A DNA stretch of 64,000 bases. It comes from an uncultured archaeon. GTDB taxonomy: Archaea > Thermoplasmatota > Poseidoniia > MGIII > CG-Epi1. The DNA lies in the NCBI GenBank assembly GCA_964389465.1, contig CAYMDK010000001.1, forward strand, positions 86,852 through 150,851, written 5' to 3'. This document shows, one piece after another, positions 1 to 64,000 of the stretch. The notes beneath the pieces are model-generated. The model did no database searches, was not told the DNA's origin, and saw nothing but the letters and a program-made list of their open reading frames with translations. How positions within the stretch are numbered: the stretch's first letter is position 1; each line of letters begins with the position of its first letter. The position numbers were made by a program, and so were the translations under genes.

Positions 1-849
1 CTGGTTGGCGACCCGCCCAACGTCATGATTGCCGCCTCGACCGGCTTCACCTTCAACAGCTTCATCGAGCACCTGACGCCGTTGACGGTGATAGCATGGA
101 TTGCGACGATGGGCTACATGCGCTACTACTACCGGGACTGGATTGAGACCAAACCCGAACACGTGGAGGAGCTACTGGCGGAGGACGAGTGGGCCGTCGT
201 GCGCGACCTGCGAATGATGAACCGCACGCTGGTGGCACTGTCACTCACGATTGTGACGTTCTCAGTGCACGAGATAATTCACCTGGAGCTGGAGATTTCA
301 GCCATCGCGCTCGGTGGTGCCGGTCTGGCGATTGCGCTTTCGCTGCCCGATCTGCCCGAAGTGGTCGAGCGGGTCGAATGGCCGGCACTGCTCTTCTTCG
401 CCGGGCTGTTCATCATGGTTGGCGGGCTGGAAGGGGTTGGCCACCTGACTGCGCTGGCGAGCTGGATTTTCGATACCTTCGCAGATGACCCACTGATGCT
501 GGCGGTCGCAGTCATCTGGGTCTCCGCCATCGCGTCGGCCATCGTTGACAACATCCCCTTCGCCGCCGCCATGATTCCTGTCATCCACAAGCTGGGGGAG
601 CTGAGTGAAGGCGACATCAACACTGCGCCGCTCTTCTGGGCGCTGGCAATGGGCTGCGGCTTCGGCGGCAACGCGACCCCCATCGGGTCGAGCGCAAACG
701 TAATGACCGTCTCCATCGCCGAGCGCGGTGGTCACGCCATCAGCACGGCCGAATGGATTCGGGTGGGACTGCCGGTGATGATGATTACCTGCGTCGTCGC
801 GAGCATCTTCATGATCCTTTTCTACGACTCGCTCTACGTCAATCCCTGA
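1..849 (+). CDS. ArsB/NhaD-superfamily ion transporter permease (C-terminal part; gene starts upstream of window)
   Basis: Frame 1 is open from nt 1 (LVGDPPNVMIAAS...). It encodes a multi-TM protein with the GDPPN motif typical of ArsB/NhaD/CitMHS permeases. The track ORF 25..849 is the same frame. Confidence 0.7.
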   Translation: MVGDPPNVMIAASTGFTFNSFIEHLTPLTVIAWIATMGYMRYYYRDWIETKPEHVEELLAEDEWAVVRDLRMMNRTLVALSLTIVTFSVHEIIHLELEISAIALGGAGLAIALSLPDLPEVVERVEWPALLFFAGLFIMVGGLEGVGHLTALASWIFDTFADDPLMLAVAVIWVSAIASAIVDNIPFAAAMIPVIHKLGELSEGDINTAPLFWALAMGCGFGGNATPIGSSANVMTVSIAERGGHAISTAEWIRVGLPVMMITCVVASIFMILFYDSLYVNP

Positions 850-1706
850 GAGAGGACTGGACGGCAGGTCGCGCAGTCCTCCGTAGCGCTCACGGCAGCT
901 CCGCACTCCGGGCAACGCGCACGCTCGCGGAAGCGTTCCAGCCATGCCGCGCGCAGCTCGGGCTCGTCGGCCGCCATAGCGTGCCGCAATTCCTCCTCGC
1001 CGCCTTCCAGCGCCAGCAAGTGCTCCAGCCCCGGCATCGCCGCGACGCTGCTGGGCTGCGGCCGCAGCAGCGGCGCCATAAATACCCCGGCGACAAAGCC
1101 GGCGGCGTGCGCGGTATGCCCCACACCGTCACTGATGCCGGCCGCTACGTAGGCGGTCTCGCCGCCCATGAAAACCAGCGCCGCCAGCAGCACCGGCACC
1201 CGCGGCAGGAACAGCGGCCCCAGCAGCATCGGGATTTCGTCGCGCGGATAGAGCAGCGCGAAGGCGCCCATCACTGCGAAGACCGCCCCGGAAGCGCCGA
1301 TGTGGATGCCACCGTCGCCCTGCCACAGCGCCAGCAGCCCGCTCACCAGCGAAGCGAGCAGTCCGCCCGCGAAGAAGACTATGAGCAGCCGCCGCGTGCC
1401 GATGCGCTCCTCGAACGGCGCGCCGAGCAGCAGCAGCACCAGCATGTTCATCAGCAGGTGCAGCGGCCCTGCGTGCAGGAACATCGCGGTCACGAGCGTC
1501 GCCCATCCTGCGCCGGGCTGCGCCAGGTAGCTGGGGCGGAACCCCAGCTCGAGCCAGGTGGCCACCGGCGCGCCGGCGAGCCACCACGCGCCGAAGAGCG
1601 CGAAGTTGGCCAGCACCAGCGCCTGTGCCGCGTACATGCGGGCGCGCAGTCCGCCGACCAGCACCGCCACTGCCAGCAGTAGCAGCAGCAGGGAGAGCAC
1701 GCTCAT
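834..1706 (-). CDS. Rhomboid-family intramembrane serine protease with C-terminal Cys-rich (zinc-ribbon-like) tail
   Basis: Multi-TM protein with the GASGAVFAVMG catalytic Ser motif and a downstream His in a TM helix (GHTAHAAGFVAG). The C-terminus carries CPECG...C..C. Confidence 0.8.
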   Translation of the reverse strand: MSVLSLLLLLLAVAVLVGGLRARMYAAQALVLANFALFGAWWLAGAPVATWLELGFRPSYLAQPGAGWATLVTAMFLHAGPLHLLMNMLVLLLLGAPFEERIGTRRLLIVFFAGGLLASLVSGLLALWQGDGGIHIGASGAVFAVMGAFALLYPRDEIPMLLGPLFLPRVPVLLAALVFMGGETAYVAAGISDGVGHTAHAAGFVAGVFMAPLLRPQPSSVAAMPGLEHLLALEGGEEELRHAMAADEPELRAAWLERFRERARCPECGAAVSATEDCATCRPVLSQGLT

Positions 1707-1799
1707 TACCGGTGGCGAGCGCGGCGCCGGTTAAGGCTCACGCTAGGGTGGGGGGTTGGGGCCTCCGGGAGGCCCCCCGTAGCGCTTGGAGCGCCTGTT

Positions 1800-4700
1800 T
1801 TATGCGTCTTCCCGGCGGCGGAGGGCTACACCCAGGCCAGCCAGGAGGGATGCCATGCTGAGGCCGAAGAGGGTCAGCGCGAACGACGGAGTCGTATCGG
1901 AAGCTGCCACAATCGAGACGGTGCCACTGATGACGTTGTCGTCCCGCTGATTCAGGAACTCGTCATGGTGGGTGCGGTCGTTTATGATGTCCTCGGTCTC
2001 GAGCGTCGGGTTAATCTGGGCGTAGACGGTCACGTCCCAGTACTCGCCGCCGTTACCTCTGTCTGCGCCCTTCTCAGGAATGAAGGGGTCGACCCAGGTG
2101 ATTGAAGCGGTGCTGTAGGTCAGGACCTTGTTGTCCACCTGCTTCTGCGCGGTCAGCACGGCCGTGGGCGCCATACGGTCAATCGAGGTATCGCCGATGC
2201 GGGTTACCCGCTTCATGCCATCCGGGAAGGAGACCATCTTGCCGCCCTTGGGGTCGTAGACGTAGAAGACGACCAGCACGTCCTGTGCATAGTTGCCGTC
2301 GTTCTCGGCCGTAACCCGGACAGTGACGCCATTGTCATCGCCCTCGAGGACCGCAAGGCGGTCAACCGAGATTCCGGTCAGCGAGAACTGTGGCGGCCGG
2401 ATGAAGAGCGACGCTGAGAGTGGCTCGTCCATGTCCGCGCTGTTCGCGGTGTCCTTGCCGTTCAGCTTGATGTCGAACTCCCGGTTACCTGCAGGTTCGC
2501 CAGTATCCCAGTCGAAGTCGGGGGCCCAGATAGAGAGGGTGATGGTCACCTGCTGGTCAGCATCCAGCGGGATGCTGGTGGTTCCGTCTATCGAGGAAGT
2601 GGTCACCGGTGCTCCAGAGCTGGAGTCGGTCACCGCCCGGTAGATGGACCAGTCAGAGGTGTCGTATTCACTGCCTCCCGCCACGAGCGCTGGAGAGATT
2701 TCCAGCACGTTGGCAAGGGTTCCGATGTTGCGTGCGGTGTAGACTACATCCACTCCCAGTGAGGGGTAGATTTCGTACACACGCGTGTCGTGGTCGACCT
2801 TGTCCCAGAAGATACCGTGCTCGAGCGTACGGACCACCTTGACGCCGCCAATGGAGGCGCTACCCTGTGGACCCTTCGCCTGGAAGACGAAGGAATACTG
2901 GTTGTCAGGTGCAGGGTCGTAGTCCAGCCCGTTCAGGCCAAGCTTGCTGGTATCAAGGTGGATGTAGTATGGATTCCACTCGCCGTCCGAGTCATCTGTC
3001 AGCGAGTTGCCGACGTCACTGTGGTCGCGGCCATCGACTATCTTGAAGCCGTTGGGCGACCAGAGCACGACGGTATTACTGCTGTCAAAGGAGTGACCCT
3101 TCTGCTGCGCGTAGACCGTGATTTCGTTGCCGGAGCTCATGTCATAATTGGCCCAGAACATGAGGTAGCTGTCGTCAGTCCAGAGCGGGACGTAGTTGGT
3201 CCGCGCCTGCTCGGTCGCGACTGCCGCCGCGACGACTACGATTGTGCCAGCCATCATCGGGTGGACGCTACAGTAGTAGCTGAACGTCCCGACTTCGCTG
3301 AAGGTCAGCGAGCCACTCTCGCCTGCGGCGAGCGTGATTTCAGGCCAGTCTCCGCCAGTGGAGGTCACTGTGTGGGTAATGGTGTCGTCGTTGGTCCAGG
3401 TAACGGTAGTGCCGAGCACGGCCTCAACATAGCCGGGGCTGTAGCCAGTTGACTGCCCGACAATCGAGATGGTCATGTCTTCGGTTACCACATCGGTTTC
3501 GTCCCAGCTTACCGAGAGAGCGCCGTCGCCTACCGCGGCGGGTTCGCCCGCCGCGTCAGCCCAGTTCTCTCCACCGGTCAGTATCGGGGTGCCGAGATCC
3601 TGCTCGGTACCTACCAGCAGCATGTGGCTGGCAACGTTGTTCGACTTGAACAGGTCCTTCAGCGTGTCGCTGGTACCGGATTCGGCCAGCTTGACACCGA
3701 TGGTGTACATGCCGGGCGCAGAGAGGCCCGGGAAGCTGATGCTGAAAGTGCCGGTCTCTTCACCCATCGCCAGGTTGGAGATTGTGTAGGAGCTGTCACT
3801 CCAGACCGTGTTTCCGTCCGCGTCATTCACGTAGGCGTAGACATTCGCGCTGCTGATTGGGCCGCCAACGCCAAGGTCGCCCATACCCACGTTCTTGAAG
3901 CTCGTGGTGATGGTTGCTCCCTCGCCCAGCTCAAGCTTGTAGGGCATGCTGGAGGAGGTCTGCTCGATGTCGAAACCGAGCGCGTAGACGCCGACCTCGT
4001 CAATGTACCAGGTCGGGTCCCAGTCGATGAAGGTGCCGCCCATGTGGAATGCAATCGCGACGTCGTCCATGCCGGTGCCGGTAAAGGCATCCAGCCGCGC
4101 CTGCGACTCGACCCAGCCACCCGAGGCAGCGACGAACCCCTGCTGTCCTGCGAGCGGGTTGCCGTAGTAGGCGTAGTTGTAGACCGTTCCGCCATACAGG
4201 TCGCCCGAGGTCATCCCGATCGTGCCTGTACCCAGTACATCAACGTGGCCCCCATCATAGAAGGTGGAGCTGTAGCTGCTGATGTAGGCGTAGTAGGCAT
4301 ACTGGTGCTGGAACACCATCTTGGCCGAGGTCGCCTGCGACAGGTCTATCGAGGGCGAGATGAGGTTGGTGCTGTCACCGTTGTAGGCGGTGCCATACTC
4401 GTCGTCTCCACCCCACCACGACTTGCTGCCAGCAAAGACCTTGGTCGATTGGGTCTGCCACCGGGCCACCCCACTCGACAGATGGGCGGACCAGCCATCC
4501 TCATAAAGATGGGCCTTGCCGTCATATGTGCAGTCTTTGCATGATATCTCGGCCTCGCCGCCGGTGTAGGCCACGGTGAACATGGTCTCGCGCGATACCT
4601 CGCGCTTGTTGTCACCAGTGAACTCGTCCGCGGCAACGTTGCCGTCGTCATCGAGGTAGCCGTCAATCCAGGTCTCGACCCGTAGCTTGTACTGGCCGGG

Positions 4701-7700
4701 AATGGCGAAGTGGTAGTTCCAGATGATGTCCTTGGACTCGCCGCTGGCGAATGCCCCACCAGTGCCGGCGCCAGAGACGTCGACAGTGTCCTGATAGACA
4801 ATTTCAGCCAGGTCGGTACCGGTGATGTTCAGGTTGTCAACCACCCAGAACTCGCCGTCATACGGCCAGAGGTAGTGGTAGAACCCGAAGTGGAACCGGA
4901 AGCTGATATCACCCTCGCCGACGTAATCGGCGAGGTCGAATTCGCTCTCGACCCAGTCACCGTTCGGGTGCGCCGAGGCGCCACCGCTGGTGCCGACAAA
5001 GGCATCCTGTCCCCAGAGCGGATTGCCCCAGCCCTGATAGTTGTAGATAGTACCGGGGTAGCCACCGCTCGGGACAATCGTGGTCCAGCTCACACCACCG
5101 TCGTCCGAAATTTCGACTATGCCGCCGTTCGGGTTGTAGCTCAGTCCGCCGGTCCAGTGGAAGTTCCAGCGGTGCTGCATGGTCATCTTGGCGTCAGACG
5201 GAGCAGAGCTCAGGTCGTACGACTCGCTGACCAGCATACCTTCGCCGCCACCATAGTACATCTCGAACTCGTTGTTCGAGCCGGGGCCCCAGGCGTCGCT
5301 GCCGCCAAAGCCGGACTGTCCCGAGGGGAAGGTCCAGCCGGGCTGGCTGCCCCATGAGGAGCCTGCCGACGAATGGGATGCGGTCCAGGGGTGGTTGGAG
5401 CTGCTGTAGCTGTCGTGGTCCTCGGCAATCAGGTTGGTAACATCCTCGGTCCCGAGGGTGAGGCGCACCTTGGTCTTGCCAGAGGTCTGGTCGTTGACGC
5501 CCGCGTTGATTACGGTGGAGCCAATGTCAGGACTGCCATCTACCGGAATCGGGTCGACTACATCGATAGGCGAAACAGCGACGTTGTCGTTGAAGACTAT
5601 GCCGGTAATGGCAAGGTCATCCAGCCGGTAGAAGCCGTTGACGTAGCTGCCCCAGGAGGTCGAGGACCAGCCGACGTGCCAGCGGATGCGGATGTCGTCC
5701 TGTCCCACGTAGGGAGTCAGGTCGAAGGTCTTCTTCTCCCACGGCATCGGCGAGGGGCTGTAGCTGAAGCTGCCGCCCGCGCTGCCGTAGTAGGTGAAGC
5801 CACTGTAGCCACGTAGCGGGTTCTGGTAGTACGCGTAATTGTAAATCGCGTAGCTATAGCCACCAACCGGTGCAATCGGGTTCCAGCTGTTACCACTGTC
5901 TTCCGAGATTTCGACCACCGCACCATCGTACGTGTAGTAGAAGTAGTACGAGTGCATGAAGGTCATCTCGGCCTCAACCGGCATGAGAAGGTTGATGTCG
6001 CCCGTGGAGGCCCACGGGTCGCCGGGATAGGTCTGGTCGTACTTGCGCCCGGAGTCGAGCGAGCAAGGCGCGGAATTGACGTCATTGGAGGCTGCGCCCC
6101 AGATGGAGCCGCCCGAGGTGTCACGTCCGAAATTCCAGTCGTCGACATTGCAGTCATCGAAGTTGTCCGCGAAAACGACGTACTTGACTTCGCGGAAGAC
6201 GTTGAAGCGGTTGTTCGAGATGTCCTCGTCGCCATAGTCATTGATGATAGTCATCGAGACGCCGACCTTATCGCCCGACTTCAGGCCGTTCAACGAGGGC
6301 TGGAACGGACTGAACTCAACCGCGACAGTCTCCTTGTAGTCAATCGAGGCAATCGTCTTGGTCTCGTCGACAAAGGTCTGGTCGATATCAATCAGCTCGA
6401 CCTGCACGTCATCGAGACGGAAGAAACTGTTGTAGTACAGCCACGCGTAGCTGTACCAGTACTGGTTGTAACCTACTGTCCAGCGTACCTTGACGTCCGG
6501 GTAGCCTGTGAAATCACTAAGATCTACCTCCGTGGAATCCCACTTGCACGCCTGCCGGCAGGCAGCGTTGAAACCGCCGCCGGTGCCATAGTAGGTCCAC
6601 GCCTGCTTGTCCTTGATATAGTCAGGCGTGTTGTACCACGAATAAATCGAACCATAAGTGCCTGTGACATAGCCACCGCTGGTGAATTTATCTTCCTCGA
6701 TGTAGGTCCAGGTTGTACCGCCATCGGTCGATGCCTCCAGTATAGCGCCTTCGTACCGGTAGTAGAAGTAGTACGAGTGCTTGAACTTGAGGGTCATACC
6801 GACCGCAGTCGAGGTGTCAATCGAGGGGGTCGTAAGGTGGCTCAGCATCGCATCGAGCGGGCCAAACACCTTATCGAGACTGCCGTCCGAAAGGTCGTAG
6901 TAGCCAACCTTGTCGTAAGCGTTGTAGATGTAGTACTCGCGGTACAGATACGCACTGCTGATGTACACGTGGGTATCGGTCATGGCAACCGAGCCAATGT
7001 AGGTGTTCCAGCCACCGCCGTACTGCGTCAGCACGGTGGACCAGGAACAGCCCGTAGTGGATATCTTTTTCAGTCCGCCATAGAAGCTGGAGTAGTAGTA
7101 CCCTGACGTGTAGACAGAGCCCTCATAGACGTCAACGCTGCTCGGATAGTACAGGTACCCACCACCACTGTACTGACAGTGTGTGTAGGAGTTGGCGCCG
7201 TAGCCACCACTAGAGTCGCGAGTATACTTCCGCAACGCTGACTGGGAGTAATGGCGATAAACCATCCAGATGTCACCGGTGTCGTCATCCGCATCCAGGT
7301 CTTCCCAGTAGTAGTAACGTGATTTACCGTTACCATAGGTGAAGGAGCCATCGGTCGAGCCATCATCCGCATCCAGAATAACTACCTTGGTATTCGCGGT
7401 CGTGTAGAATACCTGCAGTGCGAATACCTGACCATCGTAGTAGGTAAGTGCCATCCCGTACTTGATTGCCGTCGATGAACTCGTCCATAGGAGGGTTCCA
7501 CTCGAACTGAACTTCTTGACCCACGTAGTGGTACAGAACAGGTAACCTGTGCCTGAACAGCGGCCTAACACATAGACATTACCACTGGGGTCAGTGGTCA
7601 CGTCCACCGGGTTGGTAAGGCCGGACTTGAAGACCGACCCCTGGTTGTCGCTGTCAAACTTCCATACTTGCCCATTCAGCCTGTCGGCAACATAGAGGTC

Positions 7701-8852
7701 AGAGCCATCGTGGTGAAGGCGGGCATTATCATTGAACATGCCGCCAATTGCACCCTCCTTGCGGCCGGACGACATGGAACGATCGGATGTGTCACCGTCG
7801 TTGAAGTGGTCGTCACCGTAGTTGTAGTTGCTAGTATGTGCACCCTGACTGTCATTAATATCTCCAGTCCAGAGGTTTGCACCCTGAGACGCACTGGAAG
7901 TGAAGTCACCGGCGCCAGAGTCGAAGTCCTCATCAAGGACAGTGTTGACCTTGGTCGAGAATACCTTGGCGTTGACGTCAACGCTGGTCTGGGTGTTGAC
8001 TCCCTTGTTGACCACGTTGGTCGAAATCGCGTTCTGGTCCGCCAGCGAAAGCGGGTCCGGGACGCTCGAACTCTCGAGCCGCAGCTCGTTGTCCGGAGGC
8101 GGTGGCGGGTAAAACAGGATAGCGAGGTTGTTGTAAGACGAACCACCGGTGCTGTAGGCGTAGCTCAGGCCGGGGCCGGAACCCTTCTGCTGGATACCGA
8201 TGGAAATGGTAGTGTAGTAACCGCCCCAGCTGCCGTCCTGATACTGGTAAACGATGTCACCATTCTCGTGCACGATAGCCTGGAAGGTCGAGGTATCAGA
8301 TGACCAGCAGGTGTAGTAGTTGCTCATCTTGTACCAGGTGATGGTGAGCTGCCGGTCGGGCGCGGTGCCCTGCGTCTCGTACTTGATGTACGCATCATTC
8401 TGGCAGTAGCGCCAGTCGTGCCAGTAGGGCGATAGCATCGTCCCGCTGATTGAACTGTACGGCATCTGGTAGGGAGTCCATGCATACGACACGGAGGGCT
8501 GGTCAAATGAGAACCAGCCGTTGTCACCACCAATGTAAAATTCATCGTAATCCACACCGTAGTAGGTCACCGTAAATCCGAGGTCGAAACTACTGGTGAC
8601 GTAGTCGCCGGGATTGGTAATGGACGTCCCGGTACTGGAAATATCATTCCAGCTATACGACACCTTGCCGTCTGTTTCCAGACTGTCGGTGAAGTTGTAA
8701 CCGAAGGAATCTGGTCCTCCGGTCTTCGCCGTGGCGTAGGGTGCCAGCATCACGAACGTGCTGGTGACCATGAACACGGCAACTGCAAAAGCAACGAGCC
8801 TTGCAGTCCAGGCGAGAGAGCTCTCCGTACGGGTTTCTTGCATATTACACAC
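1800..8852 (-). CDS. Giant (2350 aa) secreted/cell-surface protein: N-terminal signal/TM, NHL-like beta-propeller, four repeated ~180-aa beta-sandwich modules, cupredoxin (plastocyanin-like) domain, C-terminal TM anchor
   Basis: Single uninterrupted ORF. N-terminal hydrophobic segment. Module repeats of the form MT..H.YYFYY.Y.GA..E.S.DGG..W..I...YNY....NPL.GQ. NHL-like YVADRLNGQVWKFD. Type-1 copper signature H..(~35)..YYCSVHPMMAG. C-terminal ...TPSFALTLFGLSMASLLAGLGVALRRREDA. Start is GTG at 8852 or ATG at 8843. Confidence 0.75.
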   Translation of the reverse strand: MCNMQETRTESSLAWTARLVAFAVAVFMVTSTFVMLAPYATAKTGGPDSFGYNFTDSLETDGKVSYSWNDISSTGTSITNPGDYVTSSFDLGFTVTYYGVDYDEFYIGGDNGWFSFDQPSVSYAWTPYQMPYSSISGTMLSPYWHDWRYCQNDAYIKYETQGTAPDRQLTITWYKMSNYYTCWSSDTSTFQAIVHENGDIVYQYQDGSWGGYYTTISIGIQQKGSGPGLSYAYSTGGSSYNNLAILFYPPPPPDNELRLESSSVPDPLSLADQNAISTNVVNKGVNTQTSVDVNAKVFSTKVNTVLDEDFDSGAGDFTSSASQGANLWTGDINDSQGAHTSNYNYGDDHFNDGDTSDRSMSSGRKEGAIGGMFNDNARLHHDGSDLYVADRLNGQVWKFDSDNQGSVFKSGLTNPVDVTTDPSGNVYVLGRCSGTGYLFCTTTWVKKFSSSGTLLWTSSSTAIKYGMALTYYDGQVFALQVFYTTANTKVVILDADDGSTDGSFTYGNGKSRYYYWEDLDADDDTGDIWMVYRHYSQSALRKYTRDSSGGYGANSYTHCQYSGGGYLYYPSSVDVYEGSVYTSGYYYSSFYGGLKKISTTGCSWSTVLTQYGGGWNTYIGSVAMTDTHVYISSAYLYREYYIYNAYDKVGYYDLSDGSLDKVFGPLDAMLSHLTTPSIDTSTAVGMTLKFKHSYYFYYRYEGAILEASTDGGTTWTYIEEDKFTSGGYVTGTYGSIYSWYNTPDYIKDKQAWTYYGTGGGFNAACRQACKWDSTEVDLSDFTGYPDVKVRWTVGYNQYWYSYAWLYYNSFFRLDDVQVELIDIDQTFVDETKTIASIDYKETVAVEFSPFQPSLNGLKSGDKVGVSMTIINDYGDEDISNNRFNVFREVKYVVFADNFDDCNVDDWNFGRDTSGGSIWGAASNDVNSAPCSLDSGRKYDQTYPGDPWASTGDINLLMPVEAEMTFMHSYYFYYTYDGAVVEISEDSGNSWNPIAPVGGYSYAIYNYAYYQNPLRGYSGFTYYGSAGGSFSYSPSPMPWEKKTFDLTPYVGQDDIRIRWHVGWSSTSWGSYVNGFYRLDDLAITGIVFNDNVAVSPIDVVDPIPVDGSPDIGSTVINAGVNDQTSGKTKVRLTLGTEDVTNLIAEDHDSYSSSNHPWTASHSSAGSSWGSQPGWTFPSGQSGFGGSDAWGPGSNNEFEMYYGGGEGMLVSESYDLSSAPSDAKMTMQHRWNFHWTGGLSYNPNGGIVEISDDGGVSWTTIVPSGGYPGTIYNYQGWGNPLWGQDAFVGTSGGASAHPNGDWVESEFDLADYVGEGDISFRFHFGFYHYLWPYDGEFWVVDNLNITGTDLAEIVYQDTVDVSGAGTGGAFASGESKDIIWNYHFAIPGQYKLRVETWIDGYLDDDGNVAADEFTGDNKREVSRETMFTVAYTGGEAEISCKDCTYDGKAHLYEDGWSAHLSSGVARWQTQSTKVFAGSKSWWGGDDEYGTAYNGDSTNLISPSIDLSQATSAKMVFQHQYAYYAYISSYSSTFYDGGHVDVLGTGTIGMTSGDLYGGTVYNYAYYGNPLAGQQGFVAASGGWVESQARLDAFTGTGMDDVAIAFHMGGTFIDWDPTWYIDEVGVYALGFDIEQTSSSMPYKLELGEGATITTSFKNVGMGDLGVGGPISSANVYAYVNDADGNTVWSDSSYTISNLAMGEETGTFSISFPGLSAPGMYTIGVKLAESGTSDTLKDLFKSNNVASHMLLVGTEQDLGTPILTGGENWADAAGEPAAVGDGALSVSWDETDVVTEDMTISIVGQSTGYSPGYVEAVLGTTVTWTNDDTITHTVTSTGGDWPEITLAAGESGSLTFSEVGTFSYYCSVHPMMAGTIVVVAAAVATEQARTNYVPLWTDDSYLMFWANYDMSSGNEITVYAQQKGHSFDSSNTVVLWSPNGFKIVDGRDHSDVGNSLTDDSDGEWNPYYIHLDTSKLGLNGLDYDPAPDNQYSFVFQAKGPQGSASIGGVKVVRTLEHGIFWDKVDHDTRVYEIYPSLGVDVVYTARNIGTLANVLEISPALVAGGSEYDTSDWSIYRAVTDSSSGAPVTTSSIDGTTSIPLDADQQVTITLSIWAPDFDWDTGEPAGNREFDIKLNGKDTANSADMDEPLSASLFIRPPQFSLTGISVDRLAVLEGDDNGVTVRVTAENDGNYAQDVLVVFYVYDPKGGKMVSFPDGMKRVTRIGDTSIDRMAPTAVLTAQKQVDNKVLTYSTASITWVDPFIPEKGADRGNGGEYWDVTVYAQINPTLETEDIINDRTHHDEFLNQRDDNVISGTVSIVAASDTTPSFALTLFGLSMASLLAGLGVALRRREDA

Positions 8853-8985
8853 CTTGGTTGAGTCCTTGTCTCAGCGGGCAGGATACCCACTGAAGGGTTA
8901 CTGTCATGCTACACCGTTGATATAAAGCGTTCGCCCGGACCGGAAACAGGCTAAGCGATATAGGCGGGGCAGGGCTGCACCGACG

Positions 8986-9525
8986 ATGAAAGTCGGGGTA
9001 CTAGCTCTGCAGGGAGCGGTCAGCGAGCACTGCCGCGCGCTGGCGGCGTGTGGCGCTCGCGTGGGGGAGGTAAGGACGCCCGCAGAGCTGGCAAAAATGG
9101 ACGGGCTGGTGATGCCGGGAGGAGAGTCCACGACGCTGCGCCACCTGCTGCAAAACGGAGGGCTGTGGGAGCCACTACTGGTGTGGGAAAAGCCCATCCT
9201 GGGAACCTGCGCCGGCGCCATCCTGCTCGGCCACGGAAGCGAAACGCTCGGCCGGATGGCGATGGAACTGGACCGCAACGCCTACGGACGGCAGCAGGAA
9301 TCGTTCGAGGGGGAGGTCGAGCTGGATGCGGGCGAGCCGTTTCCCGGCATTTTCATCAGGGCACCCGCTATCACCTCCACTGACGAGGGCTGCACCCCGA
9401 TAGCATGGCACAACGGAAATATCGTGGGGGCGGTGCAGCCCCCGCACATGGCGCTCACGTTCCACCCCGAACTGACCGGCGACCGGCGGCTGCACCAGCG
9501 CTGGCTGGAGATGGTACCACGGTGA
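8986..9525 (+). CDS. pdxT: Pyridoxal 5'-phosphate synthase glutaminase subunit PdxT
   Basis: LALQGAVSEH...GLVMPGGESTT...HPELT motifs of the PdxT/SNO glutaminase family. TATA-like gatatag 22-28 nt upstream of the ATG. Confidence 0.9.
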   Translation: MKVGVLALQGAVSEHCRALAACGARVGEVRTPAELAKMDGLVMPGGESTTLRHLLQNGGLWEPLLVWEKPILGTCAGAILLGHGSETLGRMAMELDRNAYGRQQESFEGEVELDAGEPFPGIFIRAPAITSTDEGCTPIAWHNGNIVGAVQPPHMALTFHPELTGDRRLHQRWLEMVPR

Positions 9526-9860
9526 CCGACCCGAAAGGCCGCCAGCGGCCGGGCTACGAGCGGCACGTATTCATCTGCGGACACGAGCGGCCGCCCGATG
9601 CCGCGCGCCCCTGCTGCTCCGCTCGCGGCAGCTTGGCAGTGCTGAAACAGATGAAGGCGGCGGCGCGCGAGGCGGGCCTGACGGGGGTGCGGGTGCAGAA
9701 GTCGGGCTGCCTCGATTTCTGCGAGAACGGCATCTCCTGCGTAGTCTACCCGGAAGGCGTGTGGTACCGCATCGCCGACCCGGAGCGCGACGTGCCGGAA
9801 ATCGTCGAGCGGCACCTGCTCCAAGGGGAGGTCGTCGAGCGCTGCCTAATGAAGTTCTGA
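9522..9860 (+). CDS. Thioredoxin-like [2Fe-2S] ferredoxin
   Basis: C-x12-C ... C-x3-C pattern (CGHERPPDAARPCC ... GCLDFCENGISC) of the Trx-like 2Fe-2S ferredoxin family. Likely GTG start at 9522 overlapping the pdxT stop. The upstream part of track ORF 9405..9860 overlaps pdxT and is rejected. Confidence 0.6.
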   Translation: MTDPKGRQRPGYERHVFICGHERPPDAARPCCSARGSLAVLKQMKAAAREAGLTGVRVQKSGCLDFCENGISCVVYPEGVWYRIADPERDVPEIVERHLLQGEVVERCLMKF

Positions 9861-9905
9861 TTTCTCGACGACCAATATTTAAAAGAATCTTTCCCAGCGA
9901 GGCAA

Positions 9906-9970
9906 TGGTGCGCGGGGCAGTATTCGAAACTGCGAACCCCTGAGGGAGGAGGTCTTGAGCCTCCCGCGAT
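9906..9970 (-). other. tRNA-like element / truncated tRNA (T-arm + acceptor 3' strand + encoded CCA, no D-arm)
   Basis: Reverse complement ...GGAGG-CTCAAGA-CCTCC-TCCCTCAGGGGTTC-GCAGT-TTCGAAT-ACTGC-CCCGCGC-A-CCA. It has a canonical T-loop and acceptor/CCA, but the 5' half lacks a D-arm and is only about 63 nt. Confidence 0.25.
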
Positions 9971-10042
9971 TGGCCAGACTATGCGACCCGCGCCCTGCGG
10001 CCGAAGGTCGGGGGTATTTTAGCCGCGCGTCGCTGCCGGGGC

Positions 10043-10651
10043 ATGGGCGTGCCGGAGTGGTGGGGCCGCGCCTGCGACGAACTGCGCGCGGGCGACCCGG
10101 TGCTGGCGGCGATTATCGACCGCTTCCCGGGCGAGCAGCTCGAGCCGCGCGCGGAGCCGTTCTTCACGCTCACGCGCGCGATTGCGGGACAGCAGATTTC
10201 GGTCCGGGCGGCGCAGACCGTCTGGGGCCGGCTCGAGGCGATTTGCGACGGGGCGGTCACCATCGAGGCGGTGCTCGCACGCAGCGTGGAGCAGCTGCGA
10301 CTGGCGGGGCTATCGCAGCGCAAGGCGGAGTACATCCACGGGCTGGCGCGGGACCGGGAGGTGTGGGACATTGACTGGGTCCCACTCGACGACGAGGCGG
10401 CGATTGCGAGGCTCTGCCGGCTGCGCGGGGTGGGGCGCTGGACGGCGGAGATGTTCCTGATTTTCCACCTGCTGCGGCCCGACGTGCTGCCGCTGGACGA
10501 CCTCGGACTGGTGGCAGGGATACGGCGCGCTTACGGCGACGGCCTCGAAATAGAGCAGTTGCGCGAAATCGGTGAGGTGTGGCGGCCATGGCGGTCGGTC
10601 GCGGCGTGGTACCTCTGGCGCTCGCTTGACCCTGAGCCGGTCGAGTACTAG
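10043..10651 (+). CDS. alkA: DNA-3-methyladenine glycosylase II / HhH-GPD base-excision repair glycosylase (AlkA-like)
   Basis: HhH-GPD family motifs (LRLAGLSQRKAEYIHGLAR ... LRGVGRWTAEMFLIF ... PLDDLGL). TATA-like tatttta about 25 nt upstream. Confidence 0.75.
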   Translation: MGVPEWWGRACDELRAGDPVLAAIIDRFPGEQLEPRAEPFFTLTRAIAGQQISVRAAQTVWGRLEAICDGAVTIEAVLARSVEQLRLAGLSQRKAEYIHGLARDREVWDIDWVPLDDEAAIARLCRLRGVGRWTAEMFLIFHLLRPDVLPLDDLGLVAGIRRAYGDGLEIEQLREIGEVWRPWRSVAAWYLWRSLDPEPVEY

Positions 10652-11517
10652 GGCGTAGCGCCGTCGCGCGGCTGTGCCTTCGCGACGGCGCCGATGGTGT
10701 GACGCACCAGTCGTGCCGCAAGCGCAGCGGTGTTGCCGTTGTCGGCGGGCGGGCAGGTCTCGACGCAGTCGAAGCCGACCAGCCTGTCGCTCAGGAAGTT
10801 GAGCACCTGCAACACCTCGTAGGGCGTCATGCCGAACGGCTCCGGCGTCCCGACACCGGGGGCGAAGGCGGGGTCAATCGCGTCCATGTCAAGGCTCAGG
10901 TAGAGCGGCCCGCCGAGCGCCTCGACCACGTCCGAGAGGTGCTCGCGCAGCTCGGTCCAGCCCGTCTCGACGTAGCTGAGGCCATCCGCACGCGCCGCGT
11001 GCAGCTCCTCGCGCGAGAGCGAGCGCACGCCGATGACGCGCACCTTGTCGGGACCGATCACCTCGGAAACGCGTCGCGTGGTTGCGGCGTGCGACCACTT
11101 GGCGCCCTGATAGCCGTCGCGGTAATCGAGGTGCGCGTCGAGAATGACAATGCCCAGCTCCGGGTAGTGGTGCTTCAGCGCGGCGACCGCCGGCGGGGTG
11201 AGCGAATGCTCGCCGCCGAGGCCGACCGGAAACTTGCCGGCGGCGCCGATGCGGCCAACGATTTCCTCGATAGCGCTGTTATTGGCCGCCTGGTCCATGG
11301 CCACCTCAACATCGCCCCAGTCATGCGCTGGAACGTCGCGCAGGTCGAGACCGAGCTCGTTGAGCCACGACTCGAAGTTGTGGCTGTGGAACCTGATCGC
11401 CTCAGGACCGTCGGCGGCACCCTTGCGAAAGCAGGCGGTGCCGTCGAAAGGGTAGCCCCAGATTACGAAACGCGCGTCGTCGAAAGCCGCTTCAGCGTCG
11501 GCAAAAAACTCAGGCAC
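10648..11517 (-). CDS. speB: Agmatinase / ureohydrolase family (SpeB)
   Basis: Arginase-fold motifs (VIWGYPFDGT, GGEHSLT, DAHLD, SLDMDAIDP). The N-terminus MPEFFADAEAAFDDARFVIWGYPFDGT from GTG 11517 matches agmatinase starts and overlaps the aIF-5A stop by 8 nt. The longer track start at 11604 has a low-complexity, implausible N-terminus. Confidence 0.8.
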   Translation of the reverse strand: MPEFFADAEAAFDDARFVIWGYPFDGTACFRKGAADGPEAIRFHSHNFESWLNELGLDLRDVPAHDWGDVEVAMDQAANNSAIEEIVGRIGAAGKFPVGLGGEHSLTPPAVAALKHHYPELGIVILDAHLDYRDGYQGAKWSHAATTRRVSEVIGPDKVRVIGVRSLSREELHAARADGLSYVETGWTELREHLSDVVEALGGPLYLSLDMDAIDPAFAPGVGTPEPFGMTPYEVLQVLNFLSDRLVGFDCVETCPPADNGNTAALAARLVRHTIGAVAKAQPRDGATP

Positions 11518-11905
11518 GCGTGACCAGCCGCCGCCCCATCGCCTGCAGGAAGCGGATTTCGCTGCCGGGCTCGAGGCTGCCCCGGAATTCCTCGGGGATA
11601 TCACTCATCGGGATAGTGAAGGTTTCCCAGGTTTCCAGATCCATGAACTGCACCTCGGCACCCATGTGCGCCAGCACCTGCCCCTTGCGGTTGTCCACCT
11701 GCGGCACGTGCAGCTTGTGCTTCACGGGGTGAACCAGCGACCGCTTGGTGCCGTCGAAAATTCCGACTGCGACGATGCGTGCCTTGGCTTCACCGTGCTT
11801 GCCGGGCTTGGAGGTGGTGTACTCGACAATCCGGCACGGGGCGTCATCGACGAGGATGTAGCGGCCTACCTTGAGCGACCGGATTTCCTGAATAGTGGTG
11901 GTCAT
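11510..11905 (-). CDS. eif5a: Translation initiation factor 5A (aIF-5A)
   Basis: Hypusine-loop motif TSKPGKHGEAKAR and the C-terminal OB fold. 131 aa. Confidence 0.9.
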   Translation of the reverse strand: MTTTIQEIRSLKVGRYILVDDAPCRIVEYTTSKPGKHGEAKARIVAVGIFDGTKRSLVHPVKHKLHVPQVDNRKGQVLAHMGAEVQFMDLETWETFTIPMSDIPEEFRGSLEPGSEIRFLQAMGRRLVTRA

Positions 11906-11929
11906 GGTTGCGTTTCGCTGGCGAGGGAG

Positions 11930-12484
11930 CTAGTCCTCGCGCAGCAGTCCGGCAGTGCGGAGCTCGTGCTTTATGTTGCGGACGGCGTTCTTGATGTCGT
12001 TGACTTCACGGGCGCCGACACAGACCATCTTGCCGCTGCCGAAGAGCAACAGCACGACCTTCGGGTCATCCATGCGGTAGACCAGTCCCGGGAACGCCTC
12101 GGGCTCGTATTCGACGTTCTCGAAGCCGAGCGACATCGCAATCTGGATCAGGTTGAGCGTCGACTCCAGATTAGTGGTGGCGACGATATTCTGGATAACG
12201 ATATCCGGCTCGTCCTTGACCGGCATCTTCAGGACGCGCAGCTCGTCAACCACCTTGTTGATGGCGACGTGCACGTCCGGAATCGAGCGCGCGCCGGTGC
12301 AAACCACCTTTCCGCTACGGAAGATGAGCACCGCCGTCTTCGGCTCGGCGAGCTTGTAGATCAGGCCCGGGAACCGGTCCTGATCATATTCGGCACCTTC
12401 GAGCTGGAAGGCGATGTCCTGCAACATCAGTTCCTTGCCAATCGAGGCGCTGGCCACGACGTTGACTACTGTTATTTCTGCCAT
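11930..12484 (-). CDS. tbp: TATA-box-binding protein (TBP)
   Basis: Two direct repeats of the TBP fold (...FPGLIYKL..AVLIFRSGKVVCTGA... / ...FPGLVYRM..VVLLLFGSGKMVCVGA...). TATA box tttatata about 35 nt upstream. Confidence 0.9.
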   Translation of the reverse strand: MAEITVVNVVASASIGKELMLQDIAFQLEGAEYDQDRFPGLIYKLAEPKTAVLIFRSGKVVCTGARSIPDVHVAINKVVDELRVLKMPVKDEPDIVIQNIVATTNLESTLNLIQIAMSLGFENVEYEPEAFPGLVYRMDDPKVVLLLFGSGKMVCVGAREVNDIKNAVRNIKHELRTAGLLRED

Positions 12485-12603
12485 GGTAAAACCCCTGAGG
12501 ACCGCCTATTTAAGTCATCTATATAAAGCTTAAATACATTTCAGCACGCGCCCAGAATCGGTTCCGCGACCTTTTTAGCGCACCCTGCGTGGCGCCGCCG
12601 GCG

Positions 12604-12681
12604 GGGCCCGTAGGGTAGCTTGGTCAATCCTTCGGCGTTCGGGACGCCGGTACTCCAGTTCAAATCTGGGCGGGCCCACCA
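12604..12681 (+). tRNA. tRNA-Pro (anticodon CGG), CCA encoded
   Basis: Hand-folded cloverleaf: acceptor GGGCCCG/CGGGCCC, anticodon stem CGGCG/CGCCG with loop TTCGGGA, T-arm CCAGT-TCAAATC-TGGG, 3' ACCA. Confidence 0.85.
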
Positions 12682-12700
12682 TTTCGCTGCGGCGAGCCGC

Positions 12701-13447
12701 TCAGAGCGGTTCGCCCGCTTCGAAAAGTGTCTCGAAAATCTGCCCCGAGAGCCGCGCCAGCTCCTCGTGGTGCAGCCAGAGCCCGAGCAGGTGCGTCGTC
12801 GATTCCGGCTTCTCGAGCCCGCCAATAAGCAGCTCGGCCTGGTCGATAATGAACATCCCCGCAGCGGGGGTCGCGGCGCGGCGGATTTCGTACTTGCCGG
12901 GGAGCCGCGCCAGGTCAAGCGGCGCCTCGCCCAGCGGGAAAAGCAGCCGCACACGGACACCAGCACGCGAGCCGCTCGCGAGCGCGCGGCAGAGCGAGTC
13001 GGGGATGGCGGAGGGCAGGAAGGCGGCGATGCCGTCGATGCTCTCGGTCGCGCGCAAGCACATCTCCTCGACCTGCTGGAAGACGCCCATGTCGCGCACC
13101 GTCACCGACTCGGTGTAGCTGCGCTCCTGCGTCTCGTAGAGCGGAATCAGCGTCTCCTCGGCGGCGGCGCACGCCGCTTCGACTTCGCGCAGCCGCAGCT
13201 CGGCCAGCCGACGCGGGTTCTCGGGGGCGTAGGTGCGGGGGTGCTCCAAGACCTGATGCGCTGCGCCACGTGCGGCGAGGTTGTCCAGGATGCCGTAAAT
13301 CCGGGCGCGCGAGAAGGCGCAGCCACGGCTGATGTCCCCGACACTGGCTTCGCCAGCCCGGAGCAACAGCCGGTACACCTCCGCCTCGCCCTCGGAAAGC
13401 CCCAGCGTGTGGAGCACGGCATCCGGACGGTGTGGTGTGGTGTCCAC
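12701..13447 (-). CDS. TrmB-family transcriptional regulator (wHTH + effector domain)
   Basis: N-terminal winged HTH (LSEGEAEVYRLLLRAGEASVGDISRGCAFSRARIYGILDNLAARG) and a C-terminal TrmB-like domain. Divergent from the beta-oxidation operon. Confidence 0.7.
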   Translation of the reverse strand: MDTTPHRPDAVLHTLGLSEGEAEVYRLLLRAGEASVGDISRGCAFSRARIYGILDNLAARGAAHQVLEHPRTYAPENPRRLAELRLREVEAACAAAEETLIPLYETQERSYTESVTVRDMGVFQQVEEMCLRATESIDGIAAFLPSAIPDSLCRALASGSRAGVRVRLLFPLGEAPLDLARLPGKYEIRRAATPAAGMFIIDQAELLIGGLEKPESTTHLLGLWLHHEELARLSGQIFETLFEAGEPL

Positions 13448-13468
13448 GCTCCCGGGAAAGGGTTCTAC

Positions 13469-13503
13469 TATATAAATGTTTTACTTTATTAAACTATTAT
13501 ATA
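13469..13503. promoter_or_regulatory. Divergent promoter between trmB and the beta-oxidation operon: two inverted TATA boxes (tatataaa / attatata) 19 bp apart
   Basis: Each TATA lies 19-29 nt from the respective start codon (GTG 13447 on -, ATG 13523 on +), implying leaderless transcripts. The palindromic arrangement is a candidate TrmB operator. Confidence 0.45.
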
Positions 13504-13522
13504 CAGGGAATACTGGGGGTGA

Positions 13523-14659
13523 ATGAGCGAAGCGGTGATTGCCGGCTACGTCCGTTCCCCCTTCACCCCGGCGCGCAAGGGCGCGCTGGCGAAAGTGCGA
13601 CCCGACGAACTGATGGCGCAGGCGGTGCACGGGCTGCTCGAGCGGAGCGGCGTCGACCCGGGCGGGCTGGAGGACCTGATAATCGGCTGCGCGTTCCCGG
13701 AAGGCGAGCAGGGGCTCAACGTAGCGCGCATCGTCGGCTTCCTCGCCGACTTGCCGCCGTCAGTAGCGGGGACGACGGTGAACCGCTTTTGCGGGTCGTC
13801 GATGCAGGCTATCCACATGGCGGCCGGCGCAATCGCGACCGGCGCGGGCGAGGCGTTCGTCTGCGGCGGGGTCGAGTCGATGTCGCGGGTGCCGATGATG
13901 GGGTTCAACCCGCTGCCGCACCCCGGGCTCTGCGAGCGCGCGCCCGAAGTCTACATCAACATGGGGCTGACCGCCGAGAACCTGGCGCGCAAGTACGATA
14001 TTTCGCGCGAAGCGCAGGAGGCGTTCGCGCTCGAGTCGCAGCAGCGCGCGGTGCGCGCTGCGGGCGACGGCAGTTTTTCCGACGAAATCGTGCCCATCGA
14101 GAACGGGGGCGACCCGGTCGCCGCCGACGGCTGCCCGCGACCCGATTCCAGCCTGAAGGCGCTGGCGGGGCTGAAACCCGCCTTCGACGCCGAAGGCAGC
14201 GTCACGGCGGGCACTTCGTCGCCGCTGACCGACGGCGCAGCGGCGGTGCTGGTGACTTCGGCCGACTACGCCAGACGCCACAAACTGACTGTCATGGCAC
14301 GCATCTGCGCCACCGCCGTCTCGGGCTGCGCGCCCGAAATCATGGGCATCGGCCCCGTCGAGGCGACCCGCAAGGCACTCGACCGTGCCGGGCTGGAGCT
14401 GGGGCAGATGGACCTGGTCGAACTCAACGAGGCGTTCGCGGCGCAGTCGCTTGCGGTGCTGGACGAACTGGGGCTGTCGCACGACCGCGTCAATCTGGAC
14501 GGCGGCGCGATTGCGCTGGGCCACCCACTGGGGGCGAGCGGCGCGCGCATCACCGGCAAGGCGGCCGCGCTGCTCCAGCGCGAAGGCGGAAAGTACGCGC
14601 TGGCGACGATGTGCATCGGCGGCGGGCAGGGCATCGCGACGGTGCTAGAGGCAGCGTGA
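13523..14659 (+). CDS. Acetyl-CoA C-acyltransferase / 3-ketoacyl-CoA thiolase
   Basis: Thiolase signatures (NRFCGSSMQAI ... NEAFAAQSLAVL ... GGAIALGHPLGASGARI ... CIGGGQG). The track ORF 13432..16974 is a readthrough artifact. The real ATG is at 13523. Confidence 0.9.
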   Translation: MSEAVIAGYVRSPFTPARKGALAKVRPDELMAQAVHGLLERSGVDPGGLEDLIIGCAFPEGEQGLNVARIVGFLADLPPSVAGTTVNRFCGSSMQAIHMAAGAIATGAGEAFVCGGVESMSRVPMMGFNPLPHPGLCERAPEVYINMGLTAENLARKYDISREAQEAFALESQQRAVRAAGDGSFSDEIVPIENGGDPVAADGCPRPDSSLKALAGLKPAFDAEGSVTAGTSSPLTDGAAAVLVTSADYARRHKLTVMARICATAVSGCAPEIMGIGPVEATRKALDRAGLELGQMDLVELNEAFAAQSLAVLDELGLSHDRVNLDGGAIALGHPLGASGARITGKAAALLQREGGKYALATMCIGGGQGIATVLEAA

Positions 14660-16974
14660 TGGAGCGCGCGGCGGTCATCGGCTCGGGCGTCATGGGCGCC
14701 GGCATCGCGGCACATCTGGCGAACGCCGGGGTCAGCGTGGAATTGCTCGACATTGTCCCGAAAGGCGCCAAGGACCGCAATGTGCTGGCGCGCGGCGCGA
14801 TTGCGCGGCTGCCCCGGACGAAACCGGCGCCGCTGATGCATGCGGATTTTGCCGAGCGCATCCGGCCCGGCAACCTGGAAGACCATCTCGAACGGGTCGC
14901 GGAAGCGGACTGGATTGTCGAAGTAGTTCTCGAAGATTTGGATATAAAGCAGAATGTGTTCAAGCAGCTCGAAAAAGTCCGCAAGGACGGCAGTATCATT
15001 AGTTCCAACACTTCAACCATTCCGCGCGCGCAACTCGTTGCCGGGATGGGGAATCGCTTCGAGCGCGATTTTCTGGTAACTCACTTCTTCAACCCGCCGC
15101 GCTACCTGCGACTGCTCGAAATCGTGCCGTCACCGACTATGGAGCCGGAGCGGCTTGCCGCCTTCCGGGACTTCACCGACCGGCGGCTCGGCAAGGGGGT
15201 CGTGGTTTGCAACGACACGCCGGGATTCATCGGTAACCGCATCGGCGTCTACTGGATGCAGTGCGCCATCAACGCCGCGGTCGAGATGGGGCTGAGCGTA
15301 GAGGAGGCGGACGCCGTAATGGGTCGCCCGATAGGCGTGCCGAAGACCGCGGTGTTCGGACTGCTCGACCTGGTGGGGCTGGATCTGGTGCCGCACATCG
15401 CCGAAAGCATGCTGGCGACGCTGCCCGCCGAGGACGATTACCGGCGCGTCGTCGCCGAAGCCGAAGCTAACGGCATCGCCGCCACCCTTGAGGAGATGAT
15501 TGCGGCCGGCTATACCGGCCGCAAGGGGAAGGGAGGCTTCTACCGGCTCAACCGCGACGGCGGGAAGAAAGTGAAGGAGGCGCGCAGCCTGAAGACGGGC
15601 GAATACGCGCCCGCCAGCCGCCGTGTTGCGCTCGAGTCGCCCAAGGCGGCGAAGCGGGGGCTGCGGGCGCTGGTTGAATATCCCGACCGCGGCGGCGAAT
15701 ACGCGTGGAAAGTGCTGTCGCAGACGCTCGCCTACACGGCGTCGCTGCTGCCCGAAATTGCCGCCGCGCCGGCCGACGTTGATGCGGCGATGCGGCTCGG
15801 CTACGGCTGGAAGCGCGGGCCGTTCGAAATGCTCGACGCGCTCGGCGTGGATTGGTTCTGTGAGCGGCTCGCCGCGGATGGCCTTGCGGTGCCGCCACTG
15901 CTGGCGCACGGCAAGCCGCTCTACGACGGCGATACGCAACTACTGGCCGACGGCAGCTACATCGCCGTCCCGCGTGACGACGACGTTCTGCGCGTGGCCG
16001 ACCTGCGCCGGGCGGGCGAGCCGCTGGCGCGCAACGCTTCGGCTTCGCTATGGGACGCGGGCGACGGAATCGTACTGCTCGAATTCCATAGTAAGATGAA
16101 CGCGATTGACCCGCTCGGGCTGGAGATGGTCGCCGAGGCGGTCGAAGTCGTGGAGGAGGGCGACTTCGTGGGTCTGGTGGTCGGCAACGATGGTGAACAT
16201 TTCTCGGCCGGCGCCAATATCGGGCTGGCGCTCTTCGTCGCCAACGTCGGCGCGTGGGACGAAATCGGAAAGATGATTAGCGGCGGGCAACTCGCGTTCA
16301 TGACGCTAAAGCACTCCAGCTTCCCGGTCGTCGGCGCGCCGAGCGGGCTCGCCATCGGTGGCGGCTGCGAGGTGCTGCTGGCGTGCGACGCGATTCAGGC
16401 GCACTCCGAGACCTACACCGGGCTGGTCGAGGTCGGCGTAGGGCTGGTCCCTGCGTGGGGCGGTTGCAAGGAGATGCTGCGTCGCTGGGCCGCGGCGGGA
16501 CCGCACGGGCCAATGGCGCCGGTAACGAAGATATTCGAGAACGTCGGCACCGCCAAGGTCGCAACGAGCGCGTTTGAAGCGCGCGACATGCAAATCCTGC
16601 GCGGCGGCGACGAAATCACGATGAACCGCGACCGCGTGCTGGCTGACGCCAAGGCGCGCTGCCTGAAAATGGTCGACGGCTACGAGCCACCCGAAATGGC
16701 AGCGCATCGCCTGCCGGGGGCGTCAGGCCGCGCGGGGCTCGAGATGGCGGTCGCCGACCTGCTCCGGGCGGGCAAGGCGACGCCGCACGACGAGGTCGTC
16801 ACGGGGCAGCTCGCCATCGTGCTGAGCGGCGGCGACACCGACCCCACCGAGGAGCTGGACGATTCAGATATCCTTGATTTGGAGCGCGAAGCGTTCATGA
16901 CGCTGGTGCGCCTGCCGCCAACGCTGGCGCGGATTGAGCACATGCTCACGACGGGGAAACCGCTGAGGAACTGA
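14659..16974 (+). CDS. Bifunctional 3-hydroxyacyl-CoA dehydrogenase (N-terminal, NAD-binding) / enoyl-CoA hydratase (C-terminal crotonase fold)
   Basis: GSGVMGAGIA Rossmann motif and 3HCDH core, then a crotonase-fold C-terminal half (GAPSGLAIGGGCEVLLACD). ATG at 14659 overlaps the thiolase stop (ATGA). Confidence 0.85.
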   Translation: MERAAVIGSGVMGAGIAAHLANAGVSVELLDIVPKGAKDRNVLARGAIARLPRTKPAPLMHADFAERIRPGNLEDHLERVAEADWIVEVVLEDLDIKQNVFKQLEKVRKDGSIISSNTSTIPRAQLVAGMGNRFERDFLVTHFFNPPRYLRLLEIVPSPTMEPERLAAFRDFTDRRLGKGVVVCNDTPGFIGNRIGVYWMQCAINAAVEMGLSVEEADAVMGRPIGVPKTAVFGLLDLVGLDLVPHIAESMLATLPAEDDYRRVVAEAEANGIAATLEEMIAAGYTGRKGKGGFYRLNRDGGKKVKEARSLKTGEYAPASRRVALESPKAAKRGLRALVEYPDRGGEYAWKVLSQTLAYTASLLPEIAAAPADVDAAMRLGYGWKRGPFEMLDALGVDWFCERLAADGLAVPPLLAHGKPLYDGDTQLLADGSYIAVPRDDDVLRVADLRRAGEPLARNASASLWDAGDGIVLLEFHSKMNAIDPLGLEMVAEAVEVVEEGDFVGLVVGNDGEHFSAGANIGLALFVANVGAWDEIGKMISGGQLAFMTLKHSSFPVVGAPSGLAIGGGCEVLLACDAIQAHSETYTGLVEVGVGLVPAWGGCKEMLRRWAAAGPHGPMAPVTKIFENVGTAKVATSAFEARDMQILRGGDEITMNRDRVLADAKARCLKMVDGYEPPEMAAHRLPGASGRAGLEMAVADLLRAGKATPHDEVVTGQLAIVLSGGDTDPTEELDDSDILDLEREAFMTLVRLPPTLARIEHMLTTGKPLRN

Positions 16975-16975
16975 A

Positions 16976-18778
16976 ATGAAATACCGCGTTCCAAAACGGG
17001 ATTTCGAGTTCGTGATGCGGGAGGTGATTCAGGTCGAGCAGCTGACTGAATACGAGGGGTACAAAGAGGCGACCTGGGAAATGGTGCAGATGATTATGGA
17101 CCAGGTGGCTGAAATCGCCGAGGATATCTGGGTCCCGAGCAACAAAATTGGCGACGAGGTCGGCGCCAAGTTCAAGGATGGCGAGGTGACCCTGCCACCC
17201 GAGTTCCACGAGGCAATCAACGCGATTCGCGATACTGGGCTGGTGACGCTCTTCGCGCACCCAGAATACGGCGGAATGGGGTTCCCGACCGCCTTCGAGG
17301 TGCTGGGCGACGAAGTGATGTGCGCAACCAACATGGCGCTGGCGACGATGACCGGGCTTACCAAGGGCGCCTACCGCTGCATCCATGAATATGGCGACGA
17401 AGAAATGAAGTCGCTATACCTGCCGAAGATGGTCAGCGGTGAGTGGTTCGGGACTATGTGCCTTACGGAAGCGCATTGCGGGACCGACCTGGGACTGCTG
17501 CGGACAAAGGCGAACCCCGACGGAGAGGGGAGCTACCGGCTCGACGGCGAGAAAATATTCATCACCGGCGGCGAGCACGACCTGACGCAGAACATCCTGC
17601 ACCTGGTGCTGGCGCGGCTGCCCGGTGCGCCGAAGGGCGTCAAGGGCATTTCGCTCTTCCTGGTGCCCAAATTCATCCCCAACGCCGACGGAACGCTGGG
17701 CGAGCGCAACTCCATCCGGGCGCTCTCGATTGAGGAAAAGATGGGGTGCAAAGGTTCTCCGACGTGCGTTATCGCGCTCGAAGATGCGCGGGGCTGGTTG
17801 ATTGGCGAGGAAAACCGCGGGCTGCGGGCAATGTTCGCGATGATGAACCACGAGCGGCTGGCGGTCGGCATGGAAGGGCTGGGAGTGGCTGAAATCGCCT
17901 ACCAGAACGGGCTGGCGTACGCGCTGGACCGGCTTCAGGGGCGCGACCTAGGAGGGGCCCGGTATCCGGAACAGGAAGCGGACCCGCTGATTGTGCATCC
18001 CGACATCCGGCGGATGCTGCTACGCGCCAAGTCGCTCATCGAGGGAATGCGCTGCCTGGCGGTCTGGACCGGGATGTCAATTGACCGCTCGCTGAAAGAC
18101 CCCGACGAAGCAGTACGCGAGGAGAACGGCGAGCTGGTCGAGCTGTTGACGCCGATTGTCAAGGCACTCTGCACCGACCTGGGGTGCGAAATCGCCAACG
18201 ACATGCTGCAAATTTACGGCGGCCACGGCTACATCCGTGAGCATGGTATGGAGCAGCTGGTGCGCGACCTGCGGATTGCCCCCATCTGGGAAGGCGCCAA
18301 CGGCATCCAGGCGCTCGACCTGGCGGGGCGCAAACTGCCGCGCGATATGGGGCGGCTGCTGCGCCGCTTCTTCCATCCTGCGCTGGAGTTCGTCGAGCAG
18401 CATCGTGACGACCCCGGGCTGAAGGAGTTCGTCGAGCCGTTTGCGAAAGGGCTGCGTGGACTTCAGAAGACCAGCATGTTCCTGGCCCAAAAGGGAATGG
18501 GAAACCCGCGCGAAATCGGCGCCGGCGCGACCGACTACCTGCGGCAGTTCGGGCTGGTGGCGCTGGGCTACATGTGGCTGAAGATGCTGAAGGTCGCCTT
18601 CGGGAAACACGAAAGCGACGAGTTCTACGAATACAAGCTCACGACGGGACGCTACTTCTTCGAGCGTGTCTTTCCGGAAACAATCTCGCGTGCGGTCGCC
18701 ATCGCATCCGGTGCTAAGACCATGATGGCGATGCCGGACGCCGGCTTTGCGGGCGACCACCGTTTCTCGGGCAACTAG
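16976..18778 (+). CDS. Acyl-CoA dehydrogenase (long form, ~600 aa)
   Basis: ACAD N-terminal, middle and C-terminal domain motifs (CLTEAHCGTDL ... IYGGHGY ... RIAPIWEGANGIQALD). Starts 2 nt after the upstream stop. Confidence 0.85.
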   Translation: MKYRVPKRDFEFVMREVIQVEQLTEYEGYKEATWEMVQMIMDQVAEIAEDIWVPSNKIGDEVGAKFKDGEVTLPPEFHEAINAIRDTGLVTLFAHPEYGGMGFPTAFEVLGDEVMCATNMALATMTGLTKGAYRCIHEYGDEEMKSLYLPKMVSGEWFGTMCLTEAHCGTDLGLLRTKANPDGEGSYRLDGEKIFITGGEHDLTQNILHLVLARLPGAPKGVKGISLFLVPKFIPNADGTLGERNSIRALSIEEKMGCKGSPTCVIALEDARGWLIGEENRGLRAMFAMMNHERLAVGMEGLGVAEIAYQNGLAYALDRLQGRDLGGARYPEQEADPLIVHPDIRRMLLRAKSLIEGMRCLAVWTGMSIDRSLKDPDEAVREENGELVELLTPIVKALCTDLGCEIANDMLQIYGGHGYIREHGMEQLVRDLRIAPIWEGANGIQALDLAGRKLPRDMGRLLRRFFHPALEFVEQHRDDPGLKEFVEPFAKGLRGLQKTSMFLAQKGMGNPREIGAGATDYLRQFGLVALGYMWLKMLKVAFGKHESDEFYEYKLTTGRYFFERVFPETISRAVAIASGAKTMMAMPDAGFAGDHRFSGN

Positions 18779-19587
18779 TCGGCGACCAGCTTCCCGAGCG
18801 TATAGAACGGGTTGCCCGCCAGCCACTGCCCCCCGTCGGCGACCAGGCATTCGCCGGTCACGTAATCGCTCGCGGCGAGCCAGAGCACCTGCAATGCCAT
18901 CTCGTCGGCGGTCGCGAGTCGCCCCTTCGGGATGGTGTCGGTAATCATCTGCTCCATCTCGGGCGCCGGGAACAGGTTGGCGCGGGCTCCTTCGGTCGGC
19001 ACGACACCGGGGCAGAGCGCGTTGACGCGAATGCCGTGCGCCGCCCACTCGAGCGCCAGCGACCGCGTCAGGTTCAGCACTCCTGCCTTGGCGGCGCCCG
19101 AGTGCGCGACGAAGGGGGCAGCGCCCCAGGTGTAGTTGGCGACGACATTCACGACGCTGGCGTCGCGTCCCTTGCGCAGCAACGGGTGGCACGCCTGCGA
19201 GACGCGGAAAGTGCCGTCAAGCACGATGTCAACAACCGCACGCCAGGCGTTTTCGCTCATCTCGGCCACCGGCGCGAAGAAGTTCCCGGCGGCGTTGTTG
19301 ACCAGTATGTCGAGCGCACCCCATTCCGATTCGAGCGTGGCGGCGAGCGCCGCCACGCTCTCGCTGTCACGGACGTCGACGACCTGCGTCAGCGCTTCCG
19401 CGCCGGTGGCCTTGGCAATGGCGGTCGCGCCCGCTGCGAGATGCTCGTCATTGCGTGACGCGATTGCGACCTGCGCGCCGTGCGCCGCAAAGGCAGTGGC
19501 GAACGCCAGCCCCATCCCGGTACCGCCGCCCGTCACGAGCACGCGCGCGTCGGCGAACAGGTCGTCGCGGAAGGGGGATTCGCCCAC
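18775..19587 (-). CDS. SDR-family oxidoreductase, 2,4-dienoyl-CoA reductase-like
   Basis: VLVTGGGTGMGLA cofactor motif and the Y-x3-K catalytic pair (YTWGAAPFVAHSGAAKAG). The track start at 19719 would overlap the upstream gene by 112 nt. The GTG at 19587, 20 nt after that gene's stop, gives a canonical N-terminus. Confidence 0.7.
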   Translation of the reverse strand: MGESPFRDDLFADARVLVTGGGTGMGLAFATAFAAHGAQVAIASRNDEHLAAGATAIAKATGAEALTQVVDVRDSESVAALAATLESEWGALDILVNNAAGNFFAPVAEMSENAWRAVVDIVLDGTFRVSQACHPLLRKGRDASVVNVVANYTWGAAPFVAHSGAAKAGVLNLTRSLALEWAAHGIRVNALCPGVVPTEGARANLFPAPEMEQMITDTIPKGRLATADEMALQVLWLAASDYVTGECLVADGGQWLAGNPFYTLGKLVAD

Positions 19588-19607
19588 GCTAGCCCAGTCG
19601 GAGGGAG

Positions 19608-20027
19608 TTAATGAGCGTCCCGCGACAGCGCGCGCTCGACCCGTAGCGCACCGCGTACCGGGCCGGAGTAGGGGCGGCCGTGCAGGTAGTAGCTGAACAG
19701 CCCCAGCTCGAGCCGGCATTCGGCGCTGGCCCCGGCGGAGTCACTGGCGCGCACCCGCAAGGCGAGCGGCGCGTCCTGCACTTCGTGGCGCGGCTCGAGC
19801 CACATCTCTTCGTCATGCGAGTCGCCCGGCAGCAATTGGCTGACGGCGACGCGGTCGAGCCCGTGCGGCCGCAGCTCGCCGTGGTCGTAGAGCAGTCGCA
19901 ATTCGAGCTGCGAGAGTGGCGCCGGGCCAGTGTTGGTGATGCGCTGCTCGACCAGCAGCTTTCCACGGGTATGGGCCACCCGGGCACTAACCAGCAGCGG
20001 ACCTTCAGAACCGGTTTCCCAATCCAT
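19608..20027 (-). CDS. Hypothetical protein (~139 aa)
   Basis: Fills the gap between the SDR gene and the divergent threonine dehydratase promoter. ATG at 20027, TATA-like element 34-41 nt upstream, GC3-rich codon usage. The remainder of track ORF 19608..21038 is antisense to threonine dehydratase and is rejected. Confidence 0.35.
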   Translation of the reverse strand: MDWETGSEGPLLVSARVAHTRGKLLVEQRITNTGPAPLSQLELRLLYDHGELRPHGLDRVAVSQLLPGDSHDEEMWLEPRHEVQDAPLALRVRASDSAGASAECRLELGLFSYYLHGRPYSGPVRGALRVERALSRDAH

Positions 20028-20060
20028 GCCGTCTACTCCAGCCGGGGAAACGGGCGGTCT

Positions 20061-20068
20061 GATATAAT
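20061..20068. promoter_or_regulatory. TATA box (gatataat) serving threonine dehydratase and possibly the divergent hypothetical gene
   Basis: 23-30 nt upstream of ATG 20091. Its reverse complement lies 34-41 nt upstream of ATG 20027 on the minus strand. Confidence 0.4.
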
Positions 20069-20090
20069 CCCTTCGCGGGCTGGGAGCACG

Positions 20091-21029
20091 ATGGTCACGC
20101 TCGCCGACGTCCACGCTGCCGCGGCGCGGCTCGATGGCGTGGCGCTGCGGACGCCGGTCAGGACGTCCCCAGTACTGGACGAACTGGCGGGCCGCCAACT
20201 CGTCTTCAAGTGTGAAAACCTGCAGAAAGTGGGGGCGTTCAAGTTCCGTGGCGCGTGGAACGCGGTCGCGTCGCTCCCCGAAGGCGAAGCGGCGCGCGGG
20301 GTCTGCACCCATAGTAGCGGCAACCACGCGCAGGCACTGGCGCTCGCGGCACGGATGAGGGGCATCGCGGCGCATATCGTGATGCCCGCGAACGTCGCGC
20401 CGCTCAAACTGCGCGCGGTCGAAAGCTATGATGCAAAAATCACGCTCTGCGAGCCGACGCTGGCGGCGCGCGAAAGCGCACTGGCGAAAGTGCAACGCGA
20501 GACCGGCGCGGTGCTGGTTCACCCATACGATGACGCGCGCGTGATTGCCGGGCAGGGGACCGTCGCGCTGGAGCTGCTGGCGCAGGCCGAAGTGGACGCC
20601 ATCATCACACCGATAGGCGGCGGCGGGCTGCTCTCGGGCACCTGCATCGCCGTGCGGGGCACCGCGCCCACGGTCGCGCTCTACGGCACCGAACCGACGG
20701 GCGCCGATGACGCAGCGCGGTCGCTGGCCGCCGGGAAGTTCATCCCGCAGACCGGACCCGACACCATCTGCGACGGCCTCCTGACGAGCCTCGGCGAGCT
20801 GACCTGGCCCATCCTGCGCGACCACCTTGCATCCATCATCACCGTCGACGACGATACGGTGCGGCGGGCGATGCGGCTGCTGCGGGACGAGCTGGGGCTG
20901 CTGGTCGAGCCGAGCGGCGCCATCGGCTTCGCGGCGACGCTCTCGCCCGGCTTCGCGAGCGACGCGCAGCGTGTCGGCGTCATCCTGACCGGCGGCAATG
21001 TCGATGCGGCGGAATTCTTCGGTGAGTGA
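20091..21029 (+). CDS. Threonine dehydratase / serine-threonine ammonia-lyase (PLP-dependent, fold type II)
   Basis: PLP-binding region FKCENLQKVGAFKFRGAWN, HSSGNHAQALA and the Gly-rich loop GGGGLLSG. ATG at 20091 with TATA gatataat 23-30 nt upstream. Confidence 0.8.
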   Translation: MVTLADVHAAAARLDGVALRTPVRTSPVLDELAGRQLVFKCENLQKVGAFKFRGAWNAVASLPEGEAARGVCTHSSGNHAQALALAARMRGIAAHIVMPANVAPLKLRAVESYDAKITLCEPTLAARESALAKVQRETGAVLVHPYDDARVIAGQGTVALELLAQAEVDAIITPIGGGGLLSGTCIAVRGTAPTVALYGTEPTGADDAARSLAAGKFIPQTGPDTICDGLLTSLGELTWPILRDHLASIITVDDDTVRRAMRLLRDELGLLVEPSGAIGFAATLSPGFASDAQRVGVILTGGNVDAAEFFGE

Positions 21030-21037
21030 ACGGGGCA

Positions 21038-21113
21038 TGGCGGGCCCGCGGGGATTCGAACCCCGGGTCTCCGGCTTAGAAGGCCGGCGCCTTTCCAGCT
21101 AGGCTACGGGCCC
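21038..21113 (-). tRNA. tRNA-Arg (anticodon TCT), CCA encoded
   Basis: Reverse complement folds as a cloverleaf: acceptor GGGCCCG/CGGGCCC, anticodon stem CCGGC/GCCGG with loop CTTCTAA, T-arm GGGGTTCGAATCCCC. Confidence 0.85.
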
Positions 21114-21200
21114 CACACGCCGGGAAGTGGGGCGGCTAAAGGGATTTGGCTGTAGCCGCCTGATACCTTCACCGGCGCTGTTTCTTTTAAATATCTATCG

Positions 21201-23228
21201 TCAGTGAATTCTGCTGCCGTTCTCCACCTGCTGGTCAGGCTGGAGAACGCTCACCATCTTGCCGCTCTCGGCGGCCAGCAACATCCCTTCCGACTCGACG
21301 CCGCGGAATTTGGCGCGTTGCAGGTTGACGAGCACCGCAATCTGTCGCCCCTGCAGCTCGTCGGCCTCGTAGATGCCGCGCAGGCCGGTGACGAGCCGGC
21401 GCGTGGGTCCGCCGAAATCGACCTCCAGCAGCCATAGTTTGTCGGCGTCCGGGTGCTTCTCCACTCCGACAACGGTGCCGACGCGGATATCCAGCTTCCT
21501 GAAGTCATCGAAGCTGATTTCTGGCTTTAGCTCTGGTAGCTCGTCTTGGGGCATTTCTTTCTCCAGGACCCGTTTCAGGTCCAGTTTTGCAAACAGCGGT
21601 TCGGGCCGCTGCAGGGTAAAATCATTCTCGCCGTCCAGCGCCGCCTCCCAGCCCGCCGCCTGCGGGGTTTCGGGCTGGCCAAGGTAGCGCCAGGCGGTTT
21701 CCCCCGTCCGGGGCAGGAACGGCGTCATCATGATTGAGAGCGAGCGGCAGACATTCAGGAAGCCGACCAGCTGCGCCTCGCACGCGTCGCGGTCCTCCTT
21801 CAGCAGCTTCCACGGCGCCGCCGCGTTGAGCGCGGCGTTGGTCGCTTGCGACAGCTCGAGCATCGCCGCCAGTCCGCGCTTGAACTTGCACGCCGCGAGC
21901 GCCGCGTCCATCTTCGCGTGCGCGGTTGCGACGCGGTCGCGCAACTCCGGCAGTGCGCACTCGTCGGCGTGTAGCCCGTCGGGGAAATTCTTCTGCGCGA
22001 AGGATACGACGCGGTGCAGCAGGTTGCCCAGATTGCCGATGAGCTCGGTGTTGACGCGCGTGACGTAATCCTCCCAGGAAAAACTGGCGTCCTTCTGTTC
22101 GGGCATGACTGCCGCCAGGTAGTAGCGCAGCGCCTCGGGGTCGTAGCGCTCCATGTAGTCCGGAATCCAGACCGCGTGGCGGCGCGACTTGGAGAACTGC
22201 GCCGAGTCGAGCAGCAGGTATTCGTTGGCCGGGACGTCGTGCGGCAATTTCAGCCCGCAGCCGAGCAGCATCGCTGGCCAGATGATGGTGTGGAACGGGA
22301 TGTTGTCCTTGGCCATGAAGTAGCGGTGCTCCGCCTCGGGGTCGTCCCACCACTTGCGCCACGCCTCGTCGTCGCCCTGTAGCTGCGCCCAGTGGCGCGA
22401 CGCCGAGTAGTAGCCCATCACCGCCTCGAACCAGACGTAGATGCGCTTGCTTTCGTAGCCATCGCGCGGGACCGGGATGCCCCACTCCAGGTCGCGCGTC
22501 ACGGCGCGGTCCACAAGACCTTCCTCGAGCCAGTTGCGGGTGAATTTGAGCACGTTCGACTTCCAGTGCTCCTTGCCGTCGGAAAGCCACTCAAGCAGCT
22601 GCTCGCGGAACGCCGAGAGCCGGAAGAAGAGATGCTCGGTCTCGCGGAATTCGAGCGGCACGTCGGGGTTCAGCTTCGGGTGCGGGTCGATTAGTTCATC
22701 GGCGTCGAGCGTCTTGCCGCATTCATCGCACTGGTCACCGCGCGCGCCGGTCGACTTGCAGTGGGGGCAGGTACCCTCGACGTAGCGGTCGGGCAGGAAC
22801 TGCCCCGCCTTCGGGTCATACGGTGCGGTGGTGGTGCGCGGCTCGATGAAGCCCGCTTCATCGAGCCGCCCGATGATTTCGTGCACCACCGCCTCGTGCT
22901 CCGGGGTATGCGTGTGGGTGAACAGGTCGAAGGAAATCCCCATCTGCTCGATGGAGTGGGAGTTGATTTCGTGGTAGCGCAGCGCGACCTCCTCCGGCGT
23001 GGCACCTTCCTGCTGCGCGGTGACCATGATGGGGGTGCCGTGCATGTCGCTGCCGCTGACCATCAGCACCCGGTTGCCCTTCAGCCGGTGGTAGCGCGCG
23101 AAGATGTCGGCCGGCAGGTAGCAGCCCGCCATGTGGCCCAGATGCAGCGGCCCGTTGGCATACGGCCACGCGACCGCGACGAGGATGTGCTTCACGGTGG
23201 CGCATCCCTCCCGATATAAATCAGCCAC
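21201..23228 (-). CDS. metG: Methionine--tRNA ligase with C-terminal tRNA-binding (EMAP/Trbp111-like) domain
   Basis: HIGH-like motif PYANGPLHLGH, KMSKS region and zinc knuckles (CPHC...CDEC). The C-terminal OB tRNA-binding domain is followed by a stop. GTG start. Confidence 0.9.
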   Translation of the reverse strand: MADLYREGCATVKHILVAVAWPYANGPLHLGHMAGCYLPADIFARYHRLKGNRVLMVSGSDMHGTPIMVTAQQEGATPEEVALRYHEINSHSIEQMGISFDLFTHTHTPEHEAVVHEIIGRLDEAGFIEPRTTTAPYDPKAGQFLPDRYVEGTCPHCKSTGARGDQCDECGKTLDADELIDPHPKLNPDVPLEFRETEHLFFRLSAFREQLLEWLSDGKEHWKSNVLKFTRNWLEEGLVDRAVTRDLEWGIPVPRDGYESKRIYVWFEAVMGYYSASRHWAQLQGDDEAWRKWWDDPEAEHRYFMAKDNIPFHTIIWPAMLLGCGLKLPHDVPANEYLLLDSAQFSKSRRHAVWIPDYMERYDPEALRYYLAAVMPEQKDASFSWEDYVTRVNTELIGNLGNLLHRVVSFAQKNFPDGLHADECALPELRDRVATAHAKMDAALAACKFKRGLAAMLELSQATNAALNAAAPWKLLKEDRDACEAQLVGFLNVCRSLSIMMTPFLPRTGETAWRYLGQPETPQAAGWEAALDGENDFTLQRPEPLFAKLDLKRVLEKEMPQDELPELKPEISFDDFRKLDIRVGTVVGVEKHPDADKLWLLEVDFGGPTRRLVTGLRGIYEADELQGRQIAVLVNLQRAKFRGVESEGMLLAAESGKMVSVLQPDQQVENGSRIH
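23213..23220 (+). promoter_or_regulatory. TATA box (gatataaa) for queD; lies within the metG start region (divergent pair)
   Basis: 20-27 nt upstream of queD ATG 23240. Confidence 0.4.
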
Positions 23229-23239
23229 GGGCGCCGGCG

Positions 23240-23644
23240 ATGGGGGCGACAGCGCTCTTATCCCCGCGCGGCTGCCCGACCGTGTTCCGCATCGAGCGCG
23301 ACTATACCGTCGAGGCGGCGCGACGGCTGCCGCTGCTGCCCGCCGAGCACCCCTGCCACCGACTGCACGGCCACCGCTTCACGGTCACGCTCGCTATCGA
23401 GGGCGACGCCGCTAACGAGCAGCAGTGGGTCGCCGACTACTACGACGTCGATACCGCCTACGAAGCAGGAGTCGGCAGCCTGATTGACCATAATTACCTC
23501 AACGACGTCGCGGGGCTGGAAAACCCGACCACCGAAGTGCTGGCGCGCTGGGTCTTCGAGCGGCTGGAACCGGCGCTGCCGGGGCTGGTCGAAGTCATCG
23601 TCGCCGAGGAAAACGACACGCGCTGCGTCTACCGGCCCGGCTAG
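23240..23644 (+). CDS. queD: 6-carboxy-5,6,7,8-tetrahydropterin synthase (QueD / PTPS family)
   Basis: C-x3-HGH motif (CHRLHGH). 134 aa, typical PTPS size. TATA gatataaa 20-27 nt upstream of the ATG. Confidence 0.75.
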   Translation: MGATALLSPRGCPTVFRIERDYTVEAARRLPLLPAEHPCHRLHGHRFTVTLAIEGDAANEQQWVADYYDVDTAYEAGVGSLIDHNYLNDVAGLENPTTEVLARWVFERLEPALPGLVEVIVAEENDTRCVYRPG

Positions 23645-24201
23645 CCGCTGTCGCCGAGATACACGGCCAGCGCCGCCAGCGCCCGTCCGCGATGGCTGAC
23701 CGCGTTCTTCTCCGCCAGCGGCAGCTCGGCGAAAGTCCGCTCGTCGCCTGCGGGGACGAAGACCGGGTCGTAGCCGAACCCGCCGTCGCCGCGCGGCGCG
23801 TGGGTGATGCGGCCGCGGCAACTGCCGCGGAACAGCCGGCGGGCGCCGTCGGGCAGCAGCAGACCGAGCACGCAGCGGAACTCGGCGCTGCGCTCCGCCC
23901 CGTCGCCGAGCAGTGCCAGCACGCCGGCCGGGCCGATGGTGTCGTAAGCGTAGCGGCTGTAGACTCCCGGAAAGCCGCCCAGCGCGTCGACGAAGAGCCC
24001 CGCGTCGTCGATGAGCAGCGCCTCGCCCGCGTGGCGCTGCGCCAGCCACTCCAGCCCGAATTCGACCACCGCCGCGAGCGTCGCCGCCTGCACCTCGGGA
24101 TACTCCAGCGCGCGCTGCGCGACCGTGTGGCCCGCCGGCTCCAGCGCCGCCGCCAGCTCGCGCAGCTTGCCCGCGTTGGAGGTCACCAGTCCCAGCTCCA
24201 T
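23641..24201 (-). CDS. Non-canonical purine NTP pyrophosphatase (RdgB/Ham1, ITPase)
   Basis: Ham1 family motifs (TSNAGKL ... FGYDPVF ... AEKNAVSHRGRA). Start taken at MELGLVTSNAGK (24201). The longer track start is Arg-rich junk. Confidence 0.8.
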   Translation of the reverse strand: MELGLVTSNAGKLRELAAALEPAGHTVAQRALEYPEVQAATLAAVVEFGLEWLAQRHAGEALLIDDAGLFVDALGGFPGVYSRYAYDTIGPAGVLALLGDGAERSAEFRCVLGLLLPDGARRLFRGSCRGRITHAPRGDGGFGYDPVFVPAGDERTFAELPLAEKNAVSHRGRALAALAVYLGDSG

Positions 24202-24312
24202 ACCCCCGCAGCAGCGGCCGGTTTTAGCCGCTGCCCGTCGCCGCGCCGCCCGCCCGCGCCAGCCGAAACGCCGCCGCAGGCTCTTTAACGGGGGCAGCGT
24301 CGCGAACGTCGC

Positions 24313-24399
24313 GCGAGGATCGCATAGCCTGGCCATTGCGTCGGATTGCTAATCCGATGGGCTTGTCCCACGGGGGTTCAAATCCCCCTCCTCGCGCCA
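24313..24399 (+). tRNA. tRNA-Ser (anticodon GCT), class II with long variable arm, CCA encoded
   Basis: Acceptor GCGAGGA/TCCTCGC, anticodon stem TCGGA/TCCGA with loop TTGCTAA, long variable arm TGGGCTTGTCCCAC, T-arm GGGGGTTCAAATCCCCC. Followed by a T6 run. Confidence 0.85.
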
Positions 24400-24408
24400 C
24401 TTTTTTCC
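24397..24408 (+). terminator. Oligo-T tract (cacttttttcc) immediately after tRNA-Ser(GCT)
   Basis: T6 run directly downstream of the tRNA 3' end. Archaeal terminators are oligo-T tracts. Confidence 0.3.
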
Positions 24409-24409
24409 A

Positions 24410-25156
24410 TCAGAACTGCATCACCAGCAGCAGCCCGCCATACCCGGCTGCCATCAGGAACGGCGTATCCCAGGTGTGCGGCGAGAACGCCTCGGCGAGC
24501 GTCATCGCCAGCGGGACGATGGCGAGCGCGAGCGCGAACTGCAGCCCACTGAATTGCGACGCGTGCAGCACAATGATCACAAGCCCGGTTGCAAGGATGA
24601 AGCCGCTGCCTTCGAGCGTCCGCACGTAGGTGCGGTCGGTGCCGAGCGCACGTGTGCGGTATTCGTGCCGGCCCCAGCGCACGCCAATCGGCTCCGCGAG
24701 GCCGTCGCCGACGGCGTTGATGAGCAGCGGAATCATGATTAGCTGCTCGAGTCCGATTTCGCCGAAATACCAGATTGCCGGCAGCATGACCGCGAAGCCG
24801 GCGACGAACTGGCTGAAAATCCAGACCAGCGTGTATGGCCGGTCTTCCGGCCGGTCGAACGCTTCGAACATCAGCTGGTAGGGCGGGATGCGGCTGCGAA
24901 TCGGCTCCCAGAAAACCAGCAGCGAGAGCGTCACGATGGCGGAGCTGGCGAGCAGGTATTCGATGTCGGCAAAGGTCGCGACGTCGAGCTGCCGGTCAAT
25001 CGCCACCGGCAGGAAGAATATCGCGACGTGGTTCAGCTTGCGCGTGTAGTTGACCCGCACGCCGCGCCGCGCCAGCCAGCCCGAGGCGAGCATGATGGTG
25101 AGTAGCGCGCCCGCCTTCAGCAGCGTCGATTCAACCTGGGATGACGAGAATTCCAT
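24410..25156 (-). CDS. Integral membrane protein, CTP-dependent polyprenol (dolichol/phytol) kinase-like
   Basis: Multi-TM protein. C-terminal motif AVGDGLAEPIGVRWGRHEY...RTLEGSGF resembles the dolichol kinase / CTP-transferase family motif. Start taken at MEFSSSQ (25156), immediately downstream of tRNA-Ala. Confidence 0.5.
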   Translation of the reverse strand: MEFSSSQVESTLLKAGALLTIMLASGWLARRGVRVNYTRKLNHVAIFFLPVAIDRQLDVATFADIEYLLASSAIVTLSLLVFWEPIRSRIPPYQLMFEAFDRPEDRPYTLVWIFSQFVAGFAVMLPAIWYFGEIGLEQLIMIPLLINAVGDGLAEPIGVRWGRHEYRTRALGTDRTYVRTLEGSGFILATGLVIIVLHASQFSGLQFALALAIVPLAMTLAEAFSPHTWDTPFLMAAGYGGLLLVMQF

Positions 25157-25169
25157 GCGATACCGGGGC

Positions 25170-25246
25170 TGGTGGACCGGGCGAGATTTGAACTCGCGCC
25201 CTCCTCCATGCCAAGGAGGCGATCTTCCAGACTGATCTACCGGCCC
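25170..25246 (-). tRNA. tRNA-Ala (anticodon GGC) with G3:U70 identity pair, CCA encoded
   Basis: Reverse complement: acceptor GGGCCGG/CCGGTCC (G3-U70 wobble), D-arm GATCAGTCTGGAAGATC, anticodon stem CCTCC/GGAGG with loop TTGGCAT, T-arm GCGAGTTCAAATCTCGC. Confidence 0.85.
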
Positions 25247-25296
25247 ACGCGGGCGGTCCACGAAGGGAGCGCTTTAAGGATTACCGCTTGCGCGCT

Positions 25297-26400
25297 TCAG
25301 TTTTGGGGGGAGAGCGGCCGGATAGTCCAGCCCACCAGCGCCACGCCGGCAAGCATGACCGCCAGCAGTTCCAGCCCCAACAGGCTCCCGAGCAGCAGCC
25401 CCAGCAGCGCCAGCAATGCGAGCAGCTGCTCGCGCTTCAGCGCCAGCGTGCGGGCAGTGGTCGCGATCCCCGCGAGGGCAGCCAGCGCGGGGAAGCTGGC
25501 CGCCCCCGCCAGCGCGCCGCCGGTTGCGAAGACCGGCGCCTGCGCCGTGACCGTTTCCTGCTGGAGTTCGTAGTAGCCGCTGACGTTGAACTGCTCGCTG
25601 TCGACCATCGTCACCTGCCAGCGATACTGGAACGTGCCGAACTCCGGCTCCGCCACCATGTGCCAGTCGCAGCCGACGCCGTCGGCTGCGACCGGTCCCG
25701 GCGACGGCTCCGCGGGCCATTCGGCGTCGTGGTCGTCGACGGGGCCGTTCAGCAGCAGCGTCGCCGCTAATACATCGTCGCACGCCCACGGAGTCGTAAG
25801 TGTTAGCCCGAGGCCGTCGTCAACCAGCCCTGAAACGGCGGCCGGCATCCAGTTCTCGAGCGCCATGTGCGCATCGGCGTCGCTGCGGCCCCAGACGAAC
25901 TCGGCCACGCCGACGCCCGTAACCGTCGCGAATACTTCGAGCTCCAGCGTCGAGCCGGCGCTGGCGTTGAGCGCAAAGCGGTCCGACTGGAAGGGGATGT
26001 TGGTGACGAACGGCTCGTAGAGCTGTACCGGGTTGCCCTCACCGCCGGCAACCGTCGCGCCGTCAACCATGAAATTGACGCGTATCGAGACTTCACCGGC
26101 GCTGGTGGGGCCGGTGTACATTACGACCGTCAGCATCGTGTCGTTGATGGCAAGGTCGCTCGCCAGCGGAGGCGTCAGCCAGCTGCCGATGCGCTGCTCG
26201 CCACCACCAGCAATCAGCTCGCTGCCGTCCTGCGCCGCGGCGACGCCCTCGCGCAGCAGCCGTCCCGGGTCCTGGTCGTCGGAGAGCCACAGCATCAGCC
26301 CCGAAGTTTCGGGCGGCGGGTCGTGCGCCTGCGTCGCGGGGGTGAGCAGAAGCGAAAGCAGCAGCGCCGCCAGCAGCAGGCTCGGGAGCGTCCGGTTCAC
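25297..26400 (-). CDS. Secreted/membrane-anchored hypothetical protein (signal peptide, C-terminal hydrophobic anchor)
   Basis: N-terminal signal peptide MNRTLPSLLLAALLLSLLLTPATQA followed by HDPPPE. C-terminal Leu/Ala-rich TM region. Confidence 0.5.
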   Translation of the reverse strand: MNRTLPSLLLAALLLSLLLTPATQAHDPPPETSGLMLWLSDDQDPGRLLREGVAAAQDGSELIAGGGEQRIGSWLTPPLASDLAINDTMLTVVMYTGPTSAGEVSIRVNFMVDGATVAGGEGNPVQLYEPFVTNIPFQSDRFALNASAGSTLELEVFATVTGVGVAEFVWGRSDADAHMALENWMPAAVSGLVDDGLGLTLTTPWACDDVLAATLLLNGPVDDHDAEWPAEPSPGPVAADGVGCDWHMVAEPEFGTFQYRWQVTMVDSEQFNVSGYYELQQETVTAQAPVFATGGALAGAASFPALAALAGIATTARTLALKREQLLALLALLGLLLGSLLGLELLAVMLAGVALVGWTIRPLSPQN

Positions 26401-26449
26401 GGCCGGGCAGGAAATTGCAAACTATTAATCCCTTACTGCTGCCGGTTCT

Positions 26450-27004
26450 GTGCTTCACCACCTCACCCGCTGCGCTTCAATAATTCCGCTGCTGCTGCTC
26501 CTGCTGCTATCCCTCGTAAGCACCGGAGTATCCGCACACGGCGAGGCGGACGAGGAGGCCAGCGCGCTGGAAGAATTCCTCGCCTCGAGCAAGACACGCA
26601 CCGCGACCGCCTTCCTGCACTCGGTCGGCGCCATCCTGCTCACGACCGGGCTGGTGGTGCTGCTGGTGATGCTGCGGCAGCCGTCGCTCGAGCTGGAGCC
26701 GAACACGCTGGTGGCGAACCGGCTGGTGCTGGCGGGCATCGCCATGAACCTGACTGGGGGGCTGATGCGGCTGTTCGAGCCGGGCCACCCCAGCCTGCTC
26801 GAGTTCATGGAAAATCGCTGGGTGACGATGCTGGCGACCAAGCACCTGCTGCTGCTGGTGACCTACGCCGCCTCGATTGTCGCCACCCGCAGCACGGTCG
26901 ACCGCGAGCGCCGCCGGCTGGCGGTGCTGGTCGCCATTGGCGGGGTCATCGTCGTCTCGATTCTCGGCGCCGCGGCTGACGTCCTGACGCCGGGCGAAGA
27001 TTGA
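26450..27004 (+). CDS. Small multi-TM membrane protein (hypothetical)
   Basis: Signal/TM then 3-4 further TM helices. No recognisable family. Confidence 0.4.
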   Translation: MLHHLTRCASIIPLLLLLLLSLVSTGVSAHGEADEEASALEEFLASSKTRTATAFLHSVGAILLTTGLVVLLVMLRQPSLELEPNTLVANRLVLAGIAMNLTGGLMRLFEPGHPSLLEFMENRWVTMLATKHLLLLVTYAASIVATRSTVDRERRRLAVLVAIGGVIVVSILGAAADVLTPGED

Positions 27005-27038
27005 GCAAGGTATAATCCCCCGGCAGCGCTGCCACACC

Positions 27039-28733
27039 GTGTTCGAAATCCGGCAGCGCGACGGGCTGGCGCGCATCGGCCGCCTGACGACTCCGCACGG
27101 CGAGCTCACGACGCCGACGCTGCTGCCGGTGGTCAACCCGCGCAAGCTGACGCTGGCGCCAGCCGAGATTCGCGACTGCGGGGCGACCGGGCTGATTACC
27201 AACTCGTACATAATTTCGCGCCACGACGAGCTGCGCGAGCCGGCGCTGGCTGACGGCGTCCACGCGCTGCTGGGGTGGGACGGTCCGCTGATGACCGACA
27301 GCGGCACCTTCCAGTCGCACGTCTACGGCGACATCGAGGTCGAGCCGCAGGTCATTGTCGAGTTCCAGCGCGATATCGGCAGCGACATTGGCACCGTGCT
27401 CGACGTCTTCACCGAGCCCGAAAGCGACATCGAACGCGCCGGGGCGGAGCTGGCGGAAACGCAGGCGCGCATCGCGGCGGCCGTCCCGCTCAAGGGTGAG
27501 ATGCTGCTCGCCGCTACGGTGCAGGGCGGCAGCCACCCCGAATTGCGCGAGCGCGCTGCGGCGCAAGTCTCCACCGTCGAGGCGGACGTGCATCCCATCG
27601 GCGGTGTCGTGCCGCTGATGGAGCAATACCGCTACGCCGAGCTGGCGACGCTGGTGCTCGCCGCGAAGCGCGCGCTGGTGCCGTCACGGCCGGTGCACCT
27701 GTTCGGCTGCGGACATCCGTCGCTCTTCGCACTCGCGGCGCTGCTCGGCTGCGACCTGTTTGACAGCGCCAGCTACGCCAAGTTCGCCGCTGATGGGCGC
27801 ATGATGTTCAGTTGGGGTACACGACGACTGGTAGAGATGCAGGAACTGCCATGCGCCTGCGCAGTCTGCTCCGCAACTACCGCCAATGAGCTGCAGGCGC
27901 TCCCCGACACCGAGCGCGAGCGTCAGCTCGCACGCCACAACCTGCTCGTCAGTTTTGCTGAGCTGCGGCGGGTGAGACAGGCGATTCGCGACGGCCTGCT
28001 GTGGGAGCTGGTCGTATCACGCGCTGCCGACCGCCCCGAAGTGGCCGACGCGCTCGTGGCGCTCGAGCCGCACGGCGACTGGCTCGAGCAGTGGGAGCCT
28101 GCCTTCCGGCCGCGGCAGCCGACCGCGAAGCGGGAGTCGCTCCTGCGGCTCGCGCGCAGCAGGCTCACCCGCACGGCCAGCGGCGGCCCTGCCTTCGAGC
28201 ATCCGCTCTTCGGCGGCGTCCCCGAAACGCTGGTGGACACGGCGCCGCTGCGGCCGCTCGGCAACGTGCGCCAGCGCGACTGGACCGCCGCACGGGTGCA
28301 TGCCATCGCCAGCTACCAGTTCGGTAGCGCTGCAGCCGACGCACTAATGGATGGTGATGTAGAGCTGGTTACCAGCCGTAATACCGGACGATTACGCAAC
28401 GTACTGGTTGACGGTGAGCATCGTTTGTCGCTGAGTGCACGTCACGGGCTTTTCACACTCCGGGCAGCTGGTGCATGTGTAATCCACGCCACCTGCGCAG
28501 CACCGCAGCACCGGGTGGTGGTCCACGCGGACTCTGCTGAGTTCAACCGGCAGGGGCGAAACGCCTTCTGCAAGTTTGTCCTTGAATGTGACCCGGAACT
28601 GCACTGCCAGGACGAGTGCCTGATTGTTACTGAAAGTGATGAGCTGGTCGCAGTAGGGAAACTAAAAACGGCGCCTGTCGAGATTGCATTGGGTCAGCAG
28701 GGACTGGCGGTCAAGGTGCGCGAAGCCGTTTAA
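27039..28733 (+). CDS. tgtA: Archaeosine tRNA-guanine transglycosylase (ArcTGT) with C-terminal PUA domain
   Basis: TGT TIM-barrel motifs (LTTPHGELTTPTLLPVVNP, DSGTFQ), zinc site CACAVCS...H, and C-terminal C2/PUA-like domains. 564 aa is typical of ArcTGT. Confidence 0.85.
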   Translation: MFEIRQRDGLARIGRLTTPHGELTTPTLLPVVNPRKLTLAPAEIRDCGATGLITNSYIISRHDELREPALADGVHALLGWDGPLMTDSGTFQSHVYGDIEVEPQVIVEFQRDIGSDIGTVLDVFTEPESDIERAGAELAETQARIAAAVPLKGEMLLAATVQGGSHPELRERAAAQVSTVEADVHPIGGVVPLMEQYRYAELATLVLAAKRALVPSRPVHLFGCGHPSLFALAALLGCDLFDSASYAKFAADGRMMFSWGTRRLVEMQELPCACAVCSATTANELQALPDTERERQLARHNLLVSFAELRRVRQAIRDGLLWELVVSRAADRPEVADALVALEPHGDWLEQWEPAFRPRQPTAKRESLLRLARSRLTRTASGGPAFEHPLFGGVPETLVDTAPLRPLGNVRQRDWTAARVHAIASYQFGSAAADALMDGDVELVTSRNTGRLRNVLVDGEHRLSLSARHGLFTLRAAGACVIHATCAAPQHRVVVHADSAEFNRQGRNAFCKFVLECDPELHCQDECLIVTESDELVAVGKLKTAPVEIALGQQGLAVKVREAV

Positions 28734-28765
28734 AGCAGGAAAGATAAGTCAGAACAGGAGCTGAC

Positions 28766-30334
28766 ATGCAGAAAATTAACAGGCGCCAGACATTCGTTGT
28801 ATTCACTGTAGTTCTTGTTCTTTCGATGACCGTTTACAGTAACGGTCATTTCCGGGACCTTTTCTCATATTATGAGCATGCTGGAGATAAAGCGTATGAC
28901 CTGAATGATGACGGATGGACTGTGGATTTAGATGCCTCTTTCGAGATGGTTGATAAATTCGATTTGATGCTGGAAAATATAGATGAGTATGAATACCCGG
29001 CGAATAGTGTAATTGTTGTCAACCAGGGGACCATCGTTCGGGAGAGATACTACAATGATTTCAGTTACAGTACGCAATTCAACACTTATTCGGTCACCAA
29101 GAGTTTCACTTCAGTATTGGTGGGAATCGCGATAGACCAGGGAATCATTGGCAGCGTTGACGATCCCGTTGTTAGTTATTTTCCGAACACGACCTTTGAT
29201 GAGAATTCTCCTGAAAAACAGAGCGTTACGATTAAACACATTTTGACCATGACGTCTGGATTTGACTATGGTGTAGACCCTACGTTTGCACCTCCAGTAG
29301 ATGGGTCAATGGCTATGCACGTCCTCAATAGCCCTGTAAATCGTGAACCAGGTACATCATGGGTCTACGACTCGCAAGCACCGTCTATACTCACCAGAAT
29401 TATTGAGATTCAATCAAATATGTCATTGATAGATTTTGCCAATGAATCCCTATTCGGCCCCCTGGGGATTCAGGAAGTATCATGGGGTACGGATGACTCG
29501 GGGCTGGCATACGGCGGCTTTGGGTTGTATCTAACCTCCAGGGAGATGGCGAAGTTTGGCCAATTATTCCTACAGGAAGGGATGTGGAATGGCAAACAGA
29601 TTATATCGAAGGAATGGGTTCAGGAATCAACATTGGACCAGATGCCGGCCAATGTCCAATTTGTTTATTCAGTAAGACCTTCAGGAGGGTATGGCTATCT
29701 GTGGTGGACCTATGACGGGTTTTACACTGCATCAGGCTTGCACGGGCAACGGATAATAGTCAATCCCGGTAACGAATACGTTGTGGTCTTCACTTCGCTT
29801 GACGTGACGCAAGAGGGGGCCGATAACCTTCATAAGTCCTTGCTTGAGGAGGATTTTGTAGGTTGGGAAAAGCCGATGACGGATTTTTACAAGAGGTCTG
29901 CGCCTTACCTGATTTTGCTTCTTCTGTTTTTCGCAACAATCAATTTAGCTCTTCTAAAGTACGGAATCAACCAAAGGATATCCTCTAAGGGCAAAGACCA
30001 GGACATTGTCCTGACCTCTTTGGGATTGTCGGCCTACCCTGTCTTTGTGGGTTTTCTGGCAACCCTTTCAATCGTATTCGTAGCGCTAGACCTCTTTTTT
30101 GCCGGTTCGAGAGGAATCTTGTTCCCAAAGTTCCAATGGCTAACGTGGATAATGCTGATTATGCTCACGGGTTCAATAGTTGTCTTGGACGGTGCGTGGT
30201 TGAAATATAGACATAGTGCAGATCTTGCAGGATTGTCAAAAATTATTGTTCCCAAGTCAATTTTCTTTGTAATATTGACCGTGGTTCTGTTCTTCAGTGT
30301 ATATCTGAGGATGGTTGCTGATTTTTCGGCTTAG
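28766..30334 (+). CDS. Serine hydrolase, beta-lactamase class C / S12 peptidase (D-aminopeptidase-like) family, with C-terminal multi-TM membrane domain
   Basis: S-x-x-K active-site motif SVTKSF with flanking beta-lactamase fold. The C-terminal ~170 aa contains four hydrophobic helices. AT-rich codon usage. Confidence 0.7.
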   Translation: MQKINRRQTFVVFTVVLVLSMTVYSNGHFRDLFSYYEHAGDKAYDLNDDGWTVDLDASFEMVDKFDLMLENIDEYEYPANSVIVVNQGTIVRERYYNDFSYSTQFNTYSVTKSFTSVLVGIAIDQGIIGSVDDPVVSYFPNTTFDENSPEKQSVTIKHILTMTSGFDYGVDPTFAPPVDGSMAMHVLNSPVNREPGTSWVYDSQAPSILTRIIEIQSNMSLIDFANESLFGPLGIQEVSWGTDDSGLAYGGFGLYLTSREMAKFGQLFLQEGMWNGKQIISKEWVQESTLDQMPANVQFVYSVRPSGGYGYLWWTYDGFYTASGLHGQRIIVNPGNEYVVVFTSLDVTQEGADNLHKSLLEEDFVGWEKPMTDFYKRSAPYLILLLLFFATINLALLKYGINQRISSKGKDQDIVLTSLGLSAYPVFVGFLATLSIVFVALDLFFAGSRGILFPKFQWLTWIMLIMLTGSIVVLDGAWLKYRHSADLAGLSKIIVPKSIFFVILTVVLFFSVYLRMVADFSA

Positions 30335-30412
30335 TAAACCCCCTTTTCGTTCCAGACAATACTTACTATTGTTTTTGTAAAACTTAAAAACAACTGTGGC
30401 CTGCGTTGGATA

Positions 30413-31114
30413 ATGACTCTGGAAGGTCTGATAGGCTCCTTGGAGGATTTGAGCGAATTCAATCTAGAAGGTGTCTATGAAGCTGTTTCAAGAACCGCCG
30501 TGGGATTCAAGGACCTTGAGAAATGGATAGATTACGACTATCCCGTCTCTGACTCATATGGTCGGAAAATGGTGCATGATGGTGGTTTTTTCGAAGTGAT
30601 GGTTATGTGCTGGAAACCCGGAGATTATAGTGCTATACACGATCATGGGGAAGCTGAGTTTGGTGTGGTCAAGGTTTTTGGAGATACCGAACACGCCGCA
30701 TTCAAAATAGTGAATCAGAAACTTATCACTCTCGGGCGTACTATCATTGAAGCAGGAACAACGCTGGAAGTGGCTCCAGCATTGATTCATCAAATGGGAA
30801 ATCCGGGAGATAGGAATTTCTTCAGTTTGCACATCTATGTGAATCAGGCCACTGAAGGTGGAATTACGAGAGATTCCAGAATTTATGATTATAGCCGAAA
30901 CGCGATATTACGTGTTGATGGAGGGGCTTTCTATCTCCTGCCAGAAAGCGAGATTAAAGCCAGAGAGCCTCTCCCAGAAGCTGATTCCAGCACCAGGCAA
31001 CGGGACCTGAAGGAAGCCGGAAAGCGCGCGAAAGCTATGAAATGCGGGCCGGAGTACAAACGAATCCTGAATGAGGCGCCTCCAACTCTGGTCGAACCTC
31101 CATTAATCCAGTAA
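30413..31114 (+). CDS. Cupin-fold cysteine dioxygenase type I-like protein
   Basis: Cupin core with HDH metal-binding motif (YSAIHDHGEAEFGVV) and a downstream His (LHIYV). AT-rich codon usage. Confidence 0.6.
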   Translation: MTLEGLIGSLEDLSEFNLEGVYEAVSRTAVGFKDLEKWIDYDYPVSDSYGRKMVHDGGFFEVMVMCWKPGDYSAIHDHGEAEFGVVKVFGDTEHAAFKIVNQKLITLGRTIIEAGTTLEVAPALIHQMGNPGDRNFFSLHIYVNQATEGGITRDSRIYDYSRNAILRVDGGAFYLLPESEIKAREPLPEADSSTRQRDLKEAGKRAKAMKCGPEYKRILNEAPPTLVEPPLIQ

Positions 31115-31116
31115 AG

Positions 31117-31140
31117 TGGCGCCAGGAGAGTGTTCCGAAC
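31117..31140 (+). repeat. Direct repeat of the tRNA-Ser(CGA) 3' end (putative att-site remnant)
   Basis: tggcgccaggagag at 31117-31130 is identical to 31218-31231 (the tRNA 3' end including CCA). Extended similarity covers about 22/27 nt. A hairpin gaacctttt/aaaaggttc follows at 31141-31161. Confidence 0.6.
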
Positions 31141-31217
31141 GAACCTTTTGAGAAAAGGTTCATCAAAATCGTGAGTTCGGAATCACTATCGGAGCGCCAT
31201 GCGCCGTCCACGACGCA

Positions 31218-31303
31218 TGGCGCCAGGAGAGGGATTCGAACCCCCGTGGGGAGACCCCAGTGGTTTTCGAGACCACCGCCCTACCGGACTAGGCGATCCT
31301 GGC
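31218..31303 (-). tRNA. tRNA-Ser (anticodon CGA), class II with long variable arm, CCA encoded
   Basis: Reverse complement: acceptor GCCAGGA/TCCTGGC, 3-bp D stem, anticodon stem GTGGT/ACCAC with loop CTCGAAA, variable arm TGGGGTCTCCCCAC, T-arm GGGGGTTCGAATCCCTC. Confidence 0.8.
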
Positions 31304-31405
31304 GCGCAGGCGCCATTGTGGCGGGATGATAAGCATTAAGCCAGAGGCGGCGGCGGCAATTGACTGCCGCCGCCAACCGTTAATCCCGTCCACCGCTGGC
31401 TGCGC

Positions 31406-31612
31406 GTGATGCGACGCGTGACCGTCGGCGGCGAGGAGCGCGAGGTCGAGCTACCAGAGGGGGCGACCGCAGGCGAGCTGGTCGCGGCGCTGGGGCTGCA
31501 CCCGGACGGCGTGCTGGTGCTCGCCGAGGGGGAGCCGCTGCGGCCGGTGGCGCTCAATTCATCGCTGCCGGAAGGGGACATACGGGTCGTGCTGGTCGCC
31601 TCGGGCGGCTGA
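31406..31612 (+). CDS. ThiS/MoaD-family ubiquitin-like small protein ending in Gly-Gly (SAMP-like sulfur carrier/modifier candidate)
   Basis: 68 aa with a beta-grasp-like sequence and a C-terminal ...VLVASGG directly before the stop. GTG at 31406 or ATG at 31409. Confidence 0.55.
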   Translation: MMRRVTVGGEEREVELPEGATAGELVAALGLHPDGVLVLAEGEPLRPVALNSSLPEGDIRVVLVASGG

Positions 31613-31638
31613 AGGCAAGGATTAAACGCTCGGAAGGG

Positions 31639-33885
31639 GTGCGGGGGCGAATGTCCAGCGAGGAGCAGCTGCCGGAAACCGAATCGCCCGCCCCGGTCGA
31701 CCCCGAGGCGCAGGCGCCGCTGCCGGGGCATGAGCTGGGTGAGCGCCCGATTGCGTGGCGCTCGCGGCAGGAGGAAGTGCTGGTCAAGGTCAGCCGGCGC
31801 GAGAAGGATGAAATTGACTTCGTCATCGACGCATTCTGGATATTCGTCGCGCGTGTCCGCTCCGCCTCGCGGCCGCTGCTGGCGCTGGGGCTGCTGTTAA
31901 TCCTGCTCGGCGTCAGCCTCGCGGGCTGGCCGCAGGCTGCCCTCGGGCAGGACCGCAGCGGCTACTGGTATGTCACCGCAGTCGACCATGGCAGTCTGGC
32001 GCGCTACACCACCGACGGCGACTATCCCGACTTCGCACCCGGCGACACTTTCCTGCTGCAGGGCAACATCGAGTCCATCGAGTATTACGCCCCGCTCGAG
32101 GAGGCGAGCTGGCCGCAGCTGGTCCCGGCTCCGCAGGCGGCCGACGGGACACTGCTGGCGAACGGGTCGCTCGAATCACTCTTCGGCCAGTCCTCGAGTG
32201 CAGCGGCCAACTACTCGAGCGCACGGCTGGTGCGGCAGCAGTATTTCAGCAACCTTTCGGTCAGCGGATTCCTGTTCAACGAGGTCGATTTCGAGGATAT
32301 TGTCTTCGAGAACGTCGTCTTCGAGTCCGGCTTCTTTATCAACTGCGACTTCGAGCGCGTCGCGTTCCATAACGTCACGATTCGCGGTTCAGTGCTCTCA
32401 CACGTCGTGCTCTCTGAAGTCTTGTTACAGAACTCGGTCCTCGAAGAGGCGCGACTGGAGCATACCGCCGTGGACCAGATGGTGGTTCGCAGCACGGTCT
32501 GGGAAAACACCGTCAGTCTCCAGAGCAGCCTGCGCGGAATCAAGTTCGACCACGCGCAGCTGAATAACGGCAGCTTCCAGAAATCGCAGCTGGATGTAGT
32601 GCTGTTCCAGCAGACCCACGTCACCAATTTCACGCTGCTCAACACGCCGGTCACCAACGTCGTCGACGGCGATGACCTCGACTACACCTACATTGTCCTC
32701 CGCGGCACCACGGTCCGCGCGACGGGGAATCTGGAGCAACGGCTGCCGGTTGGCGCCTCAATCTACATGGACGTCACGGTCGTCGCTGAAGGTGGCGGGG
32801 CCGGGTCGGTAGCCAACTCGAGCTGGGTTGCCGGCAACGTGACAGGGGATGGCTTCACGACGCCTTTCGGCGAGCAGCCGGTCAACCTCAGCCGCGAGCT
32901 GCTGGTGGTTGCGCCCGAAGTGGTGCGGCCCACCTTCTGGTGGTCGGTTGGCTTCAACTCGTTCGTGCTGGCGGGCGCGATGCTGCTGGTCTACGCTGTT
33001 GGTGGCCATGCGGTAATCCTGGCGGTTACACGCTTCAGCTCGCCACTGCTCGCCACCATGGGAGGATTCCTGCTGCTTTTCCTTGCTATCCCCACCCGCG
33101 ACTTCCTGCTGGTTTCGCAGCTGATGCTGCTCTATTTCGTCCCACCGCTCGGCAAGGGGACCGTCATCCCGCTCGGGATTGCGGCCGGAATCAATCCGTG
33201 GGTGCTGGCGCTGGCGACCGCCTTCGTTGACATCATGGTCGGAGTTTTCCTGGCGTGGAACTTCGACCTTGCGCGCAAAATTCCCTTCGTCGGCGGCGGT
33301 ATCCGGCGAGTGCAGGCGAAGGGTAGCGAAATCATGGCGGCACAGCCGTGGATTGAGCGGCTGGCGTTCGCCGGCATTCTGCTCTTCGTGATGTTCCCGT
33401 TCCAGGGCTCCGGCTCGGTTGGCGGCACCCTGCTCGGCCGCTCGATGTCGATGACCCCTTACCGCATCCTCTCGGCCGTGGCGATTGGCGGCATCCTCGG
33501 GTCTTTCATAATCTCCGCCTCAATTGTCTTCGGCCTCGGCCTCGTCGGACAGATGGGGGCCTACGGTTTACTGATTGCACTGGTGGTGGCGCTGATTATC
33601 GTCACCCTCTGGTACACCTTCCGCCACTGGGACGAGCTGAGTCTCGACGAGTTCCAGGAAGTACTGGGGCTCCACCGCGAAGGCCTCATCGGCGCCCCGG
33701 TCGGCGCCGCGGCCGACCTGGCGGGCGCGGCGACCCTCGGTGTCTTTCGCGCCGTCGAGGGGACGGGGCAGGCAATCTCGAAGACCACCGCAACTGTGCT
33801 CGATACATTCCTGCCCGAGAGCGAGCGGAAGCAGCCGCCCGCCGACAAAACTAAGGGCGACGACGATGCGGAGGACGAGGAGTGA
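31639..33885 (+). CDS. Membrane protein with extracytoplasmic pentapeptide-repeat region and C-terminal polytopic domain, acidic tail
   Basis: About 25 consecutive pentapeptide-like repeats (FLFNEVDFEDIVFENVVFESGFFINCDFERVAFHNV...), then at least 8 predicted TM helices. C-terminal KTKGDDDAEDEE. Confidence 0.55.
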   Translation: MRGRMSSEEQLPETESPAPVDPEAQAPLPGHELGERPIAWRSRQEEVLVKVSRREKDEIDFVIDAFWIFVARVRSASRPLLALGLLLILLGVSLAGWPQAALGQDRSGYWYVTAVDHGSLARYTTDGDYPDFAPGDTFLLQGNIESIEYYAPLEEASWPQLVPAPQAADGTLLANGSLESLFGQSSSAAANYSSARLVRQQYFSNLSVSGFLFNEVDFEDIVFENVVFESGFFINCDFERVAFHNVTIRGSVLSHVVLSEVLLQNSVLEEARLEHTAVDQMVVRSTVWENTVSLQSSLRGIKFDHAQLNNGSFQKSQLDVVLFQQTHVTNFTLLNTPVTNVVDGDDLDYTYIVLRGTTVRATGNLEQRLPVGASIYMDVTVVAEGGGAGSVANSSWVAGNVTGDGFTTPFGEQPVNLSRELLVVAPEVVRPTFWWSVGFNSFVLAGAMLLVYAVGGHAVILAVTRFSSPLLATMGGFLLLFLAIPTRDFLLVSQLMLLYFVPPLGKGTVIPLGIAAGINPWVLALATAFVDIMVGVFLAWNFDLARKIPFVGGGIRRVQAKGSEIMAAQPWIERLAFAGILLFVMFPFQGSGSVGGTLLGRSMSMTPYRILSAVAIGGILGSFIISASIVFGLGLVGQMGAYGLLIALVVALIIVTLWYTFRHWDELSLDEFQEVLGLHREGLIGAPVGAAADLAGAATLGVFRAVEGTGQAISKTTATVLDTFLPESERKQPPADKTKGDDDAEDEE

Positions 33886-34832
33886 CGCACGCGCTGGTCA
33901 CCGGCGGCGCCGGCTTCATCGGCTCGCACCTGGTCGACGCACTGGTCGCGCGGGGCGACCGCGTCAGCGTGCTCGACAACCTTTCGTCGGGGAGCCTCGA
34001 CTTCCTCACCGGCGTGCGCGACTCCATCGAGTTCCACGAGCTGGACCTGCTTGACGAGGATTTCGACGCGCTGCTCGACGGAGTGGACATCGTCTGGCAC
34101 CTCTCGGCCAACCCCGAAGTGCGCACCGGCATCGACGCGCCGGAAGTCATGTTCCGGCAGAACGTCGACGCGACGCGTTGCGTGCTGGCGGCGATGGCGC
34201 GCTGTAGCGTGCGCGACATCGTTTTCACCTCGACCTCGACCGTCTATGGCGAGGCGAGCGTTGTGCCGACCCCCGAGGATTACGCGCCACTGGCACCCAT
34301 CTCGGCCTACGGCCAGAGTAAGCTCGAGGCGGAGCGGCTCATCGAGCGCTTCTGCGAGGAGGAGAGCGGGCGCGCCGTCTCGTTCCGCTTCGCCAACTGC
34401 GTCGGCCCGCGCAGCAACCACGGCGTCACCTTCGATTTCTTCCACAAGCTGCGTGCCGATTCCGCGGCGCTGGAAATCCTCGGCGACGGCCAGCAGTTCA
34501 AGTCCTACTTCCACGTCGCCGACTGCATTTCGGGAATGCTCGCCGTCGCGCCCGCCGAAGCGTGCCCCGACGGCGGCTTCGCCGCGCTCAACGTCGGCTC
34601 GTTGGACGGCATCGACGTCGTCATGGTCGCCGACGCGGTCTGCGAGGCGCTCGGCCTCGACAGGGTCGAGTACAGCTTCACCGGCGGCGTCGACGGCGGG
34701 CGCGGCTGGGAGGGCGACGTGAAGCGGATGCTGCTGGCGGTCGAGCGGCTGCGCGAATTCGGCTGGGCGCCGCAGTTCGGCAGCCGCGCTGCCATCCTCG
34801 ACACGGCGCGCTGGCTCGACGAAAACTATTAA
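33882..34832 (+). CDS. NAD-dependent epimerase/dehydratase (extended SDR, UDP-sugar 4-epimerase-like)
   Basis: VTGGAGFIGSHLV Rossmann motif and the extended-SDR Y-x3-K (YGQSKLEAE). GTG start overlaps the upstream stop. Confidence 0.8.
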   Translation: MTHALVTGGAGFIGSHLVDALVARGDRVSVLDNLSSGSLDFLTGVRDSIEFHELDLLDEDFDALLDGVDIVWHLSANPEVRTGIDAPEVMFRQNVDATRCVLAAMARCSVRDIVFTSTSTVYGEASVVPTPEDYAPLAPISAYGQSKLEAERLIERFCEEESGRAVSFRFANCVGPRSNHGVTFDFFHKLRADSAALEILGDGQQFKSYFHVADCISGMLAVAPAEACPDGGFAALNVGSLDGIDVVMVADAVCEALGLDRVEYSFTGGVDGGRGWEGDVKRMLLAVERLREFGWAPQFGSRAAILDTARWLDENY

Positions 34833-34857
34833 GGTGAAAGCCCGCAGCCGGGCCGGC

Positions 34858-34935
34858 GCTCCCGTGGTGTAGTCCGGCCCATCATCTCGGCCTCTCGAGC
34901 CGAACACCCGGGTTCGAATCCCGGCGGGAGCACCA
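34858..34935 (+). tRNA. tRNA-Glu (anticodon CTC), CCA encoded
   Basis: Acceptor GCTCCCG/CGGGAGC, anticodon stem TCGGC/GCCGA with loop CTCTCGA, T-arm CCGGGTTCGAATCCCGG, discriminator A plus CCA. Confidence 0.8.
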
Positions 34936-34946
34936 TTTGGCTCGGG

Positions 34947-35684
34947 CTAGTCCGTTCTTGAAAGCCTATCAGAAATAAAGTCAATTACCTTTTGCAGATT
35001 TTTTTCGTTATCAAAATCCTCGACCTCAGCCCCGACACGGACAGACTCAGTCAGTAGTGGCAGACACCGTGTCAGTTCGTCAACTATTGTGACATGGGCA
35101 GTTTGAGCTGTTCTTGAAAGAGGGTTTAGATCAATAGTAATCACCTGCTTTCCCATATCCACCAGAGCTCGACAACGGTCTCCATCCTCAAGTGGAACAA
35201 GAACGACATCAGCCGAACCTATTCCGTCTGAACAGCATTTTGCCCTTTCAGACGTTAATCCAGGGATATTAGCATCATCGTTCTCCCCAAGTGCCTTTAC
35301 CCCGGCATCACCCATCATCCTAGTCAAGGCTGCAACCCGTTCCGGAGTTCGGTGGAACAGGTTTATTTCGACTTTGGCGCCACTTACCTCGGAAAGATGT
35401 GCAATTTCTCTGGCTGCCAGCGCGACAACATTCCCGTTAACCGAAATAACTGGATTGGTGGCACCAACCATCATGGATGCGGCGGCCCTGATTGCATCCA
35501 TCGCGGGCGGACAGGTTTGTTCACCTAACAGGTAATCGAACGCCTCGCCTCTCCCATGGGCAATCAACCCCTGCCTGGCGACGGCATCAGCAGCTTCTAC
35601 CAACTTCTCACGGGCCATGAGGGATTTGTATCTCGGGTGGTCTTCCGGGGGCAGGGTCACGTGACTAGTCCCACTCAAACTCAT
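34947..35684 (-). CDS. 4-phosphopantoate--beta-alanine ligase (archaeal phosphopantothenate synthetase, COG1701)
   Basis: Archaeal PPS signature region [41 protein letters not shown]. Start taken at MSLSGTSHV (35684), 17 nt after the upstream gene's stop. Track start TTG at 35741. Confidence 0.65.
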
Positions 35685-38613
35685 CCTCGTCGTCGCCGCC
35701 ACTTCCTCGCATTCTCCTGAGCAAGACAGCGATTCCTCCAACCGCAGCTATTGCAGGTATTGAATAGAACCATGGATTCAAGCCCTCCTCCACTTTTACT
35801 TCAGGAGCTGAGGATACAGAAACCATAACGCCTTGTGACGTTTCACCAGCAGAGACGGTGATGGTATGGTCGCCGCTTGTCGCTATCCAGTCGAATTGCG
35901 AGAAGCCGTCAGCACCTGCAACCAAATCAACCAAGGCCGTTGAGGCTACCTCGCCATCCACACTCCATGTCAGTTCTGCAATTCCATCAAGGCCCCCTGC
36001 GTTACTTACTATCACGAAGAAAGGCACGTTGTCACCCTCACTCAGATCTGGGGGAATAACTTGAATCGAGGCCAGTATCACTGAGAATTCTGGATGCACG
36101 ATAGACACGCTTACATTTCTCCATGTAGTGGCCCGCCCATCACTGGCGCTTATGGCGAGGTAGTAATCACCTTCATCCAATGCACTGGTGTCCCAGAACA
36201 AGCTACCGGATGGTGCCAAACCTGAAGAAATCGTGGTAAAACCCGTGTTCGAGGAATGCCTGAAAAGAATGTCTATTTCGAGGAGATCGCCGTCCGCATC
36301 CGCCACTGACCATTGCACATCCACGCCATCGTCAATAAGGCCGAAGGGAGCTGGTGAATAGATGAAAATTTCAGGGGCGTTGTTCGGTTGTGTATGATTG
36401 ATTTCAAGAGTATAATCACTACAGTCTTCACTCCCCAAATTACCGTCACTGACCGTTCCGCATACAAACCATTCACCGTCACCAATCTGGGAAGTGTCCC
36501 ATTGGTATTCTCCGTTGTTTGCAAGGCCCGTTTCTATGGTAACAGCGTCATCCAGATTCTCCGTCATGGAGTAGTAGAGAAGGCCAATCACCAATTCGTC
36601 ACTATCTGGGTCGGTGGCCTGCCATCGAATTACGTAGCTATCATCGGCGATGTCGCCCTGTGAACTAGGTGTATTGATGGTGATTTCTGGTGAATCGTTG
36701 TGCTCTATCCGGAGGGTCTCAGAAGTATAGTCAATTTTCTCTTGTGAGGTGGAGTCGGTGGCCACGCCCATCAAGTAGTAATCGCCTTCCGCTATTCCAG
36801 AGGTATCCCATTCATATTCTCCCGAATTTTCGAGATTAGCCGCAATCAGTTGCTTCTCATTGGGTTGTGTGTCTGTGTCATAATACAGGTCGATTGCGAC
36901 TTGATCGCCGTCAGGGTCAGAGGCCACCCACGTGATGGAATAGCTTCCATCAGCGATGGCATCCCCCGGCTCTCCCACTTCCATATCTGGTGGATAATTA
37001 GATGGTGAAATAATCGCAAAACTATTGTCACTGATATCGTCAACTGAAGTGCCTAGCTCATCAGTCAACGTTACTTTCAGAAAACTATCAGCAGAATTCT
37101 CGAAAGGCACTTCCCATTGGAAGGTACCTGTATCAGGCAAACCTTCAGCGATGGTTGTCCAATCTCCATCCGGGCCGTCCGTTGAATATTCCAGTTTTAC
37201 GCTACGGGACCCTGTGGTCGACGGAATTTCCGAGAGCCAGTGGATGAACCTGATAGACCCGCCACGGAAGGTTTCCATGCCGTCAGGATAGTCCATGTCC
37301 ACGCCTAGTGACGACACGGCCGTGCTTTCACGCCAGACTTTCACACTACCTGGGTAGCCTGCCTGGTCCGTTCCAAAACCAGCAATGATATCACGGTGTC
37401 CGTTGTGATCGAAATCCCCTACCTCCATGCGGTGCCCCTGTGCATTTCCCTGCAACGTGTTCTGGGACTTTACCCATCCACCGGTTTCGGTTGCAAGATA
37501 GGTTTCAACGATACCACTAGGAGTGAGGCCCACAATATCATCGTACTTATCCTGATTCATATCAGCTAATTTTATTGTCCGATAGGCTTGGTTCGGCAAT
37601 CCTGCAGAATTATCAGTCCAGCCACCCTCTCCGTCCCCAGAGAAGGCGTAGACATGACTATCATCGTAATCGACCGTGCATAGTGCTAGATCCACGAATC
37701 CGTCATTGTTGAAATCTCCCCAGTCGAGCGAGAACGGACTTTCATCTGAACCTGATTCAACTGGCAGGCCTGCGCTGGAGTCTGTCCAGCCTCCGTTTCC
37801 GTCACCAAGGTAGACCCAGACACCGTCACGAAGATTAGCTATAAGATCCAGGAACCCGTCTCGGTTGATATCAACGAAATAGCCCTGCAAAGTGCTGGCT
37901 CTGCCCATGATTATCCCGTCGTCCTGTTGAGTCCAATTACCGTCACCCGAGTTTGCAAAAGGAGTAAGGACCATATCCATCTGACCCCCTATCAAAACAT
38001 CCAGACGCCCGTCAGCATTATAGTCTCCAACATCAATAGACCAGGCGTCCTGACTGTTACAGCCCTCACACTCTTTCTCTACCACGTTCTCGTCCCAATT
38101 TCCTCCAGAGCCTCGATAGAAGGCACTGACGTTATATTTGCCATGGCTACCAGCCACCACATCCATGTTACCGTCATTGTCAACGTCGCCAAAATCAAAT
38201 CCGCCGTAAGAGTGATGGTTAATCACTTCAGTTCCAAACGTGGATGAAACATTCGACCACGTATTACCATCCCATTGCATTACGTGGAGAGAACGGTCCC
38301 CCTGTCCCTTGCGCGGGCCCAAAAAGAAAGCCTCATCAGTCCCATCTTCGTCAATATCATGAAGCCGGACCTTGGAAACCCAGAGACCTTGTGTGGGTAG
38401 ACCATTGCTAACATCATTGTACTCCGGGGTACCTTGTGCTTCAGCATTATGGGGCAGGTAGTAAAGCCCGGAAAATATCATCGATAAAATCAGGAGAAGG
38501 CTGAGAGTGGGAGAGTGATTCTGTGACCATAGAATTCTACCATGGGTGTTTGAAATATTTAAGCCCCGTTGGAAATATCTAGTCCTGTGCACGCGAGTGG
38601 ACGCGGCAAACAC
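35665..38613 (-). CDS. Cell-surface protein: FG-GAP/VCBS beta-propeller repeats + three Ig-like repeat domains + C-terminal TM anchor and acidic tail
   Basis: FG-GAP repeats ([68 protein letters not shown]). Three ~100-aa repeats of the form ([22 protein letters not shown]...GEYEWDTS...GDYYL). C-terminus [37 protein letters not shown]. The exact start is uncertain (38613 or the internal ATG at MIFSG). Confidence 0.7.
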
Positions 38614-38639
38614 CTATTTAGCCGCGACCTTCGCGCTGC

Positions 38640-39056
38640 ATGGGCGAAGAGACGCGATTACGACACGTCGCCGTGGCGGTCAAATCCATCGACACGGCGC
38701 TGCCGCTGTGGGAGGCGCTCGGCCTGCGGCTGCGCCATACCGAGGGCGTGCCCAGCGAAGGGGTGCGCACCGCGCACCTGGCGGCCGGTGGTGCCGAGGT
38801 GGAACTGCTCGAGCCGCTCGCGGACGATTCGCCGGTCGGCCGCTTCCTGGCGAAGCAGGGGCCGGGGCTGCACCACGTCGCGCTCGAGGTCCCTGACTTG
38901 TCGGCGGCGCTGGACCGTTGCAGCGCCGCCGGGCTGGAGCCGCTGGGCGGCGGTGCGCGCGACGGCACCGAGGGGACGCGCGTCGCGTTCTTCCACCCGC
39001 GCGACACCGGTGGGGTGCTGCTCGAACTGGTCGAGCCCGCCCCCAAACCGGTTTAA
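38640..39056 (+). CDS. mce: Methylmalonyl-CoA epimerase (VOC/glyoxalase family)
   Basis: Two VOC half-sites (LRHVAVAVKSID ... GLHHVALEVPDL). 138 aa, typical MCEE size. Fits the propionyl-CoA/beta-oxidation context. Confidence 0.75.
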   Translation: MGEETRLRHVAVAVKSIDTALPLWEALGLRLRHTEGVPSEGVRTAHLAAGGAEVELLEPLADDSPVGRFLAKQGPGLHHVALEVPDLSAALDRCSAAGLEPLGGGARDGTEGTRVAFFHPRDTGGVLLELVEPAPKPV

Positions 39057-39068
39057 CCGCTCCACCGC

Positions 39069-41207
39069 GTGCGGGGCCGTTCCCGCATGGCAAAAGTAAG
39101 GACGTCACCGTATCGGCAGCCGCCAACCCCCGAAGGGCTCCGGGCGATTGAGGAGGGCACGCTCGAATACTTCGACCCCGAGATGTACTCCAACTTCAAC
39201 ACCGAGGTGCTGGAGGAGTATCTCGAGGAAAAAACGCGCACCGAGGGGTTCGGCTCGACAACCTGGAAGTGGGACCAGGTGCTGCTGGGGCTGGTCATCG
39301 GCATCCTGTTCGCGGTCATCAATCAGTACGTCGGCCTCAAGGTGGGGCTGATTGTCACCGGCTCCTGGTACGTCGCCTACCTGGCGGCGATGGCGCTGCG
39401 CTGGACGCCGGGCGAGGTGAACATCTCCGCCTCCGCCTCGACCGGCGCCTCAATGGTCTGCACCGGCTTCGTCTTCACCTATCCCGCCATCTACCTGCTC
39501 GCCTACTCCTCAAAATATCGCATGGCTGATGGCAGCCACCTCGTCGACAGTTCGTTGCTGCTGCCCGAATCGTGGGTGCTGGCGGGGGTGGCGCTGGTCG
39601 CCTCGATTCTGGCCGGGTTCCTTGGCGTGCTCTACTTCATCATCTTCCGGCGGGTCTGGCTGGTCGAGGACCCGCTGCCGCTGCCGGGTTTCGAGGCCAA
39701 CGTCAAGCTGATGGACATCGCGCAGGAGACCTCGACCGGATCGGTCGAGAGCGCGCGCCACTCAATCTGGCTAGTCGGAATCTCTACGCTTCTGGTAGGT
39801 CTCTTCACCTTCCTGCGTGACTTCCCCGTTTTCAACACGGGGAGTGTCGACGCGGCAGGCGAACCGGTGCGCATCTCTGTCCTCGCCAAGGGAGCTCATG
39901 AACTGGGAATTGAGCGCTATTACGAAGGAGGTTCGACCCTGATGGTGCCTCTTGACTCGGGGATTACCAACTACACCTGGCTCGGCTTCGAGTTCACCCC
40001 GCTGATGGGGGCCATTGGCTGGTTCATGAAATTCCGGGTCGCAATGCTGGTGAGCCTCGGGACGTTTTTCACATGGTTTGTCGTGACGCCGATGGCGTTC
40101 GCCCTTGATTATCCCTTTTATTACCCGGTCGACGGACTCTACCACGCCGTCTCCGCCTACCCCGCGGCTTCGCTGAAGTCGTATGCCTACGTCGCGCGCC
40201 CGATGGCGATTGGCGCCATTCTGGGCGGTGGCATCACCGCGCTGCTGAAGATGGCACCGGTCTTCCGCACCACCGCAGCGGATGTTATCGACATCTTCAC
40301 CGGAGGCGACGCCGAGGCGAGCCGCCGCGACTACGTCAAGGGCAAGGGGTGGTATGAGTGGCCGGTGACGCATATCCCGGTCATGCTGGTGGTGACGCTG
40401 GTCGGGATTACGCTCGTATTCGCGACCGAGTTTGGCGTCCTGCCGTCGTTCATCTTCGCGCTGGTGCTCTGCCTGACCACCTTCGCGCTGGGCGCGATTG
40501 CAGTCAAGGTAATGGGTGAGACCAGCATCGAGCCCGTATCGGGAACGAGCTTCATCGTGCTGCTGATGCTGGTGCTGATTTTCAAGAACCTGCTCGGGCT
40601 GGCCCCCAGCGATGCGGCGCTGCTGGCGCTGGTCGGCACGACCGTCTTCGGCGGCGCCATCTCGATGTCGGGGACCGTGATTACGGACTACAAGGCAGCG
40701 CTGTATGTCGGCAACCGGCCAATGCACATCATGAAGACCGAACTGGTCGGCATCATCCCCGGCACGATTGTCTCAGCACTCTTTGCCGGCATCCTCTCGC
40801 TGGCGCTCGCGCGCGGCGAACTGGTGCTCTACGCACCGCAGGCGAACGCGTTTGCCGCTTTCGCGCAAATCATGCTCGGTGGCGAGACGCCGTGGCAGTT
40901 GCTGACGCTCGGATTCGGCATCGGCATCTTCATGGAACTGCTGACCGGCATGGGGACCGCCTTTGGGCTGGGAATGTACCTGCCGATGGTGGTGACGCTG
41001 CCGATGGTCGTCGGCGGGGCGCTGCGCGACCTGTGGGAGCTGAAGGTGCTGGAGCCGGCGGTCGAGCGCGACGGTCTCGGCGAGAAGGGACGCACGCTGA
41101 AGCTGCTCAACACCTACATGATTGCGACCGGGCTGATTGTGGGCGAGGCGCTGATGGGGACCGTGCTCGCCATCTACTACGTACTGCCACTGCTGGGCGG
41201 AGGCTAA
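39069..41207 (+). CDS. OPT-family (oligopeptide transporter-like) polytopic membrane protein
   Basis: About 700 aa with at least 14 predicted TM helices. The TDYKAALYVGNRP and Gly-rich helix patterns resemble the OPT superfamily. Confidence 0.55.
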   Translation: MRGRSRMAKVRTSPYRQPPTPEGLRAIEEGTLEYFDPEMYSNFNTEVLEEYLEEKTRTEGFGSTTWKWDQVLLGLVIGILFAVINQYVGLKVGLIVTGSWYVAYLAAMALRWTPGEVNISASASTGASMVCTGFVFTYPAIYLLAYSSKYRMADGSHLVDSSLLLPESWVLAGVALVASILAGFLGVLYFIIFRRVWLVEDPLPLPGFEANVKLMDIAQETSTGSVESARHSIWLVGISTLLVGLFTFLRDFPVFNTGSVDAAGEPVRISVLAKGAHELGIERYYEGGSTLMVPLDSGITNYTWLGFEFTPLMGAIGWFMKFRVAMLVSLGTFFTWFVVTPMAFALDYPFYYPVDGLYHAVSAYPAASLKSYAYVARPMAIGAILGGGITALLKMAPVFRTTAADVIDIFTGGDAEASRRDYVKGKGWYEWPVTHIPVMLVVTLVGITLVFATEFGVLPSFIFALVLCLTTFALGAIAVKVMGETSIEPVSGTSFIVLLMLVLIFKNLLGLAPSDAALLALVGTTVFGGAISMSGTVITDYKAALYVGNRPMHIMKTELVGIIPGTIVSALFAGILSLALARGELVLYAPQANAFAAFAQIMLGGETPWQLLTLGFGIGIFMELLTGMGTAFGLGMYLPMVVTLPMVVGGALRDLWELKVLEPAVERDGLGEKGRTLKLLNTYMIATGLIVGEALMGTVLAIYYVLPLLGGG

Positions 41208-41250
41208 TCCTCATATATAGCGCGGTCTTCGACGGGCTCCGGGACGAAGC

Positions 41251-41676
41251 ATGGCCAAGGAAGAATACGAGACGCCGCTGATTGATGCGTACAACCGCAC
41301 GCATCTGGATGTGCTGCACGAGGATGGCAGCTGGTACCACCCTTTCCTGCCCGAAGGAGTCTTCATGGAGGACCTGGGGCCGGTCATCGAGGAGCAACTG
41401 GTTAAGACCTACAACGAGTGCGAGCGGGAAGCCGAGAAGTACTTCGAGGAGCGCGTACGCGAGCGCTTCGCCTCGGTCTTCGCTGACGCCAACCCGGTTG
41501 ACCTTCGCGGGCTGCTGCCGAAGAAACCCCCGGTCGAATGGGCTGATCTGCCGGTAGAGGTGCAGCGAGAACTGCAGAATGTCCACGACACGGCCCAAGA
41601 AGAGGGAATTACCGAGAGAACGTTGAAAAAGCGGGTCCGCCAGTACCTTATCGACCAGTACATTATCGAGGATTAA
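41251..41676 (+). CDS. Acidic hypothetical protein (141 aa), first gene of the KaiC-like operon
   Basis: ORF ends 2 nt before the KaiC-like gene. TATA tcatatatag 31-40 nt upstream. No recognisable domain. Confidence 0.5.
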   Translation: MAKEEYETPLIDAYNRTHLDVLHEDGSWYHPFLPEGVFMEDLGPVIEEQLVKTYNECEREAEKYFEERVRERFASVFADANPVDLRGLLPKKPPVEWADLPVEVQRELQNVHDTAQEEGITERTLKKRVRQYLIDQYIIED

Positions 41677-41678
41677 CC

Positions 41679-42494
41679 ATGGCGGACGAAAAAATGAAAC
41701 CGAAGAGGGTAATGCTTGACCCTCGTGGCGGCCGTCCCCGCGAAAAATCCAAGACCCATATTGAGGGACTGGACCGCATCCTCAATGGCGGTATCCCCAT
41801 CGGGAACACCACCCTGCTGGCGGGCACTGTTGGCTCTGGAAAGACGACGCTGGCGATGGAATACCTGATTAACGGTGCCAAGCGCGGCGAAAACACGTGC
41901 TACATCTCGGTCACCGAACCTTCCTCCAAAATGCTCGAGAACCTGCGCACCTACGGCTTTTTCGAGGATTCGCTAGTTACTGAAGGAAAACTGAACGTCT
42001 TCGACCTGGGTATTATCAACGACCGGCTCGGTGTCGAGCGGCTCGACGGTTCCTATACTTCCAAGGACATGGAGGCACTACTGGGAGCGTTCGAGGATAT
42101 CGTCGACGAACTTCAGGTTACGCGACTGGTGATTGACTCGATTACCGCCATCTGCTACCAGCTCCCCGACCGCGGCGCCATCCGCAACTTCATTTTCCGG
42201 CTGGGGCAATTCCTGGCCACTTTCGGCTGCACCACCATGCTCATTTCGGAGACGGTCGTCGATGCACGCACGCAGACCTACTCCATCTTCGGCGTTGAGG
42301 AAGCTGTCGCCGACGGTGTGGTCCTGATGGGGAATGTCCAGCGGCAGGGGGACCTGCTGCGCACGCTGCAAGTGGTCAAGATGCGGGGTGCCAAACACTC
42401 GCGCTCGCGGCAGCTGGTGGAGCTGACGCCAATCGGGCTCAGCATCGTGCCGTTGCTCAAGTGGGGACAGGACACGGGGCAGGTGTTCACTTGA
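41679..42494 (+). CDS. KaiC/RecA-superfamily ATPase (canonical Walker A/B)
   Basis: GLDRILNGGIPIGNTTLLAGTVGSGKTTLAMEY (Walker A) and VIDSITAI (Walker B). Single KaiC-like domain of 271 aa. Confidence 0.75.
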   Translation: MADEKMKPKRVMLDPRGGRPREKSKTHIEGLDRILNGGIPIGNTTLLAGTVGSGKTTLAMEYLINGAKRGENTCYISVTEPSSKMLENLRTYGFFEDSLVTEGKLNVFDLGIINDRLGVERLDGSYTSKDMEALLGAFEDIVDELQVTRLVIDSITAICYQLPDRGAIRNFIFRLGQFLATFGCTTMLISETVVDARTQTYSIFGVEEAVADGVVLMGNVQRQGDLLRTLQVVKMRGAKHSRSRQLVELTPIGLSIVPLLKWGQDTGQVFT

Positions 42495-43048
42495 ACGTCC
42501 TCAAGCAAGTCGTCGCAAGCATCAAGGAGGGCGACGCCCTGACGGCGGTTTCACTCAACTCTGACAAATATCGCCCCACGTCAACTGAAATCGTAAAGCA
42601 CCTGCTGAGCAAAAAGCTGGGCGGAATCTACATCACCACGACCCGACCCTCGGGTAGCATCATTGCCGACCTCGAAAAAATCAAGGCTGACCTGGGCGAC
42701 CTCTATTTCGTGGATATGATTTCGTTGACCGTCGGTGGCGAAACTGAGGACCCGCGTACCATGTTCATCGAGTCACCTACAATGCTCGAGTCGGTGCTGC
42801 TCAATATCGGGTTGCTCGAGCGGCGCATCAAGGCCAAGCGACACTTCGTGATGTTCGACTCCGTTAACGGCCTCAGCATCTATTCCGAAAACCGGGTCCT
42901 GAAGGAATTCATCAACGTCCTCGCCAACACCATGCGACTCCGCAAGACGTATACCATGATGCTTACTGTGGAAGAGCAGACCAGCGATGACCTTACCTCG
43001 ATGCTGAAAACGCTGACTGACCGCTACATCGAAAATACAGATGGCTGA
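42461..43048 (+). CDS. Degenerate KaiC/RecA-like domain protein (no Walker A)
   Basis: Same-strand ORF overlapping its neighbours by 4-34 nt (possible TTG start at 42491). RecA-like secondary-structure pattern but no P-loop. Confidence 0.5.
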   Translation: MGTGHGAGVHLNVLKQVVASIKEGDALTAVSLNSDKYRPTSTEIVKHLLSKKLGGIYITTTRPSGSIIADLEKIKADLGDLYFVDMISLTVGGETEDPRTMFIESPTMLESVLLNIGLLERRIKAKRHFVMFDSVNGLSIYSENRVLKEFINVLANTMRLRKTYTMMLTVEEQTSDDLTSMLKTLTDRYIENTDG

Positions 43049-43802
43049 AATCGTAACCTCCGGCATTCCCCGCCTCGATGCGGCGCTGCTCGAAGGCAAA
43101 GGGTTCAAGATGGGGAGCTCAATCCTGATTGAGGGTACTTCCGGGGCGGGCAAGGAACTGCTCGCCAAGCAGTATGCGGCAGCGGGCGTCGGCGCCGAGA
43201 ATGTCGTCTATTTCTCGACCGACGAAACCTCCGAGGAGCTGGTCGAGACTTTCGAGCACTACAACTGGCCCACTGACATGCGGATTGTCAACATTGGCAC
43301 CCAGTATTTCGAGAAGGTTCTGGCGCGCGACCTGCAGGCCTCCCGCTTCAAGCAGGAAGGACTCTCCGTAAGCGAGCTGCGCAACGTCGGCGCCTACGGT
43401 GCGACCGCTGACCAGATTAACTTCGTCTCAGACATGGCGTACGAAATCTCGAAGCTGCGCTCGCCCTTCCGGGTCGTCGTCGATTCGCTCGATTTCTTCC
43501 TGCAATATTACTCGCTGGCTGAGGTACTCTCGTCGATGCGGACCATCAAGGAATACGCGCAGGCGAACGGCGGCCTCGTGCTCTACACCGTCTCGCAGGA
43601 CGCGCACGATTCGAGGACGCAGAGCCAGATTGAGGCTGTCGCCGACGTCATTATCGAGCTCGAGGTTGGCCGCATGGCGGCCGAGTTCGAGAATCGCATG
43701 ATTATCAAGAAGATTCGCAACCACCCGGAGAAGGCGTCGGTGCTGATCTACGCCGTCACCGAGCACGGCATAACGCCCGAGATGATTACCCGCGTCGCCT
43801 GA
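43041..43802 (+). CDS. KaiC/RecA-like ATPase paralog with variant Walker A (GTSGAGKE)
   Basis: GIPRLDAALLEGKGFKMGSSILIEGTSGAGKELLA, Walker B VVVDSLD. ATG overlaps the upstream stop. Confidence 0.65.
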   Translation: MAEIVTSGIPRLDAALLEGKGFKMGSSILIEGTSGAGKELLAKQYAAAGVGAENVVYFSTDETSEELVETFEHYNWPTDMRIVNIGTQYFEKVLARDLQASRFKQEGLSVSELRNVGAYGATADQINFVSDMAYEISKLRSPFRVVVDSLDFFLQYYSLAEVLSSMRTIKEYAQANGGLVLYTVSQDAHDSRTQSQIEAVADVIIELEVGRMAAEFENRMIIKKIRNHPEKASVLIYAVTEHGITPEMITRVA

Positions 43803-43847
43803 AGGCGGACGGGAAGGGTTTATCATCGCGCGCCCGGGTTCCCCGGC

Positions 43848-44861
43848 ATGCGCAGCATCCCGCTGCTGCTCACGCTAATCCTGCTCGCCCCGTCGCTCTC
43901 CGGCTGTCTGGGCGGCGAGCCCGACGAGCAGGAGCCGTGCGACGAGCAGCAATACTGGCGCCATATTTCGGAGGCTGCGCCCTACCCCGGGCTGGGCTGC
44001 GATGGCGGCCCCACCAAGACACTCGCAATCACGTTCTTCGTCTACCGGGACAACGCCAACGCCAGCTACGTCTCCAACGAGAGCTCCCTCCAGGCAGGGC
44101 TCGAGCTGGTTAACAGCGTCTTCAACTCGCATGGAATCAATTTCGCGCTGGGGGAAATCATCTATGTGGATGTCGCCTTCCCCGACGTCGAGGACGAGCA
44201 GGAGGGGGAGACCGGGACCGTCGGGAACGGCAGCGACGAGGCGGGGGGCGACTATGGCGATGGCGTCCCGGTTTCCGCCCTCGGCACGGAGTTCGAACAG
44301 CACTACAACACCAGCAACGTAAACATCGTCCTGATAACCGACGGCTGGGGCGCCTACAGCATGTATCCCTGGCACGACCGCACCTATTACGTTACCTTCG
44401 TGCGGGCGTCCACCTTCGAGACCAGCTACATCCCGTCGCACGAGCTGGGCCACTTCACCGGGCTCTACCACACCCACCAGTACCACGAATACCCGAATTC
44501 GGATTCGGCCCTCGACCGGTCGGTCGCCTGGACTGCCGACTGGGTGGTCCCGGAGGAGCAGTGCTACCGCACCGGCGACTTCGTCTGCGGCACACCCTAC
44601 GACTGCTACCAGTGGTGTGAAGAGGATATCGGCTGCGACGCCAGCGACCTCTATCAGGGCGAGAAGCCGGGGCAGGCGGAGAGCGAGTACCCCGACTGCA
44701 CCCCCGAGCAGCACTCGCCGTCGCTCGAGAACCTGATGAGCCGCTACGGCGACCGCAGCGTCCTGACCGGGGATCAGGGTGCCCGGGCTAGGTACTTCGT
44801 GCAATACATGCTCGATACCGAGCGCATGGGCAACCAGCTGGTCGCGGTCGACGACGCGTAG
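43848..44861 (+). CDS. Secreted lipoprotein zinc metalloprotease (metzincin, HExxHxxGxxH)
   Basis: Signal peptide plus lipobox-like LSGC. Zinc-binding consensus HELGHFTGLYHTH. Multiple Cys pairs. Confidence 0.7.
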   Translation: MRSIPLLLTLILLAPSLSGCLGGEPDEQEPCDEQQYWRHISEAAPYPGLGCDGGPTKTLAITFFVYRDNANASYVSNESSLQAGLELVNSVFNSHGINFALGEIIYVDVAFPDVEDEQEGETGTVGNGSDEAGGDYGDGVPVSALGTEFEQHYNTSNVNIVLITDGWGAYSMYPWHDRTYYVTFVRASTFETSYIPSHELGHFTGLYHTHQYHEYPNSDSALDRSVAWTADWVVPEEQCYRTGDFVCGTPYDCYQWCEEDIGCDASDLYQGEKPGQAESEYPDCTPEQHSPSLENLMSRYGDRSVLTGDQGARARYFVQYMLDTERMGNQLVAVDDA

Positions 44862-44870
44862 CCGGCCACC

Positions 44871-45740
44871 CTACGGCAACTGCCCCTCTCCGGGCTTCGC
44901 CCCCGGCGCGCTGCTGACCAGCAACGCGCCGCTGCCGACAATCAGCGCTGCGCCGATGGCGTCGCCCCAGACCAGCGACTGCTGGAAAAACAGCCAGCCG
45001 TAAATCCCGCCAACCAGCACCGTCGCGTAGGAAAAGGCGCCGATGTAGGCGGCGCGCGCCGCCTGGTAGGCGCGCGTCATCCCGGTCTGGCCGACGCCGG
45101 CGCAGATGCCGACGCCGATGATGGCGAGCGCTTCCGGCAGCGCCAGCTGCGGCAGCTCGCTGGCGGCGAACGGCAGGGTGACCAGCGTGCAGAAGAGCGC
45201 GAACCAGAAGACGACCCCGTCAGGCGATGCACTGGTGCGCAGCCCGCGCACGGCGAGGTAGGCGAACGCCGAGAGCACGCCCGAGATGAGCGCGACCAGC
45301 GCGTCGATTTCGACCGTGCGCAGCGACGGCGAAACTATCAGCACCGTGCCGACGAACGAGAGCGCGATGCAGCCGTAGACCAGCGGCGAGACGCGTTCGC
45401 GCAGCATCACCCCGGAGAAGAGCGCGACGAAGAGCGGCGCGGTGTACTGTAGCGTCACCGCGTTCGAGAGCGGAATCTGCTGCACCGCGTAGAAATAGCA
45501 CACCATCGCCGAGAGCCCGGCGGTGCAGCGCCAGAGCAGCAGCCGGCGGTCGCCGGCGTGGAGCGATGCGCCGCGCAGTCGCGACCAGCCCAGCAGCGCC
45601 AGCGTGATGACCAGGCTGCGGCCGAAAATCACCGTCGCGACCCCCGCCTGGTCAGCGGTCCACTTCACCAGCGCGCTGCCGGTGCCGAACGCCAGGCTGG
45701 CGAGCAGCATCCAGGCGACCGCACGCTGGGCTGCGTCCAT
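44871..45740 (-). CDS. EamA/DMT-superfamily transporter
   Basis: Ten TM helices organised as two EamA repeats. Confidence 0.75.
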   Translation of the reverse strand: MDAAQRAVAWMLLASLAFGTGSALVKWTADQAGVATVIFGRSLVITLALLGWSRLRGASLHAGDRRLLLWRCTAGLSAMVCYFYAVQQIPLSNAVTLQYTAPLFVALFSGVMLRERVSPLVYGCIALSFVGTVLIVSPSLRTVEIDALVALISGVLSAFAYLAVRGLRTSASPDGVVFWFALFCTLVTLPFAASELPQLALPEALAIIGVGICAGVGQTGMTRAYQAARAAYIGAFSYATVLVGGIYGWLFFQQSLVWGDAIGAALIVGSGALLVSSAPGAKPGEGQLP

Positions 45741-46121
45741 CTACTGCAGCACGGCAATGGCGTCTATCTCGACCAGCGCGTCGAGCGGCAGCCGCGCTAC
45801 CTCTACAGTAGAGCGCGCCGGCGCCATTTCCTCGCCGAACATCTCTATATAAACTGTGTTCATCGCGCCAAAATCATCCATGTCGGCCAGGAAGACGGTG
45901 GTTTTCACCACGTCCGCCAGCGTGAGCCCGCGCTCCGCCAGCACCGCCTGCAGGTTGCGGATGGCCTGACGGGTCTGCTCTGCGACGCCAGCTTCGAGTG
46001 TGGCGACGTCATGCTGGCGGCCGACCTGCCCGCTCATGAACAGCAGCCCGGCGTCAGCGACCGCCTGCGAGTAGGGGCCGATGGGGGGTGGCGCTTTGGG
46101 TGATTCGACGATTTCCTTCAT
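45741..46121 (-). CDS. ridA: RidA/YjgF-family reactive-intermediate (enamine/imine) deaminase
   Basis: MKEIVESPKAPPPIGPYSQAV...TTVFL.DM.DF..MN.VY, a canonical RidA sequence of 126 aa. The longer track ORF upstream is junk. Confidence 0.85.
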   Translation of the reverse strand: MKEIVESPKAPPPIGPYSQAVADAGLLFMSGQVGRQHDVATLEAGVAEQTRQAIRNLQAVLAERGLTLADVVKTTVFLADMDDFGAMNTVYIEMFGEEMAPARSTVEVARLPLDALVEIDAIAVLQ

Positions 46122-46164
46122 GCCCCCCGACAGACGGCCTGAATAGTCTTTTTGCCCCGCCGGC

Positions 46165-48000
46165 GTGGGGCGCCCCTTGTTCCCGTTCCCGGAGCTCCGC
46201 AAGGGGCAGGATGCGATGCTGGATGACTGCCGCACGGCGTTCGCTGGCGGCGAGCACCTGCTGGCGCACGCCCCCACCGGGCTCGGGAAGACCGCCGCGG
46301 CGCTGACCGCCGCGGTCGAGGTGGCGCGCGAGCGGGGGCTGCTGGTGGTGGCGCTGACGTCGCGGCAGACACAGCACGCGATTTTCGTCGAGACGCTGAA
46401 GCGCATCCATGCGCAGCAGCCGCTGAAAATCGTGGACGTGATTTCCAAGCAGGACATGTGTCCACGCGACGACCTTGACGAGAGTCGCTACGGCGTCTTC
46501 CAGGCGGTCTGCACCGCTCTGGTGCGCAACAACGACTGTCGCTACCACGCCGGCTACCGTCCCGAATTCCTGCCTCAGGTTTTCGATTCGCCGCTCTCGG
46601 CCGCCGACCTGAAGGCGCTCTGCCGCGAGGAGGTGCAATGCCCGCACCGCGTCGCGATGGAGGCGGCGCAGGAATGCGATGTGCTGGTGTGCGACTACAA
46701 TTACCTCTTCACCCCGTGGTCCGAAGTGATGTGGGAGCGCATCCAGCGGCCGCTGGAGGAGGTGCTGCTCATCGTGGACGAGGCGCACAACCTGCCCGAC
46801 CGCATCCGGCTCTCCGCATCGCCGACGCTCTCGCTACAGCGGCTTCGCGAGGCGCAGCGCGAGGCGGGCCGCGCGCTGCGCCCGCAGCTCTCAATCCTGG
46901 AGCGGCTGGTCGCGAGCCTGACCGGCCACGAGGGCGAGAAGGAGATTGACGGCGGCAGCGTGACGCGCATGCTCGACGCGGCGCTCAAGCAAAAGCTGAC
47001 CGACCTGGAGGGCTTCGTCAAGTTGCTCGAGCGGTCGGCCCAGCGGCGGCTGCAGCGCGGCAAGGTGGCACGCATGGGTGACGTGGCGGATTTCCTGCAC
47101 CACTGGCGCTTCCTGAAGGAGGGCAGCGACCTGCGACTGGCACACGGCGGCGACAAGCCGTGGCAGCGCAAGCTTTCGCTGCGGCTGCTCGACCCCGCCT
47201 CAATCAGCGCACCGGTCTTCCGCGCCGTGCGCGGCTCGGTGCTGATGTCGGGCACGCTGAAGCCGCGCGGATTCTACCGCGACCTGCTCGGGCTCGACGA
47301 GGAACGCTCCCGCAAGGCGACCTACAGCTCACCCTTCCCCCCCGAGAACCGACTGCTGCTCTGCGTCGACGACGTCTCGACACTCTATCGCAACCGCGGC
47401 GACCCACTCTACCGCAAGCTGGCGGCGTCGCTGACCGCCGTAGCACAGGCGACGCCGGGCAACGTCGCAGCATTCTTCCCGAGCTACGCGCTGCGCGACG
47501 ACGTCGCCAGCCGGCTCGGCGACCATGGCAAAACGCTGCTGCTCGAGGAGCGCGGTGCATCCCCGGCAAAGCGGACGGCGCTGCTCGGCCGACTACAGCA
47601 GCGCAACGCGCTGCTGCTGGCGGTGATGGGGGGCATTTTCGGCGAGGGGGTCGACTACCCCGATAACCTGCTCGCCGCGGTCGCTGTCATCGGGATACCG
47701 GTGCCGCCGCCGTCGCTCGAGCAGAAGAAGCTGGAAGAGTATTTCGAGCGAAAATTCGGCGACGGAAAGGGGCGTCTCTACGCACAGACCTACCCGGCGG
47801 TCAACCGCGTGCTGCAGGCGGCCGGCCGTTGCATCCGCAGCGAAACCGACCGCGGCGTGGTGCTGCTTTACGACAACCGGCTGGGGCACCGCCCCTACCG
47901 CCGCTTCCTCCCGAAAGAAGTGCGGCACTGCACCAGCAGCGCGGTGCCGGCGCTGGTGCGCGGGTTCAACGCCCCCAGAACGGGGAATCCGCCTTCTTGA
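46165..48000 (+). CDS. xpd: ATP-dependent 5'-3' DNA helicase, XPD/Rad3 (DinG) family with FeS-cluster domain
   Basis: Walker A AHAPTGLGKT, DEAH box LIVDEAHNL, four Cys between them (C..C..C..C FeS domain), and C-terminal helicase motifs (GIFGEGVDY). Confidence 0.8.
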   Translation: MGRPLFPFPELRKGQDAMLDDCRTAFAGGEHLLAHAPTGLGKTAAALTAAVEVARERGLLVVALTSRQTQHAIFVETLKRIHAQQPLKIVDVISKQDMCPRDDLDESRYGVFQAVCTALVRNNDCRYHAGYRPEFLPQVFDSPLSAADLKALCREEVQCPHRVAMEAAQECDVLVCDYNYLFTPWSEVMWERIQRPLEEVLLIVDEAHNLPDRIRLSASPTLSLQRLREAQREAGRALRPQLSILERLVASLTGHEGEKEIDGGSVTRMLDAALKQKLTDLEGFVKLLERSAQRRLQRGKVARMGDVADFLHHWRFLKEGSDLRLAHGGDKPWQRKLSLRLLDPASISAPVFRAVRGSVLMSGTLKPRGFYRDLLGLDEERSRKATYSSPFPPENRLLLCVDDVSTLYRNRGDPLYRKLAASLTAVAQATPGNVAAFFPSYALRDDVASRLGDHGKTLLLEERGASPAKRTALLGRLQQRNALLLAVMGGIFGEGVDYPDNLLAAVAVIGIPVPPPSLEQKKLEEYFERKFGDGKGRLYAQTYPAVNRVLQAAGRCIRSETDRGVVLLYDNRLGHRPYRRFLPKEVRHCTSSAVPALVRGFNAPRTGNPPS

Positions 48001-49798
48001 TGCGTTGCAGCTCGGTTATTACATCTTCCTCATCGGGCGTCAGCTTCACGTTTTCGTCGCGCAGGCGCACCACGTCGCGCTCATCCATCTCTATATAAAG
48101 AATATCGCCCTCGTTTACCTGCCGGCCGACGGTCGCCTCGGTTACCGCCACGGCGACTTCATCACCCTGTGTCGCCTCCTTCAACCCTTGCTCCCCGGAG
48201 CGCATCGAGCGGATGCGGCCGATAACGCGGTTGTCGGCGCGCAGCACTTTCTGGCCCACCATGATGCGCCCCGCCAGAACGCGCACGCCGAATACTGCGG
48301 GGTCGCGCGTGCGGAAGGTGTGCCCTTCCAGAAACTCAATTTTACCAGGGTGCGGGAATTCCTCGCGTAACGCCCGTGCCTGCTCGCGCTTCAGCTCCGC
48401 CAGCCACTCGCCGTATTCCTCGACCAGCTGGTAAACCACGTCCGCCTCGAAGAGCTTCGCTTCGCTCTCAACCAGCGCTTCGCGCGCGTCGGGCAGCACG
48501 TTGACGCCGAACGCCAGCACCGCGCGCTGTTCGGCCGGCGCGGTCTCAGCCAGCCGCACGTCGCGGCGCGAGACGTCGCCAACCGCGGCGCGCATGATTG
48601 GCGCGCCCGCTTCCTGCAATTCGTAAGCGAGCGCCTCGAGCGAGCCGATAGCGTCGGCGCGCACGACCAGCCCGCGGTCCTCGAGCGCGACGTTGCTCTC
48701 CATCTCGCCCGAAAGCCGCTCCAGCACCGGCGCGACATCGTCGCCTTGCGGGACTCCGTAGAAGGGCGCGCCGGCGATGACGCCTTCAAGGTCGGGCGCG
48801 ACCACTTTCAGGCCGGCGGCAGCGGATACCTCCGTGACCGTGCTGAATTGCTGGCGCGGGTCGCGAATCTCGTCCAACGGCCGCGGCTGCAGCAGACTGC
48901 GCACACGCGTTACCAGCGGCTCGGGCGTCGCGCCGATGACCAGCGTGTCGCTCGCGCGCAGGACGCCGTTGTAGATGATGACGCCCAGCGTCTTGCCGAG
49001 CCCGCGCTCCTCCTTGACTTCGAGCACGGTCCCTTCGGCAAGGCCAGCCTTCAGCGCCAGCCGCCCCTCGAGATAGCGCTGCGCCAGCCCCATCAGCAGC
49101 ATGAACAGCTCGGGGACCCCCTCGCCGCTGTCGCGGACCGACGTGGGCACCAGTGCAATCGTCTTCTGGAAATCCTCGACTTCGGAGTAGAGCGCCGAAT
49201 CGAAGTTGTGTCCGCCCAGCTCGCGCACTATTTCCCAGATGCGCTCCTGCAAGCCATTCTGCGCCAGCTGTGACTGCTCCTGCCGGTTTGCGGCGAAAGT
49301 GCCCTTGCGGGTGCGCCAGCCGGGGAGCCGGTCTATCTTGTTCAGCACCAGGATAAAGGGCGTCTGCGCCCGCCGCAGCACCTGTAGCGACTCGATGGTC
49401 TGCGGCTTGAACCCCTCCATGATGTCGACGACCAGCACCGCCAGGTCCGCCAGCTGTCCCCCGCGTGCGCGCAGGGTACTGAAGGAGTGGTGGCCGGGGG
49501 TGTCGATGAAGAGCAAGCCGGGGAGCCGGATGTTCTCCTCCGGCAGCAGCGCGCCGCAAATTTCCTGAATGGTCTCGAACGGCACCTCGGTCGCGCCGAT
49601 GTGCTGCGTAATCGCGCCCGCCTCACGGCTTACGACCGCGGTGCCGCGTACCCAGTCAAGCAGCGACGTCTTGCCGTGGTCGACGTGCCCCAGCACCGCT
49701 ACGATCGGCTGCCGCAGCGGTCCCGCCGGAGGCTGTTCCTCGTCCGGGGAGTCGGCGTTCGCCACCTCGTCGTCGCTGGCCATCAGGACCGGCCGCAC
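47966..49798 (-). CDS. infB: Translation initiation factor aIF-5B / IF-2 (InfB)
   Basis: GTPase G1-G4 motifs (GHVDHGKTSLLD, DTPGH, NKID) and a C-terminal beta-barrel domain. 610 aa. Confidence 0.9.
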   Translation of the reverse strand: MRPVLMASDDEVANADSPDEEQPPAGPLRQPIVAVLGHVDHGKTSLLDWVRGTAVVSREAGAITQHIGATEVPFETIQEICGALLPEENIRLPGLLFIDTPGHHSFSTLRARGGQLADLAVLVVDIMEGFKPQTIESLQVLRRAQTPFILVLNKIDRLPGWRTRKGTFAANRQEQSQLAQNGLQERIWEIVRELGGHNFDSALYSEVEDFQKTIALVPTSVRDSGEGVPELFMLLMGLAQRYLEGRLALKAGLAEGTVLEVKEERGLGKTLGVIIYNGVLRASDTLVIGATPEPLVTRVRSLLQPRPLDEIRDPRQQFSTVTEVSAAAGLKVVAPDLEGVIAGAPFYGVPQGDDVAPVLERLSGEMESNVALEDRGLVVRADAIGSLEALAYELQEAGAPIMRAAVGDVSRRDVRLAETAPAEQRAVLAFGVNVLPDAREALVESEAKLFEADVVYQLVEEYGEWLAELKREQARALREEFPHPGKIEFLEGHTFRTRDPAVFGVRVLAGRIMVGQKVLRADNRVIGRIRSMRSGEQGLKEATQGDEVAVAVTEATVGRQVNEGDILYIEMDERDVVRLRDENVKLTPDEEDVITELQRIKKADSPFWGR

Positions 49799-49816
49799 GG
49801 CGGACGCTAAAAAAGC

Positions 49817-50059
49817 TCACCGCATTACGGAAAAGCGGCTCATAATCCTGAGCAGCCGCTCGCTCATGTCGGGGGTGATGATGCCTTCCCCGGTTTTCTC
49901 TTCCAGCAGGTCGGCCGCGGCGCCCAGCGTTTCGCGCGTCGCCAGCGCTACCAGCGTGGCGATGAACGGCTCAACCTCTTTCTCGCCAAGGTCCGATTCC
50001 TGTAGCACCTCGTCCAGGAAGTAAATCGTCTCGGTCCGGCGTGCGGGATTGAGCATGCG
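49817..50059 (-). CDS. Small hypothetical protein (~80 aa) between the SSB-zinc-knuckle gene and infB
   Basis: In-frame ATG (MLNPARRTETIYFLDEV...) within track ORF 49817..50470. The upstream part of that ORF is an out-of-frame read of the zinc-knuckle repeats. Confidence 0.35.
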   Translation of the reverse strand, partial: RMLNPARRTETIYFLDEVLQESDLGEKEVEPFIATLVALATRETLGAAADLLEEKTGEGIITPDMSERLLRIMSRFSVMR

Positions 50060-50156
50060 CTGTCGAATCTGCCGCTTCTGCGGCTTCTTCTCCTTGCGTC
50101 GCGGAGGCTGCGCTTTCTTGGGGCCGCGTCTGCGGTGCCGCCCGCGTCGCGCCAGC

Positions 50157-50759
50157 TCAGTTCCCCCGGTCGGGGCAGTTGCGGGAGATGTGGCCCGGCT
50201 TGCCACAATTGAAACACTTGCCGCCGCCCGGCTTCCCGCCGCCACCTTCAGGGCAGTCGCGCGAAATGTGGCCCGGCTTGCCACAGTTGAAACATTTGCC
50301 GCCGCCCGGCTTCCCACCGCCGCCTTCAGGGCAGTCGCGCGAAATGTGGCCCGGCTTGCCACAGTTGAAACATTTACCGCCACCACCGCCGCCCCGACCA
50401 CCGCCGCGTCCGCGGTCCGGCCGCGGCATCGCGTACGCGAGGTCGGAGAGGTTGAGGTCATCACGGACACTCCCCACTTCCCGGCCGGGCTTGCCCAGCG
50501 AGCCGAACTTGCCGAGGCTTAGGCGGAGCGAACCGCGCACCAGCGTGGCGCGCGCATCCTTGAGCCAGATGGTCGCATCGACCGCCACCTGGTCACATTC
50601 CTCGTTCCAGAAACTCATCACAATCGTGCCGGTTTCGTCGCCTACCAGTCCCTCGCAAACACGCCCGCCGCTCTCGATATCGCGGGGCTCGTCCATCGAC
50701 AGCACCTTGACTGCCATACTGATGCGACTGCTGCGCGGGGTCAACTCGTCTACCCTCAT
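50157..50759 (-). CDS. SSB-like single OB-fold protein fused to Gly-rich linker, RGG box and three CCHC zinc knuckles
   Basis: The OB fold is similar to crenarchaeal SSB / RPA OB (..VGDETGTIVMSFW...GSLRLSL). Linker GRGGGRGGGGGG. Three copies of CFNCGKPGHISRDC (C-x2-C-x4-H-x4-C). The ATG at 50759 has TATA ttatatgg 22-29 nt upstream; the track GTG at 50810 would cover that promoter. Confidence 0.65.
   Translation of the reverse strand: MRVDELTPRSSRISMAVKVLSMDEPRDIESGGRVCEGLVGDETGTIVMSFWNEECDQVAVDATIWLKDARATLVRGSLRLSLGKFGSLGKPGREVGSVRDDLNLSDLAYAMPRPDRGRGGGRGGGGGGKCFNCGKPGHISRDCPEGGGGKPGGGKCFNCGKPGHISRDCPEGGGGKPGGGKCFNCGKPGHISRNCPDRGN
50174..50407. repeat. Tandem direct repeat, 3 x 78 bp, near-identical (codes the zinc-knuckle units)
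   Basis: Units begin at 50174, 50252 and 50330 (ggcagt[tc]gcg[cg]ga[ag]atgtggcccggcttgccaca[ag]ttgaaaca[ct]tt[gt]ccgcc...). Units 2 and 3 differ by only a few nt. Confidence 0.8.
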
Positions 50760-50778
50760 CGGCTGCGCCGAGACTGGC

Positions 50779-50791
50779 CTCCATATAACGG
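50779..50791 (-). promoter_or_regulatory. TATA box for the SSB-zinc-knuckle gene (leaderless)
   Basis: Reverse complement ccgTTATATGGag, 22-29 nt upstream of ATG 50759. Confidence 0.35.
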
Positions 50792-50931
50792 TTGAGATGC
50801 ACCCATTCACCCATAAAGTATAATAACCAAAAAGGGTAAATCACATAATCACCATTAAGTTTATAACCCCTAGTGGGGTGTGTAGTCTGTCCCGGGGTGG
50901 AGTCCTGGGGTGAAACAAAAGGAGAAACTCC

Positions 50932-52266
50932 ATGCAAGCAAACGAAACCGACTTTGGGCCGCATGTCAAGGACATTGCAGAGGCCCTGGAAAACAAACTG
51001 GACGAAGCCACGATTGTCGAAGAACTGAGGCAATACGTGGAGAACTACGGCATCGACCTGGCAACCGCCAAGGAGGCGATTGTCCGGAAGCACTACGGCG
51101 ACCCCCGCACGTTGCAAGCCAGCGCATTCATGCCGCTGGCTGACATCAAAGCGGACGAGTCATCGGTCAGCTTCCGCGCGAAAATCGTGTCTGTGTTCTC
51201 GAAGGAAATCAACCTGAAAGATGGCTCGCAGAAGACCATTTTCGAGGGGCAAATCGCCGACGGGAGCGCTACCCTGCGCTTCACAGTCTGGCGTGACGAG
51301 TTCACGGCCGAGCCGGGGACTATCCTCGAGGTCATTAACGCCTATTCCAAAGGCTGGAAAGATCGCGTCGACCTGAACCTGGGCGACCGCTGCCGGGTGC
51401 GGGAGGTCGAGGACGAGACGCTGGCGGCGCTGGATGTGCCGACGGCCGACAGCCCGACCGCCGGCTCCGCGAGCGACGTTGCTGGACTACGGAACGGCAT
51501 GGGCTCAGTCGCGCTGACCGTGCGCATCCTGGATGTGCAGGAGCGCGAGGTGACCGTGCGCGGCGAGCCAAAGACGCTCTGGAGCGGGACGCTGGCAGAC
51601 GCCAGCGGTAGCTGCCGTTTCACTGCCTGGCACGACCACAAACTACAGGCAGATACCATCTACGAAATCGGTAACGCCTACGTGCGCGAGTGGCAGGGCA
51701 TCCCCGAGCTGCAAATCAACGAAAACACCGCAGTGGGCACGGTTGACGCCGAACTCCCGTCGCTGGAAGAACTGGCGGTGGGGACCAGCTACACTATCGG
51801 CCTGCTCGACGAGCGCGGCGGCGCTAGCGACGCGCTCCTGGAGGGACACGTGCTAGCAGTGCGCGAGGGCAGCGGACTGATTTTCCGCTGCCCCGAGTGC
51901 AACCGCGTGCTCCGCAGCCGGCAGTGCATGGTGCACGGCGAGCAGGAGGGACAGCCCGACCTGCGGACCAAGCTGCTCTTCGACGACGGCACCGGTTCGC
52001 TACAGCTATTCCTGAACCGCGAGCTGACCGAGAAGGTGCTGGGGCGCGACCTCGATTCGTGCCTCGAGCTGGTGCGCGAGAACTACTCGGCCGAGGCGCT
52101 GACCGAAGAGCTGGAGCAGGCACTCCTGCTCAAGCCACTGATAGTGGAGGGGTACACCCGCTCCGACGACTACGGCCTGATGTTCTTCGCGCGCAAGTGC
52201 CAGCCGGCACACAACCTTGACGTGCCCTCTGTCGCCAGGCAATTCCTGGCGGCACTGGAGGCCTGA
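50932..52266 (+). CDS. rpa: Replication protein A large subunit (RPA41-like: two OB folds + C-terminal zinc finger)
   Basis: Two OB-fold ssDNA-binding domains and C4 zinc finger (CPECNRVLRSRQCMVHGE). SD-like aaggag 8 nt upstream of the ATG. TATA about 65 nt upstream. Confidence 0.8.
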   Translation: MQANETDFGPHVKDIAEALENKLDEATIVEELRQYVENYGIDLATAKEAIVRKHYGDPRTLQASAFMPLADIKADESSVSFRAKIVSVFSKEINLKDGSQKTIFEGQIADGSATLRFTVWRDEFTAEPGTILEVINAYSKGWKDRVDLNLGDRCRVREVEDETLAALDVPTADSPTAGSASDVAGLRNGMGSVALTVRILDVQEREVTVRGEPKTLWSGTLADASGSCRFTAWHDHKLQADTIYEIGNAYVREWQGIPELQINENTAVGTVDAELPSLEELAVGTSYTIGLLDERGGASDALLEGHVLAVREGSGLIFRCPECNRVLRSRQCMVHGEQEGQPDLRTKLLFDDGTGSLQLFLNRELTEKVLGRDLDSCLELVRENYSAEALTEELEQALLLKPLIVEGYTRSDDYGLMFFARKCQPAHNLDVPSVARQFLAALEA

Positions 52267-53223
52267 ATGGCGCGTCGCAGGGAACCGGCCCTTCCGGTAC
52301 TGGCGCAGGAGCTTTCGCGCGCCCACGAGACGCATGTCGAGGACCGCGAATATTCGCCCACCTATCTTATTTCGGAGATGGGGTCCAAACTCTCGCGCGT
52401 GCTCATCGGCGGCATCCTGACCGACGTCGAAAACCGTGGCAGCGAGGCGGACCCGTTCTACATGGCGCGCATGGTTGACCCTCACGGCGACACCTACTAC
52501 CTGCGCGCCGGGCAGTACAATCCCGAAGGCGCCGCGGCACTCTCGAAAATCGAGACGCCCACACACGTAATCTCCGTCGGGAGGGTGCGTGCCTACTCAC
52601 CCGACGACAGCGACTCAGTCTACGTCAGCGTCCAGCCCGAGAACGTGCGCGCGGTCAGCGAGCAGGAGGTTTCGGTCTGGGCGGTCAAGGCGTGCGAATC
52701 GTTGATGCGCCGCCTGAAGGGCGACGATGCCGAGCTGAGCAACCGCGAAAAGGAAGGGCTCGGCCTGGCGCAGGAAAAATACGAGACTGTCTCGACTGAA
52801 TCCTACGCCGGGCTGCTCTACGACTGCCTGCGGAACCTCAGCGGCGATACGACTGCGCCGAGCACGGCGCAGTTCACCGGCGAGTTCGAGACTGCCAGCG
52901 ACGTGGAAGTGGCCGCGACGGAGCTGGAAGCGGCTCCGTCGGCAGCGGAACCGCCCGCACCCGAAGCGCCGCAGGACGCCCCCGCAGGCGACGAAACGCC
53001 TGACGGGGAGCCGGAAGACGATGCGGACGCCGAGGCGGCCGTGCTCGAACTCATAAGCTCGCTCGACAAGGAAGGCGACGGAGAAGGCGTAATCTACGAA
53101 ACGCTGCGCGATTCCGCAGCGGCGGCCGGCATCGACGGCTCGCGCCTCGACGAGGTCATCGACTCGCTCAACGACCAGGGGCTGACCTACCAGCCGGCGT
53201 TCAACAAGTTCCGGGTGGCATGA
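52267..53223 (+). CDS. RPA32-like / RPA-associated protein: OB fold + acidic linker + C-terminal winged-helix domain
   Basis: Starts 1 nt after the rpa stop. Central OB-like region, Ala/Glu/Pro-rich linker, and a C-terminal helix-rich ~60 aa (VLELISSLDKEGDGEGVIYETLRDSAAAAGIDGSRLDEVIDSLNDQGLTYQ) resembling the RPA32 C-terminal wH domain. Confidence 0.55.
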   Translation: MARRREPALPVLAQELSRAHETHVEDREYSPTYLISEMGSKLSRVLIGGILTDVENRGSEADPFYMARMVDPHGDTYYLRAGQYNPEGAAALSKIETPTHVISVGRVRAYSPDDSDSVYVSVQPENVRAVSEQEVSVWAVKACESLMRRLKGDDAELSNREKEGLGLAQEKYETVSTESYAGLLYDCLRNLSGDTTAPSTAQFTGEFETASDVEVAATELEAAPSAAEPPAPEAPQDAPAGDETPDGEPEDDADAEAAVLELISSLDKEGDGEGVIYETLRDSAAAAGIDGSRLDEVIDSLNDQGLTYQPAFNKFRVA

Positions 53224-53345
53224 TGCCGAGCAAGTCTGTACGCGAGTTCCTCGAGGCTATCGCTCCTCGCTGGGAAGACCCACATGAATTTGACTGGCTG
53301 CGGGAAGTCGAGCTACCGCTGGTAACCATTCCCCGGAGGCGCTGA
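53220..53345 (+). CDS. 41-aa micro-ORF translationally coupled between RPA32-like gene and radA
   Basis: ATGATG overlaps the upstream TGA (ATGA). The ORF's own TGA overlaps the radA ATG (TGATG). Protein [41 protein letters not shown]. Not in the ORF track (<60 aa). Confidence 0.3.
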
Positions 53346-54292
53346 TGGGCAAGAAGGAAGAATCCATCGAGGACCTGCCCGGCGTCGGCCCCGCCATCGC
53401 CGAGAAACTGCGCGAGGGGGGCTACCGCACGCTTGAGTCAATCGCGACCGAGTCGCCTTCGCGGCTCTCGGATGCGGCCGGTATCGGCGACTCGAGCTGC
53501 GCCAGCATCATCGCCGCGGCGCGCAAGCTGGCCGACATCGGCGGCTTCCTGACCGGCGCAGAGCTGCTCGAGAGGCGCAGCACCGTCGGCAAGGTTACCA
53601 CCTGCTCGAGCGAGCTGGATTCGCTGATGGGCGGCGGCATCGAGACGCAAGCAATTTCCGAGTTCTACGGCCAGTATGGCTCGGGCAAAACCCAGATTGT
53701 CCACCAACTGGCGGTGACTGTGCAACTGCCAGAGGAACAGGGCGGCCTTGACGCGGAGGCGGTAATTATCGACACCGAGAATACCTTCCGCCCCGAGCGC
53801 ATAGTCTCAATGGCGAAAGCGCTCAACCTGGACCCCGACGAGGCGCTGGCGCGCATCCACGTCGGCCGCGCCTACAACTCGCACCAGCAGATGCTGATGG
53901 TCGAGAAAGCGCAGCAACTGGCCGAGGAACGTCCCATCCGGATGCTGGTCGTCGATTCGCTGACCGGAGCGTTCCGGTCGGAGTATATTGGCCGGGGCGT
54001 GCTCGCCGAACGGCAGGGAAAAATCAACAGTCACATGGAGTCGCTGGGGCGCTTTGCAGACTTGCACAACGCCGTAGTGGCTGTTACCAACCAGGTGCAT
54101 TCCAAACCAGATGCCTTCTTCGGCGACCCGACCAAGCCGATTGGCGGCCACATTGTTGGCCACACCTCGAAATTCCGGGTCTACATCCGGCGTGGCAAGG
54201 CGGGCAAGCGTATCTTCCGGCTCGTTGACTCGCCACACCTGCCCGACGGGGAAGCTGTAGTGCAGATCCTGGAAGAGGGTATCCGCGACTAG
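53345..54292 (+). CDS. radA: DNA repair and recombination protein RadA
   Basis: N-terminal HhH domain ([17 protein letters not shown]) and RecA core with Walker [10 protein letters not shown] and Walker B LVVDSL. 315 aa. Confidence 0.9.
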
Positions 54293-54663
54293 CGGCCCAG
54301 ACCGCGTAGCACTTTCAGCCCGAACCAGTTGCGCTTCGCCAACTCCCAGATTCCGGCGCGGTCGCGGTCGAGTGTCGCCTGCTCCAGCGAACCATCGCCC
54401 GCCATGAAGCATTCGATTGAGCAATAGCCCCGGCTGGCGCCGTTGTCGACCGCGTGCGCGACACCGTCCGGGACCAAATCGGTCATCGCGTTGCCGACCT
54501 TGAAAGCCCAGTTGAAGCGCTCGCCGCAGCCGCGACAGGTGCGCTCCTCCACGTTGCCCACCGTTGATTCACTGTAGCGCGAGCCTTCGCCGACCGCTTC
54601 CTTGTCATAGATATAGTGCGTCTCGTCTGCGGGCGGGTAGTGCAGGTCAGAACTCGTCGTCAT
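54289..54663 (-). CDS. Hypothetical zinc-ribbon protein (~125 aa)
   Basis: CRGCGERF...CSIEC Cys pairs. Start taken at MMTTSS, overlapping the upstream gene's stop by about 17 nt. The longer track start lies inside the upstream gene. Confidence 0.4.
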
Positions 54664-56143
54664 CATCCCACTCCATGTCGTCGCCCCGTGAGGAGCGGCG
54701 CAGCGCCACCACCACGCCAAGGATGACCAGCACGGCAACACCACCGATACCGAGGGTTGTCGTGTCGAGGTCCTGCAAGCCTTCGAACCAAGTGCCCGAG
54801 ACGAGTCCGCTATCCTCGTCCGCGACGGTCAGTGAATACTCTACCATGTTATTATCCTCGTCGGTTTCGAGGGCGTGGTTGTCCTCATCAAGTATGATGT
54901 GGAGGGTGTAACTGCCCGGACTGTCGAACGCCAGTGCGAAACTGACTACACTGCTCTCCCCGGGTGTGACAAAGGTGAAAGTGTCGTGCGCCAGCACGAG
55001 CGGGCCGTTGTTGTGGCTGTAGTAAACCACGACCGGTACCGGGTTGTATCCTATCGCAGGGTCGCCCGCAGCACGGATGGTGATGGCGACTGCGAACTGC
55101 TTGCCAGTAACGACTGTGGTCGAATTTGTCGCGCCATTGATTGAGACATCCTCCCAGCCAACATAGTTGTCAATATCACTCTGATGGACGACCAGGTAGA
55201 GCCGCTCATCGCCACTACTCTCCCACTCGTTATCCTGAATGTCGCCGCAACTCACCGTCAGATAGTAGGTATCGCTGGGCGCCTCGTCCTCATTGTAGGC
55301 CCACTCCCACTTCACCAGCAGCGACTCGTCATTCGAGTCCTCGAGCGTACCCTCCGGCACAGTGACGTGCGTACCCGAACTGGTGCCGCGCACCTCGAGT
55401 CCCCACGCTTCGAGCTGCAAATCCTCGCTACCGAAGGCAGAGAGCAGTCGTGCTTCGACCTCGACTACCTCGCGCGCGTGGTCCACCTCGATGCGCGGGA
55501 ATTCGGCGCGGAAATGGTCCAGCTCGAGCGCGATGCCGGCCGAGTGGTTCTGGCTCGAGGTCAGTATGACTATCTGGTCGCTCGAGCCCCCAATTGGTTG
55601 CCAGTCGTCACCACCCGAATACTCGAGGTCGACCCGGATGGTCTGGTCGCGGTCAATCTGGTACTCAGCATCGAGCGAGAAGCTGGTCGAGAAGTGCGAG
55701 GCGTTGTCGTTGACGGTGCGGGTCTCGGTTTCGCTCTGCAGGAATCCAGCGCCCGGTACTACTAACGTCGCACGGAACTGGACGTCCTTGACCGAGCCGG
55801 AAGTCGCCATGGCCCATATTTCGAAGGGGACCGTGCCGCGCGCGGTGGCGTTGGTGTTGAAGGCGGGGCTAAACCAGCTGCCGACATTCTCCCAGTTGCG
55901 GTTGCCAGTCACACCGAGTCGGTTTCCGCCCTGCGGGCAGTCACTCTCTGTGTCGCTGTCGCTCGTCGGCGCAGTGGTGTTGAAGTTGCCGCTGCCGCCG
56001 TCAAGGTCGCCATAGAAATAGAGGCCCAGTTCGTGGAACTGGCCGCTGCCGTAGTCCGGCTCGGCGGTGCCCACGCCGCCGTAAGGCGAGAAGAGCGACA
56101 GCAGGAACAGCAGGGCGACTGCGCAGGCCACATGCGCACGCAT
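54647..56143 (-). CDS. Secreted cell-surface protein with C-terminal TM anchor and acidic tail
   Basis: N-terminal signal peptide, beta-rich Ser/Thr/Asp-rich ectodomain. C-terminus ...[49 protein letters not shown]. Confidence 0.55.
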   Translation of the reverse strand: MRAHVACAVALLFLLSLFSPYGGVGTAEPDYGSGQFHELGLYFYGDLDGGSGNFNTTAPTSDSDTESDCPQGGNRLGVTGNRNWENVGSWFSPAFNTNATARGTVPFEIWAMATSGSVKDVQFRATLVVPGAGFLQSETETRTVNDNASHFSTSFSLDAEYQIDRDQTIRVDLEYSGGDDWQPIGGSSDQIVILTSSQNHSAGIALELDHFRAEFPRIEVDHAREVVEVEARLLSAFGSEDLQLEAWGLEVRGTSSGTHVTVPEGTLEDSNDESLLVKWEWAYNEDEAPSDTYYLTVSCGDIQDNEWESSGDERLYLVVHQSDIDNYVGWEDVSINGATNSTTVVTGKQFAVAITIRAAGDPAIGYNPVPVVVYYSHNNGPLVLAHDTFTFVTPGESSVVSFALAFDSPGSYTLHIILDEDNHALETDEDNNMVEYSLTVADEDSGLVSGTWFEGLQDLDTTTLGIGGVAVLVILGVVVALRRSSRGDDMEWDDDDEF

Positions 56144-56181
56144 AGGCGTCGCGACCCCTGACTCTCCTTTAAAGGTTCCCT

Positions 56182-56565
56182 TCAGCCGAGTGCTTTCAGC
56201 GCCGCCTTGAGGTTGGAAACCCGCGCCACCAGAATCGACTTGCGGCCCGCGGCGGAGCCATAGATGTAGTCGATATTGATGCCGGCGGCGGCCAGCTTGG
56301 TGGACGCCTCCGCCAGCGCGCCCTTCTTGTGCGGGAGCTCGATAGCAAGCACCTCGGTCACGAGGGTGTCATGGCCCATCTCCTCGAGCGCCGTGCGGGT
56401 CGCCGCCCAGTCGCTGGTCACCAGCCGCATCACGGCGTGGTCACTGGCGTCAACGACCGAGAGCGCCTGGATGTTGACGCCGGCCTCGGCCAGCGCGTCG
56501 CCTACCGCAGCCATCTGGCCGGGGCTGTTCTTCAGCATTACTGATATCTGTCGTTCCATACCCAT
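56182..56565 (-). CDS. ACT-domain protein (tandem ACT repeats)
   Basis: Two ACT-like beta-alpha-beta-beta-alpha-beta units (ISVMLKNSPGQMAAVGDALAEAGVNI ... VTEVLAIELPHKKGALAEASTKLAAAGINI). Confidence 0.7.
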   Translation of the reverse strand: MGMERQISVMLKNSPGQMAAVGDALAEAGVNIQALSVVDASDHAVMRLVTSDWAATRTALEEMGHDTLVTEVLAIELPHKKGALAEASTKLAAAGINIDYIYGSAAGRKSILVARVSNLKAALKALG

Positions 56566-56639
56566 GGTTTCACTTCCCGTTGTGGTCGGGTTGTGAGAAG
56601 TCGGTGATTTGCTTATATGGTTTTCGGCAGCGGCCGAAT

Positions 56640-57860
<1,221 letters not shown>

Positions 57861-57974
57861 CTACCAAGGGGGCTTATTTGGGCGCTGCGGCGCAGGAGTT
57901 TAAGGCCCCCTGCGGACTCGGTACGACCGAAGGGGTGGAGTGAAAACAGCAAGCATGGCTGGCTCGAGCGCGAG

Positions 57975-58175
57975 GTGGAATTCAGGGACTTCGCGGCGGC
58001 GCTGGAATTCGTCAACCGGGTCGCTGAAATTGCCGAGGAACTGAACCATCACCCCGACATCCTGCTCCACGGCTGGAACAGAGTGCGCATCACCAGCTGG
58101 AGCCACGATGTCGGAGACATTACTGACCGCGACCATGCGCTGGCTGGTCGGATTAACACCCTCATCAACGGCTGA
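57975..58175 (+). CDS. Pterin-4a-carbinolamine dehydratase (PCD/DCoH) homolog, possibly N-terminally truncated or frameshifted
   Basis: E.F..F.DF..A..FVNRVAEIAEELNHHPD...W..V.I.....D...IT..D..LA..I matches the PCD fold. The in-frame upstream sequence (GWSENSKHGWLEREVEF) continues the family alignment but has no start codon; GTG at 57975 is the first one. Confidence 0.6.
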   Translation: MEFRDFAAALEFVNRVAEIAEELNHHPDILLHGWNRVRITSWSHDVGDITDRDHALAGRINTLING

Positions 58176-58232
58176 AACCGGTTTTATCGTCGGGGGCATT
58201 GATATTTATACCATTGTGGTGCGTGCCCCTGT

Positions 58233-58376
58233 ATGACAGAAGCCTACTGTGTCAAGTGCAAGTCCAAGCGAACCATGTCCAACGCCGCCCAGGTCACCAT
58301 GAAGAACGGCCGCAAGGCGATGAAGGGCACCTGCCCTACCTGCAGCACCGGCATGTACCGCATCCTGGGAAACTAG
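58233..58376 (+). CDS. 47-aa zinc-ribbon protein (C-x2-C ... C-x2-C), not in ORF track
   Basis: MTEAYCVKCKSKRTMSNAAQVTMKNGRKAMKGTCPTCSTGMYRILGN. TATA atatttatac 22-31 nt upstream. High-GC codon bias. Confidence 0.5.
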   Translation: MTEAYCVKCKSKRTMSNAAQVTMKNGRKAMKGTCPTCSTGMYRILGN

Positions 58377-58380
58377 GACT

Positions 58381-59463
58381 TCAGATACCAGCTTCAGCCA
58401 ACTTCTCCGGCAAGTATGTGTCGGTCACGAAGTCAAGGCCATACTTGGCCAGCGCCTGCTGCTCAGCCTTGAGTCCCAGTTCCAGTTGGAGTTCTATCTC
58501 CGAGCTCCAGTAGTCATTGAGAAAACGGGGGTCGCTACGCATTGACTTCAGGGCCTGCCGGTCGCGCTCGGTGAGCTCGTCGTGCGGGAGCTCGTAATTC
58601 GAGATATCTGACGGCGTCACCCCCAAGTAGCGCGCTGTGGGGGTCGCGAGCAAGTGTGAAATGTGGGCTGTCTTGATGGCACCATATGCAATCGAGCCGT
58701 AAATGCGGTACGACCAGGGGTCGGCATCGGTAAAGATCAGGAGCGGCAAGCTTGTCTCATCACTGAGCCGTTGCAGGAATCTGCGTGTCGAGCGAGCTGG
58801 CTGTCCCTTGATGTGGACCAGGATTGCACCGTGGCTTTCGTCGAAGCCGTTCTCAACCAGCCGGTCGAACATTCCTCCCGTCTCGATGGCGATTATGCAG
58901 CGCGCGTTACCCACGTTGTTGAAAGTAATCTTCTCTGGTTCAACATTGTAGGGAATCGCGTAGCCGGTATCCCCGACATCGTCGCGGCAGTTTATGCGCA
59001 TCGGCTTGCCCTTGCGGTTAATCTCAGTCAATGTCAGGTCGCCCAGTACCTTGGCTCCATCCTCCTCGGGCCGGATCTTGAAATCCTCCCGCTGGAAATG
59101 GGTCACGATTTCGAGGTCCTCAATGAGTTTATTGGATTCGTCCTGGGTATGGAACTTGCCCAGGTCCCAGCCCTCGGAAATGTAGTAGAGCTCCCTCAGT
59201 GTCGATGATTTTTGCTGGCCAACCATGTCGCGAATGAAGTCGAGTAAATAGGTCGTGCGCAGGAGCATGTACGCCCCATCTAATTTCTTGGCCGTGCGGG
59301 TCGTCCTCGATTTCCCGTACTTCCAGACCTGCTGCTGCTGGTCGAAGATTATGTTATTCTTGCTGCGGGTGGGAAGGGTCATCTCCGGGATGTTTCCCTG
59401 GTTAAGCTGCTTGTGAATCTGGCCGGCAATCTGTTCCAGTTGCCCGATCGCGGATTGTGGCAT
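58381..59463 (-). CDS. top6A: DNA topoisomerase VI subunit A (Top6A, Spo11 homolog)
   Basis: Spo11/TopoVI-A CAP domain with catalytic Tyr region (LRELYYISEG) and toprim domain (DxD: IFTDADPWSYRI). 360 aa. Confidence 0.9.
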   Translation of the reverse strand: MPQSAIGQLEQIAGQIHKQLNQGNIPEMTLPTRSKNNIIFDQQQQVWKYGKSRTTRTAKKLDGAYMLLRTTYLLDFIRDMVGQQKSSTLRELYYISEGWDLGKFHTQDESNKLIEDLEIVTHFQREDFKIRPEEDGAKVLGDLTLTEINRKGKPMRINCRDDVGDTGYAIPYNVEPEKITFNNVGNARCIIAIETGGMFDRLVENGFDESHGAILVHIKGQPARSTRRFLQRLSDETSLPLLIFTDADPWSYRIYGSIAYGAIKTAHISHLLATPTARYLGVTPSDISNYELPHDELTERDRQALKSMRSDPRFLNDYWSSEIELQLELGLKAEQQALAKYGLDFVTDTYLPEKLAEAGI

Positions 59464-59884
59464 ATTGCCCTATTGTGTAGGTGTTTTTGAGATATTGGGG
59501 TGTTGGTGGTGGCGGGGAAGTTGACATATCACCCACTGCCGCAGATAGTAGCTGCCGTATTAGAGAGAAAAGAAGGTGGGGGGAGAGGACGTATCCCAAA
59601 TACCAAAAGGGGCGATTCTACTGTTGGAAGGGGGACGGGCGGTGTACCATTCGACAATGGAAACAATCTCAAAGAAACTATGGACATCATAAAAAGCACC
59701 GCGGGGAACTCGGGCGAGACCCCTTGATTTCGTCTGGAAAATTTTTTATCTACTTTATATATTTATCGAGAAATGTATATTATAACAAACCGTCGAATTA
59801 GAAAATCAAATTTCCAGAGGAAACAAAGGGGTTGCACAGTATACACCATGTGCATTTCTCGTTTAGACGGGTGCCTCTATTTTT

Positions 59885-61471
59885 CTACCGCACCCTGATA
59901 TCTTCAATGGGTTTCCTTTCCTGTTTGGTCGAATCGCGCTCGCGTATGGTGACGCTTCCGTCTTCCAGTGTCCGGTGGTCAATCGTTATTGCCAGCGGCA
60001 CACCGATTTCATCTGCGCGTGCGTAGCGGCGGCCAATAGAGCCAGCCGTATCGAGATAAACATCCATGCCGTTCCGGTGCAGTTCCCTATGTATTTCCTC
60101 GGCTCGAGCACCTAGGCCATCTTTAATCATCAATGGCGCGACGAGTGCAGAGTATGGGCCGACAGCTTCCGGCAGCGCTAACCAGCACCGCCCCCCCTCG
60201 GAACGCCACGTGGTTTCGAGCACAGTATAGAGCAACCGATCCAGCCCGAATGAAGGCTCGACCACCAGCGGGAATGCCAGATCTACTTCCTTGCTTGTTT
60301 CTATAATGAAATATTCCTCACCCAGTTCAACTTGCTTGCCGGCGACCTCAACCACAGTACCAGGTCCTGCACCCCCCTCCAGCAGCTCCAATACTTCACC
60401 AGCTCCGGATTTGAATTTCTTGCCGATAGATCTTTTATTCGGGGCCCAGCGCTCGACCTGTCTCGACGCGCTACCAATAGGGACACGCATTTCGCGGCCA
60501 CTGGCGACTGCGTGTGACTTGAGATCATAGTCGCCGCGATGCGCAATTCCGACCACTTCAACCCATCCAACTGATGTTTCCACCTCCCCATCCCAACAAT
60601 CAGATGAGTAGTGCGCCATTTCATGCTGGCCGTGCTGCCGGAATCTGAGCTTTGCAGGGGGCACTCCACAACTCTGGATGAATTTGCAGCTACGCGCCAG
60701 CCATGTAGCCACCTGGTGCGAAGCGATAATTCCCTTTGTGAGCATCTCGCTGACAGGGGCTTCAACGACCCCTCCACCAGCGGGCAGTAGCGAAACCACA
60801 ATCTCATTGACATCACTGAGTAAAGCCGGTTCTGCATCCGACAGGAAGAATGATTCCACCTCCATCTGGGTGAACTCCCGCAATCGCAATGGTCCCTGCC
60901 GCGGGGCAATTTCATTACGAAATGCGCGACCAACCTGCGCTGCGATTAGCGGCAGCTTCCCCCGGTTCTGGCGCAGGAGCCACGGGAAAGCTTGGAAGAT
61001 GCCCTGCGCAGTTTCCGGTCGCAAGTATCCAGCAGCACCACGTCCAGCACCAATCGAGGTGTCAAACATCAGGTTGAAGGGGCGCGGTGCGCCCAATGCA
61101 CCGCCGCACCCACATGCAATTTTTGCAATTTCTGCGACGAGCGCTTCCTTCTCGAGCCCGCTGCCCCCTTCGATGAGGTGGTCGGCACGGTGCAGTTTCT
61201 TGCACTCATTACATTCTACTAACAGGTCATCAAATTCTGAAAGGTGGCCAGATGCCTGGAAAAGCGCTTCCGGACCAATAACAGACCCCTCCAGCTCAAG
61301 CGCCCCCGTTTCGATTACGAACTGCTGGCGCCAGAGCTCGATAATTTTGCGGCGCATCCGCACCCCGATTGGACCGTAATCGAGCAGCCCAGCAACGCCA
61401 CCATATGGTTCGTAGGCGGGCTGGAAAATTCCTCGCCGCTTGGCGAGCGCCATTACTTCCTTGAAATTCAT
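59885..61471 (-). CDS. glyS: Glycine--tRNA ligase (archaeal/eukaryotic-type class II)
   Basis: Class II motifs and GlyRS-specific regions (RRGIFQPAYEPYGG, FRNEIAPRQG) with a C-terminal anticodon-binding domain. 528 aa. Confidence 0.9.
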   Translation of the reverse strand: MNFKEVMALAKRRGIFQPAYEPYGGVAGLLDYGPIGVRMRRKIIELWRQQFVIETGALELEGSVIGPEALFQASGHLSEFDDLLVECNECKKLHRADHLIEGGSGLEKEALVAEIAKIACGCGGALGAPRPFNLMFDTSIGAGRGAAGYLRPETAQGIFQAFPWLLRQNRGKLPLIAAQVGRAFRNEIAPRQGPLRLREFTQMEVESFFLSDAEPALLSDVNEIVVSLLPAGGGVVEAPVSEMLTKGIIASHQVATWLARSCKFIQSCGVPPAKLRFRQHGQHEMAHYSSDCWDGEVETSVGWVEVVGIAHRGDYDLKSHAVASGREMRVPIGSASRQVERWAPNKRSIGKKFKSGAGEVLELLEGGAGPGTVVEVAGKQVELGEEYFIIETSKEVDLAFPLVVEPSFGLDRLLYTVLETTWRSEGGRCWLALPEAVGPYSALVAPLMIKDGLGARAEEIHRELHRNGMDVYLDTAGSIGRRYARADEIGVPLAITIDHRTLEDGSVTIRERDSTKQERKPIEDIRVR

Positions 61472-62310
61472 GCCGTCAGGAGCACCTTTAGTAGGTCCTG
61501 ACAGTAAATCATTCCAGTCAACTTCCCCTCGGCATCAACCAACGGCACCTGTCCATAGTCCCCATCGAGCATTATCTGGGCAACTCCACTGGCAGGGCTG
61601 CGATAGAATGCGGTCATTACATCCTCAATCATGATTTCTTCCACTGGGACGTCTGGCAGGAAGAGTCGCCTCTCAGAATGGTAGACGCGCATGATATCGC
61701 GCAATCCATCCCATGACCATGGGTCTTCATCAGCAGCAACCCCCATTTCGGAAACCGAGACTCTTTCACTAACATCGGTTGCGTCAAACAGGTCGCGGTC
61801 GGTGACAATTCCACACAACAGCCCGCGTTTGCCAAGTACTGGCATAGCGCGCGCGCCCGAGAGCCGCATGATGCGTAGCGCAGCGCCGAGAGGGGTCAAC
61901 CGGTGGAGTGGGACGCACCCCCCCTCGAGGCAGTCCTGGACAGTCACATCTCCATTCGCTGCGACTAGTGGAAGCAGGTTGGTAGGTGTAACAATACCCA
62001 CAACCACTCCCCCTTCGATGACTGGAAGGTGATTGAAGCCAAGCTCCAGAAATTTGCGCGCGGCCGAGACAACGGTAGAATTTGGCGTCACACTCACAAC
62101 ATCTGATGTCATAATCATCGCGACCTGTTCCTCACCAGTGTTGTTGAAAATATCATTTCGGGAGACAAACCCAGCCAGTTCCATAGTCTCTTCTCTAACG
62201 ACCGGGACGCCCGAGATGTGATGCTTGATCATCAAGTGGAGCACGTCAGTGCGGTTCCCCGGCACTTCGGCGCAGATAACCGGGCTCGTCATTAACTGTT
62301 TTATCCGCAT
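61468..62310 (-). CDS. CBS-domain protein (four CBS motifs)
   Basis: Four CBS repeats (e.g. MTSPVICAEVPGNRTDVLHLMIKHHISGVPVV ...). Start taken at MRIKQLM (62310), right after the upstream stop. The end overlaps the glyS start (ATGA). Confidence 0.7.
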   Translation of the reverse strand: MRIKQLMTSPVICAEVPGNRTDVLHLMIKHHISGVPVVREETMELAGFVSRNDIFNNTGEEQVAMIMTSDVVSVTPNSTVVSAARKFLELGFNHLPVIEGGVVVGIVTPTNLLPLVAANGDVTVQDCLEGGCVPLHRLTPLGAALRIMRLSGARAMPVLGKRGLLCGIVTDRDLFDATDVSERVSVSEMGVAADEDPWSWDGLRDIMRVYHSERRLFLPDVPVEEIMIEDVMTAFYRSPASGVAQIMLDGDYGQVPLVDAEGKLTGMIYCQDLLKVLLTA

Positions 62311-63317
62311 ATAAACCTCATTTCCAGCACCCTCGCCTGCGGGTCGAATACTGCCTTTAGCGGGTTGGTCCTGTGCTGCGAAATCAGTATCCTCCCTGCT
62401 GGCAGGGGACTGCTCCGGTCGCACTTTGCTGCCTTCTTAAGGGTTTCATCCAGCCCCCGGCAGGTGAGCCGCAGCAGCGTTTCCGGCGCCACGTCAGGAA
62501 ACGCTTCGCGACAGAAGCGCAGTTCCTCCAGCATGTCGAGCGTGCAGGACATCCCATTATCGGTCCCCAGCCCGACGTCAGCCCCCAGTTCCAGAAGCTC
62601 CTCCAGCGGCGGTCGCAGCCCGAAGCGCGCGTTGCTGCGCGGGCACACCACGACGCCAATGCCGTTTCCGGCGATGGCGCGCAAATCCTCCGCGCTGGCG
62701 TGGCAGAGGTGCACCAGGATGTCCGGCCCCAGTTCGAGCATGTGCTCGACCGATTCATGCTCGCCTTCCGAGAAGTGGAGCGCCACTAGTCCACCAGCCG
62801 TGCGCGCCTCAATGACCATACGGTGTCCCTCTCCGGGCGGCAGGTCCGCGAGCCCGGGCAGCCCCGCATGGCGACCCGGCAGCGGCCGCCCCCCGATGGC
62901 GCGGCCGAAGGGGACCACCTGCGGCGCCCCCTCGTCGACGCCCCAGCCGGCGTCAGCGGCGCCCTGCCCCAGCTGCGCCAACCCCGGTTCGCCGCCCTCG
63001 CGGAAGTCGAGCAGCAGCGCAGTGCCGCTGGAGGCCGCCTCGCGCAGCCCGGCGGTAATCGAGGCGGGCACATCTGCCTCCGCCAGCCAGCGGTGCTTGA
63101 AGCCGCCCGGGCCGACCAGCTCCGCCAGCGACATGTCGGGTACCCCGTCTCGCGCCAGGGTGTCGCCGAGGTGGGTGTGGCAGTTGCGGAACGGCGGCAG
63201 AATGATGCCTTCCAGCACGTCGTCGTGCGGGGTCCCTTCCCCTTCTTCGCCGCTTTCCGGGTCGAACCAGCCGTCGACGAAACCGCCCCGCCTCAGGAGC
63301 GGGCCGGCCCAGCGCAT
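62301..63317 (-). CDS. Amidohydrolase-superfamily metal-dependent deaminase (MTA/SAH or 5'-deoxyadenosine deaminase-like)
   Basis: HxH (CHTHLGD) and downstream His/Asp metal ligands (HLCHASAE ... GLGTDNG) of the TIM-barrel amidohydrolases. Start overlaps the prs stop (TGATG). Confidence 0.7.
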   Translation of the reverse strand: MRWAGPLLRRGGFVDGWFDPESGEEGEGTPHDDVLEGIILPPFRNCHTHLGDTLARDGVPDMSLAELVGPGGFKHRWLAEADVPASITAGLREAASSGTALLLDFREGGEPGLAQLGQGAADAGWGVDEGAPQVVPFGRAIGGRPLPGRHAGLPGLADLPPGEGHRMVIEARTAGGLVALHFSEGEHESVEHMLELGPDILVHLCHASAEDLRAIAGNGIGVVVCPRSNARFGLRPPLEELLELGADVGLGTDNGMSCTLDMLEELRFCREAFPDVAPETLLRLTCRGLDETLKKAAKCDRSSPLPAGRILISQHRTNPLKAVFDPQARVLEMRFICG

Positions 63318-64000
63318 CAGAGCACGGCGGCGATGGCGGGCGCGACCGAGTAGCGGGTGTAGACGCCCTCAAGGGTGTCGGAGCTGAGGATGTCGTCGCA
63401 GACCCGCAGTCGGTTGGCGGCGTCCTCAATGAAGAGTCCATGGGTGCATGCCGCGAGCACCTGGCTGGCACCCCAGTCCTTGAGGAGCAGCGCCGCCGAT
63501 GCAATCGTCCCGCCGGTGGCGATGATATCGTCGAGTATTACGACGGTCTCCCCCTTGACTGAAATTTTGCCCGAGTCGGTCTCGACCGTGCGGTCGTCCA
63601 GCCGTTTCTTGCTCATGACGTGCAGCGGTGCCTTCAGTTCGCGGGCGGCGATGCCGCACCGCTCGCGCGCCCCCTCGTCGGGAGCGACGACCAGCCCTGG
63701 CGAGAATCCTTTCAGGTAGTGCACTACTTCACGCAGCCCATCGATGTCTTCGGCGGGACAACCAAAGAAGTCGAGCACTTCCGGTGTGTGGACCGAGACT
63801 GTTAGGACCCGGTCACTACGCATCCCGATTGGCCGTGCCACGGCATGGGCGGAAATCGCCTCGCCCTCCTGGAAGATGCGCTCCTGCCGCGCGTAGCCCA
63901 TATAGGGGATGACGGTCGTCACCGACGCGGCCCCAGCTTCATGGATGGCCTCGAGCAGCAGCAGCAGCTCGACAATTTTTTCGTCGGGGAAAGTGTTCTG
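63317..64000 (-). CDS. prs: Ribose-phosphate pyrophosphokinase (PRPP synthetase), C-terminal part; N-terminus beyond window end
   Basis: PRPP-binding loop VILDDIIATGGTIASAA and the Prs core. The frame is open to the window edge. Confidence 0.85.
   Translation of the reverse strand, partial: QNTFPDEKIVELLLLLEAIHEAGAASVTTVIPYMGYARQERIFQEGEAISAHAVARPIGMRSDRVLTVSVHTPEVLDFFGCPAEDIDGLREVVHYLKGFSPGLVVAPDEGARERCGIAARELKAPLHVMSKKRLDDRTVETDSGKISVKGETVVILDDIIATGGTIASAALLLKDWGASQVLAACTHGLFIEDAANRLRVCDDILSSDTLEGVYTRYSVAPAIAAVL

What the first reader, a model, noticed from the sequence alone, without database searches (positions are those of the whole stretch)
41251..43802. Four-gene operon: small acidic protein plus three consecutive KaiC/RecA-like paralogs, two with inactivated or variant P-loops
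Three tandem single-domain KaiC-like genes overlap by 4-8 nt. The first has canonical Walker A/B, the second lacks a P-loop entirely, and the third has GTSGAGKE (Glu replacing the Ser/Thr). This pattern of one active and two degenerate subunits suggests an obligate hetero-oligomeric ring, like split KaiC CI/CII domains or pseudo-ATPase regulators. An uncharacterised 141-aa acidic protein is encoded immediately upstream. KaiC-like ATPases in archaea act as signal-transduction or regulatory switches, for example in archaellum and phototaxis networks. This arrangement looks like an undescribed module.
Basis: partly seen in the sequence, partly recalled or inferred. Interest (0 to 1): 0.6.

Follow-up and report, generated by a model that had tools for sequence, protein, structure and literature searches.

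The report
Conserved KaiC-like ATPase trio operon
An uncultured deep-sea archaeal group (Marine Group III) always carries a tight four-gene operon: one intact KaiC-type ATPase, two progressively degenerate copies, and a small protein from an unannotated family. It probably forms a mixed ATPase complex of unknown function, and is a new variant of a known archaeal theme rather than a new kind of system.

Summary
The window comes from Marine Group III euryarchaeote CG-Bathy2. It carries four tightly packed + strand genes behind their own TATA-type promoter:
- g0, 141 aa, acidic, no known family.
- g1, 271 aa, a canonical KaiC-CI-like ATPase.
- g2, 185 aa, a marginal KaiC match with no P-loop, Arg in place of the catalytic Glu, and no C-terminal Lys/Arg-finger region.
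- g3, 253 aa, KaiC-like with Walker A GxSGxGKE.

All four genes occur in the same order in 39 of 39 genome or first-round loci and 50 of 50 metagenome loci long enough to judge. g1 and g2 overlap by 4 nt in 37 of 38 loci. dN/dS is 0.02-0.10 for each gene against close relatives. g2 is therefore not a frameshift fragment, and the trio is co-conserved.

In one divergent clade g3 has also lost the Walker lysine, so g1 is the only consistently competent ATPase.

An exhaustive profile search shows that g0 belongs to a tiny family of 33 cluster representatives. Its distant members carry no KaiC neighbours. They sit next to TBP or the PolD large-subunit gene, and some carry Lys-rich tails.

A hetero-oligomeric ATPase with g0 as partner is the best reading but remains an inference. 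Function is unknown. Inactivated KaiC domains and KaiC paralog networks are already described in archaea, so interest is moderate.

The parts
41202..41223 (+). Conserved promoter block (GGCTAA-N-TATA-like box; CATATATA at 41212-41219), about 35 nt upstream of the g0 ATG
   Evidence: Upstream regions of 19 loci share GGCTAA(g)TATCTTATAAGGCC, or GGCTAATCCTCATATATAGCGC in the window. The block is present whatever the upstream gene is, OPT or an SSF transporter. Function as a BRE/TATA promoter is inferred from position and consensus.
41251..41676 (+). g0: 141-aa acidic helical protein of an unannotated family
   Evidence: No Pfam, NCBIfam or PADLOC hit. 142 close homologues, nearly all 141-142 aa where complete. 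The N-terminus MAKEEYETPLID.YNR.H and the C-terminal TLKKRVR.Y are invariant. The AF2 model has pLDDT 74 with helices 44-80, 102-118 and 122-137. The invariant N-terminus is modelled with low confidence. No PDB fold match. dN/dS 0.02-0.09.
41679..42494 (+). g1: canonical single-domain KaiC-CI-like ATPase
   Evidence: PF06745 at E 5e-54. The best alignment stretch falls on the CI half of natural full-length KaiC chains (E about 1e-44), and isolated CI-domain chains match at about 1e-33. PH0186 and PH0284 match at about 1e-27. Invariant across orthologues: GTVGSGKT, T79-E80, D153 and K234-M-R236-G, plus an N-terminal DPRGG.PR.K motif and a C-terminal PLLKWG motif. dN/dS about 0.03.
42491..43048 (+). 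g2: degenerate, C-terminally truncated KaiC-like protein (pseudo-ATPase)
   Evidence: PF06745 at 26.9 bits, profile positions 46-168 only. 13 of 14 orthologues hit PF06745. No P-loop. Invariant R52 aligns with the catalytic Glu of g1 (YITTTRPS against YISVTEPS). The Walker-B-like FDS is kept. The protein ends before the KxR finger region. The start overlaps the g1 stop by 4 nt in 37 of 38 loci. dN/dS 0.055-0.095 against the window.
43041..43802 (+). g3: KaiC-like protein with variant Walker A, G(T/S)SG(A/S)GKE
   Evidence: PF06745 at E 2e-23 and DUF7504 at E 8e-12. hhalign against the g1 family gives 96% probability. Invariant: E39, D61-E62, D148, K224 and R226. K38 becomes Ile in the L044 clade. 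dN/dS about 0.04.

Best explanation
SHOWN. This is a self-contained, clade-wide operon of Marine Group III archaea with its own promoter and four tightly spaced genes. It encodes one fully equipped KaiC-CI-type ATPase (g1). It encodes a paralogue (g3) that keeps the catalytic carboxylates, the Walker B Asp and the Lys/Arg finger, but has Glu in place of the Mg-binding Ser/Thr. One clade has lost even the Walker Lys of g3. It encodes a remnant paralogue (g2) with no P-loop, Arg in place of the catalytic Glu and no finger region. It also encodes a small acidic helical protein (g0) of an unannotated family.

INFERRED.
- The three paralogues assemble into one asymmetric RecA/KaiC-type oligomer.
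- Only sites built on the g1 P-loop must hydrolyse ATP.
- g3 acts as a nucleotide-sensing or non-catalytic partner that can still donate a finger to a neighbouring site.
- g2 is a structural or adaptor subunit that can neither bind ATP nor complete a neighbour's site.
- g0 is the stoichiometric partner or client. Its invariant N-terminal peptide is modelled with low confidence, consistent with a segment that folds only on docking to the ATPase.
- Distant g0 relatives are encoded beside TBP or the PolD large-subunit gene, and some carry Lys-rich tails. The output is therefore most likely on a DNA- or transcription-associated process, with the module acting as an ATP-driven regulatory switch rather than a clock or a motor.
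For: Family assignment and motifs.

Co-inheritance and order: all four genes are present in order in 39 of 39 and 50 of 50 informative loci.

Coupling: the g1/g2 overlap is -4 nt in 37 of 38 loci. g2/g3 spacing is -8 to +3 nt and g0/g1 spacing is +2 to +6 nt, with one locus at +58.

Own promoter: the block is conserved whatever the upstream gene is.

Purifying selection acts on all four genes, including g2.

g3 lacks the Walker Lys in the L044 clade while its other motifs stay invariant.

g0: the strongly conserved N-terminus has low pLDDT. The family has only 33 representatives at E<=1e-3 among 1.84 billion.

Distant g0 members:
- Long forms carry 2-4 repeats of the g0 C-terminal module plus Lys-rich tails.
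- Long forms lie immediately upstream of the PolD DP2 gene. In L053 and L054 they overlap its start by 10 nt.
- 207-aa forms start 1 nt after the TBP gene ends.

The general precedent for KaiC-like ATPases as archaeal regulatory switches comes from PMC5847659 and PMC13286277.
Against: - No physical evidence of a heteromer.
- The g2 monomer model was poor (pLDDT 63.6) and gave no significant fold match. Profile-profile alignment of g2 to g1 covers only 17 columns. Its KaiC ancestry therefore rests on marginal but repeated Pfam hits.
- The DNA/transcription link for g0 is guilt by association in other lineages, where no KaiC genes lie nearby. The C-terminal extension of the 207-aa forms has no significant HTH match. 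g0 itself is acidic.
- Nothing in the neighbourhood of the window points to a target. The flanking genes are an OPT transporter, a peptidase-like lipoprotein, EamA and RidA.
Confidence: 0.45

Rival explanations
1. The trio is a recombination, repair or replication mediator complex. It would resemble RadA-paralogue (aRadC/RadB) or eukaryotic Rad51-paralogue assemblies, which combine active and degenerate RecA-fold subunits. g0 would be a DNA- or polymerase-associated adaptor.
For: - g1 matches the Sulfolobus RadA paralogue SSO2452 (2w0m, E 4e-14) and, weakly, RadA/RadB models.
- Long g0 relatives are translationally coupled to the PolD large-subunit gene.
- RadA lies about 10 kb downstream and an XPD helicase 2.4 kb downstream in the window.
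- From my own knowledge: P. furiosus RadB interacts with PolD, and mixed active/inactive Rad51-paralogue complexes are common.
Against: - g1 is far closer to KaiC CI (E 1e-44 to 1e-54) than to any RadA/RadB model. It scores 17-29 bits against cut-offs of 172-361.
- No DNA-binding domain (HhH, Zn finger) is present in any of the three paralogues.
- The RadA and XPD neighbourhood is not conserved next to the module. In L001 RadA is upstream, and downstream genes differ between clades.
Confidence: 0.2
2. The three paralogues do not form one complex. They are independent homo-oligomeric KaiC-like proteins, with g2 perhaps a small inhibitor or decoy, and they merely share an operon.
For: Single-domain archaeal KaiC homologues such as PH0186 and PH0284 have solved structures deposited with 3 and 6 chains of a single protein. 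hhalign shows the paralogues are old and divergent (26% identity between g3 and g1).
Against: Order and spacing are invariant and co-occurrence is 100% across species down to 44% g2 identity. g2 lacks both cis and trans active-site elements. g3 lacks the Walker Lys in one clade yet stays under strong constraint. That is hard to explain for stand-alone enzymes.
Confidence: 0.15
3. The module regulates or energises the neighbouring OPT oligopeptide transporter or nutrient uptake.
For: An OPT gene lies upstream of g0 in most loci. MGIII archaea are described as protein and peptide scavengers (PMC4660358).
Against: The operon has its own conserved promoter. A 2-kb SSF transporter gene is inserted between OPT and g0 in many loci. 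The L043/L044 clade has the module without OPT. OPT transporters need no ATPase (own knowledge).
Confidence: 0.07
4. The module is a KaiC-type diel timer or hourglass.
For: g1 resembles the KaiC CI domain. In epipelagic relatives a rhodopsin gene lies directly downstream on the other strand.
Against: - There is no double-domain KaiC and no CII-type Ser/Thr phosphosites. Glu-Ala sits at those positions.
- Neither the four operon proteins nor the seven flanking ORFs scanned match a KaiA or KaiB family.
- The module is equally conserved in bathypelagic genomes, including this one, which lack the rhodopsin neighbour.
Confidence: 0.05

Closest known systems
Cyanobacterial KaiC, CI domain (e.g. PDB 4tl6-4tle, 1tf7)
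   Same: g1 aligns end to end with CI (E about 1e-44 to natural full-length KaiC chains, about 1e-33 to isolated CI domains). It has Walker A, one of the two catalytic Glu, the Walker B Asp and the K-x-R-G finger. g3 keeps most of these motifs.
   Different: The proteins here are single-domain rather than a CI-CII fusion. There is no Ser/Thr phosphosite pair and no kaiA or kaiB. Three distinct paralogues replace a homohexamer. NCBIfam KaiC equivalog scores are 125-160 bits against cut-offs of 408-546.
Archaeal single-domain KaiC-like ATPases (P. horikoshii PH0186 / PH0284; TIGR03877, TIGR03880, TIGR03881)
   Same: Same size and domain as g1. E about 1e-27 to the solved structures and about 1e-36 to the TIGR models.
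   Different: g1 falls well below every curated cut-off (about 125 bits against 249-307), so it belongs to none of these named subfamilies. To my knowledge those proteins are not described with a fixed trio plus a g0 partner.
Inactivated KaiC-like domains (iKaiC) of the archaeal KaiC signalling network (Makarova, Galperin and Koonin 2017, as cited in PMC5847659)
   Same: g2, and functionally g3, are KaiC-family domains with disrupted catalytic motifs that are retained under selection beside an active paralogue.
   Different: The described iKaiC domains are mostly fused to REC, HalOD1 or other signalling domains in Halobacteria and methanogens. Here they are stand-alone, translationally coupled genes in Poseidoniia with a new small partner. 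I could not read the primary paper because it is not held.
ArlH (FlaH) of the archaellum motor
   Same: A single-domain KaiC-like protein with non-canonical motifs that works with other proteins. g3 and g2 give weak FlaH/ArlH model hits.
   Different: Scores are 26-56 bits against cut-offs of 194-215. None of the seven flanking ORFs scanned matches an archaellum family.
Pseudo-symmetric RecA-fold hetero-rings with degenerate subunits (Elp4/5/6, Rad51-paralogue complexes, F1/V1 alpha-beta)
   Same: Working analogy only. Several RecA-fold paralogues, some unable to bind or hydrolyse ATP, form one assembly. The N-terminal 66 residues of g3 hit the Elp4 family PAXNEB at 31 bits.
   Different: No demonstrated homology beyond the shared P-loop region. 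Assembly is not shown here.

Membership tests
Pfam PF06745 (KaiC / RecA-superfamily ATPase domain) | Whole-protein score at or above the gathering threshold (26.6 bits) | tested here: met
   g1 scores 183.5 bits and g3 83.5 bits. g2 scores only 26.7-26.9 bits over profile positions 46-168, which is borderline, but 13 of 14 orthologues match at E<0.01.
Circadian clock protein KaiC (NCBIfam TIGR02655 / NF006799) | Equivalog score cut-off (546 / 408 bits) and a two-domain CI-CII architecture of about 500 aa | tested here: not met
   g1 scores 125 and 160 bits, g3 32 and 75 bits. All three proteins are single-domain, 185-271 aa.
Circadian clock protein KaiC | CII Ser/Thr autophosphorylation pair | tested here: not met
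   The CII 'ST' of the KaiC homologue 8zn6 (u157215) aligns with E208-A209 of g1. The equivalent g3 segment is QIEAVAD. The identity of ST as the phosphosites rests on my own knowledge of KaiC.
Circadian clock protein KaiC | kaiB (and kaiA) partner genes nearby | tested here: not met
   None of the four operon proteins or the seven flanking ORFs scanned matches a KaiA or KaiB family. The g0 model is all-helical and has no PDB fold match.
ArlH / FlaH | NCBIfam NF052589 / NF004723 cut-offs (215 / 194 bits) and location in an arl operon with ArlI/ArlJ | tested here: not met
   The best score is g3 at 56 bits. The neighbours are an OPT transporter, a glyoxalase-family protein, a peptidase-like lipoprotein, EamA and RidA.
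RadA / RadB recombinases | NCBIfam equivalog cut-offs (172-361 bits) | tested here: not met
   g1 scores 17-29 bits. A genuine RadA gene is elsewhere in the window, at about 53.8-54.3 kb.
Named archaeal KaiC subfamilies (TIGR03877, TIGR03880, TIGR03881, TIGR03878) | Hypothetical-equivalog cut-offs (232-307 bits) | tested here: not met
   g1 scores 40-125 bits and g3 35-44 bits.
Pfam PF24336 (DUF7504, an uncharacterised archaeal KaiC-related family) | Gathering threshold of 27 bits | tested here: met
   g3 scores 46.4 bits over profile positions 1-179 of 179. The match overlaps the stronger KaiC hit, so it adds no functional information.
Elp4 / PAXNEB (PF05625) | Gathering threshold of 28 bits with coverage of the 366-position profile | tested here: inconclusive
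   g3 scores 31.4 bits, but only residues 4-69 align to profile positions 18-83, the shared P-loop region.
Inactivated KaiC-like domain (iKaiC concept) | KaiC-family domain with Walker A and catalytic residues disrupted but retained under selection | tested here: met
   g2 has no P-loop and has Arg at the catalytic Glu position, with dN/dS 0.055-0.095. g3 has GKE, or GIE in one clade.
Hetero-oligomeric RecA-fold ring | Physical co-assembly of the paralogues | not testable with these tools
The evidence is indirect: co-occurrence and overlapping or closely spaced reading frames.
Anti-phage defence systems (PADLOC) | Match to a defence-system protein model | tested here: not met
   Only weak partial P-loop matches to mad8, at E 4e-6 and 1e-3. 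The locus is syntenic core genome.

The most novel reading that the evidence does not exclude
The three paralogues form a pseudo-symmetric KaiC-type ring, an archaeal counterpart of Elp456 or Rad51-paralogue assemblies. Its single obligatory ATPase (g1) drives binding and release of g0. On this reading g0 is the founding member of an undescribed small domain family that in other Thermoplasmatota is encoded with TBP or PolD and carries histone-H1-like Lys-rich tails. The module would then be a new ATP-dependent regulator of basal transcription, replication or chromatin in Poseidoniia.
Probability: 0.15. Interest if true: 0.7.

Novelty: new variant of a known kind. Interest (0 to 1): 0.42.

Why it matters
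KaiC-family ATPases have been proposed as the native signalling hubs of archaea, but very few have a known partner or output. This operon offers a clean natural case. One active subunit and two degenerate subunits are locked together across a whole uncultured marine order, and there is a defined candidate client, g0. The g0 family's other genomic contexts, beside TBP and PolD, point to information processing. The module could be reconstituted from four small soluble proteins. That would test how pseudo-ATPase subunits shape KaiC-type switches, and it would give a first function to a domain family that currently has no annotation. No long-standing question is resolved by the sequence evidence alone.

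Tried and rejected
- **Frameshift or pseudogene origin of g2.** Rejected. It is a separate ORF of 182-191 aa in every locus and dN/dS is below 0.1.
- **GTG 42461 as the g2 start.** Rejected as less likely. The codon is embedded in g1's invariant Lys-Trp codons. The -4 overlap start is ATG in most loci and most database orthologues are 185-187 aa.
- **KaiB- or KaiA-like nature of g0.** Rejected. The model is all-helical with no PDB match.
- **Fold search for g2.** The model was too poor (pLDDT 63.6) and nothing was significant. KaiC chains appeared only at probability 0.33-0.44.
- **Profile-profile alignment of g2 to g1 and g3.** Uninformative apart from 17 columns around the catalytic-Glu strand.
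- **Defence-system hypothesis.** No PADLOC support.
- **g0-KaiC fusion proteins (Rosetta stone).** The long g0-family proteins turned out to be repeats plus Lys-rich tails, not KaiC fusions. No KaiC-like ORF lies within 5-7 kb of them.
- **HTH assignment for the C-terminal extension of the 207-aa g0 relatives.** No significant Pfam hit. Xre-like HTH reaches only E 0.034 in one of three.
- **Metagenome scan with the long g0 forms.** Found nothing.
- **Taxonomy of the distant g0 carriers.** Only one is named, 'Thermoplasmata archaeon'.
- **The key review (Makarova et al. 2017, mBio).** Not held. Its content is cited only through PMC5847659 and PMC13286277.
Full report
**1. What is in the sequence**

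The region holds four + strand ORFs.
- g0 runs 41251-41676 (141 aa).
- g1 runs 41679-42494 (271 aa).
- g2 ends at 43048.
- g3 runs 43041-43802 (253 aa).

The ORF lister starts g2 at GTG 42461. A TTG at 42491 overlaps the g1 stop as TTGA. In orthologous loci this position is usually ATG, and most database orthologues are 185-187 aa. The upstream GTG/ATG falls inside g1's invariant Lys-Trp codons, so its conservation is explained by g1. I therefore take g2 as 42491-43048 (185 aa). g2 and g3 overlap by 8 nt (ATGGCTGA). g0 and g1 are 2 nt apart.

The exact g2 protein is named in NCBI as a hypothetical protein of 'Marine Group III euryarchaeote CG-Bathy2'. The window is therefore an MGIII (Poseidoniia) archaeal genome fragment with about 60-67% G+C.

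**2. Family assignment and motifs**

*g1* is a strong KaiC-domain protein.
- PF06745 gives E 5e-54.
- Its best alignment stretch lies on the CI half of cyanobacterial KaiC (E about 1e-44). It also matches PH0186 and PH0284 (about 1e-27) and the Sulfolobus RadA paralogue SSO2452 (4e-14).
- The top PDB hit, 8zn5 (1e-53), is a designed KaiC. Its high score probably reflects a consensus-like sequence.
- In the residue-level alignment and the family alignment, several motifs are invariant: Walker A GTVGSGKT, T79-E80 (KaiC CI has Glu-Glu at this position), Walker B D153 and K234-M-R236-G (the KaiC CI Lys/Arg finger motif).
- The CII 'ST' pair aligns with E208-A209. g1 is therefore CI-like and lacks the canonical phosphosites.
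- g1 also has an invariant N-terminal DPRGG.PR.K motif and a C-terminal PLLKWG motif outside the core domain.

*g3* matches PF06745 at E 2e-23 and also the uncharacterised archaeal family DUF7504 at E 8e-12.
- It aligns with the g1 family at 96% hhalign probability and 26% identity.
- Its P-loop is G(T/S)SG(A/S)GKE. E39 is invariant.
- D61-E62, D148, K224 and R226 are also invariant.
- In the most divergent clade (L044 and five further independent sequences) the P-loop is GSPGSGIE. The Walker lysine is gone while all the other motifs remain.
- ATP hydrolysis by g3 therefore cannot be essential to the module in that clade.

*g2* matches PF06745 only at the threshold: 26.7-26.9 bits against 26.6, over profile positions 46-168.
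- 13 of 14 orthologues match independently.
- It has no PDB sequence match.
- Where g1 has its P-loop, g2 has no such motif.
- The strand YITTTRPS aligns with g1's YISVTEPS, so an invariant Arg (R52) sits at the catalytic-Glu position.
- A Walker-B-like FDS is kept.
- The protein ends shortly after the TVEEQT strand, before the region that carries the Lys/Arg finger in g1 and g3.
- The AF2 monomer model was poor (pLDDT 63.6) and gave no significant fold match.

*g0* has no Pfam, NCBIfam or PADLOC match.
- It is acidic, with pI 4.64.
- It is highly conserved. Its 142 close homologues are nearly all 141-142 aa where complete and 57-97% identical.
- The N-terminus (MAKEEYETPLID.YNR.H.D) and a C-terminal TLKKRVR.Y motif are invariant.
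- AF2 (pLDDT 74) predicts helices at 44-80, 102-118 and 122-137. Residues 1-30 have low confidence despite being the most conserved part.
- Foldseek finds nothing in the PDB.

**3. Conservation as a unit**

A scan of one genome per GTDB species with the g0 alignment returned 41 loci. Many are explicitly labelled MGIII or Poseidoniia (CG-Epi1, CG-Bathy1, single-cell genomes); many others carry only generic archaeal labels.

In every locus with enough downstream sequence, all four ORFs are complete and in the same order. This holds for 39 of 39, counting the window and four metagenome contigs. A second, independent scan of metagenomes with g2 motifs gave 80 loci. All 50 with room for the four genes have them in order. 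Some contigs occur in both sets.

Spacing between the genes is nearly fixed.

| Gene pair | Spacing |
|---|---|
| g1/g2 | -4 nt in 37 of 38 loci |
| g2/g3 | -8 to +3 nt |
| g0/g1 | +2 to +6 nt, one locus at +58 |

Amino-acid identity to the window varies by gene.

| Gene | Identity to the window |
|---|---|
| g1 | 73-97% |
| g3 | 63-98% |
| g0 | 49-98% |
| g2 | 44-97% |

dN/dS against close relatives is 0.02-0.06 for g0, about 0.03 for g1, 0.055-0.095 for g2 and about 0.04 for g3.

A block GGCTAA-N-(C)TTATAA / CATATATA lies about 35 nt upstream of the g0 ATG. It is conserved whether the upstream gene is the OPT transporter or an inserted SSF transporter. I read this as the operon's own BRE/TATA promoter, which is an inference.

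Downstream genes differ between clades. Epipelagic relatives have rhodopsin, GYD and RidA. This window has a peptidase-like lipoprotein, EamA and RidA. The conserved unit is therefore g0 to g3.

**4. The wider g0 family**

An exhaustive profile search of 1.84 billion cluster representatives found only 33 proteins at E<=1e-3. Besides MGIII-type proteins and fragments, there are two other forms.

- *Long forms, 300-520 aa.* They have an N-terminal g0-like domain, then 2-4 repeats of g0's C-terminal two-helix module (YLPQKP...KTIRKQIRKYL), then Lys-rich low-complexity tails. One is from a 'Thermoplasmata archaeon' MAG. These genes lie immediately upstream of the PolD large-subunit (DP2) gene. In L053 and L054 they overlap its start by 10 nt.
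- *207-aa forms.* They carry an extra C-terminal segment and start 1 nt after the TBP gene ends.

No KaiC-like ORF lies within 5-7 kb of any of these. A profile built only from the distant members still hits window g0 at E 6.5e-41, so the homology is solid. The extra C-terminal segment has no significant HTH match.

The link between g0 and the KaiC trio is therefore specific to MGIII and the L043/L044 clade. The other contexts of the g0 domain suggest, but do not prove, an association with DNA, transcription or replication.

In the window, TBP lies 29 kb away at 11930-12484 on the minus strand. RadA lies at about 53.8-54.3 kb. There is no second g0-like or KaiC-like gene.

**5. Mechanism**

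In RecA/KaiC rings, each ATP site is built from the P-loop, Walker B and catalytic Glu of one subunit, plus a Lys/Arg finger from the next subunit. This is established knowledge of the family. Applied to the motifs found here:
- g1 can both host a site and donate a finger.
- g3 can donate a finger. It hosts an altered site, or in one clade a dead one.
- g2 can do neither.

Strict co-inheritance, overlapping or closely spaced reading frames and strong constraint on the degenerate members fit one asymmetric assembly. In it g1 would be the motor or switch, g3 a sensing or non-catalytic partner and g2 a structural or adaptor element. g0 would be the partner or client, binding through its N-terminal peptide, which is invariant but modelled with low confidence.

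I put about 0.45 on this overall picture. I put about 0.6 on 'they form a heteromer' and about 0.3 on 'the output is DNA- or transcription-related'.

The rivals are as follows.
- A RadA-paralogue-like DNA repair or replication mediator (0.2).
- Independent homo-oligomers sharing an operon (0.15).
- Regulation of the OPT transporter (0.07).
- A diel timer (0.05). This is disfavoured by the absence of a CII-type domain and phosphosites, by the absence of any KaiA or KaiB match among the operon proteins and scanned flanking ORFs, and by equal conservation in bathypelagic genomes.

**6. Comparison with what is known**

The proteins belong to the KaiC/RecA domain family. They fail the curated cut-offs of circadian KaiC, ArlH/FlaH, RadA/RadB and the named archaeal KaiC subfamilies. 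The locus lacks the context that defines those systems.

Inactivated KaiC-like domains and a KaiC-centred archaeal signalling network are already described (PMC5847659, citing Makarova et al. 2017). KaiC-like regulators such as CirA and ArlH are under study (PMC13286277). I found no paper that mentions this operon or KaiC in MGII or MGIII.

I therefore class it as a new variant of a known kind. It is a lineage-wide, fixed three-paralogue KaiC module with a partner from an unannotated family.

**7. Verdict**

Interest is moderate (0.42). The most novel element is not the trio but the g0 family and its alternative TBP and PolD gene contexts.

Noticed in passing
L046-L054 (metagenome and MAG contigs); homologous to window 41251-41676: Distant members of the g0 family occur in two other fixed contexts. 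Long forms with repeats and Lys-rich tails lie directly upstream of the PolD large-subunit gene, overlapping its start by 10 nt in L053 and L054. 207-aa forms start 1 nt after the TBP gene ends. The family has no annotation anywhere.
   Followed up: partly
L001-L003, about 7517-8356 (L001), minus strand: In epipelagic MGIII relatives a rhodopsin gene and a GYD-domain gene lie directly downstream of g3 on the opposite strand. This bathypelagic window has a peptidase-like lipoprotein and an EamA transporter there instead.
   Followed up: partly
L044 7562-8320 and P0281-P0286: A divergent clade of the module has lost the Walker-A lysine of g3 (GSPGSGIE) while keeping the Glu and all other motifs. 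This clade also lacks the upstream OPT gene and has a 58-nt g0-g1 spacer.
   Followed up: partly
L026 (PCCQ01000039.1): A contig carrying the complete archaeal OPT-g0-g1-g2-g3 locus is deposited under a 'Candidatus Neomarinimicrobiota bacterium' MAG. This is most likely a mis-binned MGIII contig.
   Followed up: no
window 28001-32000, 36001-38000, 58001-62000: These stretches have clearly lower G+C (0.50-0.56) than the 0.60-0.68 background. The 36-38 kb dip coincides with the 982-aa FG-GAP / Ig-like surface protein gene (35665-38613, minus strand). These may be acquired or fast-evolving surface-protein regions.
   Followed up: no
window 9906-9993 and 12604-12681: ARAGORN calls seven tRNAs but Rfam's tRNA model reaches its threshold for only five. 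tRNA-Leu(CAA) and tRNA-Pro(CGG) are not recovered. They may be atypical or intron-containing, or they may be false calls.
   Followed up: no
window 46165-48000 (+), about 53.8-54.3 kb (+), 11930-12484 (-): An XPD/Rad3-type helicase gene lies 2.4 kb downstream of the operon. RadA lies about 10 kb downstream and TBP about 29 kb upstream. None is syntenic with the module in other clades.
   Followed up: partly
PDB 8zn5 (best sequence hit of g1): The best solved-structure match of g1 (E 1e-53) is a designed KaiC, ten orders of magnitude better than natural KaiCs. This is probably a consensus-sequence effect and should not be read as special relatedness.
   Followed up: no

What the first reader, a model, noticed from the sequence alone, without database searches (positions are those of the whole stretch)
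50157..50810. SSB-type OB-fold fused to RGG box and three CCHC zinc knuckles, divergent from rpa
The N-terminal ~100 aa align with the archaeal SSB/RPA OB fold (VGDETG...W...G.L.LS pattern). The C-terminus is a Gly-rich linker, an RGG box and three C-x2-C-x4-H-x4-C knuckles. RGG plus CCHC knuckles is an architecture normally associated with eukaryotic RNA/ssDNA-binding proteins such as CNBP, Lin28 and retroviral NC, and is unusual in Archaea. The three knuckle units sit on a near-perfect 3 x 78-bp tandem DNA repeat, so the copy number has expanded recently and may vary between strains. The gene shares a divergent promoter region with rpa, which suggests a role in ssDNA or RNA metabolism co-regulated with RPA, RPA32 and RadA.
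Basis: partly seen in the sequence, partly recalled or inferred. Interest (0 to 1): 0.8.

Follow-up and report, generated by a model that had tools for sequence, protein, structure and literature searches.

The report
Archaeal SSB with zinc-knuckle tail
A deep-sea planktonic archaeon (Marine Group III) has a small single-stranded-nucleic-acid-binding protein whose usual floppy tail carries 2-4 "retrovirus-type" zinc knuckles, a build otherwise seen in eukaryotic RNA chaperones such as plant cold-shock-domain proteins, so it looks like an independent archaeal invention (or borrowing) of that design.

Summary
The gene (best start ATG 50759, stop 50157, minus strand, 200 aa) encodes one Ssb-like OB fold (PF21473), a short RGG box and three C-x2-C-x4-H-x4-C knuckles (PF00098, E 1.7e-26). 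The window is 100% identical to a hypothetical protein of Marine Group III (MGIII) euryarchaeote CG-Bathy2.

The OB is the Saccharolobus SSB / human hSSB1 type by sequence and predicted fold. It keeps only one of the three base-stacking aromatic residues. RGG tails are normal for this family; the knuckles are the new part.

Only the high-GC (0.56-0.65) MGIII lineage has knuckles, with 1-4 copies across assemblies. Low-GC MGIII orthologues at the same conserved locus (radA<-rpa32-like<-rpa<-|->ssb->79-aa gene) carry an unrelated C-terminal module. None of the other 148 listed 50%-identity clusters of OB relatives has a knuckle. The nearest knuckle relatives are eukaryotic CNBP-like proteins.

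Internal repeat units are near-identical within a genome, and the terminal unit is orthologous between genomes. This points to recent duplication or conversion.

Most likely function (inferred): a multivalent single-strand nucleic-acid chaperone, probably RNA-biased, analogous to plant CSD-Gly-CCHC proteins. It is a new variant of a known kind and of moderate interest.

The parts
50157..50759 (-). Coding sequence of the OB-RGG-3xCCHC protein (200 aa plus stop), start ATG 50759
   Evidence: ORF. It is 100% identical to P0001, 'hypothetical protein BEU05_00410, Marine Group III euryarchaeote CG-Bathy2'. All orthologues start at MRVDEL/MKVDEL.
50484..50738 (-). Ssb-like OB fold (aa 8-92)
   Evidence: Pfam PF21473, E 1.5e-12. 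AF2 pLDDT 71-90 per 10-residue block over aa 11-90, five strands. Foldseek top hits are hSSB1 and Sso SSB. W51 equals Sso W56; R70 and V74 replace Sso W75 and F79.
50376..50423 (-). RGG box (aa 113-128, RPDRGRGGGRGGGGGG)
   Evidence: Read directly from the sequence. R113, R116, G119 and G120 are invariant or near-invariant across 54 MGIII homologues. RGG/GY-rich tails are common in distant relatives.
50331..50372 (-). Zinc knuckle 1, CFNCGKPGHISRDC (aa 130-143)
50253..50294 (-). Zinc knuckle 2, CFNCGKPGHISRDC (aa 156-169)
   Evidence: It differs from knuckle 1 at 1 of 54 nt of the core.
50175..50216 (-). Zinc knuckle 3 (terminal), CFNCGKPGHISRNC (aa 182-195)
   Evidence: It groups with the terminal units of other genomes, all of which end CP[DE]RG.
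50173..50381 (.). 78-bp tandem DNA repeat encoding the Gly linker plus knuckle units (2.7 copies, 93% matches)
   Evidence: TRF; unit comparison.
50781..50789 (-). Conserved TATA-like box GTTATATGG about 26 nt upstream of ATG 50759. It implies a leaderless or near-leaderless mRNA.
   Evidence: Invariant block in the alignment of 8 high-GC MGIII intergenic regions. Its function is inferred.
50860..50866 (+). TATA-like box TTTATAA facing rpa, 66-72 nt upstream of the rpa ATG at 50932
   Evidence: Conserved block TAGGGGTTATAAACTTAA. Its function is inferred.
49817..50056 (-). Conserved 79-aa gene immediately downstream, probably co-transcribed with the SSB gene; predicted four-helix bundle of unknown function
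   Evidence: Adjacent to the SSB gene in all 37 MGIII loci. The 100-nt gap has no T-run or AT-rich box, and a T6 run at 49809-49814 follows its stop codon. AF2 pLDDT 88. No family or fold match.
50932..52266 (+). Divergently transcribed multi-OB RPA with a zinc motif (444 aa)
   Evidence: NCBIfam PRK07218, E 2.3e-97; weak Pfam OB hit.
52267..53223 (+). RPA32-like second subunit (318 aa), start codon immediately after the rpa stop
   Evidence: A 319-aa protein with an internal OB match and a similar C-terminal end (..EEGLIYEPSFDKFRIL against ..[16 protein letters not shown] here) turned up among the OB relatives (P0248). No Pfam hit above threshold.
53345..54292 (+). RadA recombinase
   Evidence: Pfam Rad51, E 8.9e-81.

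Best explanation
This is the Marine Group III orthologue of the archaeal single-OB 'SSB-1'/hSSB1-type protein. In the high-GC, deep-water MGIII lineage, its disordered RGG tail has been extended by a tandem array of CNBP/retroviral-type CCHC zinc knuckles.

Proposed mechanism (inferred): three kinds of weak, sequence-tolerant single-strand binders sit on one flexible chain.
- The OB groove keeps the W51 stacking residue.
- The RGG box contributes electrostatic and G-rich contacts.
- Each knuckle keeps the Phe after the first Cys, which in NC/Lin28-type knuckles stacks on an unpaired base.

Together they would give multivalent, zinc-dependent capture of unpaired, preferably G-containing, RNA or ssDNA. 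The protein would hold strands open and so act as a nucleic-acid chaperone. This is the archaeal analogue of plant CSD-Gly-CCHC cold-shock-domain proteins, rather than the replicative SSB, whose role the adjacent RPA/RPA32 pair presumably fills. The array grows and shrinks by duplication or conversion of the internal 78-bp unit.

Shown: domain composition, phylogenetic restriction, conserved locus, repeat dynamics, purifying selection on the knuckles. Inferred: substrate, chaperone activity, and any link to cold or high-GC transcripts.
For: Architecture:
- Pfam OB plus 3 knuckles.
- Sequence matches to solved structures and Foldseek matches to Sso SSB, hSSB1 and At4g28440.
- AF2 predicts a confident OB and a disordered tail.

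The knuckles are under selection:
- All 22 units from 8 genomes keep CFNCGKPGH[IF]S..C.
- Synonymous sites differ at up to 16 of 54 nt.

Lineage restriction and orthology:
- 7 high-GC MGIII species carry knuckles and 30 low-GC MGIII species carry a different tail.
- All sit at the same locus.
- No knuckles occur in the other 148 clusters among the best 150 OB relatives, many of which have RGG tails.

A full RPA, RPA32-like subunit and RadA are encoded next door, so the replicative SSB role is presumably covered.

Two of the three stacking aromatics of Sso SSB are lost (W75->R70, F79->V74), whereas most relatives have Y/F at those positions.

Family precedent:
- SisSSB is dispensable for replication, melts dsRNA and RNA/DNA hybrids, gives a cold-sensitive deletion, and its OB core complements the E. 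coli csp quadruple mutant (PMC10684826).
- Sso SSB binds ssRNA as well as ssDNA (PMC5346138).

Analogous architecture:
- AtGRP2 is a CSD plus Gly-rich regions plus 2 CCHC knuckles (PMC11602973).
- The cold-shock-domain protein CSDP1 complements the cold sensitivity of E. coli BX04 and melts DNA (PMC1802614).

The closest knuckle matches are eukaryotic CNBP/HEXBP-like proteins.
Against: - No biochemical or expression data exist for this protein or for any MGIII organism, all of which are uncultured.
- The conserved divergent pairing with rpa-rpa32-radA would equally fit a DNA-repair or recombination role.
- CCHC arrays such as trypanosomatid UMSBP/HEXBP bind ssDNA, so RNA bias is not implied by the knuckles.
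- CSDP2 did not complement in E. coli, so the architecture alone does not guarantee chaperone activity.
- The cold/high-GC rationale rests on a single evolutionary event (one clade), so the correlation has n=1.
- Whether MGIII lacks Csp/TRAM homologues was not tested.
- AF2 confidence for the knuckles is low (pLDDT 32-63 per 10-residue block over the tail).
Confidence: 0.55

Rival explanations
1. It is an accessory DNA-metabolism SSB that works with RPA, RPA32 and RadA, in the way hSSB1/SOSS-B1 works beside RPA in eukaryotes. The knuckles would add affinity for G-rich ssDNA at resected ends or replication forks. Expression would be coordinated with rpa through the shared divergent spacer.
For: - The divergent rpa/ssb arrangement, with rpa32-like and radA downstream of rpa, is conserved in all 37 MGIII loci across 36-65% GC.
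- The top structural match is hSSB1, a DNA-repair SSB.
- An XPD-type helicase gene lies nearby.
- Zinc-knuckle arrays such as UMSBP/HEXBP bind ssDNA (own knowledge; HEXBP-like proteins are among the nearest knuckle hits).
Against: - There are two separate TATA-like boxes rather than one shared element.
- Two of three stacking aromatics are lost in the OB.
- The characterised archaeal family member is not needed for replication or for DNA-damage tolerance (PMC10684826).
- The gene appears to be co-transcribed with an unknown 79-aa gene lying just upstream of aIF5B, not with DNA genes.
Confidence: 0.3
2. It is a sequence- or structure-selective regulator, a CNBP/Lin28-like binder of G-rich or G-quadruplex elements in particular transcripts or genomic sites of a 62% GC genome, rather than a general chaperone.
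For: - The knuckle sequence is almost the CNBP/NC consensus, and RGG boxes are classic G4 binders (own knowledge).
- The nearest knuckle relatives are CNBP-like proteins.
- The high-GC clade alone has the knuckles.
Against: - Knuckle number varies from 1 to 4 between close relatives, which fits avidity tuning better than a fixed recognition code.
- The three knuckles are nearly identical, so they cannot read a complex motif.
- No candidate target motif was found or sought.
Confidence: 0.12
3. It is an artefact: an assembly chimera or eukaryotic contamination has joined a CNBP-like fragment to an archaeal SSB gene, or the repeat number was inflated by mis-assembly.
For: - Four metagenome contigs end inside the array.
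- One close relative on a 3.7x-coverage contig has a knuckle-less tail with broken synteny.
- Identical 14-aa knuckles exist on eukaryote-like marine contigs.
Against: - The fusion is present, in frame and with the same C-terminal ending, in 7 independent species-level MAGs plus 9 metagenome contigs that hold OB and knuckle(s) in one complete ORF, from different oceans and assemblers. Flanks are identical and syntenic on contigs up to about 190 kb.
- GC and GC3 of the tail match the OB part.
- Mis-assembly normally collapses repeats rather than expanding them.
Confidence: 0.03

Closest known systems
Saccharolobus (Sulfolobus) SSB, the archaeal 'SSB-1' single-OB protein (PDB 1o7i, 2mna, 7wcg)
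   Same: - One OB fold of the same Pfam family (PF21473), with the GDETG motif and the W56-equivalent tryptophan.
- It is followed by a flexible Gly/Arg-rich tail.
- Sequence match E 2.8e-7 and Foldseek E 5.6e-6.
- It is likely to bind both ssDNA and ssRNA and to act as a chaperone, by analogy (PMC10684826, PMC5346138).
   Different: - The acidic protein-interaction end of the Sso tail is replaced by 2-4 CCHC zinc knuckles.
- Sso W75 and F79 are R70 and V74 here.
- It scores below the NCBIfam equivalog cut-off (85.7 against 188 bits).
- It coexists with a full RPA, unlike most Crenarchaeota.
Human hSSB1/SOSS-B1 (NABP2) and Arabidopsis At4g28440 OB-fold protein (PDB 5d8f, 4oww, 1wjj)
   Same: - hSSB1 is the best structural match (5d8f, E 5.4e-7, target TM 0.71) and At4g28440 is the best sequence match (1wjj, E 6.5e-10).
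- The plant protein shares the Arg at the Sso-W75 position.
- hSSB1 acts beside, not instead of, RPA.
   Different: - Neither protein has zinc knuckles.
- hSSB1 works inside the SOSS/Integrator-associated complex, which has no archaeal counterpart shown here.
Plant cold-shock-domain proteins (AtGRP2/CSDP2, CSDP1, wheat WCSP1) and animal Lin28
   Same: - The order of parts is the same: a small beta-barrel nucleic-acid-binding domain, then Gly-rich/RGG linkers, then repeated CCHC knuckles in variable number.
- They have documented RNA-chaperone or DNA-melting activity and cold complementation in E. coli (PMC1802614, PMC11602973).
- A plant cold-shock protein was hit through the knuckles (P0100).
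   Different: - The N-terminal barrel here is an SSB-type OB (PF21473), not a cold-shock domain (PF00313).
- There is no homology outside the knuckles, so this is analogy or convergence, not family membership.
CNBP / HEXBP / UMSBP and retroviral nucleocapsid zinc knuckles
   Same: - The C-x2-C-x4-H-x4-C spacing is identical, with Phe after Cys1 and the G-x-x-G-H core.
- HIV-1 NC matches at E 4e-7, and CNBP-like proteins are 45-65% identical over the array.
- Knuckles are strung on Gly/Arg linkers.
   Different: - Those proteins have no OB fold.
- They are eukaryotic or viral.
- Here the array is a C-terminal appendage of a vertically inherited archaeal gene.

Membership tests
Ssb-like OB family (PF21473; archaeal SSB-1 / hSSB1 type) | A single OB fold matching the family profile above the curated threshold | tested here: met
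   48 bits against a 24-bit cut-off, E 1.5e-12. Foldseek top 11 hits are all hSSB1, Sso SSB or At4g28440.
Ssb-like OB family (PF21473; archaeal SSB-1 / hSSB1 type) | Base-stacking aromatic triad of Sso SSB (W56, W75, F79) | tested here: not met
   Only W51 (equivalent to W56) is kept. R70 and V74 replace the other two in every MGIII sequence. Among 108 relatives, the W75 position is Y/F/W in 92 and the F79 position is F/Y in 78.
Ssb-like OB family (PF21473; archaeal SSB-1 / hSSB1 type) | Flexible Gly/Arg-rich C-terminal tail ending in an acidic protein-interaction segment | tested here: inconclusive
   The RGG segment is present and predicted to be disordered. The acidic end is absent and replaced by knuckles. 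Tails vary widely across relatives.
NCBIfam PRK06461 'single-stranded DNA-binding protein' equivalogs | Whole-protein score above the curated equivalog cut-off | tested here: not met
   Best model NF005049 scores 85.7 bits against a 188-bit cut-off. The protein is related but not an equivalog.
Ssb-like OB family (PF21473; archaeal SSB-1 / hSSB1 type) | Binds ssDNA and/or ssRNA | not testable with these tools
   This needs EMSA or ITC with recombinant protein.
zf-CCHC zinc knuckle (PF00098) | C-x2-C-x4-H-x4-C spacing with the G-x-x-G-H core, above the curated threshold | tested here: met
   Three units, 91.5 bits against a 20.8-bit cut-off. The spacing is kept in all 22 units of 8 genomes and in the metagenome copies.
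zf-CCHC zinc knuckle (PF00098) | Aromatic residue after Cys1, needed for base stacking in nucleic-acid-binding knuckles | tested here: met
   Phe is present in every unit. The criterion is as stated in PMC9369019.
zf-CCHC zinc knuckle (PF00098) | Zinc coordination | not testable with these tools
   This needs metal analysis or a Zn-dependent binding assay.
Cold-shock-domain proteins with CCHC knuckles (plant CSDPs, Lin28) | N-terminal cold-shock domain (PF00313) | tested here: not met
   There is no CSD hit. The N-terminal domain is PF21473. This is an analogue, not a member.
Euryarchaeal RPA (multi-OB with internal zinc motif) | Several OB folds and a C4-type zinc motif within the last OB | tested here: not met
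   The protein has a single OB and no internal zinc motif. RPA models score 27 bits or less. The true RPA is the neighbouring gene at 50932-52266.

The most novel reading that the evidence does not exclude
A deep-ocean archaeal lineage acquired a CNBP-like RGG/zinc-knuckle cassette from a marine eukaryote and grafted it onto its SSB-1 gene. This recreated the plant CSDP/Lin28 architecture in Archaea. The resulting zinc-dependent RNA chaperone would be an adaptation that keeps GC-rich transcripts unfolded at 2-4 degrees C. Knuckle copy number would act as a rapidly evolving dial of chaperone strength.
Probability: 0.2. Interest if true: 0.7.

Novelty: new variant of a known kind. Interest (0 to 1): 0.55.

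Why it matters
- It would be the first archaeal SSB-family protein shown to carry retroviral/CNBP-type zinc knuckles. No paper in the searchable library links zinc knuckles to an archaeal SSB.
- It offers a natural experiment on tail modules. Orthologous genes at one locus carry either knuckles (deep, high-GC clade) or an unrelated helical module (surface, low-GC clade).
- It gives a testable case of convergent or borrowed evolution of the 'barrel + Gly-rich + knuckles' chaperone design known from plants and animals.
- It bears on the recent claim that archaeal single-OB SSBs are RNA chaperones rather than replication factors.
- Practically, a small cold-active, zinc-dependent strand-melting protein could be a useful reagent.

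Tried and rejected
1. Viral origin. An exact degenerate knuckle pattern found nothing in IMG/VR, and tblastn of the whole protein found nothing in 50,697 phage records.

2. DNA-level trace of a eukaryote-to-archaeon transfer. Eukaryote-like marine contigs encode the identical 14-aa knuckle core, but they differ at 7-10 of 45 nt, which is no closer than chance synonymous usage. The test is uninformative.

3. A knuckle-less close relative (P0008) as evidence for tail loss. Its 3.7x-coverage contig loses synteny exactly after the Gly-rich region, and its tail is not a frameshift of the knuckle DNA. It was treated as a probable chimera.

4. Identity of the conserved 79-aa downstream gene. It has no Pfam, NCBIfam or PDB sequence hit, and only 5 close homologues were found. 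It gives a confident four-helix AF2 model but no Foldseek PDB match better than E 0.28.

5. Pfam identity of the alternative tail in low-GC MGIII: none found.

6. The Haro-Moreno 2017 MGIII paper could not be read. The 'bathypelagic versus epipelagic' reading therefore rests on the record names CG-Bathy2/CG-Epi1 and on GC content.

7. An exhaustive census of zf-CCHC in Archaea was not possible.
Full report
**What is there**

- The window holds an ORF at 50157..50810 on the minus strand.
- Its conserved start is the ATG at 50759, giving 200 aa.
 - This product is 100% identical to 'hypothetical protein BEU05_00410 [Marine Group III euryarchaeote CG-Bathy2]'.
 - Every relative begins MRVDEL/MKVDEL.
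 - The 51 nt upstream contain a conserved TATA-like box, GTTATATGG (50781-50789), about 26 nt before the ATG. This suggests a leaderless mRNA.
- Pfam finds one Ssb-like OB fold (PF21473, aa 8-88, E 1.5e-12) and three zinc knuckles (PF00098, E 1.7e-26).
- Between them lies RPDRGRGGGRGGGGGG, the RGG box.
- The knuckles are CFNCGKPGHISR[DN]C at aa 130-143, 156-169 and 182-195. No other in-frame CCHC knuckle occurs in the 64 kb; one further regex match on the + strand spans a stop codon.

**The OB domain**

- Sequence comparison with solved structures gives Arabidopsis At4g28440 (1wjj, 6.5e-10), Saccharolobus SSB (1o7i, 2.8e-7) and, weakly, SOSS-B1. The tail hits HIV-1 nucleocapsid (4e-7).
- An AlphaFold model built on 54 homologues has a confident five-stranded barrel (pLDDT 71-90 per 10-residue block over aa 11-90) and a disordered tail.
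- Foldseek against the PDB ranks hSSB1/SOSS-B1 (5.4e-7), Sso SSB (5.6e-6) and 1wjj first, ahead of RPA domains.
- NCBIfam's archaeal SSB equivalog models match, but below their cut-offs (85.7 against 188 bits).
- Of the three stacking aromatics of Sso SSB, only W56 (here W51) is kept. W75 and F79 are R70 and V74 in all MGIII sequences, whereas most of 108 relatives have Y/F/W and F/Y at those positions. The OB is a genuine but modified member of the family.

**Distribution**

- A scan of one genome per GTDB species found 37 MGIII loci.
 - Seven high-GC genomes (0.56-0.65) encode OB-RGG-knuckles, with 2, 4, 3, 2, 3, 3 and 2 knuckles.
 - Thirty low-GC genomes (0.36-0.47, including CG-Epi1) encode OB-RGG followed by an unrelated ~40-aa module (..LMKLKRDTGNKKFFNRDEMSEEQIEAAIKEMGGE) and no knuckle.
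- All 37 share the gene order radA <- rpa32-like <- rpa <-|-> ssb -> 79-aa gene. These are orthologues whose C-terminal module was exchanged.
- A filter-free HMMER search with the OB-RGG part against 1.84 billion cluster representatives gave 509 hits.
 - Among the best 150, only the cluster represented by the high-GC MGIII protein P0003 has knuckles.
 - Many others have RGG/GY-rich tails, so the RGG box is the family norm.
 - One relative ends in a C4 zinc motif.
- A search with the tail alone returned only CNBP/HEXBP-like proteins. Every named source was eukaryotic: fungi, nematodes, diatoms, dinoflagellates, plants.
- An exact degenerate knuckle pattern found nothing in viral contigs.
- In metagenomes it found 27 stretches, either MGIII ssb genes or eukaryote-like genes.
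- No paper in the searchable library links zinc knuckles with an archaeal SSB.

**The repeat**

- TRF reports 50173-50381, period 78, 2.7 copies, 93% matches.
- In the 54-nt knuckle core, units 1 and 2 differ at one base and unit 3 differs at nine.
- Across eight genomes, the last unit (ending CP[DE]RG) groups with the last units of other genomes. The internal units are nearly identical within a genome (1-2 differences) and share genome-specific synonymous variants.
- The ancestor of the high-GC lineage therefore already had at least two knuckles. The internal unit has since been duplicated or homogenised repeatedly.
- All 22 units keep CFNCGKPGH[IF]S..C while synonymous sites diverge by up to 16 of 54 nt. 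This shows purifying selection.
- Metagenome contigs add complete genes with 1, 3 and 4 knuckles. However, four contigs end inside the array, so short-read copy numbers, especially the one-copy versions, are not reliable.
- A knuckle-less close relative sits on a 3.7x contig that loses synteny exactly at the Gly-rich region. It is probably chimeric.

**Surroundings**

- The 172-bp spacer to rpa holds two TATA-like boxes, one for each direction (50781-50789 and 50860-50866). Both are conserved in eight high-GC loci.
- This is a divergent promoter region, but co-regulation is not demonstrated.
- Downstream of ssb there is no T-run or AT-rich element before a conserved 79-aa gene (49817-50056). 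A T6 run (49809-49814) follows that gene's stop, 11 nt before the aIF5B start. ssb and the 79-aa gene are therefore probably one transcript.
- The 79-aa protein is a confident four-helix bundle with no recognisable relatives.

**How it most likely works**

- Established for the family:
 - Sso SSB binds ssRNA as well as ssDNA (PMC5346138).
 - S. islandicus SSB is dispensable for replication and increases at low temperature. Its deletion is cold-sensitive, it melts dsRNA and RNA/DNA hybrids, and its OB core rescues an E. coli strain lacking four Csps (PMC10684826).
- Established for the analogous eukaryotic design:
 - AtGRP2 is a cold-shock domain plus Gly-rich regions plus two CCHC knuckles (PMC11602973).
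 - The cold-shock-domain protein CSDP1 rescues the same E. coli strain and melts DNA, whereas CSDP2 does not (PMC1802614).
 - Nucleic-acid-binding knuckles need an aromatic residue after the first Cys (PMC9369019), which is present here.
- Inference: the MGIII protein is a multivalent single-strand binder and chaperone.
 - A somewhat weakened OB groove is supplemented by an RGG box and 2-4 zinc knuckles on a flexible chain.
 - The adjacent RPA/RPA32 pair presumably serves replication and recombination.
- The knuckles occur only in the high-GC lineage named 'Bathy'. Deep-water lineages generally have higher GC (PMC10205998). This suggests, but does not show, a link to keeping GC-rich RNA or DNA unfolded in the cold.
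- I put this reading at about 0.55, a DNA-repair accessory SSB at about 0.3, a sequence-selective CNBP-like regulator at about 0.12, and an artefact at about 0.03.

**Origin of the knuckles**

- This remains undetermined.
- Identical 14-aa knuckle cores with RGG linkers occur on eukaryote-like marine contigs, but nucleotide comparison is uninformative.
- GC and GC3 of the tail match the rest of the gene.
- Acquisition from a eukaryote and convergence both remain open.

**Verdict**

- There are four corrections: the start codon, the imperfection of the repeat, the ordinariness of the RGG box, and the unproven co-regulation.
- The protein is already in databases as an unnamed hypothetical or 'CCHC-type domain-containing' protein, but it appears undescribed.
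- It is a new variant of a known kind: an SSB-1/hSSB1-type OB protein with a novel, copy-number-variable zinc-knuckle tail, restricted to one uncultured deep-ocean archaeal lineage.

Noticed in passing
window 49817-50056 (-); also L002-L037 just downstream of the ssb match: A conserved 79-aa gene is always adjacent to ssb in MGIII (37-96% identity). It is probably co-transcribed: no T-run lies in the 100-nt gap, and a T6 run at 49809-49814 follows its stop. It is a confident four-helix bundle with no Pfam, NCBIfam, PDB-sequence or Foldseek match, so it is an MGIII-specific partner of unknown function.
   Followed up: yes
L008-L037 (e.g. L014:4001-4516), orthologous ssb genes of low-GC MGIII: After the RGG box, the low-GC ('Epi') MGIII orthologues carry a different conserved ~40-aa C-terminal module (W..LMKLKRDTGNKKFFNRDEMSEEQIEAAIKEMGGE) instead of knuckles. 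It has no Pfam hit. This is a tail-module swap between sister lineages.
   Followed up: partly
window 50888-50910 (+): A direct repeat, GTCCCGGGG / GTCCTGGGG separated by 5 nt, lies between the rpa-facing TATA-like box (50860-50866) and the rpa ATG (50932). It is conserved in eight high-GC MGIII loci and could be an operator or a 5'-UTR element for rpa.
   Followed up: no
L053, L054, L056, L065 (metagenome contigs): These contigs terminate inside the knuckle array. The 78-bp repeat breaks short-read assemblies, so the one-knuckle versions (L042, L059) may be collapsed.
   Followed up: partly
L040:3001-3990: A close relative (97% identical in the OB) has a Gly/Lys-rich knuckle-less tail followed by an unrelated gene instead of the 79-aa gene. 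Contig coverage is 3.7x, and the junction falls in the GGC-rich region. It is probably a chimeric assembly.
   Followed up: yes
P0166 (distant OB relative, 203 aa): This protein ends in a C4 motif, CADCGKDCEIPFTPTQSRPVYCRDC, after a Gly/Arg/Tyr-rich linker. It is a second, independent case of a zinc module appended to this OB family.
   Followed up: no
L041 and L044 (GC 0.64-0.67), L048/L055/L058 (GC 0.44): These marine eukaryote-like contigs encode RGG-rich proteins, some with an RRM. Their knuckles begin with the same CFNCGKPGHIS segment, and in L041/L044 the whole 14-aa core is identical to the MGIII core. They are possible donors or simply convergent consensus knuckles.
   Followed up: partly
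window 47966-48000: The 3' ends of the convergent XPD-type helicase gene (46165-48000, +) and the aIF5B gene (47966-49798, -) overlap by 35 nt.
   Followed up: no

Follow-up and report, generated by a model that had tools for sequence, protein, structure and literature searches.

A Small Protein Gene That Keeps Company with radA in a Putative RPA-RadA Operon of Marine Group III Archaea

Within positions 50932-54292 of the 64,000-nt stretch of archaeal DNA analyzed here (the window), four plus-strand genes follow one another head to tail: they encode an Rpa1-like protein, an Rpa2/RPA32-like protein, a microprotein of 41 residues, and the recombinase RadA. The reading we favor, at a probability of about 0.72, is that the four form one operon whose coupled translation would yield a heteromeric RPA, the microprotein, and RadA in linked amounts; within it, a role of the microprotein as an accessory factor is proposed more tentatively. 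The micro-ORF is a real gene maintained by purifying selection, and abutting radA, on one side or the other, is its only fixed property among relatives. The original prediction was right that this frame exists but passed over it as a detail; it is the unexpected result here and the most interesting component of the cluster.

The RPA Subunits and RadA

The first gene (50932..52266, + strand; 444 aa) encodes an N-terminal helical region, two OB folds, and a C-terminal OB fold with a CPEC...C..H zinc finger (motif CPECNRVLRSRQCMVH in the translation); tandem OB folds ending in a zinc-finger, DBD-C-like OB identify the product as Rpa1-like (RPA41/RPA70 type). Its match to NCBIfam PRK07218 (2.3e-97, aa 7-443) falls under the equivalog cut-off, so that the protein is a relative of PRK07218 rather than that equivalog. 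Among PDB entries, aa 71-178 match an SSB-type OB (4e-6) and aa 220-395 match P. abyssi Rpa1 (8aaj_A; 2e-4). Residues 1-70, which look helical from sequence, gave no match to AROD (DUF2240) in Pfam even at E 10.

The second gene (ORF2; 52267..53223, + strand; 318 aa) is of the RPAP, COG3390 type. It encodes, in order, an OB fold (nt 52396-52653), helices, an acidic/proline linker, and a winged helix (wH; nt 53020-53217); this architecture, with a single N-terminal OB, and the position directly downstream of a zinc-finger Rpa1-like gene mark the product as Rpa2/RPA32-like. In the AF2 model, OB strands span aa 44-129 (pLDDT 67-83) and are followed by helices at aa 132-151, 159-171, and 177-191; the wH consists of helices at aa 252-270, 277-286, and 291-303 and strands at aa 306-309 and 314-317 (pLDDT ~80). 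The best Foldseek matches are OB folds, joined by two long alignments to chains of RPA- and CST-containing complexes. A profile of the family (A3) matches P. abyssi RPA32 (8oej_B) with E 2.9e-15 across OB and wH: profile positions 1-155 correspond to RPA32 residues 1-142, the OB part, and positions 223-310 to wH residues 183-268; the profile also matches the MCM wH 2m45. In Pfam, significant matches to MCM_WH_arc and RPA_C were obtained for 13 and 8, respectively, of 36 family members; those of the window's own protein are weak. The JGI name is “RPA family protein.” In the PDB, P. abyssi RPA32 is entered under the title [quoted passage not shown]

An OB fold followed by an RPA32-like winged helix is what the original prediction had read into this gene, with fold prediction of 52267-53223 as the proposed check; model, Foldseek, and profile now agree on it. 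Its further suggestion of a euryarchaeal heteromeric RPA fits the family assignments of both products, which would be expected to form a complex. For an Rpa2-like protein, a stable complex with the Rpa1 partner and ssDNA binding have been demonstrated in H. volcanii and Pyrococcus alone (PMC3376784, PMC10122647).

The last gene of the cluster (53345..54292, + strand; 315 aa) encodes a canonical, full-length RadA, with an HhH N-terminal domain, the FLTG polymerization motif, and a RecA-type ATPase core. It scores far into the NCBIfam models NF003301 (2.4e-143; 477 bits, cut-off 259) and TIGR02236 (8.6e-142; 472 bits, cut-off 361), matches Pfam Rad51 (9e-81) and HHH_5, and aligns over aa 6-315 with P. 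furiosus RadA (1pzn; E 2e-120).

A Microprotein Gene That Tracks radA

The microprotein gene (53220..53345, + strand; alternative start at 53223) encodes a predicted helix at residues 5-14, which is amphipathic, a loop (PRWEDPHEF), and a second helix at residues 25-30 (AF2 pLDDT ~80 for aa 1-30). The homologues P0121-P0131 are 34-58 aa long, and the family as a whole, at 34-60 aa, retains the core FLxxLxPxWEDPxEFDW; conservation is strongest in the acidic/aromatic loop rather than in the helix. The comparison covered 13 metagenome/MAG places and 38 species-level genomes: the microprotein HMM matches in 47 of these 51 loci, among them every complete one, and the remaining four are truncated or have no radA. 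Across the whole window, the micro-ORF is the single significant match. Gene callers often overlook the gene, which is uncalled in several loci (e.g., L001 and L003); in L001, the radA start has probably been mis-set across it.

What could this protein be? Neither Pfam nor NCBIfam contains a match, and no homologue was detected outside the clade; the role proposed below is read from gene context. Several likenesses were considered and dropped: (i) DSS1/Sem1, where hhalign returned a probability of 0.45% over 2 aligned columns; (ii) BRC/FxxA mimicry, for which the window's peptide offers FLEA, with the F+3 position taken by A, S, T, D, N, E, or K over 37 variants, and BRC4 itself (hhalign probability 0.2%); (iii) a PIP-box in EFDWL, where the register Qxx[LIM]xx[FW][FWL] is not matched on inspection; (iv) mimicry of the RadA polymerization motif, which reads FLTG throughout, with ILTG in one sub-clade, where the peptide F[LIMV] varies, with no co-variation; and (v) an eIF4E “IEPKWEDP” likeness from the PDB search, a chance match of 10 residues (E 0.2). 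A viral source was rejected too: the motif has 0 matches in IMG/VR, and the window carries cellular genes, among them aIF5B (homology with annotated relatives), Topo VI A, and a class II tRNA synthetase. The literature searched yielded nothing relevant on a small protein linked to RadA or on this operon in MGIII.

Except in L046, the order rpa-ORF2-radA recurs in all fetched loci whose length suffices to reveal it, and the arrangement is conserved in about 100 loci, which answers the original prediction's call for a synteny check in related archaea. In the high-GC clade, the microprotein gene lies between ORF2 and radA, upstream of the latter; in the low-GC clade, which comprises the majority of lineages, it lies downstream of radA, overlapping it by 8 nt, with nothing but a convergent gene after it. 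The host of the window is an uncultured, high-GC Poseidoniia archaeon of the Marine Group III type. A motif-seeded metagenome scan gave 58 matches, 57 of them at 29-48 nt from radA and one at a contig edge; none of the 58 lies in a context other than beside radA.

Could the microprotein instead be a structural subunit of RPA, a minimal stand-in for the missing Rpa3/RPA14, contributing a helix to the trimerization bundle and having nothing RadA-specific about it? It is encoded in an RPA operon that has no third gene for a small single-OB subunit (Rpa3/RPA14; an unlinked copy may exist elsewhere in the genome), the post-OB helices of ORF2 resemble the P. abyssi trimerization helix and Rpa3-contacting helix-turn-helix (PMC10122647), and its own N-terminal helix is amphipathic. 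With 41 residues and two short helices it is too small for an OB fold, and the divergent OB gene described below is of the SSB type. Several observations make a structural role unlikely: a helix of 10 residues is short for trimerization, and conservation peaks in the loop; among the related loci, the gene is never found beside rpa1 or inside the rpa1-rpa2 pair, and radA separates it from both rpa genes in most lineages; and the four rpa1-rpa2 loci without radA (L046 and L110-L112, the last three being from other Thermoplasmata with the same tandem) give no microprotein HMM match either.

One Transcript or Several?

The junctions, read directly from the sequence, are tight. Between rpa1-like and ORF2, TGAATG (context gccTGAATGgcg) leaves a spacer of 0 nt; ORF2 and the micro-ORF share ATGA (gcATGAtg; overlap 4 nt), and the micro-ORF and radA share TGATG (cgcTGATGg; overlap 1 nt). 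The four co-directional ORFs had been reported with spacings of 1, -4, and -1; the coordinates are exactly those claimed, the “1” being the start minus the previous end, i.e., a 0-nt spacer. Tight junctions are repeated in all related loci measured, with stop/start overlaps at every junction over ~100 loci: 0 or -1 nt between rpa and ORF2, 0 to 2 nt between ORF2 and radA, -8 nt between radA and the microprotein gene, -1 or -4 nt between ORF2 and the microprotein gene, and -1 or -8 nt between the latter and radA.

Promoters and terminators were sought with a plain search for TATA hexamers and T runs, chosen because the organism is archaeal, rather than with a sigma-70 model. Over the scanned interval (50700-54500), TATA-like hexamers occur solely upstream of the rpa start: TTTATAA (50860..50866, + strand), a candidate TATA box of the operon in an AT-rich divergent intergenic region of 121 nt (50811-50931), and ATATAA at 50783, which falls within the divergent gene. 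This simple motif scan found neither a TATA-like hexamer nor a T5 run inside 50932-54292, a result with which co-transcription of the four genes would fit. The divergent gene (50157..50810, - strand) encodes an SSB-type OB protein (Pfam Ssb-like_OB, 1.8e-12) with an RGG stretch and three CCHC zinc knuckles (zf-CCHC, 3 stretches, 2.4e-26). Nearly all related loci that extend far enough carry it upstream on the other strand, and it belongs to the neighborhood of the operon; we do not claim it as a member.

The cluster might still be a conserved adjacency rather than a single operon, with radA, alone or with the micro-ORF, transcribed from a promoter inside ORF2. In archaea, such promoters can be weak and easily missed when a sequence is inspected, and radA alleles appear to have been swapped independently of rpa (in L007, rpa is at 96% and RadA at 84%; in L010, RadA is at 97%). 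Against this, besides the empty motif scan and the overlaps just described, the low-GC clade leaves a mere 0-2 nt between ORF2 and radA, and of the Shine-Dalgarno-like GGAG/GGAGG sequences that lie 5-7 nt 5' of the rpa, ORF2, and radA starts, the strong GGAGG is typical of internal operon genes; a separate radA promoter is, in our view, quite improbable.

Peptide, Leader, or Spacer?

In the window, the micro-ORF immediately precedes radA: its stop codon runs into the radA start, and the radA Shine-Dalgarno sequence falls within its final codons (CCC CGG AGG CGC TGA). Does it merely set radA translation, as a cis-acting leader or arrest peptide or a translated spacer whose free product does nothing? 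Known arrest peptides are short and have invariant W/D/P residues, and by analogy the micro-ORF could be seen as one of them. Yet in the low-GC majority the gene keeps the same core downstream of radA, where it is unable to control radA translation, which leaves such a role very improbable. Structured RNA in the ORF2-radA spacer was considered as well and rejected, since the region matches no Rfam family and its conservation is of the coding type.

Seen in one genome, the micro-ORF could be a random open frame in a GC-rich intergenic spacer: from base composition, a 41-codon frame in 121 nt at 62% GC has a probability of roughly 0.3, which is not significant. Comparative data, from which the significance comes, effectively refute this reading and leave it a negligible probability: the peptide is conserved over 37 distinct core DNA sequences with entropy greatest at the third codon position, pN/pS is 0.31 in frame vs. 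0.84 and 1.53 in shifted frames, and the core is kept over a 25-point GC shift (from about 0.37 to 0.63; locus GC from 0.35-0.47 to 0.56-0.64) and after the move to the other side of radA.

A Model for Linked RPA and RadA Supply

In the single-operon model that we favor, transcription would most likely start in the AT-rich stretch that precedes rpa, and coupled termination-reinitiation at the overlapping junctions would translate the message into linked amounts of the Rpa1-like and Rpa2/RPA32-like subunits, the microprotein, and RadA. To a standard euryarchaeal Rpa1-Rpa2 module, this clade has joined radA and the microprotein gene, so that RPA, which coats ssDNA, and the recombinase that has to take its place there would be made together. 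P. furiosus RPA is said to stimulate strand exchange by RadA, a result credited to Komori and Ishino in 2001.

Where would the microprotein act? Its gene has been found in two of four possible positions, both beside radA, which lends weak statistical support to RadA over RPA as its partner. Tentatively, and at somewhat less than even odds, we propose, as its most likely role, that of an accessory factor assisting either RadA or the hand-off from RPA to RadA. The invariant acidic/aromatic patch of this small helix-loop-helix, WEDPxEFDW, would bind a basic DNA-binding surface of RadA or an RPA OB fold and modulate filament loading. A bolder version, possible though on balance doubtful, has a free peptide made stoichiometrically with RadA, whose DNA-mimicking acidic/aromatic patch would, by binding RadA or an RPA OB fold, control the replacement of RPA by RadA on ssDNA, making it a previously unrecognized archaeal mediator/regulator.

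Related Systems and Significance

To our knowledge, the RPA gene cluster of Thermococcales does not include radA. As in that system (P. furiosus RPA41/32/14; P. abyssi 8aaj, 8oej; PMC10122647, PMC11686378), subunit genes are clustered here, ORF1 resembling Rpa1 and ORF2 resembling RPA32; unlike there, the cluster has no Rpa3/RPA14-type OB gene, and ORF1 has an extra OB fold. The rpa1-rpa2 tandem is itself the textbook euryarchaeal arrangement (PMC2643942, PMC3376784, PMC8329085): in H. volcanii rpa1-rpap1 and rpa3-rpap3, and in F. acidarmanus RPA1 with its neighbor, a zinc-finger Rpa1-like gene is likewise followed directly by a gene for a single-OB protein with a C-terminal wH. In contrast to these pairs, the overlapping string here also takes in radA and a microprotein gene, and it has no counterpart of the rpe phosphoesterase gene of the H. 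volcanii rpa1 operon.

Linkage of RPA genes to radA had struck the original prediction as not usual. Unusual it is, but not unprecedented: radA at the same locus as RPA has been noted in Methanobacteriales, M. hungatei, and M. kandleri (PMC2643942, Additional file 3). There, too, recombinase and RPA genes lie together in the genome, an association suggestive of a functional link. That account (PMC2643942) says only that the genes share a locus and reports neither stop/start coupling nor a small ORF nor an Rpa2-like partner. The linkage seen here varies a known arrangement in one lineage and is not new in kind.

The eukaryotic DSS1 and BRC repeats of BRCA2, and the acidic tails of bacterial and phage SSBs, are small acidic/aromatic modulators of recombinase loading. 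By analogy, the microprotein may be compared with them in size class (~35-70 aa or a short tail), in its acidic and aromatic residues, and in its link to a recombinase and an ssDNA-binding protein; it is without sequence relationship to DSS1 and BRC4 (hhalign probability <=0.5%), and its FxxA position is variable. Archaea have neither BRCA2 nor Rad52, and the mediators proposed for them are confined to RadA paralogues, RadB among them (PMC5480776).

Little is understood of how RadA reaches RPA-coated ssDNA in archaea, and this clade appears to hard-wire the expression of RPA and RadA together. A strongly conserved small protein that tracks radA through rearrangement and is absent from the family libraries searched is a concrete candidate factor, and one that is cheap to test: a peptide of 34-41 residues can be synthesized, and three recombinant proteins complete the set. 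If the bolder proposal above is true, the microprotein would act as a functional counterpart of DSS1/BRC-type modules in archaea, a domain for which no BRCA2/Rad52-like mediator is known.

A probable rpa-radA operon

The original prediction placed four + strand genes, rpa (ORF1, 50932-52266), an RPA32-like gene (ORF2, 52267-53223), a micro-ORF of 41 codons (53220-53345) and radA (ORF4, 53345-54292), on one coupled transcript; the ORF listing and the junctions bear out these coordinates and the tight spacing. Read from the window sequence, rpa and ORF2 are separated by a 0-nt spacer (gccTGAATGgcg), ORF2 and the micro-ORF overlap by 4 nt (gcATGAtg), and the micro-ORF and radA by 1 nt (cgcTGATGg). 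Shine-Dalgarno (SD) motifs (GGAG/GGAGG) precede the rpa, ORF2 and radA starts. A search of 50700-54500 places every TATA-like hexamer 5′ of rpa: one (TTTATAA, 50860) lies ~70 nt before the start codon in an AT-rich divergent intergenic region, the other (ATATAA, 50783) within the divergent SSB gene. The coding strand has no T5 run within 50932-54292, and an Rfam scan of the operon region found no family. The junctions, the SD motifs, the TATA placement, the missing T5 runs and the empty Rfam scan are consistent with an inferred single transcript and coupled translation.

ORF1 (444 aa) encodes a zinc-finger RPA that is Rpa1-like: PRK07218 aligns over its full length (2.3e-97, below the equivalog cut-off), and its PDB matches include P. 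abyssi Rpa1 (8aaj_A) as well as SSB-type OB folds. ORF4 is a canonical RadA: its scores exceed the cut-offs of both NF003301 and TIGR02236, and P. furiosus RadA (1pzn) aligns at E 2e-120. ORF2 itself matches no Pfam or NCBIfam family; its homologues number in the hundreds (JGI name “RPA family protein”), with 794 representatives at E ≤ 1e-3 in an exhaustive profile search. Foldseek returns OB folds and long alignments to chains of complexes containing RPA and CST (9mj5_B, 7uy7_B). A profile built from 36 diverse family members matches P. abyssi RPA32 (E 2.9e-15) over the OB (1-155) and winged-helix (223-310) regions, and family members also match Pfam MCM_WH_arc and RPA_C. The RPA32-like reading of ORF2 stands because both domains are recovered.

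How unusual is this arrangement? Tandem RPA41/Rpa1-like and COG3390/Rpa2-like genes are established in most Euryarchaeota, Thermoplasmatales included, and in H. volcanii the encoded proteins assemble into a complex (PMC2643942; PMC3376784; PMC8329085). Berthon et al. list radA at the RPA locus in Methanobacteriales, M. hungatei and M. kandleri (PMC2643942, Additional file 3). Among the loci compared here (13 places from a protein look-up and 38 species-level genomes), the rpa-ORF2-radA order is kept in all those of sufficient length except L046, in which an ORF2 45% identical is followed by a convergent XPD-like helicase; the spacing is nearly invariant (rpa|ORF2 0 or -1; ORF2|radA 0 to 2). 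In three further Thermoplasmata lineages the rpa1-rpa2 pair is retained but no radA follows downstream, so the linkage is specific to this clade (Ca. Poseidoniia by homolog names, mostly labelled Marine Group III) among the Thermoplasmata loci compared. Since both the tandem and the shared radA locus are already published, the RPA pair is nothing new, and the linkage to radA, originally thought unusual, amounts to a variant specific to this clade that has precedents in other lineages. The first observation is confirmed and its interpretation essentially right.

Neighboring genes and radA alleles

DNA-metabolism genes are plentiful around the operon: an XPD-type helicase (DEAD_2/HBB/Helicase_C_2; 46165-48000, +) lies upstream and topoisomerase VI subunit A (58381-59463, -) downstream. 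In L046, the XPD-like gene occupies the slot directly 3′ of the rpa pair expected for radA. The divergent SSB-type OB protein (50157-50810, -), kept beside the operon in related loci, ends in a GRGGG stretch and three copies of a CCHC zinc knuckle (CFNCGKPGHISRDCP), a type that is probably uncommon in archaea; its relatives carry 0, 1-2 or 3 knuckles and vary in size (L003, 155 aa, OB only; L011, 180 aa; L007, 200 aa). Between aIF5B and the SSB gene lies a 79-aa ORF (49817-50056, -) with no Pfam family, called at exactly this length in almost all related loci and concealed in the window within a 217-aa GTG ORF overlapping the SSB gene. A convergent Cys-rich ORF (54289-54744, -; 151 aa, 122-135 aa in relatives; motif CRGCGERF...CSIEC) shares 4 nt with the end of radA or, in low-GC relatives, with that of the micro-ORF instead; it matches no Pfam or NCBIfam family. 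Two segments, 28001-32000 and 36001-38000, have a GC of 0.50-0.55 (window average 0.62), one of them holding a tRNA (31221-31303); these could be islands, or genes of a different composition.

Some members of the high-GC clade (L001, L007, L014-L020 and L055; compared over the stretch matching aa 60-86 of the window RadA) carry Ile in place of the Phe of the RadA polymerisation motif (GGILTGAELL). Identities to the window are mosaic: 96% for Rpa1, 91% for ORF2 and only 84% for RadA in L007, and 97% for RadA and 83% for ORF2 in L010. This mosaicism suggests that lineages have exchanged radA alleles, the breakpoint lying near the micro-ORF.

A radA-associated microprotein

A 41-codon frame could arise by chance in one GC-rich genome, but comparative sequence data exclude this. 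The ORF is kept in close relatives (8 synonymous and 1 non-synonymous changes against L007), and among called proteins a profile search recovers homologs of 34-58 aa that share the core [EK]F[LIMV]xx[LI]xPxWEDPxEF[DE]W[LI]. On six-frame translations, the core HMM matches 47/51 loci, the other four being truncated or L046; it matches the whole window exactly once. Across 37 distinct core DNA sequences, entropy per codon position is 17.8, 9.9 and 28.2, and pN/pS is 0.31 in frame versus 0.84 and 1.53 in shifted frames, with the true constraint stronger because pS is near saturation. The peptide persists even though locus GC ranges from 0.35-0.47 to 0.56-0.64. A metagenome scan seeded by the back-translated motif alone gave 58 matches, 57 lying 29-48 nt from radA and one at a contig edge, with none in any other gene context; IMG/VR gave no match. 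Gene callers frequently overlook the micro-ORF (e.g., L001-L004). In L001, radA is called from an upstream in-frame ATG (6024-7004, 326 aa), crossing the micro-ORF in a different frame; an ATG 8 nt ahead of the micro-ORF stop yields a RadA of normal length.

ORF2 and radA flank the micro-ORF in the high-GC clade, to which the window belongs (overlaps: ORF2|micro-ORF -1 or -4; micro-ORF|radA -1 or -8). In low-GC loci the micro-ORF is 3′ of radA, with an 8-nt overlap between its ATG and the radA stop throughout; it has thus moved across radA, presumably remaining translationally coupled. In the window clade, its tail codons also serve as the radA SD; a purely cis-regulatory leader peptide is nonetheless argued against by the flip, which puts the gene 3′ of radA in low-GC loci. 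A role as a plain RPA subunit is disfavored: the micro-ORF stays next to radA after the flip, and the core HMM finds no match in four rpa1-rpa2 loci without radA. The same observations favor a functional link with radA or with RPA and RadA as a unit.

AF2 predicts helices at residues 5-14 and 25-30 flanking a loop with PRWEDPHEF (pLDDT ~80), then a disordered basic tail; F10, L11, P16, W18, E19, D20, P21, E23, F24 and W26 are invariant. Searches against families, PDB and profiles found no similarity, and explicit tests rejected kinship to DSS1 and to BRC4. Longer microproteins (53-65 aa; L021, L028, L029, L031, L032, L040, L043, L045 and L047; homolog P0128) have an additional conserved motif in the C-terminal part, ..(F/L)ELNRFPGLK(M/I).., or, in another group, the end ..IPSLGKKIRYSPSNRTNY; the 34-41 aa forms have neither, and the ancestral microprotein may have been longer than these. 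The peptide does not co-vary with the RadA polymerisation motif. By analogy, the acidic/aromatic patch could dock on the basic DNA-binding surface of RadA or on an RPA OB fold, and the docked microprotein would then modulate RPA-to-RadA exchange. What is new in this operon is a microprotein family that is conserved, largely missing from annotations and, within this archaeal clade, found in strict association with radA.
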